Numbered from the stretch's first letter, positions 1 through 64,000 are shown. The stretch: 64,000 nucleotides of DNA from Orbicella franksi (GCA_964199315.1 OZ116702.1:5766001-5830000), one strand, 5' to 3'. The notes: generated from the letters alone by a model not told the origin. Program-made: numbers and translations.

Positions 1-662
1 GAAGAACAAGGGGGAGTGAGTGGGGTAAGGCTTAGCAAGACACGAGATGGCAGAGACACAACTTCTATCGCTTTTCACCGCAAGTTCACCTGGATATACT
101 TCTGCGTACACTGCCAATCAATGGTTTTCAAGAACCCCCCGAAAACGTTTGGTATCTATTTTTATTAAATAAATAAAGACAAATACTATATTCTTAGAAA
201 AATCGATCATTCATTATAGGTTTCTGACAAACTAGCATAGAAAGTTAGACGAGGACAAAGCGAGAATACACAAATACAAATCTGAATGCATGAAAAAAAT
301 TAGTGAGAAAAAATTCAACAACCGAATATAAAACCTCGGAATCACTTCGCTGAAAGAGAGAGAAAATATTTTGCAAAGACTAAGGTAACCATAGGTGCAA
401 AATGCAGCTGCTGTCGCAGCCCGGATGTCACAGACCTTTCTCAGGTTATATCGTTTCGAGTTTATACGACTAAGTTTTTTTTTTTCTCTTTGAGCGAACA
501 CATCGGTTTCTCGATGTCCAAATTATAGTGGTAGAAAACTAAATTCTGTTTGAACCAAATGATCAGTCGATAATACAGTCGAACACCTTGGGGACCGTCA
601 TTTCGTCCACAATAGCGGGGTGGGTGCAATGAAAATGATCCAATTTTTGGTCATGTACTGCT

Positions 663-757
663 TAGTCTCCTTAGCAGCCGTTATTAGGGTCGTCACGCAA
701 CGCTTCTGGGGGAGAAGCGTTGCGTGACGACCCTAATAACGGCTGCGGAGGAGACTA
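663..757. mobile_element. Hairpin MITE, TAG...CTA family
   Basis: Near-perfect palindrome with a 5-nt loop and TAGTCTCC/GGAGACTA ends. The 9-bp flanks are tgtactgct / cgtactgct. Confidence 0.85.
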
Positions 758-766
758 CGTACTGCT

Positions 767-1517
767 ATGCAAACTAGGAAATATTGTTGCGGAAACATTG
801 TTTCTTATTAATTTTCTGGGATGGTTAAATTAGCGAGAAGGAAACAAAATGTTTTGCTGTCCCGGTGGTTAAACGAGGAGACAATGTTTCAGAAAACAAA
901 GGTTCACGCATGCGCATTATAATAAAATACTTCCGAAGAAGTCCGTGGAGACTTCTTTTTCCGTTCCAGGGCTTGTTCCTGCATAATTTCTGATCTCAGA
1001 ATTTTCCGTCTGCTTTTGCAATTGTCCCTTGTGATATCATATTACTCTGGCATCTGTGCACCGATTTGACGGTAAGCCACTCCCTTTTTGTCCCTATTCA
1101 TGCAGCCTTCATGCCTTCATGAACTTCATCACACAAACAGTCATACAAGGCAACGAGTAAGTCCCTCTCTTCGTCCTTCCGATTCCTTTCGTTCTTTCTC
1201 TTCCCTTTTCTATGACCTGCTTGTGGCTATTATATCTTCGACTTCGCCGTTAGCCATTGTTGTACGCTCGCCGTTGCTGGTAAACATTTTTAAATAGCAG
1301 CACTGGGAACCTAGTCAACATTTCTTTCAGGCTAAACTGGGAAACATATGTTTCGGAAGCAAAATGTTTGTCCGGGGAGCAAAAATGGTTTTGACCTGAG
1401 GCAAAAACATTTTCTTGTTTCCTAGCTGCGAAATGTGTTTCCGCAACATATCTTTCCCGTGTGGCTAAACTGGGAAACATTTGCCTCCGCAACAACGTTT
1501 CCTTGTTTAGCCAGGCC
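767..1517 (-). mobile_element. Non-autonomous PIF/Harbinger-like element with decayed MADF/Myb-SANT ORF
   Basis: Imperfect TIRs (GCTAAAC.AGGAAAC.TTGTTGCGG) and repeated subterminal GGAAACA motifs. The internal minus-strand remnant reads DLLVALY..NRDKKGVAY.QI..CKSRRKILRS. Confidence 0.6.
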
Positions 1518-2261
1518 TTAAGACTAATTTGTATTACACATTTACTTCAGTTCATAATCATATAATATGAGTCAAAATATTGTAGAGACTATCGAACATC
1601 CCAAGACTGCCGAATAATTTCCGTATGTCATTCAATACGTCCAAGTTTTTCGTTATAACAAGAGAAAAACAGTGAAAAAAATAGTTTGGGACCATCTGAA
1701 GTAATAACGGGAGCTAGTCCGTATTAGCGGGAGTTGTTTCCACAAATTTCTCTGTAGTTTCAGCCGGGAATGTAGCTTCTGTCCGTAGTAGTGGGGTGTC
1801 CGCAAGGCGAGGGTTGACTGTATATGGTGTCCATATTATGGAGGTGCCGTTAAGGAGAGGATTGTTGCGGGCCCAAGAGAGGCCCGCAACCCTAATCTTG
1901 ACAGTGACCAGCGGATTGCGTTTTACGCGTGCGCGCCACGTTAATAAAGAGCGAACAGAAAGCGGAAGTTGAAAATTTTCTTCTTCCACCAAGAACGATC
2001 GGAATGCGAAAAATGTGTCAATCGCTACAGTTTGTCAATCACTAATTATTTTCTTCATTTTATAAACCTACCAATTACGAGGATTTTTCACGGTTTTCCG
2101 AAAGTTTCCGACCATTTTCCGAAGATTTCCGAAGATTTATAAATATCGCCCAAATGTCGTACGGTATTTCCGAACTTTCCCGAAGATTGACGAAGATTGC
2201 CGGGGAAGATCTGGGTATGTTTCCACTTAAGATCAATAACCTTTGGATCATTACTATTGAA

Positions 2262-2535
2262 ACATGACAAACTTGACAACATATCATTGGTGATATCAAA
2301 CACGCGTAAAAAAATTATCGTCATTTTCGACGCGTTGCGATACTGTTTTCCTCGCTGGTCAAACCCCTAATAAACAACCGCAGCTTATTGGCTCGTTAAC
2401 ATTGAAACAAGGCAAACTTGACAACATAAGATTGGTGATATCAAATACGCGTAAAAAAATACCCTACTTTTGGACACATCACGATACTGTTTCCATACGT
2501 CGTCAAACACGTAATAAACAACCGTCGTTTATATA
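2262..2535 (+). repeat. Tandem dimer of about 143 bp within a dispersed repeat carrying ccgaagattt subrepeats (2075-2200)
   Basis: tgaaaca..caaacttgacaacata..attggtgatatcaaa..cgcgtaaaaaaa..taataaacaaccg occurs twice. Confidence 0.7.
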
Positions 2536-4857
2536 ATAAATCTCAAATAGCACACTTATGCCACCTTATAGCAAACTTCCCAAAACCTTCAACTTCACTT
2601 CATTCTCCAATATAAAAAAAAACTTCCTCTCCAGTACCTTCCCTTAACTGCATCAAGGCCCGCACTTTCTAACCTGTGGTTACCACTAGTTTAATTAAAC
2701 TCTCTGAGCAAACGCATGGGTGGGCAGTTCCAAAGTGATGCGAGGGTGAAACGCGAGACGCGCAAGAATAGTACACCAGGTGGGCGCGAGGCGAGTACCG
2801 AACTCATAGAGTCTAATCTGTTGGAAGACAGACGAGGGACTTGGGAGTCCTTGAGTCTCCACTGGTGTACGTGACCAAATCAAGCGCCGAGTCTCGATGT
2901 GTCTTACTAAAATGACAATTTCAAAATGCAAATTGTCGTGCCTGCTGGCAATAGAGACGGCTGTGAATGTTTTTAACGCCATATTGGTTGGGGAGAAACA
3001 GAGAAAACGATTTTGAATATGTGATACACCGTCCACGTCACGTAAAACCGGTTGAAATTATCGGTGTTTCCAAACTTTAAATTACTTTTATGGCATTGGA
3101 TACTACTCTTGTGATGGTAATATTACAACAATGTATCTCTTTTCATTTCTAGGTGTATCGGTTGATAGTTATAAAATTATTCGTTGTCCAGTTCCGACGA
3201 AGTTTGCTGAAATCCCCGCAATTCACATTTCTCTACATTAAGAATAGCATCTGTTCGATTAGTTGTCCAGCCAAAGCTGTGTTCAAGGTTGAAAACCGGA
3301 AAATTTCATGGGCGGTTAATTACTCCGTAATTTCGGTGCGAAATTTCAGTGTTAATTTATGATTTCACTTGTGAAATTTTGCCAAGGCAACGTTTGACAA
3401 GTAAAAAGCCCATGATTGTAGGCGTAATTTGTAGGTAATCGAATGGTATACTTAAGTTTAACGCACGCTAATGTGTTCCGAAATCCGAATTCCTGAACCA
3501 AGAAAAACGGTTCGATTTTTCCCATCAGGGTCGCGGCAAATGTCCCCCTTGCCGGAACCTCCTTGGCGGGAAAAATATGCGAGAGTGCTAAAGCAGAGGT
3601 ATCCGCCCACTAGCGTTGAAAGTAAAAGAAAAAAATACCGCACCGACCGGAATCAAAGCCGATCAAAGTCATTCAAGGACCTTGCAATCGCCCAAGAAGG
3701 CAAGTGTCACTTTGATTCCGATGAAGAAAATTCAAGCTTGAGCTTACTTTGTTGTTGTTGTGTCCCACCTCCTGGCAAGGAACTCTTTTCCTTTACATTC
3801 AAACACTTAACAAATTGAGTACGTCTGCATGTACGCCAGCTCTAGCCGTTTTCCATAAGTTGAAATAGAGAAAAATAAGCTTAAGCGCAAGCTTATGTTT
3901 AGCAGTTTAGATCCATCTGATCAGCACAGCCGAGCTGGTATTGATGAGTGTCCTCTGGTAACCACAGTGTTTCTCTCGAAATATGAGGCCAGACGCTTTC
4001 GCCTAAAGGGGAATGGGACGAGACATGAGCGCGGCACGCACGAGAAGAGGTTTTTTCTCGACTCGCCTCATTCCTTACTCGGCCATACCGCCCTTTTGCG
4101 TTCGCGATGGCTAAACACCCGTGTAAGTGACACTGACAGAAAAGACAGGCTGCCAGCCGTCTAGAGAAAATATGAAACTTCTTGTTACACTGTGAAACCT
4201 GTTGGTTGCTTGCAGGACGTTTAGTTGATTTAAGGAGTACAACAAGTACTACAACAGCTCTGTGAGAAATTGCAAGCAACAATGACAAGTAAACAGTACT
4301 CTTACAGTCTACTTCCATGACAACGATGACAAATTACAAAAGAAAATTGAATACAAGGAATATGGTGGGAATACACGTACATATTTTGAACGAGCTTGTA
4401 CAGATGTGTCTAAATAAAGTATTGTATTGTATTGTAGAACTCTACTGGACAATCTAGGATAAGCTGGGTGAACAGGAAAACTGCGACACAGCTGACTTCA
4501 ATAAATAACATGAAAAAAACTTGCTGCAGCTAGGACAAAGTTCCACACTTCTTCCCGGCCATGGAACCTCTTTAGAATGGGGTAACCAGTAAGAAAAACA
4601 ATAAAACGGTTAAAAAACATTTTCCATACATTTACCAGATTTCCTGAGACTAAATATACCAAACTGCTACAAGATTACAGACAGAGGCCTCCTTTTCAAG
4701 GGGATTCAGGGACATTTCTCCTACTTTATTCATATGTTTACCACTTTTGGAGATGGGACCTCATAATATATCATTACCCCCTCTCACCACCCGTACCCCA
4801 CCCCTACCCTACCCCACCCCCAACACCATCAATGCTACAATCAGATTTGTGTCATAC

Positions 4858-7800
4858 TTGGTAAAGTGACTTCATCCCTATCGGGTGACCATGTGACGTC
4901 CTCATGATTGATAATGTACATCACAGCCGTCCCTTCTTCATTCCTCACAGGTGCGATCAGAACGGAACACAAGAATGAAGTTCCTGCAAAATAAAACACA
5001 ATAGTAGCATACAGAAATGGCAAAAACATAGCAATTTCAATTTGGAAGTTTGTACGAGAGACTGAGTATTCTTCAAAAATTATGCAAAGTCGAGAGAGGT
5101 TACAGGGTAAAAAATCTCTAACACAGGTAGGAGAAAAAAAGTTTATAGGTCACCATTAACCATGGTATCGGGGCCACCAATGGTCTGAAGGACTCAAATG
5201 TGCAGATGAGATGAAGGGGAGGGCGCCAAGAGCTGTACTCCCCTAACTTATGCCTGAAACAATGAAGTGACAAATAATGATTACTTCATCTCCCAAGGGT
5301 CCCTTTTTCTCTGGAATGGCTACTGTAGTGCACGGCCTATTTCTGAGAACAGCTTCTGGCCTTATGCAGGGAGTGGGTTTGAGGGGCCCAGCAGCATCCC
5401 CTCTCTTTAAAAGTTCCCCTAGCCTAAAGTGAAACCTTTAAATTTTTAGTACCACATGATGCCAACTACAGTGGAACCCCGCCTTATGACCACCCTGTTA
5501 ATATGGCCACCTTGTTATTACGGCCACTTTATTCTGGCCCCCCCCAAAAAACGGCTCAGTCGGTCATTTTCTTATTTAAAGAAACCCTTTAATACGACCA
5601 TCTGTTAATACTGCCATATTTTTGTGGCCCATTGGTGACCGGATTAATGGGGTTATGACTGTGCAGTAATTTTGTGAACAATGTTAATATTCAATGGATT
5701 CATTGGTCATGAAGGAAAGCACTGATTGTCTTAGTATCATGAACTACATTGTAAACCTATCTGAAGCAGAAACTTTGTTTCCACAAGGCTGGCAGCTGAA
5801 AATAATCCCCCAACACATTTAAAAGCCTTATCTCATATAGTGGGCTTCAGGATATGGCAATTTTTTCATTACAAAGTTTGAAATGCAAAATAAGTCCCCC
5901 TCACTTCCTTCCTAAATAATCCCACTTCCCCCCCCCCCCAAAAAAAAAAGCTTTTGACAAAAATTCTGTGGTACTTTGGCATAGATTCACTGCATAAAAT
6001 GTTAGTAGATATCATTACCAGCTTTTGAGTTTTGTACACACAATAAATAAATACATGAACATCAATATTAATCATAATTATTAAAATCAATGTGTTTGAG
6101 AGATATGCAAGTGAGCTTGAGAAAAAAAATAAACATATAAATTTTTCATTCACTTTTTTATTCTGTAATAATAAGTAACATTCCAATCTCCTCATAAAAA
6201 GTTTTTAAGATGGTGAAAATTATGCTGATGTGATGAGACTAAAATTTAACATCTGAGTATGTCAAAGCACTTTAAAAGGGGATTTATGTAACTAATTAAA
6301 GATGTCACTCAACTCTTGCTTCATTTCAGCTGCAAGAACAGGCATGAACTGAGGCCATTGATTCCTTTACTTGTCTATTTTGTTCTAAAATTCATTCTCG
6401 TCAACCTACAGTGAACATGCTTAACACGAATCAAGACGGAGCTGGATTAACAAGGACCTGACTTAATTTAGATTCAATAGCAATTAGAATTAACTAAAAT
6501 TTTAACACCCTTAAACCTTCATTAAATTTTCATTATTTGCTGCCCCCACTAATCTTCTCCTATTATTCCCTCCTCCATAAACATAATACTGTAAACAAAA
6601 ACACATACAGTAAGAGATTTATTAAATAATTTCACAACAAAATATTGCGCTTAAAATATTTGAGTACTCATTTCTGTTAGGAATTCTCAGACTTTAATAT
6701 TTATATTTGTATACAATATTTTTATTCTCTTTTACTTTAAGTAATGATGTTACCAGTAGTCATTACTAGCAAAACATTATCGCAATAAACAGCCTGGTTA
6801 TCAGTTTTTAATTTCATTGTAATGTTTCAAAGAAACTATAACTATGTCTAATAAAAAATATTGTGTTCCAGTGTTCTCAGGAATCATGATTAAAATATGA
6901 AATCATTTCTGGTACTCCACAGAGCGCAATAAAAATCTTTTTAAAAATAAATATTTCATTTGGCTCAACCAAACTTCGTCAGCCACATGACAATGCATCA
7001 GCCACAAAAGCTTTGTGGCTGATGAAGTTTGGTTGAGCTGAATGAAATATTCCATTTTTAAAAAGATTTTTACATTTGCACTATCTGAGTACCAGAAATT
7101 ATTTTATATTTTAATATGACTATGTCAGCACATTGTCAAGCTGAAGTAGAACAAGCAACAGCTGCAAAAGAAAACCATCAGTTGATTCGCTTGAGAAGTA
7201 TATTTAACATTCCAGTCTAACTTGGATTATTATAGGAGAGTTCACCAAAGATTGTGTTGTTCCAGAAAATTAAATACGGGCAATATTCCCCTTAATAAAA
7301 TAGCATACATGACAACACACAAAATTTCTGATTACAGTTTTGTCAGGCTTAGAGGGCATTTTTTTGTGAGATCACCTGAGGACCTCTGAAGATATTTCCA
7401 AACTAAGTTATTAAGCCAAGGACTTCCAACCTTTGTATTGAATTGTATTTTTTTTTCTCCACTTCAATATTGGAATACAGCAGTGTTATACCATTTCCTA
7501 AGAATTGACCTTAAGTCCTCCATGCCCAAAAATATCTTTTCAAATACTTTCTTGAATGTCACCCAAGAACTTCTGAATATTTTCACATGTTTGAAGGTGG
7601 GCGGTCCTCCAAAGATATGGATTATGTCTTTATCACACCTTCGAACAAGTTATTTACGGACAATTACGTTTTCTAAATTATTTAAGGTTTAATTACAGAA
7701 TTTTCAATTATTTGTCTTCATTGCATAATTTCTGCAAACTTCAGAGAACAGGCATTATTACCTTTAAAACACACTCCATGTAATCAACCATTAACTTTTA

Positions 7801-9316
7801 TATGATTATAAATAAATTCCTATTGTCGATGTCCATGATGGCAATGATGATGATAATAATGGTGACAATTTTCACAGAAAAATAAAAAGTTAACTGCAGG
7901 AACGTTCTACCGGAAACACGCCTTTCATTTCAAAATTGTCTGCAAACTGCAATTGATGCATCTAAAATTTCAGGGCATAATATTATTAACGAGATAGCCC
8001 CCTCAATTTGAAGTGTCACTTACGATGGAAAAATCTGTATGGGTTGCCAGGGTAAAAGCTTACAATTTTTACAGCGCTCTGTCATGCAAAAAATTACTCC
8101 GAATTATCAGTAGAACATGGACTCAAAGATACTTAACCACGTCCTAAATTTCATGCCTGTTTCGCCAAATTTTATCTGTACTACGCCTTGAGGCATTAAA
8201 AAATAGCATAAATGGACAGGAACGCGTGTTCGTAGCATCTCGTCGCATTGTCGCCTGAAATATGCACATTTTTGGCGGATGAGCAACATTTATCAGTTGC
8301 TGTTTTAAAACGAAAGTAACGAAACCAGAACAGTATTGCCTATTGGAAAATTAAAATGACACCACAAGCTTTCGTCAGTGCATACTTTATAAATTAAAAT
8401 GCCATCTCTTTATTAAACGTACTAAAATTTTCCCAAAAGATGTAATAATCGAACTCTAAACGAGCGACTGCAGCTGCTTCGTTGAAAAGGTAAATACTTA
8501 CGGAGTAAGGTAGGCTCTTAATTCAGTACAAGCTTACTTATAACGAAATACCCGCCGAGTGGGCTTCGCACATACAAATTGAAATTTGTCATTTCACCGC
8601 GGGTGTTTCTCACTTCGAAGGCGATCATCTCCAAGTTTATAAAATATTTATCGTATTCAACACTATCCAAACCAATGTTTTGTTGGGAGTGCTTGGCCTC
8701 AGTTCTTTCTTACCCTAATTAACAGACGAACAGAAAAGAGAGAACGGAAATTATCACATATTCGGCTCGCGCGCGCGGCTTGTCATAAGACTAACACACA
8801 TGTTTCATGTGCGTTGTCCAGAGTTCGTTACAGACGGGTTTTGTATTTAAAAACGCAAGAATGATCGTTATGCTTTTGATCTTACCATCCTTTCTGTAGT
8901 AGAGGATTTCCACGTGCTTTTCCTCCTGTCCCCTTAGCGCTTCCTTCACTTCCCTGGCCGAGAATTCGTTCGTGTTTTCGCCGCAAAGGAAGTCGCAACT
9001 GCAATGTTTTTGTACCAACTCCGCCCGGCTGTATCCAGTTAACTCGCAAAATCCATCGTTGCAGTAAATGATGGGAAGATCGGCCACTTGAGCGTTTCCC
9101 AGGACAAAGTTTCGGTCCGCTATAAAAGCATTATGAATTAAAAATAGCAGCTTGCTATTGTACAGCGTCGTAGAAGCAGAACGCTTTTTAAAAATAAAAA
9201 ATTGAGCCATCGATATGAGATGATAATTTAACAGACTTACGTGATCCGTCGAATTTCTTGATAATTGTTTGAATAAAGATGTTTTGAGGAGCCACGAGGC
9301 CTCTTTTCACGGGCAT
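4858..9316 (-). CDS. KCNH2: EAG-superfamily voltage-gated K+ channel, ERG-like: N-terminal PAS-cap/PAS/PAC exons 1-3 (gene continues beyond left edge)
   Basis: Exons 9241-9316 (76 nt, MPVKRGLVAPQNIFIQTIIKKFDGS), 8886-9119 (DRNFVLGNAQV..YCNDGFCELTGYSRAE..CSCDFLCG..EILYYRKDG) and 4858-4983 (GTSFLCSVLIAPVRNEEG..INHEDVT). All have GT-AG boundaries and consistent phase 1. The sequence resembles hERG MPVRRGHVAPQN.. more than Eag or Elk. Subfamily assignment is by eye. Confidence 0.9.
5469..5661. mobile_element. Tc1/pogo-like MITE
   Basis: ta-CAGTGGAACCCC ... GGGGTTATGACTG ends and internal taatacggccac-like subrepeats. Confidence 0.6.
6885..7118. repeat. Long imperfect inverted repeat (foldback/MITE) in KCNH intron 2
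   Basis: Arms of about 100 nt (tttctggtactc..aaaaatctttttaaaaat..gctcaaccaaacttc.tcagccaca vs tgtggctgatgaagtttggttgagc..tttttaaaaagattttt..gagtaccagaaa). Confidence 0.8.
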
Positions 9317-10666
9317 AGCGATCAGAAAAACCACAATATACCCACCAAATCGTCCGCTACTACTGCTCGAAGGCAAATGTGTTTTGCACATGTATTTCGT
9401 TCCAAATCGCCGCCTTCTGATTGGCTATCGCGAAATTTGTGTACTTGGAATGTAAACATAGGCAAAAGGACCATTTCAAAGTTTTTCATTGTTACTGCGA
9501 GGTCCCAGTGAAACTCGCAATAAATATTTTAATTGCTTGTTCATTCATACGGAATATAGTATTAAAAACTTAATGTAACGGTACTTGAAGGACAAAAGTA
9601 TTTCATATCAGCATTTGTGATGGGATTATGGTAATATGTTGGGCGCCTTCTGAGTTGATGATTTGAAGTGCTATGATATTGTTTTTCCAAAGGCCGGTCT
9701 ACATAAAATGTGTGTCTCAGAACAATCACTCTAGCGCCCAATTTTAACACGCTATGAAATTATCATACTTATTCTTTTCGTTTAATTATCATAATGAAAT
9801 ATCCATGACTTTGACCGAATAAATACATGAAGCCCAGTGTACAATCAGAAGTGAAAGTCATTAACATTAACGCTTGCTTTAAAAGTTTCGTGACACTAAA
9901 GACAGTTTGCTTTTTCTCCTAAGTAAACAACGCGACGAGAGTACAATTTGCCCTGTCTTTTCCTGCCTATTTACAAATGATTTCAGCGTAATCCTCATAA
10001 TACATGGTCAAAAGCGGTTTCCCGAATCAGGCGGACCAATCCTTGCTTGTGACATGCCGTGACTGATGTGTATGCCGCTCTTCACCGTTATCGATGTACA
10101 GCCATATTAAAAGACTAAAAGATCTTACAACCGTATTAGCGAAATATTGAATACGATAAAGAGTCTGACAGTCTTAACTGCAGCGTACTTAATATTTATA
10201 TTCGCATTTTTTAAAATTCTAGACAGTGTTTGGTAAGTAAATACTAATTTATGTAGTCGTCTTGGTGTATTTCATTTACAGTAAATTTGTCTGGAAGCCT
10301 CTTTCCAAAGCGATCCGTGCCAGCCACGCGATTTGTTAGATATTAAAGCACTATTACTGATGAGGTATTTGTTTCTACAGCCAAGCGTTCTGTCAGATAA
10401 CTATGGTTCAAATGACGGTATGGGTGGACCCTATGGGCATCATTACAGCAGCAAATTTAAATCTGAGGCGCTTAAACACCTCTATAAAATATTCCGTTCA
10501 CGTAGTCCGCATTATATTTGACAATTGACGGCATTTTCTTTCAATGAATAAATGGGGGAAATTTCAAAAATTGCTTTTGTAGCATCTCCTACACGTATCT
10601 ATCGCGATTACGCGCGCGAAGTCACGCAAGTAAGCTCAGGAGATCTGGAACCTAATCCGAATCAAA
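9317..10666. promoter_or_regulatory. Divergent (putative bidirectional) promoter region KCNH / WDR12
   Basis: The two ATGs are 1.35 kb apart, head-to-head. CpG-rich patches lie next to each start and there is a CCAAT box (attgg near 9420). Confidence 0.55.
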
Positions 10667-13600
10667 ATGGCCGACGAAGCGAGTGGTTACGTCCAAGCAC
10701 GTTTTACAACGCAACAAAAACGGTAAAGGCGGAATTTTGCAACTATTGGTCATGACACTTGATATAGCATCATAATCTGACTTTGCGAGTGGTTTAATAT
10801 TCGAAATTGAGGCTAATTTAATCCAAGATCTTCCTGATATCTCGAGCTCAATATAAACCTGTGATAACCTCAAATTTGTTCTTAGGCTTAAGCTACTTAA
10901 AAGTTAATGAAACCTTAATCAAAATGCCATATAATAATATGCCTGATTGTATTTTTCAGAAGGCCTTTCATGTTGTCATTTCCAGAAAGTAAAACGAGGT
11001 TTATAATTGACATTCTTATTAGTTGTTGTTGTTGTTCGGGGCACGTGGAGTGTACCAGAGCACAGCAGCCACGTAGCTACGTTGTTGATTGAATTAAAGG
11101 AACATTTTCTGAGTATGAATGTGAAATGAACTTGAACTTGAACTTGAACCTAACATGTAAAGACAGAATATAACTGAATGCGTCATGCATCCTGCTATGA
11201 AATGCAAATTCGCCAGATGGTCACCTTGAAAATGTAAAATAAGCTTAGAATACATCAATACTTTCTGTATATGCACTGAAATTCTTATAGCATATGTGGT
11301 TATGATTATTGTTCAGACAAAATCAATGGCAAGGATATGTCTAAAACTTTTCTGATGTTGCTAAATTTATGCAAGATCTAGTGCTAAATAATTGGGTAGA
11401 AATTAAATAGACAGGCAGACAGATTGACAGACAGACAACCTTTATTTAAGCACGATTATAATTAAAGCTCAGTAGTTCATCAGGTCACACAAAAACATAA
11501 TAGTACAAGTTGTTGAGAAATACATATACAATTCATTTACGTTATGTACCAAATGACATTTTGGGAATGGTTCTACTTCGGAGTGTTACAAGATAAAATC
11601 AACAAATTTCATTTGCAGTTATGCAGTTCCAGAAACGCCATTCTCTGTGCCTGTCAAACTTGGGTCTCAAGAGCTGAATGAACTCATCAGTAGCTTGCTG
11701 TCGTCAAATGGTAAATATGCATAAAGGCTTAATTAATATAATACTCAGATTGTCCTCAGGGTTCATATAGATATTCTTTTCTGTCGCCAACTAGATGATC
11801 AAGGGACACTACTGAAGTATAATTCTTTGTCTGTTAACCTGGGACTAAAGTGTGCACGGACTGGGGAGTAGGAGTGGAACCTGGGTATCCCACATCTTGC
11901 TAACGTGTGGCATTTACAAATATCTCGTATCCCGTGAATTCCGGTTGCAAAAAAACCGACGATTTTTCTACTTGATATCCAGTTTTACCTGATCCTAGTA
12001 ACCCATATGTCATGAATATATCTATATTTGTCATGGACCGAGGCATGTGATTGACATTGTGATTTGATAGATATATAGATTGCGACACATGTGGCATTAG
12101 CACATGTGGTCGAACATTGAGCTAATAAAACAGTGCAATTTATTACGCCATATCCTATTAATTTTTCTTAAATGTTCTGTATCCAGGTAATTTTTAACCA
12201 AATATCCTGTATCTTGCAACCCCTAGAAATAGGGCCTCAAAAGGGGATGATAAGGCTACCAGCATTCTTGTCCCCTGAGGCATGCAAGCTTCTTTTGGTC
12301 AGCACAAATCATTGTGACCTCTGGCTAGACCTGGTTTTCTGAGCATGTGTAGAGTATTCATTTTGTATTCACAGCTAATTTGATTTGTCAGATATGATTG
12401 GAAGTTCATGCATCAAGGACTTCAGTGTTAGAACTTCCAAGAGGTCATAATTTAGGACTGTCATTAAGGGGACCATAACCCATAACACCTGTTGTGGCTG
12501 AATATGCTTGATTTTTCCTTGGTGCTACAGGTGAAATTGCCTGTTGTTGATAGAATTTGCCCACACAGTAACAAGTTTGCTACGGGCATAGAGAACAAGG
12601 ATACAGGTAACTCAAAACTTACTGAGAGCCCCGCAATTCTTGTCACTGACTGAAAGGAGTATGACCTCTGGGAACAAGAATTAGCTACTAGAGGAAGAAA
12701 GGACAGGGAAAACATGGGAACTTCTGACTCTCCTGCCTTCTTGCTCCTCTTCAGCTTTCAAGCATTAGTAACACATTTCTAATAAAGTTTGGGAGATATT
12801 TTGTTTTAAATTTTTTTTGCTTGATTTCAGAATCAGAGGTATCTGAATCTGAGGATGAAAATGAAAGGAATTTTCAGTTTGATTTTCTCATTGATGGCAT
12901 TTACCTACAAGAAACACTGGATAAACACATGAGACTTTACAAAATTTCAACAGTGAGTTTATTTCTCCTATGTGCTCAGATTCAAAGGTAAAATTGCTGC
13001 CTGTAAAGTTCTAAAGAGGAACAATCATCCAAACACCTTTGAAAGTGAGAGCAATTAACATTTGTTGGTTGTAAGAGTGACCTCAGTCAACTCAAGGTCA
13101 AGTTAAGAAAAATTCCTATATGAAAAAACGGAGATTGAAGAGAATATATAATTGATTATTCATTTTTGATATCAGCATCTTCTATTTTGTTGGGTTTAAA
13201 TTAAGTAAATGCAATTTTATTTATTATTAATGAATATGTTTTTGTCTGCATTTTATGTTGGGATGTGGATGTTTTTATAACTGATATGATCATAGTGAGC
13301 TAGATCAACCCACATGATACCCATACAGAATGATCCCCATACAGAAGCATCCTTCTTCAATTAATGTGTTGATAAGAAAAAGCTGGTAAATTTGATATGA
13401 AGAAGGGCCATTACATCTGGAATACTATGGCTAAAAATTCAAACTTTCAACATGTGTCAGTGTGCTGTTAATGATTGAGGCATCAGGCCAGTATACCAAA
13501 CTCTTTATCAAGAGGAGTAGATTTGAGTTCTGTTCATTTTGTTGTGTTACTGGGCAAGACTGACACAGTGCTTCCCCTTATGAATGCAATCGCTACCTTT

Positions 13601-16600
13601 GCAGGAGAGTGTTGTTGAAATAGAGTATCTTGAGAAACATCCCACACCACGACCAGATAACTGTCTTCTTCATGATGACTGGATCAGCTCCATAGCCGTG
13701 TGCAAGAAGTGGTATGTTAACACAACAAACAGTTAAATTTAATCAGTGGATTCAATCCAATTTGATTTTATTGTTTTCTATGGACTTGCTGGCTTGTTTC
13801 AATGCTTCAATGACAAGAACTTACATCTTAACGCTACTTTTTTCTGTATTCTCTCAATTTTCTCTTTTTCATGATTTACACCTAAGACCTTAACTCAGCC
13901 TTTAATAGTCTTGCCAGACACCAGTTTGCATATTTTTAAGGAATTATTATTTAAAACTATATGCATGCATTAAATATAAAATTTATGTGATAAAAATTAT
14001 AAATTGGACCATTTTTTTATTATGCTATTTTACCAGTATTCTGAGTGGCAGCTATGATGGAAATGCATACATGTGGGATTTTAATGGTACTTTAGATTGT
14101 TGCTTAAAGTTTAGAAAGTGTTGAAATGTGTTGTAAAATGTACTTTTTGGCACAATCACAGCTACAATCCCGGCCAAAAGTAGTTGGGACACTTGAGCTG
14201 TATCACGTATCCCCCTTCCCCCCTAATCAATGTTGGAAAATATCGCGTTTTCTCCAACAAAAAAGGGAAAAATCACCTGATTATCAACATTGAAAGTGGG
14301 GGGAGGGGAGAACTTGCTTCATGTCCCAAGTCTTTTGTCTGGGATTGTAGATCAATTTTTTCCTTGTTGTATTTCACGTAGTTGTTATAAGATAAGAAAC
14401 CTTGCCATTAATTTACTTAACTTGGAGTGGAGGAGAAATTTTATTCAGTGTAGTATTCAGCATTGCTTAACCTGGTTTACGGTAAAATTTATTTCAAAAT
14501 TATTTCCTCTCTAGGAGGACATTGGCATACAAAACAAACATCAGGACATCAATATATACAAGAGCAACTACTTACCTTAGAACTGTCCCTCTGATACTAA
14601 TACTTAATATATAATTATAATTTATATTATATTAACTGATAATATGATAATATAATATGATAATATAAGTAGTGTCTGGCCAGCATCCCGTGCTGACCCA
14701 TGAAATATTTAGTATTGGTAAATTATATGTAAATCCACCTGCCGTCACTAGCAATGGTTTAGACTTATCAAACTTCTGTTCAAGGATTTGTGCATTTCCA
14801 TTGACAGGTACATGTCATTTGACATTTGATGGACACACGGCACCTGTGAAGAGTGTGCAGTGGATAGATGTGGGTAAGTTGCACCAAAGCTAATAGAGTG
14901 GTTTTTAATTGAGTGTCGAAAGTAATCAGGCAGTTACTTTGATTTTGATTTTGGTTTTGGTTTTACTACAGTTTGAGATTGGCTGAGTAGTTTAATTGGT
15001 AAGTAACTGGTATGGTTCTGGTTTTATGACACTTAATTGAAAACCATTCTAAAAGCTTTTAATTAGTGCTCGCATAATTGAATTATAGACTCTCACTACA
15101 GCCTCACTATTTTCGTAGATAGTGCTGCAGGCAAAAACTGTTTTTATTCTGATCATGCAGTGGACAAAAACTGATCACAAGCAAAGAGAGCGATTAGAGA
15201 GCTTGTTCCGGCCCTCCCACCCACCCCCCCCCCCCCCGACCCCCTCTCCAGCTTGCCCAGCCCACACATACACCACAATTCATCTCTTGATACTTTGCTA
15301 TGGGCTTTGTTGCTATAATAAAGCCAGTGTTTTTTGGTCAGCACATTGGACACCTTTCTTTTTTAATTGCATTTTTTTTTTCTTGCAGATGATGATGTTG
15401 GTATGTTTTTAACCTCATCTCAAGACCAATCCATTCGACTGAGTGAGGTACCAGCACTTCTTTCTAAAAGTGGCGTTAAAAGTAACTTGACTGTACAAAG
15501 CATCTGGTGATTAGTGTTAACTTGTTCTTACAAATGGAATGTCACGGTACTATTTCACTGATTTTCTACAGATCGCACTCAGGCCACTGTTTTCTGTTCA
15601 AATAAAAACTTCCCTTATATATTTTTGCTACCACTTTCTTGGCCTGAAGAACTTATTTCTTTAGCACAATACCTCCATTCCAACAAGGCAACACCAGGGA
15701 ATAAATAAATAAGTGTCAAAAACGAAGTGTTTAGCACTGCTTTGCTAATTGTGGTTTGAAATAAGCTTACCAATATTTTAAATTGAACAGAAACTGTTAA
15801 AAATCCAGACCAATGGGAGGCTGACCAGTTGGCTATAATTTACAAAGAGTTGGGACCACAAAACACAAATCCTTCCAGTGCCAGGAAGGAGGATTTGAAC
15901 TTGGGACCTCTGCATCCTAACCACTAGGCCATGCCACCTCTCCCTAACCATGTGCAGCAATACGACCCCCCCCCCCCTTCCCCCTGAGCATAACCAAATA
16001 GAAAACCATTTGCAATCGTATCCTGTCACCTTATGACTATCTTTTCATTCAGTACGTTTTTCTCAGTTTCCAGGAAAAAGCCTAAGCCCCAAGGTTGGAA
16101 TTCATGATAATGACAGTGAGGAAAACAAGATTTTGTTTATTTTCTTTCCTTGTTTAGTGGTCACGTAATAAGGGGAAGGCAGAGTGTATCCACATCTGTA
16201 AAGGGCACACACAGAGTGTTGATACAGTGGCTGTGGATTCATCTAAGACAAAGGTAAGTTGTAGCAGTTTTCAATTGAGTACAGTGCACACCCACATATA
16301 AGAACAAGTAGATTGAGAACATCAGACTGAAAGTTGCCCAATATAGCACCATATGCTTAAGAACTAATTCAACCTAATAAATGAAACAAGTTTTTATAGT
16401 AAACAATTAGATTATGAGCTCGAGATTTCTATCGCGTGATATGCGCCCTCGTCAACTATCACGCATAGAAATCGAGAGCGAATAATCTAATTGTTTTAGT
16501 ATAAATCTGCTAGTCGTTCAAAACTTTATCTAAATCCTCTTCACAGACACTTCGAAAACGCCAAGAGGCGACGGTCATTTTTTTGACAAGGACACACTGC

Positions 16601-19600
16601 TGCGCTACTCACTATCTATCACAGAATAGATAGTGAGTGGCAAAGCAAATCAGAGAACGGCATTCGTGATAGAACACTAGTAGATTCATACTAAAAAAAG
16701 AAAAAGGATTCCAGAAGGTGAAAGCATTCATATTAAAGTATAACCTAACGGTATTATATGTAGTAATAGTATATTTATGTCATATTTTTTTATTTGCAAT
16801 TTATTTTTAGTGTATTTCTAAGTAATAAAACATTGTATGTTTAATTACACCTCTAGTAATGTATAAAGTATTGTATTTCTGAAACAAATTTTAAGAACAT
16901 TTTAAGAACCCCGACGTCATAGGTTCTTACGTGTGGGTGTTTACTGTAATATGTCGAGCCAAAACCAAAACCAAACTAATCACTTTGGCCAACCACAAAG
17001 AACACAGACAATCCAGTGAACTAATTAAAACTAGAGGCAAGCTCGTGTAGCTGACGCAAAGCGCGGGAAAACATGCACGAGCGTTACGATTGGTTTTGAT
17101 TTTACTTCTGATTGGATGGAAAAGAGGCGCGAGATTTGTCAGCCAATCGTCTAGCGTAGTGATGCAAAGGGAAAGTAAATGCGAAACACTATCGACATTT
17201 AAGTTAAAAGCGCTCGAGGTTATAAGCTTCATCCATGGCATGTTTTAGCCGTTTTTTCTCCATTGTAGCTGATCCTACCAGTAGCGTATTGAGGTTCTCA
17301 ATGGACGTGCTGTAATCTCAATGACAGGGTATCAGTTAAATTTCAGCCCATTTTTTGGTTATCAGTGTTTTGCAAATCTCAGATATCACTTACAAAACGC
17401 ATCATCTCTATCAGTTATCAGTTTAACACCTTATACATCAGCTATCCGTTGAACCTCCATCTAGACCCTCGGTATTGACTTTTTTTACTGTTTAGTTTTG
17501 CAGTGGTTCTTGGGATAAAACTTTAAAAGTATGGTCAGCTGGTAAGTTGCATTGCATTCTGCCGATTGTTTCTGATAACTCTAAACATTTACCCTTAACA
17601 GTTTGTCATCCTTCAGTTCCTTTCTGAGTGAAGTTATGTGTATAGTCGCTAGACTGCGTGGCAATCATTCCGTTGTAAGGGCGCACGAGCAAGTCTTGTC
17701 GCCCGGAAATTGTGGCGAAAGCAAAAAATCGTCCATTTTTCTTCGCTTTTGACCCAATTTTCGCGCGGTCAGAATGCGGAAAAAACTCGTCATCCGTACG
17801 GGACCGCTTGCTACGCAGGCTATATAGTCGTTAATACGAGAACTGTTATTGGCCTGTAGCCGTTTCTTAGAATTATTTCTTCTTATTAGACGAACCTGAT
17901 GTCAACGTTTAGTGGCGTGGCGTCGTCAAGCTGGTTGAAAATGATACTTGCTTTTCTCTCGAGAAAATTATTTCCGGCTTTCTCTTACTGTGTACATGTG
18001 TGATAAACGGCGTATGTTTAGTTGCAGACCCTTTGGCGTCCGATGAAGCTGACGACAATGAGAAAGTGAAGAAGAAGCAAAAGACCGACAAAAGAAAAGC
18101 AACTACACGGGTAACATTTTCCTGCTTAGGCTGCCGTTTCAGTTTTTGTTGTTTCTGTTGCTGTTGTTTAGGTCGGGAGGGGTGGGGGCGTTCGCCTCTT
18201 TTACGCACATGATAATAGACAGATTCGGCTAACGTGTTTGCGTCTTTGTGTCCACCCAATTCAGACCTTGTGATGATTTATTTGGGAGGTTACAATTGTG
18301 CAATTTGCCACCTGCAACTGATTGCAGGGGAGTATGTGCAAACAGAACATTTGTAACCTCCAAAATGAATCATCACGTGGTCTGAATTGGGTGGCAAAAG
18401 GGACGTAAACTGTTTTAGTCGAATCCGTCTCTTGGCTCTTTTACTAGGAACATTTTCCATCAAATGATGCTACAGAACAAGGCATTACTGCGTCTACTGA
18501 ACGATTAAGCCCATGGTGCATTTGCGTTACTTGTCACGTACGTTGATCATGTAATTCGTCACCAGACCCCACTCATGACGCTATCTGGTCACGCAGAAGC
18601 TGTCTCCAGTGTACTGTGGATGGATCAAAGCACGGTGTGCAGTGCAGGCTGGGATCACACCATTCGAATTTGGGACGTCCAGGCTGGAGTCAACAAACAG
18701 ACGCTGGTATGTGTCTGTGGTGACAGTTCTTGACTTTCTAAAGATCAAATTACATAAGACTGAGGATCTTAGTAATTAAGATTCCTGATTGGAAATGTGC
18801 GCCTTTATCCACACGCTCGCACACCTTAGCTTTAGACAAGTCACCTAAGCAATAGAGCACTTTTTCCGCGTTTACACAGCCTCATCTAAACATGGGGTGG
18901 GTTCGGAGAATTCGAGTATTATCCAAACCTCCCTGGTGTTTAGATTAGGCTATGTAAACACAGAAAAAGTACTCTATTGTTTTTATTAAAAATTTTCCCG
19001 AAAATACGCGCGAATCTAAACGTCACAACCGTATTTACATACTTTCATCTAAACACACTTATCATACCGATGAGAGCGCGCGAAGTATCTCAGTTATTTT
19101 ACAGAAAATGATACAAAACTCTACCAAACAATGATACTCCGTCTGTCAGCTGTGTAACAAGGCTTTGTATATCTAACTACGATTTCATTCTTCTTTCTAT
19201 TCAGAGTGGCTCCAAAGTATTTTGCGACGTCTCTTTCTCTCCTCACTCAAGACTTCTAGTTTCTGGCAGCGCTGACAGACATGTTAGATTGTGGGACCCC
19301 AGAACTACTGGTTAGTCAAGAGCAACAAGATAACTTATTGTTAACCTTTATACCATGCCATAGAAGATACAGCCAATCAGAATACAGGAAAGCCGTTGTG
19401 TATTTGAGGGTATTTCACCCAGCCTTCCCTTAGAACAGTTAAGTTAATCAAAGCCTTTTCAGAGTCAACGGGCTTAAGAACCCGAACCTACGTCCGGTTT
19501 CACTGGCTTGTAACTGACTAGGGGCATTGCTACTTTCCCCACTCCGGATATAATGCTAAATCTCAGTCCATTTCATACTGGAGCCAGCGTGGCCGAGTGG

Positions 19601-20655
19601 TTAGAGCGCCGGATTTGAAATCCGTAGGTCCCGGGTTCAAATTCCGTTCTAACCGTTAGCTGACCGTTAGCTGATCGTTCCAATTCCGTTCTGACCGTTC
19701 TGACCGTTAGCTGATGTTGTTCTTGGTAGCCCCGAGTTCAACTTCTCGGCTGCGCTTGTAAATAGCCAACTGGTCTGCCTCCCGCCAGTTGGGATTCTTA
19801 ACCTAGTTATGTTTATTTGAATACTTATTTATCATTGTTTGTTTACATTGGTCCTGAAAAGCCCCAATGGGGAGTGGCCAATTACGTATACATTTTTTTT
19901 TACTACACGTCATTACAATCCCATCCCAACACAAATAACGAACTAACCAACAATTTGCTGTCATCCATTCATACTCTTGGAAAGAAAACTGTCTTTTGTC
20001 CAAGAACATAACATAAGTGTCCTGTTTCTTTAACTAGACATAATTTTGTACCGCTAATTTCCATCTTTATTGTTTCAACACTAACATTCGTTCTTTCAGA
20101 CGGATCCATTGTAAAAACAACGCTGACGTCACATCAAGGCTGGGTGTCCTCAGTAGCATGGTCACCAAGCAGCGAGTTCGAACTGATTTCTGGGTCGTAC
20201 GACACGACAGTTAAACTCTGGGACACACGGAGGTAAGTACCACTTAGGGTTTGGTGGCCAAGATAGAAAGCTTGAAGAGTGGTAAGGGGCTAGGTGGAGC
20301 AGGGGGGAGACAACCGCGCTTTATTTTGGCTCTCTCAGGTCACCTCAAACTAAAGGATTCTATTATCTTTCATCAGCTTAAGTGCACCGCTGTTCACAAT
20401 GACCCAACACCAGGATAAAGTTATGTGCGTAAACTGGGCTCTACAAACTGTAAGTTGACGAGAGGTCTCCATTAATTCTCTTACTTATACTTCGATTAGT
20501 TTGCCTTCAGTTAATGTTAAGTACCATTATTTGTATTTTCACAGTCTATGCTTAGTGGCGGAGCTGATAACCAGTTGATAATTTATGATATCTCCGGCGG
20601 AGGCTGGAGAACAAGGGATAGTGATATGGAATACCATTCTGCGGATACCACGTGA
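10667..20655 (+). CDS. WDR12: Ribosome biogenesis protein WDR12/Ytm1 (NLE/UBL domain + WD40 repeats), 15 exons, 448 aa
   Basis: Exons 10667-10722, 11619-11710, 12831-12952, 13605-13711, 14037-14086, 14808-14873, 15389-15447, 16158-16253, 17496-17541, 18022-18110, 18566-18706, 19205-19310, 20100-20232, 20377-20449, 20545-20655. Total 1347 nt with an open frame. Motifs include [96 protein letters not shown] near 20833. Confidence 0.95.
14894..15051. mobile_element. MITE, TAGAG.GGTTTT.AATTGAGTGTC family
   Basis: Matching TIRs at both ends. A related copy lies at about 16937-17217. Confidence 0.7.
15790..15945 (-). mobile_element. Degenerate tRNA-derived SINE
   Basis: On the minus strand, gtggcatggcctagtggttagg..ggttcaa-like A/B boxes, followed by a body similar to the SINE at 19580. 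Confidence 0.65.
16392..16505. repeat. Palindromic dispersed repeat
   Basis: aaacaattagatta..ctcga.atttctat.gcgtgata / tatcacgcatagaaatcgagagcgaataatctaattgttt inverted arms. Confidence 0.75.
16937..17217. mobile_element. MITE related to 14894-15051
   Basis: ccaaaaccaaa and ccaatc/gattgg subrepeats, with a right end ..acactatcgacatttaagttaaaagcgctc. Confidence 0.6.
17650..17822. mobile_element. MITE, TAG...CTA family
   Basis: TAGACTGCGT / ACGCAGGCTA termini. The 9-bp flanks are tatagtcgc / tatagtcgt. Confidence 0.8.
18252..18394. mobile_element. Hairpin MITE in WDR12 intron 10
   Basis: ccacccaattcagacc.tgtgatgatt.at.tggaggttacaa is matched by an inverted arm ttgtaacctcca.aatgaatcatcacgtggtctgaattgggtgg. 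Confidence 0.8.
19580..19890 (+). mobile_element. tRNA-derived SINE with internal tandem amplification
   Basis: A box TGGCCGAGTGG, B box GGTTCAAATTCC, and the body ..gagttcaacttctcggc..ttgtaaatagccaactgg..ccagttgggatt shared with the copy at 42790. Confidence 0.8.
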
Positions 20656-20939
20656 CCAGAAATAACAAAGATTTTTTGTCCAATATGTCATTTACGATTT
20701 TCGCCTCAGAGTTTTCATAAAAATGTGAGTTTAGCAATTCTAAGTGGTCCGAATTTATTGGATGACTTCTTGATTTTTCGGCTCAGATATTTATTATTGT
20801 CAGATCATTTAAATACTTTTTTTATTTCTTTAATAAAGAAGACTCTTCAGCACCACTAATTGTAGTGTTGGGTTTAAGCTCAAGCACTGGACCCGACTTA
20901 TCCGCATGCACGCGGTAAATGCTGATTTCGGAAAGGGGT

Positions 20940-21115
20940 TAGCCTGTCCCAGCCTCTCAGTCAGTGGGGACGATCGAAAAACCGTACAGGCTACGAGCGG
21001 AGCCTGGGAGAGAAAATGATAGGGCGCCCTTCCCTTCTTCTCCCAAATCCCGCTCGTAGCCTGCACGCGTTTTCGATCTTCCCCGCTCCACTGACCGAGA
21101 GCCTGGGACAGGCTA
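20940..21115. mobile_element. Hairpin MITE, TAG...CTA family, downstream of WDR12
   Basis: TAGCCTGTCCCAG..CTCTC.GTCAGTGG / CCACTGACCGAGAGCCTGGGACAGGCTA termini. The flanks are gaaaggggt / gaggggggt. Confidence 0.8.
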
Positions 21116-21808
21116 GAGGGGGGTTAGAGTTCAGTACAGCTTGCCTTCTACTCGATCGACAAATACGGCGTTAAAAAAATGAATAGTTACAGTGTAACAA
21201 TTTTACAAGCCTTATGGTAATTCCGACAGGCAAGGGACTATTACTTTTCCCTAGGAATGTGCAGTTACCACCTTTGTGGAATCAGCTGTATGTACACACT
21301 TGTTCCACAAATGCGTTAAAGCGTACGCGACAATGCCGATTAGGATCATGGGTAGTAATAGTTTCTCGTTGCTGGGTTGAGGTTCACAGTGTTTCAGCAA
21401 GAAGGAAGGAAAGCATGAATACACGTGTTTGTGCTGCTGCCTTCCACTGAAGCACCTCGAACTTCAAAGCAACTGAAACCACGATTACCCATAATACCTT
21501 TTGACATTGTTGAGTACGTTTTTGTAGGACTACTGACCTGTCTCAAAAGAGCTGTATTTCTCCAACCGAGGCGAAAGTTGTTATGGCGGAAACGCTTTTC
21601 TCCGAATAAAGCACTATCCACTGGATATGGATTTTAATTAGTGGTCGCAAATTCGAAATCGCTGTCGTGTTCGGTTATAACGATTGGGTTAAAGCACCAA
21701 ATAATCTTCGAAGGGGTTACTTAATGAAACGTCAATCGGGATGAAGAGGAAGCTGTATTATTTAGACAGTTTTCGGTTTAGGAATGTACTCGAATGGGAA
21801 TGTACTCT

Positions 21809-22108
21809 TTAGCCCGCGTAGCAAGTGTTCCCGAAAGACGTTTTTTTCGCATTCGGGCCCAGGCTCGATTTCCGCCGCTCACTCGAGTCCAGTCCACATT
21901 CGTCCCCGAGAAGAAAGTCACGGCCTCCTTTCTTGAACAGCGGTTATTTTGCCCGCGCGCAAAATTATAGCCAGAGCAAATCAATCGACGAAGCAGGGAA
22001 TGGTGGGGCGAGTAGAGGAACGCTTTCCCGCACCACTCCCTACATCGTCGATCCTTTGCTCTCGGAGAAATGTGGAAAAGGGTATGCGTAATGGAATGCT
22101 TGCTAGGC
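21809..22108. mobile_element. MITE, TAG...CTA family
   Basis: TAGCCCGCGTAGCAAG / CTTGCTAGGCAGGCTA termini. The TSD is not recognisable. Confidence 0.6.
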
Positions 22109-22760
22109 AGGCTAAACCCAACCTTGAAACCTCTTTTCATAATTCAGCTTTGTTTTCTTCTTTTCGCTGTTAAAAACACAGAAACGTCATTTGTAAGCAC
22201 CATTTTGGAGTCTAGGGGCATAAATTGTGAACTTTGGCATAACTTTTGGCATAATTTGACAAAATTAGGAGAAAGGGACGAAAAGCCAAGCTACCCAGGG
22301 CCCCAGTGGTCCTAGGACTTAAAGAGAGAAAAGTTCTATAGCTTTGGCTTCAAGTTCTAAAGTTTATTACAAAATTTGCGGTCTGAGCGCTTACATTAAC
22401 TTTGTGATTAACCAATAAAAAGTAACTACAAAACAAAACACAAGTTAGGTGTTACCTAGCAACACAAACGGGCTAGGTTACAATTCTTTCCGATTCTCTG
22501 TTCTAAACTGAGAAAGAAATGAAATCTCGGCCAACTTCTACAAAACACTTCTATTCATCCCAGCCACTTAACCAACATTTCATAGATCTGAATGAATTTT
22601 GCATGCCGTTTTTCCACTTCTGTCAGTTTTGACAATCGTTCTATTCAAACCAGTCGCAGAGGTGTCAGAAGTAAGGTGACCTAGCCTTCACGAGTTCGCC
22701 TGTTTAACAACCAACCTGATTTCATTTTAACGCTTTCAAGCTATTTTTCTATCTGCAGGT

Positions 22761-23326
22761 TGGCCTTCTTCGCAGCCGTTATTAGTTCCGTCACACAACG
22801 CTTGTTCATTATCACGGTTGTTGCAGAGGCGGATCCAGGAGAGGGGTTGAGGGGATAGCGATGACGTCGAAAGTTATATAAGTGCACAACCCCGCCCCTC
22901 CCCCTCCCCCTCCCCTCCCCCTCTCCCCGCACCCGCTTTCAGAAATTCCTGCATCCGCCCGTGTTGTAGCCCGCGAACGCAGACGTATTTCCGGCTGTCG
23001 CTTGTCTCCGCCGAAAATAAAGTCTGCAAACCCGAGCCAGGAAACGATTTCTGTGACGTAGGAATTTTAAGCCAATCACAGTTTAGCTCAAGTAGCCCCA
23101 GAACTACTGCGCGAGGTGTTCGCTTCGAGGAGCACTCGAGTTTCATTCTATCATGGAATCTGATTGACCAAGGAGAAACAAAAGCCATTACGTCACAGAA
23201 ATAGTTTCCTGGTTCGGGTTCACAGACATTCTTTTCGGCGGAGACAACCGACAGCCGGAAATACGTCTGCGTTCGCAGGCTACCCGTGTTGTGTGTCAAC
23301 CCAAATAACGGCTGCGTAGTAGGCTA
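22761..23326. mobile_element. Nested MITE pair (outer 22761-23326, inner 22967-23282)
   Basis: The outer termini GCAGCCGTTATT / AATAACGGCTGC are related to the element at 663-757, with flanks tctgcaggt / tgtggaggt. The inner long hairpin has a perfect 9-bp TSD, cccgtgttg. Confidence 0.88.
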
Positions 23327-23339
23327 TGTGGAGGTGTAC

Positions 23340-26300
23340 TTAGTATATATTAGTATAACTGGAAATTCCGTGACGTTTGATAATAGCCTTGAAGGTACGG
23401 ATCTGCATTGGACTGAGCTCCACGTTCATATCAGTTGCGGCGCGATGCACCCTCTTCTTCTTCGTCTTGTTTTCTTCCACGTTCTTCTTCGATTTGATAT
23501 TCCAGTGAAGGGGCTTTTTATCCTTCAGTAGCTGATTGGCAGACAAGTTCATCTCAGTCATGGACTCGATGTCAAAGTCGGTGAAGAGTTCCGCGAGTGA
23601 GATGTTGACAGGCTGCGAGAGCTTGGGATCTTCACCAGCCTCGTATTGATGTTCCACGCGGACCAACGCGGTGTCCTGCATCGTCTCCAGAGTCAGCAAA
23701 TGAACATTGGCGGGAAGCTGGCGGGTCATACCGCTGTGTAACGAGTTAAACTGGCTCGTCCACTTCTTGAAAGTGAGGCTATTAGGCGCAAATGCCATGA
23801 CGGGTTCCAGAAGGAGCTTCTCGCCAAGTTCGCGATGCAGGGCACCAGATGACTTGGGTGGCGCTAGAGTAAGGCACAGCTTCCCGCGGACAATCAAACC
23901 TTTACCGAGGATCCCCGTCTCGTTGAGCGGCTCACCCACCCCTCTCTTGTCATCTACGAGAAGCCGCCTGTGCAACATGATCTCCATGGAGCCGTCTTTC
24001 ATGCTGGACCCTCCCAGGGACCTGTCAGTCAGGACTGTCAGCTGTTTAGCACTGTCCTTGATGTACATTCGACTATTGACTGGATAATAATTTCCAGCAA
24101 CTGGCTCGGTGATGTCGAGTTTCCAGGTCGGTCGGTAATTCCTCTTGCGCTGTTGCATCTCTCTGCCGTTAGCATCGGTGTAGTAGAGTTGGTCGGACTT
24201 GATATCTGTGTCAAATCGGGTGATCACTTCTTTGCCCCACCCATCCCCCACAGGTATCGGTCCCACAGTGTACTCAAACTCAGCATGCCGCTGACCAGCG
24301 TACAGCCTGATCACCTGGCTGATGTACGGAGAGATCACCTGACGTACCTCCTGTACCAGGGGACCCTTGAAGATCTCCATCTTGCTGCCACTGGAGATGA
24401 GATTCACGCGGCTACTGTTAGGTCTGAAGATGTACGCGCCCGACGGCTGATGGCTGCTGTCGTTTCCCATGCTGCCGTTGTACCAGTAAAATGCCTGGCT
24501 CAATGCGGTGATGACTTTGGAAGTCAAATCAGTCATGCTTGTCAGATGGCCCGTGTCCTGAGAGAACGTAAGTTTAACAAGCTCGTTTTCGATGGAGACT
24601 TCACCGGAGTCTGTGTAAGCGGGCTTGGGAGCGGGCCGAAAGAACTTCTTTAGTGCGGACGGTGACTTGGCCTTTGTCGAGTTCACGAAGTAGGTGGCAA
24701 ACCCTAGAGCAGGGACTTTGGCCATGAAAACAAGCTCAAAAGATGAATTGCTTTGTGTCTGGTTCTGATTTTTACGCAGCTGTTTCGTAGCATCGGAAAG
24801 CGGGAGCACTTGCGTTTCAACAGCAGTACCTTGTGGACCAAACACAGCCATTGAGGCCATCGCGACTGGCAGGCGGACATACGGGGTTAGGTCTCGGGCA
24901 AGGGGATTGTAGACAGTCACAGTAAAGGATTTGTTCTCTTCAGTCAGAGTACAGACACTTATGTTGAGGTGGTCGCAAAATGTCAGTTCAGGAGGCTTGG
25001 TTTCAGGGTTTTTGGCCGTTAATTTTCCGAGCACATCACCAATTAACACCTGAAAAAAAAAACTGTTTTGTTAGGCCACTCGCCCAGTTGTGCAGTATTA
25101 TAGTATTAGAACTTAACAGACCGGCAGGATTAGGAACATTAGTTTCTAAAGCAGCTTCACTGATTTCTCAGAGTGGAAGTGGAAAGCGAACTTTATCACC
25201 AATTTTGAGGTTGATAAAACTAATTAACAGGCAAATTTCTCTAACACTGAAACGCTTCATTGTCTGAAATCGCTGAGAGCTACTGTGTAACTTACTTTAA
25301 TCAACAATTTACGACAGTTTACGACTAACTATGAGTAAAAAAGAAAACACTCCAGCCAGTAGTAGCCTTTCACATTTCATTACCAAGCTTAAAATTCACC
25401 ATCTTTATTCCCTTATCCCTACATTTTTTAGTTCTCTTAATCTTTCAGAAGTTATTCTACATCTCAATAGAAACACAGTCAGAAAAAATGTTTTCTACTT
25501 CCTTTAGAAAACACTGAAAGAAAAATAAAGAAAACTTACTCATTTATTTCATTTATTAAAATCTAAATTCTCCTTGCTCAGACTATCATTAGCAATTTCT
25601 AATACAAGTTGATAGAATCGATGAGGTATTAAGATGATTTCTGCAGAACATTTGAGTAATAATTGCAAAAATTAAGTTACCAAGAAAACCTCATGGTATT
25701 GTAATATTTTGAATACAGTTAAGAACTTATCAAGACTTACTGAAGCCGACCCTGTGAGGGAAAACTGAACTTGTAGTTATCCATATTTCAATTAAAACAG
25801 ACGTTTTGCATTAGTTAAAAACACAATAACACGCGCTTTAAGCATTCTTACGAGGTTTAACATTAACTTTCTCGAGAATGCTTGAGAATTTAATCACGGG
25901 GTCACTTAGAGAAATGAACTAAAGTGAGTTGTTTTCAATAGGAATAGCAATCCAAAAGTTACCGTGTTTTGAGTGGATTTTTAGTAAATAATTTTTGCAC
26001 TTATTGCTCGAACTTTCAGCAGACCATCTTAACTTTTCAAGCTCTAATGCAAAACATACTATGATTATCAGTTGAGTAAGGCACAACAGAACACACTTAA
26101 ATTATGGTTTTGCCAGGGGCAACTTTCCTCATTCCAATGGTAACAATATTGTTACCTGCAATTTCCCATGCTTTGCTGCCAATGATGTCAAAGGTCAACA
26201 AATTGCCACTGGGAAACAAAGCAAGTTGCCATGACAACAACACAGGTTAACCATTAAAATCTGGTCACCAAACTCTTGTCACACCTTACTCAACTAATAA

Positions 26301-29300
26301 TCGTAGTACAAATTCTCCTCACAGGTCTCCATTCATTTCTAATAGTACTAGTTGGGAGAACTTGACTATAATGTTTTAGACATTAGTTTTTCCATGTTGA
26401 TAAATGACTTCCTTAATGAAATAAATGCACATGCTCAAAATTCATACTTGTTTGATCACAATTGAATATGCATCTTTACTAAGAGTATAAGATTACCTGG
26501 CATTCTGTTGCACCAATGGCAAGTCGCTTAGCATAGTCATAAGCCACATGCTGCTTTGATGTACCAGTGACTGCATCATGGTGCTGGGCCACACCCACTG
26601 CTCTGCGTAGAGTATCTGAAGTTGGGCCATTCTTCTTTGCAGGACCACTTATCACCTCCAGCTGCTTACAGACCTACAAAGGGTCAGAGAAGGGGTTAAA
26701 CCTGAGATGACATCTCATTGCTTTTAATGCAAATTATTTACATGTAAATCAAACCTATGTTTAACCCATTGACAGCTGAAACTTTTTGGCAAAAATGCAT
26801 TTATTGGCAATTTTGGACATTTTCAGCCTGGATATGAGCCAAAGCAGCTCCAATCTACTCAAAAGGGCATTTTTAACATGACAGCATGCCCTTCTTTCCA
26901 CTAGTATTGTGTTTTATGACAGTTTTTCACTCTAACTGTGAGCATTTTTGTGCATATTTCAGGCTCAATTGACCCAATCACTCTAATCTGGGAATCACTG
27001 GAAAGATCTTTCCTTCCTGCAGAACTTGAGTATAAGTGATGCAAATATTTTGTTCAAAGGTGATGACATCTGAAGTGGAACAAAGGCCAATGCTTGCCAC
27101 ATCCACTTATGGCTAGCACAGGTGTTAACCATAGACCAACTAGAAGAAACACAATGTTTTCTTTTTCTGACCTCAACAGGGAATTTCCATCATCTGCAAA
27201 TAACTCTTTCACTTTCAACTTTTAGCATAGGCATGCAGGCATCTTTGGACTTTGGGGAGGGGAGGGCAGTGACCTTCTTACCCGAAAAATTTACACAATG
27301 CCTGAATGTGAGATTGTTTTAATCAGGATGCAAATGCACTCAAATTGTACGTAAAACAAAAACGTTCAAAATTCCCACATCTAACGAAACTGCAATTATA
27401 TTTCTGAAAATAGTTACATTCAAAGCTTGCATACTCAATCAATCAATCATATTCTATCAACAGCCTAAATACGGGTTAAATCTAAAACTTACCAAAAGAA
27501 AAAGTTTCAAAAAAAAACTAACTAGAAACTTTATTTTCGAGTTTTGGGAATCACGCCAACAGCATTAGTTCGTAATGTTTTATCTCAAGTGCCAATGCCT
27601 GAATCATTAGGGTTTTGCCCGCAAATCACATAATTTCTGTAGCTGGGGGGGGGGGGGGGGGCTACAGCCCCCCTCGCCTCCCCAGCTCGTACGCCCACAG
27701 CTGTATGGCTTTCAGTTTTGTCCCCAAACAATACTTACACCTACTTAAGGATTACCTGAAGCAAATTGTTGTTATATCTGACATATCGCTTGAGTGCTGG
27801 CCGGCTGGTGAAATAGCCAGTCCAATAACAGTGAGGACAATCTGCATATGGAAAGAAGTCATCAGTCTTCACTTCCCATGTCTGGTTAGCCTTGTGTAGA
27901 GCATCTAAGTACATGGTAGGTGTGGAGTAGAATGCATTCACTCGGCCATCCTACCAAAAAATATATGAATTAAATAGCATCAAACCTAACCTTCAAAAAG
28001 TAAAAAGTAACCTTGAGTAAAATAGGTGCATAAACATCAATACAAGTGGGAGACAGGTAACGGCCTGCAATGAACCAATGGTAAACTAGTCCAGATGAGA
28101 ATATTAGTATCAGTGAACATCAAAATAGAATTTTTACACATTTTTCAAGATATTTTTACAAGGGTTAGTAGACTTACATGTTTTTAGACCATATGAAATA
28201 AAATCCATGGCCCTCTTCGCTATAAAAAGGTCACAATACAAGACAAATCCTTTTGCTGTAAAGAGCTTAGGGAATTAAGATTATATAAGTTTCATTTTGC
28301 TTGTGTCAAGACCTCATTTTCCATTTCTTAACACAACTTATCATAATTTTCTGGGATAATTTTTGTAACACTGAAATTCCATGACCAGTTCAAATTCCAT
28401 TTCTAGAGTTCACACTTGAGGTGGTTTCACCAAAAAATGCTTGTAAGTAGGGCATGTTTATCCCATAAAACATTTGGCACGTACAAAGTGAGCAGTAACA
28501 ATCAAATATTTACATATATATCAGATTAATAGAGGAAAAAACAACAAACAAGTAAACAATAAACAAATAACAAAAGAGCAACCTGTACTTACGGCATTTA
28601 CATATTTAATAAGTTTATCCAAATTTTTGTACCACAGGTTAGCATTCTCATACATGAAATCAGAACCCATCGTCAAGAGGATGTGCTTAGTTTTGTAATG
28701 CAAGGCTTGCGCGTTTGTTATTGCCACGAACTTATCCACGGTTTCCTGAACATTGACATCAAAAAGCCTTGGGTCGTCTTGTATTGGGGGGTCTGTACAA
28801 AACTGATCGAAGCAAAATCCCTTGGGGGGATTGTAACCATTGTAAAGCACACCGGTGAAAATGTCAGAGGCTTGCCCAAGATTTCTGCTCCCTCTCCAGA
28901 CCAACTCCATTCTCTTTTGCTGGAGGCGAAGACTTTTGTCCGCGTAATCAATACGACCGAAGAAAAATCCATCGAATGACATCTGAGCAAATAGAGATGC
29001 TTGTTCGGACGAGTGACCAAATGGATCGATGTGCCAGGCTATGCGAGGTCTTGCATCCGATCCAAATGTCTCCTGTACGAAATTCAGTCCATAAGTCATT
29101 TGATCAATGATCGCATTGTAATGTGTTGCCGCCTCGTCGTTCATACACCATCCAGCGTTTATAAACTCCAGCCTTTTCTCTTTAACCAGTTCCTTCACTT
29201 CCGTACGCATGGCTTCGTTTTGCTCGTTCCACCAGCGCTCGAAGAACGCAATTTCCACGTAAATAAATCGCTTTTTCGGGTCTGCACTCAACTGAGGGAT

Positions 29301-29516
29301 AACAGAGTCTAAAATGTACTGCACTCCAGCGTGCTGAATGGAATTATTTGCGCCATAAAAATACTCGTCGACAGTTTTCAACCAGCCAACGTCATCATGA
29401 GTGTGGGCTACAAGATGGACCTGTAATTTATCTTCATCTTTCACTGCTTCTCCAAACTTGCTCTCAAAGACTGCACTCAGGCAGAGAAAGGTCACAAAAA
29501 AGAACAAAGTAGCCAT
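23340..29516 (-). CDS. MAN2B1: Lysosomal alpha-mannosidase (GH38), 4 exons, about 1001 aa
   Basis: Exons 28593-29516, 27756-27950, 26497-26673, 23340-25049. All are phase 0 with GT-AG boundaries, total 3006 nt. Signal peptide plus [20 protein letters not shown] (nucleophile), [64 protein letters not shown]. Minus-strand AATAAA at 22363-22368. Confidence 0.96.
26765..27124. mobile_element. piggyBac-like non-autonomous element in MAN2B1 intron 2
   Basis: TTAA on both sides, with CCC start and degenerate GG.G end. Confidence 0.5.
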
Positions 29517-29594
29517 TTTCTGCTGAAAAGAAAGGAAGCCACTACGTTCGTTTCACTTTCCTGAATAAAAGTTGTCGCTTCGGCTCCGCTGTGC

Positions 29595-29625
29595 TGTCGT
29601 CTGTCACGATAAAGTCACGAGATAT
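29595..29625 (-). promoter_or_regulatory. CLEAR/E-box-like GTCACG pair upstream of MAN2B1 exon 1
   Basis: GTCACG at 29603-29608 and 29614-29619, about 90-100 bp upstream of the ATG. These resemble the TFEB CLEAR consensus GTCACGTGAC. Confidence 0.45.
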
Positions 29626-30538
29626 TTTTGCCAAATTTGTTACAGGCGACATTACAGGCGACTACTCAGATCTAGAGAGAGCCTGGAACTACTAGTGTCC
29701 AGTATTCCGCGAGGTCAACGCCACGCGGTCGCAAGCGGTCGCCTCCATGAGAGATGGTTTACCAGAGACTCCGATCACAACAGTGGTTTGACCAAAATTT
29801 CCGTAGTTTGGAGACAAACTGGAGGTGATCGCTAGAAGAGATGTTCGCCAAGGGAAGTTTGACTGTAACAGAGAGAACGACAAATGCAGCCAAAAGTCTG
29901 AGAAATCAGAAACTGCAAGGGACTGCATGCGATAAACGCTGCCAACGTAAGTTCTACAAGAGATCTGATCGGTCAAAAAAATGTATGAAGTCTATTGTTG
30001 TTTGTCTTCAAAAGTCTGAGACTCTTTTCCAGCCGAGGGTGTTGCGGTGCGCCCGCGATCCTACCAAAATTCGACCGACAAGTTACTTAAATTTATATTC
30101 ATCTCACATTCAACAAGCGCAAATGGAATAATTGTTTTATCAAAAACGCCCTCAAAATGTAGAAAACTAAAATAAAAGCGCTCCAAAAGCTCACGCGAAC
30201 GCTTACCGTATTTGTAGAGCATGGTATAACTGCGGCATATTGGCTAAGCCAATGAAAACAGTCTTTAAGATCCAGTTTTGAACAAAACAATATTGCCTGT
30301 CTGCCGCAACAGCTGCGACCACTTTCAGGACTGTAACTACCTGTAACCACTGGTTAGGGTAGCGACTACTTCGGACAAAAATTAGGTAACGAGAAGCCTT
30401 AAAACCCTAGAAATTACAACAAATAGCTTCTTCCCACATCCGATGTTGTCGCGCAAAGCAGTACTTTCACCGTGGACGCACTGCAGTCTCTTCAAATGAC
30501 TAGTTGTTTTCTTAAATAATACGGTTTTGGTTTTACTG

Positions 30539-30720
30539 NNNNNNNNNNNNNNNNNNNNNNNNNNNNNNNNNNNNNNNNNNNNNNNNNNNNNNNNNNNNNN
30601 NNNNNNNNNNNNNNNNNNNNNNNNNNNNNNNNNNNNNNNNNNNNNNNNNNNNNNNNNNNNNNNNNNNNNNNNNNNNNNNNNNNNNNNNNNNNNNNNNNNN
30701 NNNNNNNNNNNNNNNNNNNN
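30539..30720. other. Assembly gap (182 N)
   Basis: Run of N directly visible between the two mannosidase exon-1 copies. Confidence 1.
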
Positions 30721-31350
30721 GCAATTAAAAGTTACACTCCCTACATGCAGGCTGACCTCTCGTAAAGGACCAGCTCCAGTAAGTCACCACAGGTTCGACC
30801 TCTCGGTTGTTCGGCTGCAGTAGATTGTCTGTAGTTTGCGAAACTTTGCCATTTTCGATTTCCTCCTCACGTGAATACCAAGTAAGCTCAAGGAAGTGTC
30901 TTCAAAAGCCAAACTTGATCTATTTTCGCTCAAATGTCAAGTTTACATGACAAACTTTTAAAGAAAACCATCTTGAAATCGAGTCACCATTGACGAAAGG
31001 TTATGGTATTGAAGATTTTATTGATTCTGTGGGTTGTTTCCTCGAAATTCTTGTTGAACCAACAGCGATCTTTTGAAGAGCTTATCAGGCTTATATTCAC
31101 AAGGATTTTGTTGGAATGATCTTGAACACGGACAAACAATCCCGGAACAAGAACCGTATTAGGACTTCAAAATGCTCAAAGCAAGACTTCACTCAGGCTT
31201 TGTTGCTCAATGGCAATATTTTACGAACTTTAAACTAATCGAGATACTCAAACAGGGCGACTTTTTTTTAGAAATAATCAGGTTTTCTCGCTTAAATTAA
31301 TCGCTTCGAGTTAGAGCTCTTAGAGAAAAAGACGCTTACTTAGATAACTC

Positions 31351-31423
31351 AAAGTGAAGAATGATCATCGCAGCAGATTTTCGAATTTAAGCAATTGGAA
31401 AGAAGAAGCCTGAAAAAATCAGC

Positions 31424-31455
<32 letters not shown>

Positions 31456-31591
31456 GATACCGGTGCGATGCTCTACCAACTGAGCTATGAAGCCACACAT
31501 TCCCCAAATTCGAAAATCTGCTGCGATGATCATTCTTCACTTTCATCTACTACCGCAGTTCATATATGAATTATTTCATATAAACTTCACA
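31351..31591 (-). mobile_element. tRNA(Thr-GGT)-like retroelement with inverted terminal duplication and 11-bp TSD
   Basis: tRNA-like head at 31423-31494 on the minus strand, a perfect 38-bp inverted repeat at 31351-31388 / 31506-31543, and the direct repeat ttagataactc at 31340-31350 and 31592-31602. Confidence 0.8.
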
Positions 31592-31838
31592 TTAGATAAC
31601 TCATTTAATTGGGTCATGGAATAGTACGGAATGCTCCAAATAGAAAGAAACTGAAACCACTCTACTGTGGATAATTTTATAACCTTTAACTGTTATACGA
31701 GATTGCAGTATCTACCTTGAAATCCAAACTCCTTAACTCCTTTAGCCTGGAGACATGGGTAACCTTAACTGAAAAGTAGGACTGACGCACCGTTTCTTGG
31801 AATGATGACTCCGTAGTATAAAGAGTTAACATTTAATG

Positions 31839-31952
31839 ATATAGCGGCTACCGAGAGCTTTCCTCTCCGGTCAGCCCCTTTGTATATGACAGGTTATAGC
31901 GGCTACGGAGAGATTTTCTCCCCGGTCAGCGCCCTGGTATATGACAAGTTAG
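31839..31952 (+). repeat. Tandem dimer of about 54 bp
   Basis: tatagcggctac.gagag.ttt.ctc.ccggtcagc.cc.t.gtatatgaca.gtta occurs twice. Confidence 0.75.
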
Positions 31953-32515
31953 TCCGGATCACATGAAAGGCTTGCTATCCCGGGTCACAAGGGAAACTAC
32001 ATGAAATGGACAGGAGATCGGTTTTCACGTGTGGATACGGATAGAGGCTGTAGAAAATGTTGCGGTAGATCTAGAAAATTCATTCATTCGTTCATTTCCA
32101 AAAGCACGCGAAGGTAACGAAACTGCGAGCGAGTAGGGAAAAATAAGGCGCAGGGGGAGGAGATTGGGGCAAAAAATTAAGGTCTACTTTCCTCCCCAAA
32201 TGCACTGCACCACCGCCCCGTTCCCCTTCTCCTCCTTTTTTTTTTCTCACCCCCTCCCCACTTCTCCCCATTTTATGTTCAGTCCAAGGCGCACTCGTTT
32301 GCTTCCTCGCTTTCTCGTTCTCCTTGCCTGGAAAATGAATATGAAACGTCTGCTACGCAGGCTATAGAAAAACAAGCATGCTAAAACTCTTTTCGTTACG
32401 TGACAAGTTAGTCACCATTAAGCAGCAATGAAAGGAGCCTGGGAGCCAGGAATCGCTCGAACCAGGGCAAAAAAAAATGCTTACGTCAAACTCTCATTCT
32501 GTGCATTATACTTAC

Positions 32516-33442
32516 TTCTTTCAGATATCTGATGAGCTTGTCCAAATTTTTGTACCACGTGTTGGCATTCTCGTACTGGAAATCCTCACCCATGGTCAAT
32601 ATGATGTGGTTTGTTTTATACTGCGATGCTTGTTTGCATGTTACATTCACAAATCTTTCTACAGTTTCTTTGACGTTGAGATCAAAGAGTCTCGGATCGT
32701 CTTGTACCGGGGTATCGTTGCATGATTGGTCGTAACAAAATCCACGCGGAGGGGCATAGACGTTATAGAGCACCCCTGCAAAAATATCAGAATCTTGTCC
32801 AAGATTTCTGCTCCCTCTCCAGACCAACTCCATTCTCTGTTGCTCGAGGCGAAGCTTTTTATCTGCATAGTCGATTCTACCCAGGAAGAAAGCATCGAAT
32901 GACATTTGAGCAAAGAGTGATGCTTGTTCGGACGAGTGACCAAATGGATCGATGTGCCAAGCTACGCGAGGTCTTGCATCCGATCCAAATGTCTCCTGCA
33001 CGAAATTCAGTCCATAAGTCATTTGATCAATGATCGCATTGTAATGTGTTGCCGCCTCGTCGTTCATACACCATCCAGCGTTAATAAACTCCAGCCTTTT
33101 CTCTTGAACCAGTTTCTTCACTTCCATACGCGAGGCTTCGTGTTGCTCGTTCCACCAGCGCTCGAAGAACGCAATTTCCACGTAAATAAATCGCTTTGTC
33201 CGGTCTGCACTCAACTGAGGGATAACCGAGTCCAAAATGTACTGCACTCCAGCGTGCTGAATGGAATTATTTGCGCCATAAAAATACTCGTCGACAGTTT
33301 TCAACCAGCCAACGTCATTATGAGTGTGGGGAACAAGATGGATCTGTAATTTATCTTCTTCCGACCTTGTTGAATCTTTGAGGTTGCATTCAAAGCCTGA
33401 ACCAAGCCAAATCAAGGCTGAAAAGAAAATCAAAGTAGACAT
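32516..33442 (-). CDS. MAN2B1: Second copy of alpha-mannosidase exon 1 (signal peptide + GH38 N-terminal catalytic domain, 309 codons); no downstream exons visible
   Basis: ATG at 33442 ([14 protein letters not shown]..), open frame with [23 protein letters not shown]. Ends at a phase-0 GTAAGT donor homologous to the donor at 28593. Roughly 80% aa identity to copy 1 by eye. Confidence 0.9.
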
Positions 33443-33489
33443 CGCTGTAACCAAGAGAATAATCTCTTGCTGTAACTTAATGTCATGTC

Positions 33490-33565
33490 CTGGTCACGAG
33501 ATCCAAAAAAAATAATGCAACGGTAACAATTTTCGTGACAGGTAGAGCAGAGCAGTCACGTAAGA
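33490..33565 (-). promoter_or_regulatory. CLEAR/E-box-like GTCACG triplet upstream of the second mannosidase exon 1
   Basis: GTCACG at 33493-33498, CGTGAC at 33534-33539 and GTCACG at 33555-33560, 50-120 bp upstream of the ATG. Confidence 0.45.
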
Positions 33566-35510
33566 AAGAGAAAACAAACCTCAGTCTCAGCTACTCTCAT
33601 CTACGACGTAACAGAAGTTAAATGTTGTCAATGTTTTATTGTTTGTCTTGTTTGTTGTTGTTGTTGTTGTTGTTGTTGGTCCGTATTCTTAGAGGTGCTG
33701 CAAGGATCACTGTAGGTGGTGAATGATAATTACCAGAGAGAATACGCCCCTTATCTAGTAGTCATTCTTTCAGATCGTTTCAAAGTTCAACCACTTTCGA
33801 CCTAGTCATCGCTTACCCGCCCACACCACCCTTGACCTCTTAGTTTATTGGTCTTGCATCTCGTTTTGCTAGTCAATTAATTTTGTTGCCTAAACAACAC
33901 AGTCTGTGATGTCTGTGTTTGATATCATAGGTATTAAATTACGAGTGTTTCCTTGGTGCTCAAGTGTTATCATGATTGTGAGTGACCTGCGCAAACAACC
34001 TCCTTTCAAACGGTCCTCGACTTTGTCCTGCTTTTATAGACCCTGTATGTAGGCTGGTCAATTCCCCCGGTCAATTCCTGCAGCCTTAAGAAACCCACAC
34101 ACTTGTTTTTGAATTTAACATTACACTGAACGGTAGAAATAGGCTCCGCTGTTGTTCTTTATTCCGTTGAAGATGATTGATATGAAAAATTGCATCGAAG
34201 AGCAAAAAATACATCAAAAGAGCAAATTCATTTCTATTGGTTCTACAACAGATTCGAGGACACAACAGCGAAATATTTTATCGATCATTTTTACTATTTT
34301 ATTGAGAAAAAAGACTCGTCCAGGACCTGGGTACTACAGAGGAAATTTTAAAACAACAAACCGAAATAAGTGATGGTAAAGATATTGGATGGCAATCATT
34401 ATAAGGGGTATAGAATAGTCCCGTTCAATTTTAAAGTGCTCGCAAAATTTGGCCTTTGCTTGAATTGCTCGCAAAAATTACATGAGTGCTCGCTCGCTCG
34501 AGTTCGCAAAATTTTTGCCACTGCTCGCATGCTCGGATTCTCGTTAAAATGTGCTTAATTACCGTATGGTAAAACTGGGAAACATGGGAGAAGCATGCAC
34601 ACGTTATGCTTCCTCGTTTTGGTGACGTTTTATTGAAACTGACGCGCGTAAATTCTTCGCGAAAGGCATCCCCAAAGGTAGAAAGTAATCTAGAGACATG
34701 AGAACATGTAGAGTATTACTATTACTATTCGACCTTCAGAGCTTGTCAGAGCTCAATCGGTTAGTCCTTGAAGCCTCCAAATAAAGCTTCCGTTGCTTTA
34801 AATCTTTTTAGTAACTCAGTTGAAAACCAGTTTGCCGATAATCGAAACCGAAACTCGAAATGCTTGTTAGACTAAATGCCACGTTGTTTACTCGGCATTT
34901 CCTGGGAATAATATAACCAAAAAAACCTTCCATGTTGCAAACTTCAAAGTCTGGTAAAATTTAGCTTCTTCTCGAGTAGTGTTCTCAACGTCAGATTAGA
35001 AAGCTTTAGATCTCCTTGAGCGTCCACCTAGTGTAACGCACCAATTTGATCGGGAATTCGAGGGTCACGGGTTTGTCAGTCGTAAGACTGTTGTGTGTTA
35101 CCCTCGTTAAACAAAGCTAATATATTTATTTATTTATTTATTTATTTATTTTATTTTACTGAAGCTCACGTGAAGCGAAGTGACGTAATTTGGCATTCAA
35201 CAGAGCAGTTGGCTGTACGCTGCTAGCATTGTTTGAACGGTGTCAGCCAGATTACTTGGTGCAAAATGTTTCCTTTTGATAAGAGAGAAATTCCGTCCAG
35301 CGGAAAATTTACGAACTGCTCGTTGCTCGCCATCTGTATTTTCTAAAGTGCTCGCTGCTCGCAAGACAAATTTGATCACAGCTCATGCTCGCAGAAATAA
35401 ACGCACTGCTCGCATGCTCGCGAATACTCGTAAAGGCCATTCGATTCATAGTTGCAGTACAAAAAAGAGTGTAACTTTTAGCTAAATGTCTTTACTTTAA
35501 TTTGAATTAA

Positions 35511-36307
35511 GGTCCAGTAATACGGGCAACATTTTTCTGCAACTTGTCTCGCAACATTGTTGCACTGCAAGTTGAAACACATTGTTGCACGTATGCCACG
35601 TTTGTGACCAACTTGTCTCGCAGCAAAATACAGCGTTGCAAGTTGAGGCAACATGTTGCGCAAAGTAGACTCGAGTTCTACTTTCTGCAACAAATTTTAG
35701 TTTTGCTGCTCGTATTACCACTGAAACTACAACTTATCTCGCAACAAATTTGAATTCTACGCTTGTGATTGGCTGTCGCGAAGCGTGGCAACGAGGCAAA
35801 TAAAAGAAAAACATGACGGACGGTGAACACGAGCCTGAATTCGAAGTAGACCAGTAACTCTCGTAAAGTCATAAATTTGCCTTGTACAAAGACCTCGAGG
35901 GCTATCACAGTCTTTGGGACGCCTCGTTTGTCCCTTCAAAACAAGGAGGAAAAAAGGCAAAAGGCTTGGAAGAACTGTCGCAAAAATATAACTTTTCGCC
36001 TAGCTACCTGAAACGACACTGAGCTTCATACTGAGAGAACTTCGCCGGCACGGAAAATTATGAAGAAAATGACGGCCAGAAGTCGAAGTGGAACTTCGTC
36101 GAAATGCTAAATTATATTAAAGAAGGCGCCATCTTTATTTACACACGATTAACCAAATATTAGAATTCTGCAAGCTTGCAACACTGTATTTTGCTGCGAG
36201 ACAAGCTGGTCACAAACGTGGTAATACGCGCAACAATGTGTTTCAACTTACAATGCAACAATGTTGCGAGACAAGTTGAAGAGAAATGTTGCCCGTATTA
36301 CCGGACC
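35511..36307 (+). mobile_element. Non-autonomous PIF/Harbinger-like element with decayed MADF ORF
   Basis: TIRs GGTCC.GTAATACGGGCAACATTT..CAACTTGTCTCGCAACATTGTTGCA are flanked by TTAA. The internal frameshifted remnant reads SLWDAS..NKEEKRQKAWK..SKWNFVEMLNYIK. Confidence 0.7.
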
Positions 36308-39300
36308 TTAAAAATGAACGTATTTAACTCTACAAATTGCGATTTAAAATAGTCAAAGTTATTTTGGCAGTTGGGACGCGTTTTAGTGGCCGTTGTCGTT
36401 GTAGAGAAGTTAAAATAAGAGTAAATGTATGGACCATCCGTCGGGACGAAAAAAAGGGGCCGTTGTACAGAGGTGGCCATTGTAGAGAGATGGCCGTTGC
36501 AGGCAGGTGGTCGTTAGTGGAAGTTCGACTGTAATGTACAGCTCAAAGGTGAGAAAAAAAAAAAAAAAATTTCACGCCCCTGCAAATTATCCAACCCCTC
36601 CCTCTTCTCTCAAAAAATAATGGTCCGTCCCTGATAATTTGCATCGAGCATTTTCATCCACACTACTCAATCTAAGGCTACGTAATGTTCATGGATAATT
36701 TTTGTTCGAAATTGAACGCGTGTGAATTTTTTTTGATATTAGTGTTTGATAAAATTAGGACAATGTGGTATTGGCTTTTGGTGGGAACTGCGCATGCATC
36801 GAACATTCAACCGCTATGTCGGCGGAGCCGCCTGTCCTGCTGGAAGATGCTCGAGTTGAGAGACCAGACAAGAAAAAGAAAAACAAGATGTAAAATGAAA
36901 CTAAATGAAATGAAAGAAAACGAAACGAGACGAAACAGAAAATTAAAATACCTAAGAAAATGAAACAGTGTTGTGAGATGAAATCTTTGATATATTTGAC
37001 CCTTACGTGACGAGACGTCGAAATTCCATCAGGAAACGGAAGAAGACGTTTACAAACCCTTGTAAGACCATCCGCGGTTTATATGGGTCTTGTTTTGTCC
37101 GTCAAAAATAGACCACCCGCGGTGAAACCGAACTACCCAGTTGTTTCCGAGGCCTCTTTATAAATCGGCGTGTGAAAAAAAGGCAAAGAATACCGGACGA
37201 TGATTCAATACGGTACTTTAATTAATTTTCCTTAAATACATACATTAACGAAATAACTTTTCTGAAGCTTTCCATTATTCGTAAATGACACTTTCTCAAC
37301 GTCACACACCCTTCAGACTAAATGTCTATATGGGGCAGACGGAGGGACTATCTTTGCGAGTTGAAAATCATGTCATGAAAACCACTGGTGGAAAGGTCCT
37401 AATTTCAAATTTTCTCTGATGTTGTTTATCGTGATGTGTATCACGGTATGTTTTCAAGGTAAGCCACATACAAGGGCCTCTTATAATGCCCACACATAAA
37501 TAAACAACTTGGAATGATATTGCTTCCTCTTGTGTGCAAAGATGAAGTTGGGCCGACGCCTTGCTAGCTGGATTCCATTACCTTTCAATGTCTGTTTAAA
37601 TTTCACCATCGCTGCAAGGGATTGTATAACATTAAGCAATAAACAGCAAACTGAATCTTCAGAAAGAGAAGGAGAAGCCAAAGAAGATGAGAAGTAAGCT
37701 GAAAAAAATGACAAACTAGTCAAATGAGTCACTCAACTCTTAATCATGGTCTCATGGTTAAATAAAACTCTTATTATCTTAGGCTGCACCACGCGTCATA
37801 CGTTTCTCTCACTAGGTGTGCCTTGTCAGAGGCCATATTGGCTATCTAGTGCTGGCGAACGAAAGAATTCAGCGCACATTTCCGGCGTATATGTAAGAGC
37901 AGTAATGTTTGATCAGTCTACTCACACTCTACTTAAGGAGTGTGATTACAGTGTAAGTGACGACCAAGAGACGAGTAGTCGACAAAGGTCCCCACCCTGG
38001 CAAAGATTTACTCCTAAATGTCTCGAAACAGATGAACTTTTCTGAGTTTTTCACTGACTGCTTTTAATGCACTTACTGACCTATCTCCCGGAATGGGAAA
38101 GAAAGGTCTGGTATGCTATATCGATTAAATAATTCACTCGCAATGGATCAGTGGAAAAACCCTCGGTTTGCGATTTGCAAGCTTTTCAAGTGGTCATCCA
38201 AGATTCTAAGAGCCCGTAGATTAAAGAAATGCGTGGTAAGTGACGCTTTTGTAAAAAATGTATATACTGTATCTCCCTTTTATATTGGGAGATATTCACG
38301 CGACGACACGAACACCAAGAATTATTTTACACTGAATGAGCCCAAGTTTTCCGTGAGCGAATATAATATAATACTGATAAAAGCGTAGGCGACTAACGTA
38401 ATTGTTTCAAAACACATTCTGAAGGCTAGCATTCCACTGAAAACTACATTTCATGTATTTGCAGCAAAAAAATCAAGTTTCCCTTTCAATAGCATCGCAA
38501 TTGCTACCGTGCTCTATCAGTGAATAGTCTACACTTGGAGAACCAATCAGAAGAACGGATTGCAAAATATTCCACCTGGAATAATATTCGTTCATGTAGA
38601 ATGATTCTGTCCAAATTCAAGCAAAACATTGAGATAAGTCAAATGAAGCTAAATGAGTACCGTAGAAAAATTTAAAACACCTGCTGATTGAAAGTGATTA
38701 TAGTCAAATTAAATTCGTGTCTGAATTAAGTATGAATTCATTGTATGGGGTTTTGAATTGAAAGAGTCCTTTCATACATGATAGAATTGCCTTGACTAAT
38801 CTCGAATAATTTGTAAGTAAAAAAAATGAAGAATTATTTAAAGATCAGCACTTTGGTGAAAATTCATACTTTGAGAGATACCCACGCTTTGTTTTTACTT
38901 GCCAGTGCGCTTTTATAATTATCTGGGGCATCACATTGGAAATTTACTGAACTGGCGTAGTCTTGTAAAACTACTGAAGTTACATGAACTCGATAACGCG
39001 AATATAAGTTGAGTGAAAAAAATCGATCTAACATGTTCAAGTTCTCCAGGTTTCATAGCTTTCGTCGCCGGGGATTGTATGTTCTGAGGCTCCAATTTTC
39101 TGAAGAGATTTCTTTCGTGAAGCGAGAAAATGTAAATAGAATCCACGGAAAGCTGATTTTCCTCGTATTTCGCAGGACATGTGCTTGGAAAATCTCCGCG
39201 ATCTTCTATTATTAGTTTTAATCCACAACATACTGCGTTTCTTCAAGGCAGAGCAGGGGTTTACACACCGTTAGCAACAATATCTTTATCTTCCATAAAC

Positions 39301-39520
39301 CACAACATGTGTGTGGTATTCAAAAATGTCGGTCCAATATAACTAGGTCGGATAATGAATTGCGGTGATTCACTATTATTCAAACATGCACGGCACGCGT
39401 GGGTCTACTAACAGGTACATGGAGAAGTTCATGTATCCTCCATTGTCCCTTCACAGCTACGTAGAATATTCTCGTCTTCATCACACAGTTTCAAACGGAG
39501 ATAGTTTGCAACATGTTATC

Positions 39521-39866
39521 AGGCCCCGTTCGCACTACGCCGTAGAAATTTGAAAACACAACAATCACCGGTCACTTCGCATTTTTGTTTTGAGGAAAAC
39601 TCGGGCAGGAAAATCGCGATGCCTGTTTTCAAAATGTTTTCAATCTCCGTTATGTAAATGTTTTCAACTTCCGTTTTCAAAATGTTTTCAATCTCCGTTT
39701 TCAAAATGTTTTCCGTCTACACCAAAACGCAAAGTCGGCGTTTTCAGATTCCTCCTGTTTGAAGAGCGTTTTCGAAAAGTTCCTGACGGATAAGTGTGGA
39801 CGATTTGCCCAAGCGTAGAAATAAAGCTACGTTTTCAAATTTCTTCGGCGTAGTGTGGACAGGCCG
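39521..39866. mobile_element. Harbinger-like MITE with internal tandem repeats
   Basis: GGCCCCGTTCGCACTACGCCG.AGAAATTTGAAAAC / GTTTTCAAATTTCTTCGGCGTAGTGTGGACAGGCC termini, with about three copies of ttttcaaaatgttttcaatctccg inside. Confidence 0.75.
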
Positions 39867-41130
39867 TTTAATCTTTGCACAATATCTTTCACCTGTACAC
39901 GAACTTATTTTTCAGGTGTTGTAAACTTCACTTTAGTGCTTTAAAAATGATTTGATGTTCTTTCTTAAAAGGAACAGCAATAACTTCCACATGAAATATA
40001 AATAGTCTTCGACAGGGAAAGAATTTTTTCCCCTTTACCTCTCCCATAAATCTAGACCGTCGTGTGAGCTAACTTGAAAACACGTGGATGCTGCCGGAAG
40101 TCAACCCGTTAACTTCCTTTCGTTCTGCTTGCGGGTTGGCCATTTCCGGCGAACGCCGTATTGCATACAAAGCATACCGTTTTTGTGACAACCAAGTCAT
40201 ATGATGTTCACGACTGGGAAATATAGCTTAACTTCCTCTGCCGGGTTGCTATTTTAGACGCTACTCTTTTCATGACTTCGACTTTAAAAGAGAAAGTAAC
40301 AAGATTCTTCAAAGCTATTTTGCAAAAATGTTTTTAGAAGTTTATTTTTTTCGTTGAGGTCACAACTTTGCTTATTTTTGCTAACAGTCGGAACGTGCTG
40401 CAAGACAATAAAATGTAATTTAACTGGCTTTTTAAACAGAAAGAGATATATTGCCTCTTCCGGAGGTAGATAACCAAGTTATTCTTTCAGCAGGACGTAA
40501 ACTGCTATTTTTAGATCCTGTTCCAAACAACCAATTAACATGTAAATTGCATTGTCACAAGTCGCGTGCAAAGAACTACGTACAGGAAATCTATCATAAT
40601 TGATGTGTTCAACAAGTTTACAAAAAAGAAAAAGTCCTGCTAACTACGAATTTTGATATCAGATTTCTAAATTTCACTTACCTGTCTTTAGAACTTACCC
40701 TAAACCCCGCCTTTTGTCAAAAGTTAACTTTGTTGCATGCAAGCTAAGGTCCATACACTGACATATTCGAAACATTTTTCAATGCACGCATGACAAAGCC
40801 GCTTCCGCTGATGCCAAATTACATGATTGAGTGAGCTTGGTTAAAATCTAGATTTGAATTTAATTAAATAGAAAGAGCTCTCCTTGAAAGCTGGGTTTGG
40901 TGATAATCAGACAACTCCCACATACGACATACTTTAGGAGTTAGAACATCACGTTAAAATGGCCTGCTATTTTGTATCTATTCTAGCCCACGAGAGCGGT
41001 ATCAAATTCACCTATAAAAAGGCTTGCAGCTGCAGGTTGGAAGCAATGCAGACATTTGGACAAGCAAGCAAGCAACCAGATAACGAAGAAAAAATTCTAA
41101 ATAGAACTTTTCAGACTATTTTCTTCCATA

Positions 41131-43291
41131 ATGCTCAGGATAACCATGGTAAGTTTTTTTGTGTGTGCAGAATTACTACAGAGGCCTACAGAATTAATGC
41201 AGGATTTAAAGCTACTATACTTTCACCACAATGTGCTTTTTAGAAACGCTTCCCAAAGTCACTCCACCTGCTGGAACACAGAAGTTCATTTCTAAATTAT
41301 TTGGCAGCAAAGTTTCTGTATTTACCTATGTAACATAAGATGACCAATTCATTGTTATTTCTTGACTTAGTACAATCATATTTTTTTTTGGTTTGTCAAC
41401 ATGTACCTCGTACAGAGAGAAACAAGATTGATGTTCTCTTTGCTTAGAATCAAGATCAAAATAGAAAATCGTAATTGCTTGCAGCCGTGACGTTTTCAAA
41501 TTGAGGTTTACAGAGAGTCTACATAAAGTATAAACAATGACTTACTGCCTTGCACTACTGGGCAAAAACAGTCAATAACTAGGGTTACAGTCAATAAGTC
41601 GAAACACGGCTCATGATATGATGATTGCGAGCTATGTGTAACGAACTTAAGTTTTCTTCCTGCCTAAGGTGAACATCATCGTAATCTAGTGAAAAAAACA
41701 CACGCATTTTAGATTAAATAACCGTTTAACTCTACTTCTTTGAGGCTTCATTGGTTGTTGGTTTGTGGGTTCATTATTTTCTTTCTTTGTTTCTTATTTC
41801 CTTTTTTCAATTTCTCGCTTCCTTCCGCCTTCTATCCTTCTTGCCTAATACTTTTACACTTATTAACTTACAGTTCATTTTTTTCTCTCTACAGAATACA
41901 GTTCTTCTAGTAATCTTCACTTTGGGCGTGAGTCGTTCAGCGGTTCTTAAATCAACAAAACATTCAACAACATCAGTTGACCCCGTTGTGGCCTGGAGAC
42001 TAGCCGATGTCCTCTCCGCACGACAGCGTCGTTCTCTTTTCACAGTCAACCCAAAGATAAGCAGTATTGCGGCCGGCGAACCTTCGTTTAAAATGGCTGT
42101 TCGACTGTTTGGCAAGACACAGAGTTTTCTTCAAATCGCTGCTGATGGGACAATTAACGGAACCTCGCGCTGTGCAAGTAAATACGGTAAGAGAGACTAG
42201 TCGTTTTTTTTGAATGAATACTGCAGTTTTATCAAATTGCCGTTATTTAATAACTCCTGGGCAGTTAAACGGACGCAAGATTCGGACAATAACACTACAG
42301 TACCCTTCAGTGCGATCGAGAAAAAGACTCGATAGTGGGGAAAGGGGGAGGGGGGGATTGGAAACTGTTGAAATTAGTGTTTATTTATATATGTTTCCTG
42401 TTCTTTCCCAAGGCACTTTTTAGCTGTTTACTCTTTACGCTTAAGTTCATCGTGGCCAGCGAAGGTTCTTGGTAAAATGAGAAAGACATTTCGGTTGTCA
42501 TAAACCACAACCTTACTTTTTGTCAAGAGCATTAAACTGTTTGTTACCTATCTTTACTCACTGCATTTTCTTTCCATTTCAGCCAAACTTGAGCTGCAGT
42601 CAATGGGAGGAGGACTCCAGCGTATTAAAGGAATTCATACTGGTCTTTATGTTGCGATGAACAGCGAAGGCAATTTATATTCCACAGTAAGTTCAAATTT
42701 TGCAGACATTGAAGAAAAAAAAAAACATTATGTCAGTCATAAGTAACAATTGACGTGAGCACTTGTACGGTATTTCAACAATTTAAATTGGAGGCAGCTT
42801 GGTCGAGTGGTTAGGGCGCCGAACTTGAAATCCGGAGGTAGCGGGTTCAAGTCCCGTTCTGACCACTAAGCTGGAGTTGTTTGTTGGTAGACCCTAGTTC
42901 AACTCCTCGATCATGCTTGTAAATAGTCAACTGGCCTACCTTCCGCAAGTTGGGAGTTTTAAGCCTGTTATATTTATTTGAAATGCTTCTTTCTTACAGT
43001 TTAAGCCTGTTTCTTGTAGCGGGGTAGTTTAAATGGAGATAAATATACGTAGTTTTTCTTCATCGTTATCTTTTTCATTTTTCACAGAATTCAACTAGTG
43101 ACGAAACCGTTTTCAGAGAGACAATGCAAAGCACTTCATTCCACACATTTGCCTCGGCGAAGTTCTACAGAACGACTCTATATGACACGTTTATATCGCT
43201 TGGACGAAATGGCAAAGCACGAAACGGAAAATATACCACAAGCGCGCAAAATAAAGTCAAATTCTTGATCCTCACAGCTGACAGCTGCTAG
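41131..43291 (+). CDS. FGF: Fibroblast growth factor A (secreted, about 205 aa)
   Basis: Micro-exon 41131-41148 (MLRITM, GTAAGT donor), then 41895-42186 (signal h-region, RQRR, VRLFGKTQSFLQIAADGTINGT), 42583-42686 (canonical 104-nt FGF middle exon, LYVAMNSEGNLYST) and 43088-43291 (DETVFRE..FHTFASAKF..FISLGRNGK..). The start exon is less certain than the rest. Confidence 0.88.
42790..43010 (+). mobile_element. tRNA-derived SINE in FGF A intron
   Basis: TGGTCGAGTGG A box and GGTTCAAGTCC B box, with the body shared with the copy at 19580. Confidence 0.8.
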
Positions 43292-44369
43292 GGAGCACCC
43301 GTGAATACTCTCATGTTGCCTAGCAACGTAATATAATTTGATTTTCTTAATCGCACTATCAAGACTATTTGTTCATTGTTTTATTCCCATCAAATGGGAA
43401 GCAAAATTAGTTCTATTTTAGACTTTTTTTGTAATAACGCATAGCCAAACAAATTTAGAATTTAAAAGGGAATACTTATGCATAAAAATGCTTGCAAAAT
43501 TCATATAGTCTTTTCATCTTCAAAATATGTAAATTAATAAGTTTTTCTGTAAAGAGCTAAAACATTTTGAAGGCTTAGTTAATAGCGCCATTTGTAAAAT
43601 GGTGATTGTTTTACTTTACATCTAAAGTATTAATTTTGGTGCCTTATTATTAAGGATGTATTAATGCCATTGATGTGTACCAGTATTATTTGAAATGCTG
43701 GAATGTCAGCGTCGGCTGTGTGTGTACAGATGTAAACTAAATGCAAATGTTAACGTGTGTACATTTTGTAAAGTAATGCTTGAGTGCCAAGAATAAAAGC
43801 TACTATTTAAAAGAAATGACTTCAGTAGTATTGTCTTCGGTATTAGCGATTCAGTTAATTTTGGGAGTATATAGGGCTAATTCATCAGTCAATTGAAGTT
43901 GTGCCCACCTCCTCCGGGCAACAGCCGGGCATTTGTTGACGTCTTAATCTCGGGAATGGGGCATTTGAAATTTTATTATTGCCCCGGGGACGGAAATTTG
44001 CCTCCCCCTTGGACAACTCCAGAATATTTGGCACCCTTGTGGTTTTGGTCCTTCCAGTTTGCTCTCACCCTGGGGGAATTAGAGTCACTTATTTGTCCCC
44101 CATCCAAGGGAATTTGCCATCTTTTTTGAAAACATGCTAATGCCTCTGGGTTAGATTATACGTGTACTATGGTCCAACTCGAGTTGAATTTCTGATCATT
44201 TGCCCAGTGATCATGATCATGAAACGATTACTCTACTCAGCTATCAGTTACGTTTTCTAATAACACACGTGACTAAATCTGGTGTTGTTTTCTGGATAGA
44301 ACAATTTGCCTTAAAAAGTAACTGGTGATCGCTCTGGCTCAAGACTCTCGAGCGTTGAACTTTGCCCTG

Positions 44370-44530
44370 GACCAATCAGAGCCTTGAGCGCCGTCTTGTT
44401 AACCAATCAAATAAAGACGAAAATTCGTTGCGACTTTAACAGCTGTTGCCGTTGGCATCGGTCTATACAAGTTCCTTATTGGCTTGAAACCAACACGACA
44501 CAACGGGTCTTAGAACTGGCTCCTTATAAA
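44370..44530 (+). promoter_or_regulatory. Candidate promoter (three CCAAT boxes + TATAAA), possibly for FGF B
   Basis: CCAAT at 44372 and 44403, ATTGG at 44478, TATAAA at 44525. A putative non-coding exon follows at 45493-45674. Confidence 0.4.
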
Positions 44531-47500
44531 TTTCAGTTAGCTATTTTTGGATAGTTTAGATGTTAGAAATATTTCGGACTTTTGTCCATCTGAGCACATC
44601 GAGCTCTTTTAGTATCAACAGAGAAACATTCTCTACAGATAATTTTTTCCTCTCTCTTGCCTTAGTTTTCATTTCCGCTTTATCGCTCGTTTCGTTTAAA
44701 CTATAATAAATGTTTACATTGACTGTCCGTTGGAGCTCCGTGACTGTATATTGTTATGCGAAGCCCCACGTGGTTAGCAAACATCGAACTGAACAAATGA
44801 CCAGTTTATAAATGAGAACAACGAACAGGAAAAAATGCGCTTTAACAAATGAAATTATTTGAGAAAGTGTGATTTAGGTCTCCAGCCAGGATTGTTGATT
44901 AAATTTCAATTACTCTAAAACACGCTGAGTGCTATTTTTGCTATTTTGCATTAGTCTTCAAGGTTTGTAGAAGCTAAATTAATCGGATCGGATGCAAAGT
45001 CAGTGCATTTCATGTGCAACGCGGTAAAAAAAGAAATGAAAATAAAAATAAACGAAATAAAGAAAACAAAATGTGCAACGCGGAAATGCTATTAAAAAAC
45101 ATAAACTTAGTTTCTGTCTACACAGCTTTTTGGTTGCTCTAAAGATTTCGTGTGGAGCGTTACAAACTCAACTTTAACGTGAATCGAAGCAATGAAGGAA
45201 TTTTCTCATTATATGGTCTTTTGGCAAAAGCAATCAAAAAACTTCATAAACAATGCGGCATTACCCCACCAATTTCAGTAAAAGCGATCAGAAATTAATT
45301 TGTTTTGGGGCAAATGTCAGGAAAAATTCACGAGCGGACTTAAGCTATTACGACCAGCCAATGGCTGCAGGCTTTGTTTGGGTGTTCCGCTTCAATTAAG
45401 AAAAGCTTTGAGTCAAAACACATCAAGGCACTTTGAAAAATAGCTCCAAACAATTGACATGTTTTAAATCCGTCATCTGTTGATTTCTTCAGCTCCGAGG
45501 GTGGCAGCTTGGCCGTAACACAACAACTGATCCTGTTGTTATTTTCAGGCCGGCACAGAAAAGTACTCCCTCAAGCATTTCACTCCAAGTGGCTCTTCTC
45601 TAGTTTGTCTGGCGGCCTGGAATCAGGCGGTTCGTCTGTAGACAGCAGGAGCCGATATTAGTCCTAAATCAAAGGTGAGAAAATCTGCATTGAACCTTTT
45701 CAAATAAATATGTATTTGTTTTAGTTTCCTGCATAAGAAATGCAACGCTGTTGGTACATATAAGTGTACTCACTTACTTACTCTTTTAACTACATTCAGT
45801 TGGTATCGTAGCCAATTTTTCATCAGCTCTGTGTAAAACGTGAATAAGATTGTTTACGCCTAGAAGCAAAGGGTGCAGTTTGATTCTATGAGTACATTAG
45901 CTAGCCAAGGAACAGCTTAACGCATTGAAATACAAACGGTGTATAAAACTTGATCGTATTTGAGAAAAAATGTATTTCATTTTTGCGAAATACTAAATGA
46001 ACACAAATGGGCAAAGCAAAATGCAACACTCGATTTTTGAAGATTTTATGATAATATGTTTTTGTAGGCATTTACTCAGCAAACTATATTTACATGAACC
46101 TTTTGCACAATTCTTGAGAGCCGATTAAGGATGGAATTGCATAGGAACGTCAATTCGAGCTAGGTGCCATTTCGCTTTTAAGACTCCTTTTGATGAAAGC
46201 AGTAAAAAAATTAATTAAGCTTAGAATTTCATTCGGCTTTTGAATCATCTAAAAAACATTTTTAGCCATCAATTGATGTCATGTCACAATTGGTCGGCGA
46301 GAAATTGAAGTATTTGATCTTATCTATTTGAGTTGTTCTTATCTATTCTAATTCATAAAAAATCTAACAGCTGTTATATTGGACGCTGAGATTAAATTCC
46401 CCTTTAATGGAAGACGTACCGTTCAATAAAAACTTTTGATAGCACACAGAGTGAACAGAATAGCATAATCTGGCTCCACTGTGGACCCGCGGAGCTTTGA
46501 TGTCTGGTAATCGATAGCAAGCGCCCTACATATCAATGAATTATATCTCGCAAGCTTGAATGACGGACGTTTACGGCCACACAAATTGCAAAACTTCAAT
46601 AATAAGCTACCCCCCCCCCCCGAAAAAAAACAAACAAAATAGACGCAACAGTACTTTCATGATGACGAGCTATTCTGAATATGTATCCATACGAATTATT
46701 TCGTTATAAGCCTCTTTTTTGGATACGTCGTTTTTTATCATTCAAAGACTTGCCGTGCTCATTTACGACTGTGGAACTTGTTTTATGTTTTATATGTCAT
46801 CGCGTTTAAAGAATTTTACCTCGTAGTATTGGCCCAGAATTTTCAGACATAACATTTCTTCGAAGCATAAGCCCAAACATTTTGGAAAAAAAAACAAACT
46901 TTCTTCCGAGAACATGTGCACCAAAAATGTAAACCCATCAAAAGTGCCTTTTGAACAAACTTAATTTTAGCCCTGGGCATATAACAGGCTTTTTCCGTAT
47001 CTCTTAATTGAAATTTTCAGACAATGATAGAAGTGGTGTCTAAATGACTGAGTGCGGTGGTTGAAAATGATGGAACTTGCTGGTTTAGGTATCAACAGAC
47101 TTAAAAAATAAATGCTAAGAGATCTAAATCCATTGGAAAATGTATTTGAGTTGAATAATATGGATGTTATTCAAAATTCGGTAGAACACAGTCAAATTCC
47201 TCAATGTAGCCCCGATTCTGAAATGTTGAAGTCGAAATATTACCAGGAATTTAACAATTAATATTGTCATGGCAACATGTAAAAATTAGATTTTTCTATG
47301 AAAACTGAAAAAATAACTAGCAAGTTTCTTGTCACTTGGTGAAATCCGAAAGCTCTTTAACACGTCAATATTAATGACAGAATCTCAAGAATAAGTTTTA
47401 AAATTACGTGTGTAACTACAGACATAAAAAAAGTTTAGATTTTACTGCCGATGAGGTTCTTAAGTTCAGTGTGACGTCAAGAGAACCGTGAGAAAAACAT

Positions 47501-48806
47501 TTCCTTGAGAGTATAATTTCAGTCTTAAGATACTTTGTATTTTGTTTTTTTTTAATCGAGTTTGTCTCCGATATCAAGCACCGGGCTGATTTAAGAAAGT
47601 TAGGGGACTAAAAAAAGTTTGTGTTTGTCTGTCATTGACCGCGAATAACATTGGCGAACGAAATTCAAATAATTATTCACCGAAATTAACTTTCTTTCAG
47701 ACTTTTCATTGGACTGAGTCGCCATATCGAACCTCAGAAACGAAATAATTTCTCGACAAGGCGTTAATTGTTGTGTGCCATTATTTTGGCCAAAGGATCA
47801 GTTGCCGTTGCAATTTGCATTGTAAAAGTTATAATTTTTATTTAAAACATGACCTTTTTCTTTGAGCATAACTCTGCTCAACCTCTTGTAGCTTCCATTC
47901 AACATTAAAATACAATTTCTTAAAATTGATCAACAATTTAGAAGTACAAGAAACTAATGCTTTCTTGCTCTTGAGCTCTCGAGTAGTGTCGTCAGAACAG
48001 TCATCGAAGAACTCAATTAATTATTGTCTTCAAGGTATTCAGTCACGTAGCGCTAACAGGAAAGGCCATGCAGTGAAAAGAGTTTGGCGAAAGCAAATCA
48101 TTTTCTGTGATTGCTTGAGCGCGTGCAATATACAAGTTATTATAGTGAAATGTGTTTTGTAGTTATCTATGCATTTCTCTGTCATCGGATGTATATTGCA
48201 ATTACTGAGCGATGACAACGCCAGAAGATTGTCAGCGACTCTTACATTTTATTTGTTCGATTTTAATAAACAAAATTTAAGTGAAACATGGCCAGAGTCA
48301 CGGATTATTTCTACAAGTCGCTGGCTGAATGTTTGTATTCATTAAAAAACGTCGTTATTTTGGGCTAGACTAAGATTTTCATTACACATTCAGCTACTGA
48401 TAGTGTGTTTGGACTAGCGCTCAAGGATATGCAGCTGATACAGTCATAATTTGATATTCGACGATTGAGACAAGGTTTTCGAAGATTTTAGCTATTACTT
48501 GGATTTTCTAATGTAGATCAGGAGCAATGCAACTTGTGACCTTGAAAAGAAATTATCATTTTGACCTGCTCATATATGCAAGCTTTTAAATGCAGATTAA
48601 TGAAAAAGGTAGTTGAAAGTGTCGACAGTTTTATTGTATTTCTGAGTGCCTGTTACTCAGCCATGTCTTCATCAACGTCATCGCAAAGTGTCGCAACACT
48701 TTGCGCACGTACCTTTCCGGTTAAAAGCAAATCTACTCGCTTAAGTGATGAAATTTTCTCTCTTAGCAGATAAAGCTGGGGTAGAGCTGTGTCGAGAGTT
48801 TTTGAA

Positions 48807-51800
48807 ATGGAAACCAAGTATTTCAAGACGCAGATGAATAGGCGGTCTGATGTTGAAATCACGGCGCGCTGCACCAAGACGAGAGACTGGGTGTTAACAA
48901 AATCAGCGTTACTTCAGTCGAGGACTGTTCAATGGTCCGCAGCCAAGATCAACCTGAACATCTTCTCGCTGAAGGACACTGGTGCTACGGATGAGGCTGA
49001 AAACACGGTTACAAGTGTGAAGCTGTTTGGTAAGAATCATTGGTTCCTTCGCTTGCAAGATGATGGCAACGTCACAGGAACTCGTGAACAAGGCAACGTT
49101 GAAGGTAAAGCAAAATGAATTAATATTTTATTTTGCATGGACGTGTGAAATGCATGCATCGTTAACCACGATTTGATTTGAAGACTGTGTAAAACCCTTT
49201 CGCAGTCTAGCTAGTGAGTCTTCTAACTTTTATGCGATATTCTAGACGCTTTTTACCCGAGTTAAACAAACTTAGTTCCTCATCATTTCTGCATGATAAT
49301 GAAAACCGAAAAATGTCAAGGTAACTAGACTGAAACTCAACTCAGTTAAATAGAACCAAGATATAACGTTGCATAATTTTAACTTCTAAAAGATAATAGG
49401 TGAAAATAAGGCATTGGACGTAAACTTTATCAGACGAGTATTCAATATCTTTTGTCCATAGAAAACCGCGATATATCTAGGTTCGTAAGGGTAGTATTTA
49501 ATATTTTTACCATTTGATGTTCATGTTTTAAAGATAAAAGTGATTACTTCATATTGTTTTATGAGACGAGACAACGAAAGCCGGGACCTTGAGTGGAAAG
49601 AGAATGATCATTGTTAGAAAATTATAAACGTGTTATTCAAACTGGCACTCTTTTCAGTTAACAAGGCAAGCAGACGGTCTTAATGATAGAATATCTGCTT
49701 TAGGACTGATTCATTCCGCTTTCCTTGCCACGTCCTCATTGACAATCAGCTTTACGGGAAGTAATAACGGAATACATAAGATTAACATTATCGCGCCAGT
49801 CGATATCATTCCAGCAGGAGAAACAATATTTACCAGACACCCCAAGAGTTTTGAGATCGATTTCTTGTCAAAGTGAATGAAAAATTAAAAAAAAAAAAAA
49901 ACCTAGTGAATATGAAAACTGGTTATTTTAAATGTATTGAGTCCTATATGTTCCTCTAAAGGTTCCCTGTTTAAGATAAGCCTTTTTAAATTCGGTTAAA
50001 CATGAGGGAATTTACCTTCAGGAAATCTTTGGCAAAAGTGGTCAGGTAGTTATCACAAGCACATAGTTCCTTAACGTTCCGCAGGAACTGAAACAGGATA
50101 GAAAGGACGCGGAAAATTGTGTTAAAAATTGTCCCTGAGACAAATCCTATGTTTACTTCTTCCTGCAATATGGGAAATAGGTTGCGTTGAATTGTTTGTT
50201 CAATATTCAGACATGTGTGATACCATCTGCACATATGTAACGCCACTGACTGGAATGGATAACTCACGTTAGGTTAGAAATCAGATTTTCTTGTTCATGA
50301 AAACCTTCTTAGATGGATTTTACTAAGGTGAAAAATCTCATCATCACATAGAGAAGCCAGCTGCCAAAAACAGCATAAAAATTAAGGGGTATACAGAGTT
50401 TTCCCAAACTAAATGATTCTTGAATCGACGATTTAGAAATACTGTAGATTACCACAGAGAACTGCAAGAGAAGGTGAAGAGCTGAATAGAGTTAATCCCC
50501 CATAATAATCCTCGTCAAATTATGTTTATATATAGTACCCATTCTTCCGCTTATTTTTAATGTTACCTGGAATTTCCTAAATTATTATCACACGGACCAA
50601 TGGGCGAAAATTAATCCACTGAGTGAAAGGAAATGTATTCGAAATAAAAGAAACCGCTTTCTGACTCCTCTATCACTGGAATAGAACTAAAAAGGCTCAT
50701 CGCGACCGCGAAAAGACATTTTTTTGAGTTACTGGTAGTCAAGATGGAAAATTATACACCATTGTGAGCATGCGCGTAGCTTTAGACAGAAACGATATCA
50801 CTGCTGTGTACAGCCTCTATTCCTAATGAATTGGCCGGAAATTCTTCGATTAAAGTTTCCCTTATTTCAGTCAAAGAAAATGATAACTTTAAGACTTCTT
50901 TCCCACAGTAATTTTTTTTTTTCGGTGGTGAGTTCGACGGTCACAGAATCAGTGTTGATTTTGTTGTATACTACATAGAATTGAAACAAAAAGATTTTAG
51001 ATTATTTAAAAGCCACTGATTAAAGTTTTTGCTGACGCGTCATGCATTAGCGGAAGGTAATGTCAATTAAGCTGGCGCGACAAGGAATATAGATATACAG
51101 TGAGTCCCGATTTTTCAAACCTCCAAGGGAAACGGAAATTGGTTCGAAAAATCGGAGAGTTCGAGAAATCGGGGGTAAAATTACAGGTGTTCGACTGGGG
51201 AGAGGGAAACTACTTTTGGTTCGAGTTATCGGGAGATTCGAAAAAATGAGGTTTCGAGAAACCGGGATTCCACTGCATATATATATGGAGATTTTAATAC
51301 AACGAAGAAGATATCTAATACTAAAAGCTAATTCAGTTTATGACCTGCGGTCAGTATAAACATAGCACATTCAAAAATTCTAGAAAGCTTATATTCCATC
51401 AGCGTCAGTTGTCTACTAAAGTTTTCCAGAGGTTCACATTTTAGAAGCTTTAAGATATCGAAGGAAAGGCAAATCCATTCACCATTCATTTACCTGTCAT
51501 CGCACTTGATTAGTGTTGACCTCGATAAATTTTTTGTCTTCATCGGACAAAGGATCAGAATAGAGGTTTAACGGAGTCGAAGTTATGGGCATACAACTCC
51601 CTGCTTCTACAGGAATGCTTAGGACGAAATTGAAATGCAACGCAGTGGCAACGAGATCCAGTGGAGACCTGGCTAGTTAAAGCTGGAATACGTGTAGATC
51701 GCTCTCTATTCATTCTTTTGCAAATATTTCTTCTCGTGGTTATCACAACAGTCACGACAAACTGTCAAACTGGCATGGCTGCGCCATTGAGCTCTTCACG

Positions 51801-54800
51801 GAGGCCAACTTGCCAGTTAAAATCGAATATATTAAGTGTCTACACGAAACTAACTGAAATCAGGTTAATTGCACGGATTAACAAGGACTGGTCAACTAAA
51901 ATTGCCGTGGAAGTCGTGATGAAGTTCCTAATATACTGAAGAATGAAAAACAGTCGACTGCCTATCGAACGTTATGGAAGCTTACAGTTATTCAATACAA
52001 AATGGATGACTATGTGGAAAAATTCGAAAATGATGAAGTAAATGCTACTATTGTGTTTATAGGCTTAACGACCGAGCTTTGAGAAGGTCGGTGCTTCTTA
52101 TTGAAGCTAACAGCTTTGACAAATAAAAAAGACCCTGATTGGTTTTACGCAACTGTTGTGGAATTCCTGGCTGAGAATAAAGTGAATGCGTGCAACTCAA
52201 ATCTTTGGCAGTTCCGGCCTTACAGCATTGTCTAAAAATACCCCGCTGTCTTTCAGCAAATCTATTCTTTAGTGTGGTATTTTAATCTTGTTGTTCATAT
52301 TGTTGCTTTGCTTGCAGTCAACCTGCAGTTACAGTCGATCGGGAAAGGATTAGTTCACATTTATGGTCCCGAAGTGAAGCGGTATCTCGCAATGGACAGC
52401 AATGGGCGGCTGTTTTCCACGGTAAGCTTAATATCTCCGTCGGTTGCTCGTTGCTTAAATCACCAGTAGTACTTCACTTAAATCATGACAATCGATTTAT
52501 ACTGTGTTTAGTAAATTTTGATTAAATCGTCTGAGTATAACAGTGAGCAGAGTGCTGCGATTCGCTCAAGGTAGTAGGGGCCTTCTGCTAGGCCTTCTCC
52601 CAGTAAAGATTTCTCGAAGTACTCTTAGTTCTTTTCCAGAAGAACTTTATAAAAGGTATGGGCACGCACTGTTTGCAAGATAAATCCGCAAATAGAAGTT
52701 AACTAAATGGCTATGAACGATCTAAATTCACCCGTTTGCGCGCTCTCACTAAATCTGTACCTTCGACTAAACTTGTGTTTTCCATCATGTCTAAATTCAC
52801 TGATTTAGTAGAAGCCATATCATTCACGGAGTGATCTAATGTGGACAAATCGATAGACGATATATAATAATGTCATCAACACCAAGCCATAGATGGATAT
52901 ATCTGTTCAATTTTCTCTTGTATGCAGAGCAGTTGTTTGAGAACCGGAACAATCAATAGCTTGACTGAAGTGTTTGGACGCCTCAGTATCTACAAATAAA
53001 ACTTAGCTTGTTTGGAAGCATTCTAACAGAATAATTCTGATAAATCTAACCTGTTATGGTACAGCAAAACTGAGAACATGCATCGCTAACACCATACAAT
53101 TAGAAAAGATGCAAAACTAATGCGGTAATGTATAAGAGAAGGCAGTGACTGCTGTCTTGGCATGGCGTTCTCAGGTTAGAAATTTGGCACCGAGAGTTGC
53201 ACTCAATCGATCGAAGTTATGTGTTTTTGTGGTTGAAATTCTCGGTTGTACTGTGCCGATCAGTAGATGAACAGAACCTTTTCTTTCATTAGAATTTTTT
53301 AGTAACTTAAAATCGTAGAATGCTCGTGGGTAGTGCGAACACCATCAGAACAAGATGACGCCCTAAAACAAAGTCGAATATGCTTTTGGCCTTAACTTGC
53401 TGTTCAACTGCTCTGATGTAAATTTATGTGATTGTGTTCTTCAGAAGAACACCAAAACAACCATTTCGATTCAAAACGGTGGAAAATATTTTTTCTTTCC
53501 AAGAAAGCGTTGAAAACTTTCAGTAGCCAAATTTGTGTATTCAGCTGAATAATCGCAGGCCAGTCAGCTCAATGCAAAGAACTTTATTTTTGGTTCTTAA
53601 TTCTTCTAAAATCTTTTAGCTCGTATAATTTTAAATTTTATTTCTATTGTCTTTTATTGTAAACACGTTGTATTTTTAGCTGTTGGCTTTTTATATTAGC
53701 ATAGAAGAGCCAATTATTATTTTGGATCTGCTAAAGAATCGTTCTCATTTATTTTTATTTGTTTTTATTATTCGACTTGTTTTACATCTTGGTGTTCGGT
53801 TAGAAAAGAAAATTCACACCATATTCTAAAAAGACACATTGCATAAAGTGGAATATTTAATCTCAAAAGTAAGGTCGTATGTATACGTATAAGAATGGAC
53901 TTTTTATGGTAATGTAAAGATTTGATATAAGCGGTTTTCATGACCCCCTTTCATAACATTCCATTCCATGAAATTCTGCTTGGGAAGTAACACGTAATAC
54001 CAGGAGGGAAGTCAATCGTTTAGTGTTGAGTCTAAGGTCAAATAAACCATGTTATGTGGTATGCCACCAGCCTTTCTTATTCGATTAATAAAAATTGTTA
54101 TTTTTCCTTAGAGATATTTTAAGTCAATCCAACCACAAAGAAGTCGATTGATCTAATGCCACTGGCCTCCTTGGATATCGACCGTAATTACCAGGCCGAG
54201 AGTTCAAAACATGTTCCGACACACGTTTTCGAAGAGTTTAGACAGTTTAAGCTGAAATGCAAATTTCTCCAAACATGCGATAACATTCAAATCATTTCGC
54301 GCCAACCAGCTTTTCTTTTTAAGAAATCTTATATTCTGCCGCAATTCATACTTAAAACTCGGTCACGAAATCTTGACTTGCTCACTGCATATAACGGAAT
54401 CATGATTACCAAACCTGAATCAATCACGATATATATAATACATCTAGTAGTATGAGAAATAAGAATTAAAAAGTAGGTTTTAATGCCTTATTTCTAGAAT
54501 TTTCCACTTTCATCGATTTTTCTTATCGAATACGTGGATCAATCACATGTACTTTATCGTACTTCTACCATGCTGACAAATATTGGTATTACCGGTCGTC
54601 TTAAGCAGTGATATTGACTCTTGTTTTCACTGAGTGAGCCATATATATATTTTTTGTTTCTGGTGCCAAAAATAGGAAGCAATATATTTGTCCAAAGATT
54701 CCCGCAATGATAGACGAAGTCTGATATGTTTTCAAACACGTGAATTTGGCAATATAAGTATGAGGCCTAACACTACGTCAAGGACTTTTGCCAAAATTAA

Positions 54801-56548
54801 AACTGTTACTGTAAACATCTAGGACCAAAAACTATCACAAGAGCAGCTCAAAGACGCCGACATTAACCTGACGTCTTTATTAATAACCCACAACAACTGC
54901 TTTTTAGAGCTTGAAAAACAATCAAACATGGCTCATAAAATGTATATTACGTAATCAATAGTTGAACACGTTGCATACCTGGAAAGATAACTAATAAAAA
55001 CTAAAAAAGCACTCAAAGAGATTTTTGGAGGAATCACGTTTGAAAAGTCAGTGCTTATTAAATTGTTAACTTGCAACTGGGTGTCAGATTTTATGCAAGG
55101 TTTGCTCAAGACTGGCGCCAAGTCTGTATTGTCAGAATTTATAGGTATATGTATTACGAAATTTACATCTAGGGTCACCAGGAGTGGCCCTGAATCATAA
55201 CGAGACCCCTCGACGTCTGATAAAATGATTTAAATAAACCGTGGTACAAATTTAGAGAGTTACTCCAGATTATAACGCCCATTTAAGTTACTTATCCAAC
55301 TTTCAAGATTAGATGGTTTAAAAGAGCGCTCTATTAATCTACAAAAACAATGAGACTTCTCTTATGTGGAATTTATTTATATCCAAACAGTTACAATATG
55401 ACTGTGATACCAACCAGTTATGAAATATCCACCTGTTGTTTACGCTCTATAGCCTTGCAATTTATTTTTATTCACAGTCATTATCTATACTTGTGTTTGT
55501 CACCCAGTTGTCGAATTAGAAACCTGGGTTACATTGATATCATGCAGAACCAATGATCAACGTGAATATTTGTCGCGCATTTGTCGAAAAAAAAAATAAC
55601 AAAAAGAAATTGTAACAAGGATAATTTCGCAGATTAAGTTTAATTCTAATGAGGCAGTGAAGCTAGTATGTGAATCGAGAAAGACTTTGATGACATGTTT
55701 TAAGGAATTGGTTACATGTGATAATCACGTGACGTTTGCATGTGAAGGAGTTCCACGAGACCCAGTCCTTCGGGTTTCTAGCTGTCAGTGAAAATGGGAT
55801 TTTTCTGCTGTCAATTCGTTTGAACACTTACAAATATGATGCGTGAAATTCTGATGCTCCCCCGAAAAGAAGCTTACTCAAAGCTCCATAAATTTTAGAT
55901 AGCAATACTTCAAATTGCAAGGCCTCCTGAATATCAGACCATGAACATTAATTTTAGCTCTATATATCAGGATAACAAATCTTTTTTTCCGATTATAACG
56001 CCCTTTCTGTTTGTCCTGCGTCTCGACTCATTATAATATTTCAGACATATTGTAGACTGACTTCTTTTGTGTTTCACATCGTTATGTTTCAACAGTTTTA
56101 ACACGCAGGATTCTAATATGCACCTAAATTTTTCACACGTCAAGTTTCTTCTAAATATCAGCCGACAATTTTTCCAGCTTAAAATTTCTTCGGATAACAA
56201 GCCCGCCCGAAAAAATAAACCTACCGTAAAGCCTTTTGAAAATATAAGCTTATTATAGCTTATAAAATAAGGCTCATTATAAGAACTGTACAGTATTAAT
56301 TTTACTCACCTTCCCTGAATTAAGGATCTAAATTTGTCTGTGCTTTTTTTTTCTTGCAGAAAAACAAGACAGACAGCACAATTTTCAAGCACGTGACCGG
56401 GGTCAATGGCTTCCATACATTTTCCTCGCATAAATACTACAGGGACACGCCCCACGACATGTATATAGCGCTCAAAAAGGACGGACTGCCGAGGAAAGGA
56501 AACAAAACATGTCGGCTTCACAAGGGATCTCAGTTTTTGATCATTTAA
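48807..56548 (+). CDS. FGF: Fibroblast growth factor B (no evident signal peptide)
   Basis: Exons 48807-49104 (VKLFGKNHWFLRLQDDGNVTGT), 52318-52421 (104 nt, RYLAMDSNGRLFST) and 56360-56548 (DSTIFKH..FHTFSSHKYY..MYIALKKDG..SQFLII*). Phases 1 and 0 match the canonical FGF gene structure. The start codon is inferred. Confidence 0.87.
51098..51275. mobile_element. Tc1/pogo-like MITE in FGF B intron 1
   Basis: ta-CAGTGAGTCCCG ... CGGGATTCCACTG termini with ttcga subrepeats. Confidence 0.7.
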
Positions 56549-56904
56549 CAATCAACTAGTTCTCCATACTGGTTACCATGAATTTAACCAGACATTGAAG
56601 GCATTATTTATCAGAGAAAACTAATATTTATTGTTATTGTATGTAGCAATGTTATACATGAATGAAAGTAATAGTTGTGGAAAGGATTGCGGTTTAAAAA
56701 CGCAGACCTTGTGTTTGAAAACAAATAAACAAAATAACTGAAAATGGTTAAATGGAAAATATATATATATATATTAAGGAAGATTATTTATTATCTACTG
56801 TCCAAACTAGGGTATATGATTTTAAAAACTGTTGTAGCCATCTTGAGTTATCTTTAGAAATAAATTATTTCCCTGAGCTTGATGACAATAATGTATTAAT
56901 GTGT

Positions 56905-57130
56905 ACTAATCACATCACTCACTCCCTCATCCTCTTCGTCCCGGCCTCTCCACTTTTCGCGATCCCTGGCAATCTTTTCAGCCTCCAACAAGCACAAGCC
57001 CAGCTGTTTAAGGTTTGCTGTCTCAATTCTCCTCCAGTTGGTCTTTGGCCTTCCTTTGCGCCACTTGCCTTGATCACGGTAATGTAAGAGAAAACACAGC
57101 TCACCTCCGGCCAGAGGCAATTCAACTCGC
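56905..57130 (-). mobile_element. 5'-truncated RTE-clade LINE fragment (ORF2 C-terminus)
   Basis: The minus strand reads GKWRKGRPKTNWRRIETANLKQLGLCLLEAEKIARDREKWR, matching the G.R.RGRP..W...DL......A...A.DR..WR motif typical of RTE ORF2 ends. Confidence 0.75.
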
Positions 57131-59815
57131 CTCAATCCCCTTCCATTTTCATACTTCTCCCGGGTTCGTTTTCCTTCTCCACGCCGCTTCTTTGAACTCA
57201 GTATGTTGAGGAAGAGACAAGAAAAGAGAGGCACGAGTGAGACATTGATGTATTCATCTCGTGTAAAGGCGTTCTCTGGTTAAAGAAGCTACGTCAGGGT
57301 TTGCCCATCTTGAAAAGTTAAGCCTAACTTTTTCATGATCAATTTCGTCTTTTGTAATCCGTGTCAATCCTCTTCATCTTTAACCTTCCTTGTTCCTTAA
57401 TGGTTTATTATTACCTCTTTGTAGTTTTTCTATCTTAGTAAACTACTATTTTCAGTTTACCTTCAATTCCAGGTTATTTTACACATGGCCAAAATAACTC
57501 AAAATGCCGTTTTCTGAGCTCCTTGAGCGGAATTTTTTAACCTTCTTTGAACGTTTGACTTCCAGTCTCCCAGTCTCCAAATTTTAGTTTTCAAAGGCTT
57601 TAGACTACAAGCCAAAAGTCCTACGACTTTTTAAAAATTCTTAACCAGAGAACGCTCTTACACAAGATCATTTGCAATCCCGGTTACTCCTCCATTCTTG
57701 ATCGTAAAATGTATTGTTCAGCCAATGTCTCGCTCAAGGGAAAACTGATCGATGGCAAGGTTACGCCGCACAAAATCTCACTGCCAGCAGAGATAAGATT
57801 ACAGTTATAAGATCAATTCGTATTGTGGACTAAAGGGTAGGTTGTATTAGAAAGTGGAAACTTTCCATTGTGAAACATTGGTGGGTTCATAAAGGCAAAT
57901 GCCAAGAAAAATCTGAAAAATAGGTAAATATATCAGCGCTTTACTGCACTTGTGGTTAACCCGCAAGTAAGAAGTACATTTTTTGAAGTCTGGTTCTTGT
58001 ATTTTCGGGTAGTTATTTGGGCTAAGTACAGTAAATAGATTCTTAATTTCTATGAAGGAGATATAGTTGCTGATTACCAGAAAAATAGACAAACTTGGGT
58101 TTGGTCCCTGAATATACAATAAATCGTCTGTGTTCGATGTATTTTCTTGTAATGTAAATTTGCAGTCTCAAAGTCACACGTGCACTCCTTGGTGAAAATG
58201 TTTATCATAATTAAACTGTAACCAACACATAAGAACCTGCTTGTTCTTGCTTGGCTAAACAGGTTCTTATATTTGGCAAATTTCTGCCGGTAGGTGGGTG
58301 TTTACTGCAATGAAAGTCAGGATGTTTCTAGTTATATTGTATGTCGGCTGCATATATTTTGTAAATTACCAACTAATTCATGGAATCCACCACTCCACTC
58401 CAGTAACTCTTATTTATCTGTGCTTAAAAATGGTAAAAAAAAAAAAAAAAAAAAAAAAAAATGATCTATTAACAGAAACCACAAATGTAGTTTACTTTTG
58501 TACCTTCCATGAAATTCCGTTCTCAAACGACTTTTCCCCGTTATTCCGTGCTATGTTTTTCCTTAAATGTTAATTTGAAAAATATGATGGTGAAGGTGTA
58601 TCATTCAAGTATTCTTGTCATCTGCCAGTGACAATGTACCGATGCCAAAATTGAAAACATTATACTATGGTGGGATGACACTTAAGGCCTCCTCGAAGGC
58701 AAATGAATATCACTTAACAGCCTCATGTGTACTTTGAACAAATTTCTAACGTTTTAATTGGTGACGTGTGATTAACAACAATGAAAAGCCTTTGTTCTGA
58801 GACCGGTCAACGTGACCACCCCACGGGTGGTCACAACATTTTGACGTGGAGAATTAATATCAATCACACTCAGAGTTTCTGTGTTTACTCGGTTTTGAAC
58901 ATACAGCTTTATGACCAATCATTTTACTATTTATGCAGATCAGACGCGAACTAAAGCCAGTCTTTGCGCAAGCTACATTTTCCCGCGCTTAATTGCAACG
59001 CGCTTGCATGCTTTTCTTTTTTTTATAGGAGTTCTATTTGGTTAATTCGTTGCACTGTGCCACGTGAGTGACAGCCATCAGGAAACCTTTTAAATTCCAC
59101 CTCTCATACTAATTTTTAACTCCATTAAATCCAAAAGTTAATGTTGGACTAAAAGACTTATTCACTTCAGCCACCCAAGTTCTTCAATTACAACTAACGA
59201 GTTTTAAACGCGTTCCTTTGTTATTTTCGAAAACTTCAGTAAAAAAAACTCTGAGAATATCGTAGTAAGCACATTAAGTGGCTTACCTCATAGAGTTGAC
59301 AACATTTTCAAGAGTAGCGAAGAATTAGTTTTCTTTTCAAACACTGTCTCAAAGGTTGCAATTTTTCAAATACTTTTTAGATATTATGCCCTTTTATAGT
59401 TTTGAAAGTTTTTAATGGCTCTAGCGCATGCCTGTTGACTAAGGCATGAAAAAAATTTAAAGATACATGCAAGCGACTTAAAAACTTTCTTGCGTGAGCT
59501 AGATTCGAATTCGATTACGTTTTACTGATACGGATCGAGGTAAAATTTCGAGTACATCGTGTGTGAAAACACTCAATGTGATGAGACTGGCTTACTTACT
59601 TGCTTGCTTAGTTTAGTTCTCACGTTCATTAGACTGTTTACGACATAACGCCTGCTATATCACCTACAAGGTAATCCTAGGTTCTTATATGCGGTATTGA
59701 ATTGTTATTCCCATTATGCAAGCTGTCAGAAGGAATCGTTATGATGGCTAATTTAGATGTCAGATTCACTTAAAGATTTACATGAATAAAGAAAACCCGA
59801 AAAATACGGGGTCAG

Positions 59816-60138
59816 CCTCCGGAGGGGGGGGGGACTCCCATATTAAAATGACGGGGGTGCTCGTCATACCTTTTAGGGATTAAACACGCGGTCTTGGTAG
59901 CTCTTCGAGTGTTCAGCCTCTAGAGGTCCACAGCGGGAGCCTTTGCGTACCATTTAGGGTATTGAGCCGAAAACATATGACAGCAGACAATGTGTTATGT
60001 AAGAATTGGTACCTCTTAGGAGAGAAAAAAATTTCAAGCCACGCCCACAAAACAGGATCTTAGTACCTCTTAGGGATTCTTTTCAAAATTCCCGACTAGC
60101 ACCCCTGTCTTTTTTATATGGGAGTCCACCCCCAGGGG
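59816..60138. mobile_element. MITE with CC..GGGGGGACTCCCATAT termini
   Basis: ggggggactcccatattaaaatgacgggggtgct / agcacccctgtcttttttatatgggagtccaccccc inverted ends. Confidence 0.7.
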
Positions 60139-61554
60139 TCAGCCAAGGAATCAGAAACACGTGTTTTATAGATTTTCAACACACTGGGCCGATCGGACGA
60201 TGGGAAACGAAGCATATAATGGCCGGAGGGGGAGGGGGAGGAGGTAAACACCCACCAACATTTCGCCCCTTAAAAATAGCTTTTCAACGTTTTCTGAAAT
60301 TCGATAATTAACAGTTAGCAATTACAGATAGTGGCTACCGGTTATAGTTATGGTTATTATGGTTATCAATTATAGATTATTGATTATCGACTAGCGATTA
60401 TCGATTATCTTAGACAGTTAATCAACAATATGCCTTAAATTCCACTTCGATGACTTAGCAGAACGACGCCGTGTTTTGTTTGCTGTACTGTCCCTAGTTC
60501 GTTTGTCAATGTATAAGAATTGAATTCGTAACCACATCTTTTTTCAAGTATAGAGTTTTATTTCAATTGGAAAAACCTAACTAAAGTTAAATGAATAATA
60601 GCTTATTTTCCATTTAGACTTTCACCTTCAATTACTAATTCAGAGTGTAGAAATATGACTAATTCTAAACTACGCTATTATAAAAGAAAGAGCATTCCGG
60701 CAGTATAAGCAAGACGTAAATTATACACGTTTATTTCTGAAAACCGATAAGTGAGGAAAAATCCGCACTGCTTTGGCCTTTCGTTATCTATTCCCTCGGA
60801 ATAAAAAATATCGCTTCCATATTCTGAATACCATCAAATAAGAGGGTCTTTTATGTAGGGAAGGAGAAATGAACAAGGGGAGAGGGGTTGGGAATTTCCT
60901 GGTCTATACTGTTTTTACTAGAGGATAAATCTGATATTGATTTCCTTAACCGAAAATTGACGAAGTAATAACAGATGACGAATGATAGTTTCAGCAAATT
61001 TTATGGCAATCACGGGGCGGCTGAAAGATTAACTCATTCGACTCTCAGACTATGTGTACACTTAAACTGTAGTTTCGATTTATTTTCGATTATATGAGAG
61101 GTATCTCTAGCGTATTTCATACACGTATTCGCATATTTCCGTTTGTCGCGTGAGTTTTCATCAAGAGATGCCCGTTTTCCTAATATTAGGCAACAAAAAG
61201 TCTTCTTAAGACTGAAGGATTCTCAACTGAAGATAACAACTTAAAGCTGTTCTCTTGAAATTATTCAATGAAACCACAAACTGTTTGACAGTCAGTTGTA
61301 ATACTATTTTTAACTCTTTGCACTTCAAAACATTCATAAATATTGTTACCTTCGATTCTTAAATTCGCTTTTGCGAAACTATTAAATAGATTTACGAATC
61401 TAACAATTTTAAAAATAAATATCTAGATATTAAATTGTCAAAATATATCTCGGCTTTATGTCTATACTGAAGACCCGCTTTCAGAACAAAACCGGCGGCG
61501 AAACATGAAATTCAAAATAAATAAAGATTTATTTGTCGTCAGTATCTACTGTCT

Positions 61555-63369
61555 TTAACTGGTTTCTCTCGCTTGCATCACAGAAAGCAGCGACGTCTTG
61601 TTGTTCCGTCTCGTATGGGTGCCATTCTTCATTTGACCATTTTTTCTCATGGATAGAAAAAGGAATTTTCGTGTGTGTCTTGAGAGTGGAATATAATGCT
61701 TGTTGGAAGCGAAAGTTTCAAAGCCATTTGATTCCTGGGTTTGCTGAAACACTGTGTCGTCTGTGGGTTCTTCCTGTAAATAAGAAAAACAAACAACACT
61801 TTGTTAAGTGAGAAATATTAGTAAACAACCATCTACCTTAGTTAATTCTCTTCGAGATCGATTCTTCGAATTTAACTTAAAGGAATGCGTAGCGAATTAA
61901 TATAGGTCGATGTTTTGCACAGCTCTGAGCTTATAATAGATGCGGGTTGCAATAAATAAAATTAATTTTCTTTTGACGCTTTTATTAAAGTTCTGGCCTC
62001 ACTGCGGTGATTGATTAAACGGGAACAAGGTGTTCCAGGTGACAACACAAGGATATTAAACGTGGGAAATCAAAATCTCCGGCCTAAAGCAAATATTCGC
62101 CCGACATGAAATACCATCACATACACACGAACGTACTCTCAGTGAAAAACATATTTAGTGGAATCAAGTGCGTTCACCGAACTTTTGTTCGTAGTTAAGT
62201 ATCCAGAGATAAAGGGAACGTCATTTAACCCGCCGAAACAGCAACAACAACTGATCGAGCTGATAAAAATGACTATTCTTCGCTTTGGAAAGTCGATTTA
62301 TTTTTCGAAAGAAAGAATGCCCCTGTACAATACGCCACTAGGTGTTACCAATTAACAGCGGCATCGTTAAGGCAGAGGTTAATTTAGTGACATACTTAGA
62401 GCACTCGAGTTTTTCACTTATGCCTGGTTATCATTCAAATCTGGGGCTTGCCGCTATTTAGCTCAGCATTTTTCCACATAAAGAACATCCGCGCGTTTGT
62501 TTTATAAAGGAAGCATTTATTTATTAGTTCATTAAGATGTCGCCCCTCCTCATTATTTGCGTCAATTGTGATCTGAAATAACACTGTAACCGCTTGTGAC
62601 TGACAAAGAAGTAATCTGCGGTGGATTTGGTGGTTTCTAAGTTTCTATTTTTTCCCGGATGAAACTAAACCACTCACCGTTGTGTACACCTTTCCGTTGG
62701 CCGCCATAGCAACATAAAGACAAGTTTGTTTGCTGAATATCCGAACCAAACTAGTGCCAACAGACTGGAGTTGAAGCTTAACTGCAAAAAATACAACAGT
62801 TGACATTAAAATTAGCAAACGGCTATTTTGGTGGCTATTTTCATTAAAGAGGAGGAGAACTGAAATGAAACTAATTAAAAATTTAAAAAATCGGCTGTCT
62901 TCTTAACAGTATTGATTGTCGATTAAGGATGGAGGCTAATTGTCCAAGCAAGGCTATTAGCATGCGCAAAAGACCTCTTTCAGTCACAAATACGGCGTTT
63001 AATGTTCTATATTGTAATAGAACTCGAAACAGAGATATTTCTGTCATTCAAAACTATCCAGCAAATATGATTGCAACGGGACTACAAAAGGTTGTTTGTC
63101 TACTTACTGTCCGGGCTCCGAGCATCTGAAGTTCCGTTGATATTGCCGTCAGTGTAAACAGCTAAAAACCAGCCATTTTTGTATAATAAAGAAACATCCG
63201 AAGTCGATGTGTAGCCAGAACCGGGCAGCGTTTGATTGCAGCGCTTCGAAGAAGCCGTAGTCAACTTCACATGTCTTCTCTCTCTTTGAATTCTCCGCAT
63301 GAGTTGTTTCTGGAAGGGCTCAGCTCCGGAGTTGCCAAACAAGTACAGAAAGAGGACGACCGAAATAAC
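61555..63369 (-). CDS. FGF: Fibroblast growth factor C (secreted; start codon unresolved)
   Basis: Exons 63108-63369 (VISVVLFLYLFGNSGA-EP signal, RERR, LLYKNGWFLAVYTDGNINGT), 62678-62781 (104 nt, LYVAMAANGKVYTT) and 61555-61773 (DDTVFQQ..FETFASNKH..FLSMRKNGQMK..). Confidence 0.87.
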
Positions 63370-64000
63370 CTGAAACAAAAAGAGTACTTACGTGAAGATA
63401 TGCACCACTTTGTCATCAGTATGATAATTTTTTTCGCCTCGAGCAAAAGACATTTCGTGATTCTTTTCTTGTGTGTTTGTATTATATTTTTGGATCTAGT
63501 GTTGGAAACAATAAAACAACACAAAGACAGCTACTTAAATTATTTCACGGGTCACAACCCACGAGAAATGTTCTTTAAATTTTTTTTGAATCGACCTAAA
63601 ATTTCTCCTCCCAACACTATTAATGATATTATTCTGACGGTGTAAAAACAAGCTCTGTGAAGTGAAATTGCAAAAAAAAAAAAAAACAGCTGATGACCAT
63701 CTTAAGGCACCTCGAGGTTGACAGGGTTAAGTGGCCAAATTTTGCCACTATTTACCTGACTTCCGGAATTTCCTGCTTAAGAATAGCGGTGAACTATGTT
63801 CCCTTCTCTCTAGAAAACCCGGTTAAATTGTTCCAGTTTATTTTCTGCTCGCAACAGTTCATTGCATAATTACATCACCACGTGCTTCAAAAATGGTCAG
63901 TTCAGCAATTTTTAAATTTATGATTGTCTCCCTGCAATACTTGCAAGGGAATTTCCCTGATTCCCTAAAACAACGATTACAAGCTCATTTCCTGCGCAAG

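Follow-up and report, generated by a model that had tools for sequence, protein, structure and literature searches.

Two alternative catalytic first exons spliced to one set of constant exons in a lysosomal-type alpha-mannosidase gene of a reef coral

Overview

In the window, a 64 kb stretch of Orbicella franksi DNA analysed here at its full length, two alternative first exons of a GH38 alpha-mannosidase gene, c1 and c2, are spliced to the same exons 2-4. Both splice junctions occur in RNA, exon 2 is shared, the layout recurs in other corals, and both first exons are under strong purifying selection. The locus is very probably a single lysosomal-type GH38 alpha-mannosidase gene in which a small array of variable first exons makes two isoenzymes. 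Two tandem cassettes, each with a promoter motif and a first exon, would stand upstream of three constant exons. Transcription of the c1 cassette would give the major mRNA, encoding 1001 amino acids, and that of the upstream c2 cassette a minor mRNA encoding 1002 amino acids, in which the c2 donor is joined across 4.6 kb to the same exon 2, skipping c1. Each first exon would provide a signal peptide and some 85% of the catalytic alpha/beta domain, with the nucleophile Asp, the acid/base Asp and two of the Zn ligands; the remaining Zn ligand and the C-terminal domains would come from the constant exons. Since the catalytic first exons are swapped onto shared exons 2-4, one locus would produce two isoenzymes.

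Gene organization

The gene has only four exons. The features of the locus are as follows.

33442..32516, minus strand: variable first exon c2, 927 nt, 309 codons, ATG at 33442
32510..32515, minus strand: c2 splice donor GTAAGT, phase 0, used in RNA (joint 27949/32515 in runs X23, X3 and X10)
29516..28593, minus strand: variable first exon c1 (major form), 924 nt, 308 codons
27756..27950, minus strand: constant exon 2, 65 codons, acceptor for both c1 and c2
26497..26673, minus strand: constant exon 3, 59 codons, with the HHDA motif (fourth Zn-ligand His)
23340..25049, minus strand: constant exon 4, 569 codons and stop
27951..32515, minus strand: intron removed from isoform 2, 4565 nt as assembled

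The original prediction had placed a second intact 309-codon exon 1 upstream of the first, ending at the same position with a phase-0 GTAAGT, with no exons 2-4 between the copies and with the remaining Zn-ligand His in exon 3, and the window bears this out. Both exon-1 copies are confirmed on the minus strand at the positions given, neither reading frame contains a stop codon, and c1, which ends at 28593, is directly followed by a phase-0 GTAAGT donor as c2 is. A tblastn search of the 64 kb window finds exons 2, 3 and 4 once each (27950..27756, 26673..26497 and 25049..23343), all downstream of c1, and no copy of them between c2 and c1. HHDA lies in exon 3, and exon 4 encodes the Laman-like central domain, the GH38 C-terminal domain and a beta-sandwich. 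The intron of isoform 2 encloses an assembly gap (30539-30720) and the whole of c1 with its candidate promoter. A tRNA-Thr-like repeat is also found in this intron, at 31422-31494.

Transcripts of both splice forms

The predicted junction from 32516 to 27950 (GT..AG, minus strand) was found in three independent RNA runs. Five raw poly-A reads of X23, which begin at four different points and have 63 nt on the shorter side, cross it; in X3 it is carried by a contig of depth 14.3; and in X10 a 1972-nt exon-2 contig of depth 136.8 opens with 30 nt of c2 and continues through exon 2. The support for the c2 junction thus consists of five raw reads and of k-mer contigs with a shorter side of 29-30 nt, and none of the reads extends over the full length from the c2 5' end to the stop codon. 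The canonical c1 junction (28593 to 27950) is represented by 47 reads in X23 and a depth of 102.8 in X3, which puts the c2 junction at roughly 1/7 to 1/9 (about 10-14%) of the c1 level in bulk RNA. In the single-cell run X10, the c2 junction was the only one of the two to be assembled, and run X21 contributed almost nothing. The many fixed differences of X23 from the reference show that it comes from another genotype. Exon-2 variants stand at about 100% in the reads; this single exon-2 sequence means that exon 2 is common to both isoforms. A loose RNA end at 27754 continues into exon 3. The claim that both first exons are spliced to shared exons 2-4 is accordingly supported by both junctions and by the single exon 2.

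RNA depth between the two copies is zero outside repeats. A tandem fusion transcript was dropped from consideration, no joint of c2 to c1 being present among the RNA joints listed.

Assembly gap and the separation of the two copies

The gap at 30539-30720 falls in the non-coding stretch that separates the c2 donor from the candidate c1 promoter, and so interrupts no reading frame. The existence of this gap, together with the full tandem or head-to-head paralogues seen in other cnidarian contigs (L006, L008), might suggest that c2 belongs as exon 1 to a second, complete paralogue, with its exons 2-4 concealed by the gap or misplaced in the assembly. However, c2 is spliced to exon 2 at 27950, the reads give one exon-2 sequence, and the gap-free contigs of related corals carry no exon 2-4 homology between the c2-type and c1-type exons. 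The gap flanks are colinear with these contigs; here the window has 638 nt, N run included, and L002 about 1.7 kb, too little to hold the 2.1 kb coding sequence of exons 2-4. A hidden paralogue is extremely improbable, and was ruled out by the RNA junction, the single exon 2 and the contigs of the relatives.

Duplicated haplotigs beside N gaps are common in scaffolded assemblies, and the 5' halves of the two copies are about 95% identical, as they might be if two haplotypes of one exon had been placed in tandem around the gap. Such an artefact does not account for 3' halves that differ by 26.8% with a dS of 1.5-1.7, for signal peptides and flanks that do not align between c1 and c2, for the same tandem types in at least five independent assemblies, including gapless long-read contigs, or for the occurrence of both types as distinct transcripts. 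The 3' divergence and the independent assemblies rule it out, and its probability is practically nil.

Catalytic domain and active site

The encoded protein is predicted to be a lysosomal-type GH38 alpha-mannosidase rather than a Golgi or cytosolic one. The c2 product is far closer to lysosomal enzymes than to Golgi GMII: its residues 25-306 align to chain A of 1o7d with an E-value of 1e-122, against 1.6e-34 for 1hty (GMII) and 4e-5 for 7ufs. It lacks the GMII-specific insertions and has Ala, not Asp, at the equivalent of D270. Pfam Glyco_hydro_38N (PF01074; gathering cut-off 25 bits) matches c2 with 247 bits (E 3e-73) and c1 with 257 bits (E 2.5e-76), positions 233-270 of the domain falling outside exon 1. 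Exon 4 matches PF07748 (165 bits), PF21260 (48 bits) and PF17677 (36 bits).

The c2 product starts with a predicted signal peptide, a hydrophobic N-terminal signal-like segment, followed by most of the GH38 N-terminal catalytic domain. When aligned with 1o7d and 1hty, c2 has its Zn ligands at H41 and D43, its nucleophile at D165 and its acid/base at D287; the corresponding residues of c1 are H40, D42, D164 and D286. In bovine and human LAMAN, the Zn ligands are His72, Asp74 and His446, and the active-site Asp is Asp196 (PMC11600758); the acid/base Asp is equivalent to dGMII Asp341 (PMC13204073). The coral protein shares with MAN2B1 (bovine/human, PDB 1O7D) the Zn-ligand motif, the WHIDPFGH nucleophile, the MGxDFxY acid/base motif, HHDA and the C-terminal domains.

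The two first exons differ around the active site. The type-specific residues of c2 are N42, A230, E286 and Q289, in place of the canonical lysosomal residues D41, N229, S285 and M288 of c1, and these differences between the types are fixed and conserved across genera. The equivalents of bovine MAN2B1 D73, N262 and S318 are kept in c1, whereas c2 has N42, A230 and E286 there. The pair N262/S318 therefore corresponds to Asn/Ser in c1, as in bovine LAMAN, and to Ala/Glu in c2; N262/S318 as opposed to D270/D340 forms the selectivity pocket that separates lysosomal from Golgi GH38 enzymes (PMC13204073). With Drosophila GMII (PDB 1HTY/1QWN; HSHNDPGW), c2 shares HxHND and an acidic residue just ahead of the acid/base Asp; the motif there reads GEDF in c2 and GDDF in dGMII and jack-bean mannosidase. 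Since two pocket residues and neighbouring positions are changed, the c1 and c2 isoenzymes may differ in substrate or inhibitor specificity.

Gene conversion and selection

DNA homology between the two copies is confined to 33361..32509 and 29438..28586, an ungapped block of 853 nt with 85% identity that stops 7 nt past the donor. Within it, one segment stands out.

32893..33361, minus strand: putative gene-conversion tract, c2 side, 4.7% different from c1 28970-29438

In the rest of the exon, the difference is 26.8%. None of 2000 permutations reached the observed statistic in a change-point test, dS is 0.04-0.09 within the tract against more than 0.9 elsewhere, and a tree of the 5' halves does not separate c2 from c1. 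By this pattern, gene conversion appears to homogenize the 5' halves and keep them nearly identical, while the 3' halves, which carry the type-specific residues, stay diverged and distinct.

The c2-type exons form a deep clade (support 100/98) that takes in Pocillopora and Montipora, which indicates that this exon type is ancient. Comparisons of dN/dS, which leave out L007_up, give an omega of 0.07-0.08 for orthologous c2 pairs at a dS of 0.20-0.34 and 0.06-0.08 for c1, so that c2 is under purifying selection as strong as that on c1. Of the two junctions, that of c2 is the less abundant, at the bulk RNA level given above, and it could be argued that c2 is a non-functional partial duplicate spliced to exon 2 as noise, with no selected protein. 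This is very unlikely, in view of an omega equal to that of c1 and of a comparison with the Pocillopora c2-type exon in which synonymous sites are saturated yet dN is 0.098. The reading frame, ATG and phase-0 GT donor are intact, with no stops, in all copies and in every species examined, and both the type-specific residues across genera and the upstream promoter motif are kept; omega and deep conservation rule a dead duplicate out.

The locus in other corals

The order c2-type, c1-type, exons 2, 3 and 4 was looked for in related species, as the original prediction had proposed, and recurs in independent coral assemblies: the gap-free contigs L001 and L002 and the Pocillopora scaffold L009 all have it. 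Three first exons stand upstream of one constant set in L003+L004, L007 has two first exons with a retrotransposon between them, and L010, a Montipora-model cluster member, is an ordinary gene with a single first exon of the c1 type.

Full-length coral proteins were retrieved by a protein search seeded with the jellyfish protein P0416, and cluster members P0392 and P0404 stand in for the truncated RefSeq models P0171 and P0179. The RefSeq protein 'Lysosomal alpha-mannosidase-like isoform X1' of Pocillopora verrucosa (P0433) consists of the upstream c2-type exon and exons 2-4. It skips the downstream first exon, and its junction ..KYVKQ/DGRVNAF.. is the counterpart of the 32516 to 27950 joint. 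The model is the product of automatic annotation, not the description of a phenomenon. For Pocillopora damicornis and two Montipora species, RefSeq gives the c2-type exon as a stand-alone protein of 328-340 amino acids, which indicates that annotation pipelines do not always find the junction.

These exon-1-only models (XP_027051348.1, XP_068743472.1 and XP_068670674.1, from P. damicornis and Montipora) and an X3 contig of unspliced RNA, which runs from the intron into c2 at a depth of 4.3, would fit a c2 that mainly yields a truncated N-domain protein of about 320 amino acids reading into the intron. Spliced RNA nevertheless exceeds unspliced RNA in X3 (14.3 against 4.3), exon 1 alone encodes neither the Zn-ligand His found in exon 3 nor the end of the GH38 N domain, the read-through tails are not conserved between species, and the P. 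verrucosa model joins the c2-type exon to exons 2-4. A mainly stand-alone product is thus very unlikely, and c2 is better regarded as an alternative first exon of the full-length enzyme.

Candidate promoters

Conserved elements precede both first exons.

33476..33560, minus strand: c2 promoter-proximal region, including the conserved element GATCTCGTGACCAGGACATGAC
29600..29623, minus strand: c1 promoter-proximal motif ATCTCGTGACTTTATCGTGAC, with CGTGAC at 29603-29608 and 29614-29619

Upstream of c2 there are three CGTGAC-type motifs (33493-33498, 33534-33539 and 33555-33560), and RNA cover in X3 reaches 33484, just downstream of the motif; at c1 it reaches 29592-29602. The c2 motif is conserved before the c2-type exons of L001, M34 and L009, and the c1 motif before c1-type exons in eight loci. 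In most species, a conserved TCTCGTGAC...TGAC element precedes each ATG by 45-110 nt. CGTGAC is enriched, with five matches in about 260 nt, compared with 33 in 64 kb. The conserved motifs and the starts of RNA cover would fit a separate promoter for each cassette.

An acceptor-like ..YYYCAG stands before each ATG. A shared non-coding leader exon was not adopted, as the RNA contigs continue unbroken beyond these acceptor-like sites, to 29592-29602 and to 33484, and the RNA joints listed include none upstream.

Comparison with known variable-first-exon clusters

Variable-first-exon clusters of vertebrates include UGT1A, GCNT2 (IGnT), UGT2A and the clustered protocadherins (Li & Wu 2007, PMC1885805). 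The coral mannosidase locus belongs to this class of organization. As in those clusters, tandem similar first exons are each spliced to one constant set, and the variable exon encodes an N-terminal signal or anchor and a large part of a functional domain, which is the acceptor-binding domain in UGT1 and most of the catalytic domain in GCNT2 (PMC1885805). In both cases, lineages vary in how many variable exons they have, with two here and three in another coral, and gene conversion between neighbouring variable exons is a likeness to the Pcdh clusters. The coral locus is unlike the vertebrate clusters in that its product is a glycoside hydrolase of family GH38 instead of a glycosyltransferase or cadherin, in that its array is small, with two or three exons, in that the swapped exon itself carries the catalytic nucleophile and acid/base, and in that conversion is limited to the 5' half of the exon. 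The variable/constant organization of Ugt1, Gcnt2 and Ugt2a is described as vertebrate-specific (PMC1885805), whereas the coral host is a cnidarian. No report of alternative homologous first exons in MAN2B1, and no paper describing this two-first-exon arrangement of a mannosidase, was found in the literature.

Significance

Swapping of homologous first exons is a compact route to isoenzymes from one locus, and it is documented here for a glycoside hydrolase in a cnidarian, with the catalytic residues on the swapped exon. The pocket at which c1 and c2 differ is the one used by medicinal chemists to separate lysosomal from Golgi mannosidase inhibition (PMC13204073), and the coral pair thus offers a natural experiment on GH38 specificity. 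The truncated stand-alone models of the upstream exon in several coral RefSeq annotations could be corrected. Earlier studies picked out lysosomal alpha-mannosidase among genes associated with bleaching in Aiptasia (PMC6643889) and in selective sweeps in Acropora tenuis (PMC7695477), and symbiont uptake is affected by mannose-type glycans (bioRxiv 10.1101/820894). Per-gene read counts in expression studies would miss an isoform switch at this locus. More tentatively, reef corals might keep a UGT1A-like first-exon system for a lysosomal glycosidase, older than the split of Pocillopora and Montipora, that swaps pockets and makes distinct isoenzymes; this is a possible reading to which somewhat less than even weight is given. 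If so, two or three cassettes would each install a different specificity pocket, with Asn/Ser, Ala/Glu, or Phe-or-Met/Gly (the third, F/M-G-A, exon type) at the positions of bovine N262/S318, while gene conversion would keep the catalytic core identical between cassettes. The resulting isoenzymes would differ from one another in glycan specificity, pH optimum or sensitivity to inhibitors, and would serve in different cells, such as digestive cells or those that host symbionts.

Gene structure and splicing

The region holds a single gene for a GH38 alpha-mannosidase of the lysosomal type, which is modelled with four exons and has a second first exon farther upstream.

Exons of the alpha-mannosidase gene
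33442..32516, minus strand: second first exon (c2), 309 codons, zero stops, 3 kb upstream of c1
29516..28593, minus strand: exon 1 (c1, used in the major form), 308 codons
27950..27756, minus strand: exon 2
26673..26497, minus strand: exon 3, carrying HHDA
25049..23340, minus strand: exon 4, 569 codons, Laman-like, GH38 C-terminal and beta-sandwich domains

Both c2 and c1 end in phase 0 before an identically arranged GTAAGT donor, and their products share 79% identity and match Pfam Glyco_hydro_38N. Exons 2, 3 and 4 each occur once in the 64 kb window (tblastn), so that the original prediction described the second intact 309-codon exon 1 accurately in its coordinates, its donor and the single set of exons 2-4. 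Only four exons code for the coral enzyme (23340-29516), and the first and last of them are very large; the last is divided in two in a distant contig (L008), and the exon-1 boundary (KYVNx followed by GTAAGT) is kept across many cnidarian contigs. Intron 2 contains a long homopolymer (27645-27672; C on the minus strand) with G-rich flanks.

RNA from two raw-read and two contig runs was aligned to 27700-33600, where one run (X21) gave almost no aligned RNA. The predicted joint from 32516 to 27950 (printed with 27949 and 32515 as its ends) is found in the three other runs, from three studies. It skips 4565 nt, and its CT..AC ends correspond to GT..AG on the minus strand. It is carried by five poly-A raw reads that start at four points and reach 63 nt on their shorter side (X23), by a junction contig at a depth of 14.3 (X3), and by a 1972-nt single-cell contig at a depth of 136.8, which starts with 30 nt of c2 and continues through exon 2 (X10). 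X23 supplies 47 reads with 41 starts for the c1 joint (28593 to 27950), which in X3 reaches a depth of 102.8; by these figures, c2 use in bulk RNA is about 1/9 to 1/7 that of c1. In X23, every exon-2 variant stands at about 100% of reads, and thus the same exon 2 is fed by both first exons, as had been proposed for shared exons 2-4; a loose end at 27754 leads into exon 3. Neither a c2-to-c1 joint nor a joint upstream of either 5'UTR is listed in the RNA runs over 27700-33600.

DNA between the first exons

An N run (30539-30720) separates the c2 donor from the c1 promoter, and hence no exon or reading frame spans it. Its flanks are colinear with gap-free contigs from related corals, one of which (L002) has about 1.7 kb at the place that measures 638 nt in the window, N run included. 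The original prediction had considered that exons 2-4 of a full paralogue might be hidden here; L001 and L002, both gap-free, have no exon 2-4 homology between their two first exons. RNA depth is zero on either side of the gap except for a blip at 30064-30260, downstream of the gap and ahead of the c1 promoter, where contig depth is 74 in X3 and 252 in X10 and a loose end lies at 30153. Since no X23 raw reads fall there, the blip probably comes from a repeat with expression at other sites. On the minus strand, a tRNA-Thr(GGT)-like sequence at 31422-31494 is enclosed by inverted repeats (31340-31600). It shows very high RNA depth, up to about 18,000 in X10, joints marked as between opposite strands and numerous loose ends, and resembles a foldback repeat of tRNA origin (SINE/MITE-like) with many expressed copies.

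First-exon arrays in other corals

When c2 is used as a protein query, coral contigs yield hundreds of ORFs that consist of exon 1 alone, and these divide by their 3' halves into c2-type and c1-type. Each copy examined begins with an ATG and a signal-like N-terminus, stays open throughout and retains its phase-0 GT donor.

First-exon layouts in cnidarian contigs and scaffolds
L001, L002 (gap-free long-read contigs): c2-type, c1-type (5.3 kb and 3.4 kb apart, respectively), exons 2, 3, 4
L003+L004 (ERZ25067872 ctg20810, merged 10079-28477): three tandem first exons, one set of exons 2-4
L005: at least two first exons
L007: two first exons with a retrotransposon between
L009 (Tara Pacific Pocillopora scaffold): c2-type, c1-type, exons 2-4
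L006, L008, L010: ordinary paralogues with a single first exon

The last three show that the array is not universal. Named by the residues equivalent to c2 A230, E286 and Q289, the three exons of L003+L004 are of types A-E-Q, F-G-A and N-S-M. The 3' halves of the first two are nearly identical (dS 0.09) and have an omega of 0.71, suggesting that one is a recent duplicate under relaxed or diversifying change. The retrotransposon of L007 (14365-18350) has integrase and reverse-transcriptase ORFs, and the skipped intron is extended to about 8 kb. Complete tandem LAMAN-like paralogues adjoin the variable-exon gene in the coral sample that also gave L003+L004 (L006 and L005, ERZ25067872 ctg21019), so that the family grows by both whole-gene and first-exon duplication. 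A weak FGF Pfam match lies upstream of the Pocillopora locus (L009, 1892-2059).

On L009, the RefSeq entry 'lysosomal alpha-mannosidase-like isoform X1 [Pocillopora verrucosa]' (1005 aa) corresponds to the upstream exon 1 (99.4%), exon 2 (100%), exon 3 and exon 4 (99.5%); the first exon lying downstream is left out. The c2-type exon is modelled as a stand-alone protein of 328-340 aa in three RefSeq species: P. damicornis (XP_027051348.1), M. capricornis (XP_068743472.1) and M. foliosa (XP_068670674.1).

Duplication, conversion and putative promoters

DNA homology between c2 and c1 is confined to 33361..32509 and 29438..28586, ending 7 nt beyond the donor; neither the flanks nor the signal-peptide codons align. 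The block is a mosaic, in which divergence rises from 4.7% over the first 469 nt to 26.8% over the last 384 nt, with a change point at c2 32892/c1 28969 (observed statistic reached in 0/2000 permutations). Synonymous divergence is 0.04-0.09 over codons 41-160 and 0.9 to saturated over codons 161-309, where omega is about 0.04-0.13. This pattern shows that the duplication is old, with purifying selection on both copies and recent homogenisation of the 5' halves by gene conversion. In the 3' half, orthologous c2 pairs have dS of 0.20-0.34 and omega of 0.07-0.08, and c1 pairs are alike (omega 0.06-0.08); between c2 and the Pocillopora c2-type exon, dN is 0.098 and synonymous sites are saturated. 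In DNA trees of 3' halves, c2 and c1 orthologues form separate groups (100/99 each), and in a protein tree built from 74 such halves all c2-type exons fall in a single clade (100/98), together with RefSeq models of Pocillopora damicornis and Montipora capricornis. In the DNA tree of 5' halves, all six sequences merge in one unresolved clade, the signature of concerted evolution.

A conserved element is located 45-110 nt upstream of the ATG in most species examined, reading ATATCTCGTGACTTTATCGTGAC in c1-type and GATCTCGTGACCAGGACATGAC in c2-type exons. Of 33 CGTGAC matches across the window, five lie within the two short upstream regions, and RNA cover starts just downstream of the element for c1 and c2 alike. 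These features fit a duplicated promoter-plus-exon cassette with putative promoters; any link between CGTGAC and E-box or CLEAR-type sites is speculative. In L002 (about 9900-10000), the c2-type element (TCTCGTGACC..CATGAC) is partly deleted to ..AGATATGAC.., although the exon is intact and constrained.

Predicted isoenzymes and the variable-first-exon class

Both first exons retain the Zn ligands, nucleophile and acid/base (c2: H41, D43, D165, D287), located by aligning them with bovine LAMAN (1O7D) and Drosophila GMII (dGMII, 1HTY); the GH38 residue roles are from the literature (PMC11600758; PMC13204073). Comparison of three c2 orthologues with three of c1 gives 37 fixed differences, 12 in the signal region and 24 in residues 184-309. 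Among them are the equivalents of bovine N262/S318, A230/E286 in c2 and N229/S285 in c1. The bovine pair takes the place of the dGMII Asp270-Asp340 dyad but is neutral, and this non-conserved pocket has been exploited for inhibitor selectivity (PMC13204073). Two residues past the acid/base, c2 has Q289 and c1 M288; c2 also has two more N-glycosylation sequons, and its HTHND resembles dGMII HSHNDPGW, whereas c1 and bovine LAMAN have HTHDD. A third exon type in other species has F/M-G-A at the positions of A230, E286 and Q289. These differences make a difference in specificity between the isoenzymes plausible.

A literature search found no paper tying alternative first exons to lysosomal alpha-mannosidase or cnidarian mannosidases. 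The coral layout matches the multiple-variable-first-exon class of UGT1, GCNT2, UGT2A and the protocadherins; the Ugt1, Gcnt2 and Ugt2a organisation has been described as vertebrate-specific, and predominant gene conversion was found in Pcdh clusters only (PMC1885805). It is well supported that the coral mannosidase array joins this already-known class.
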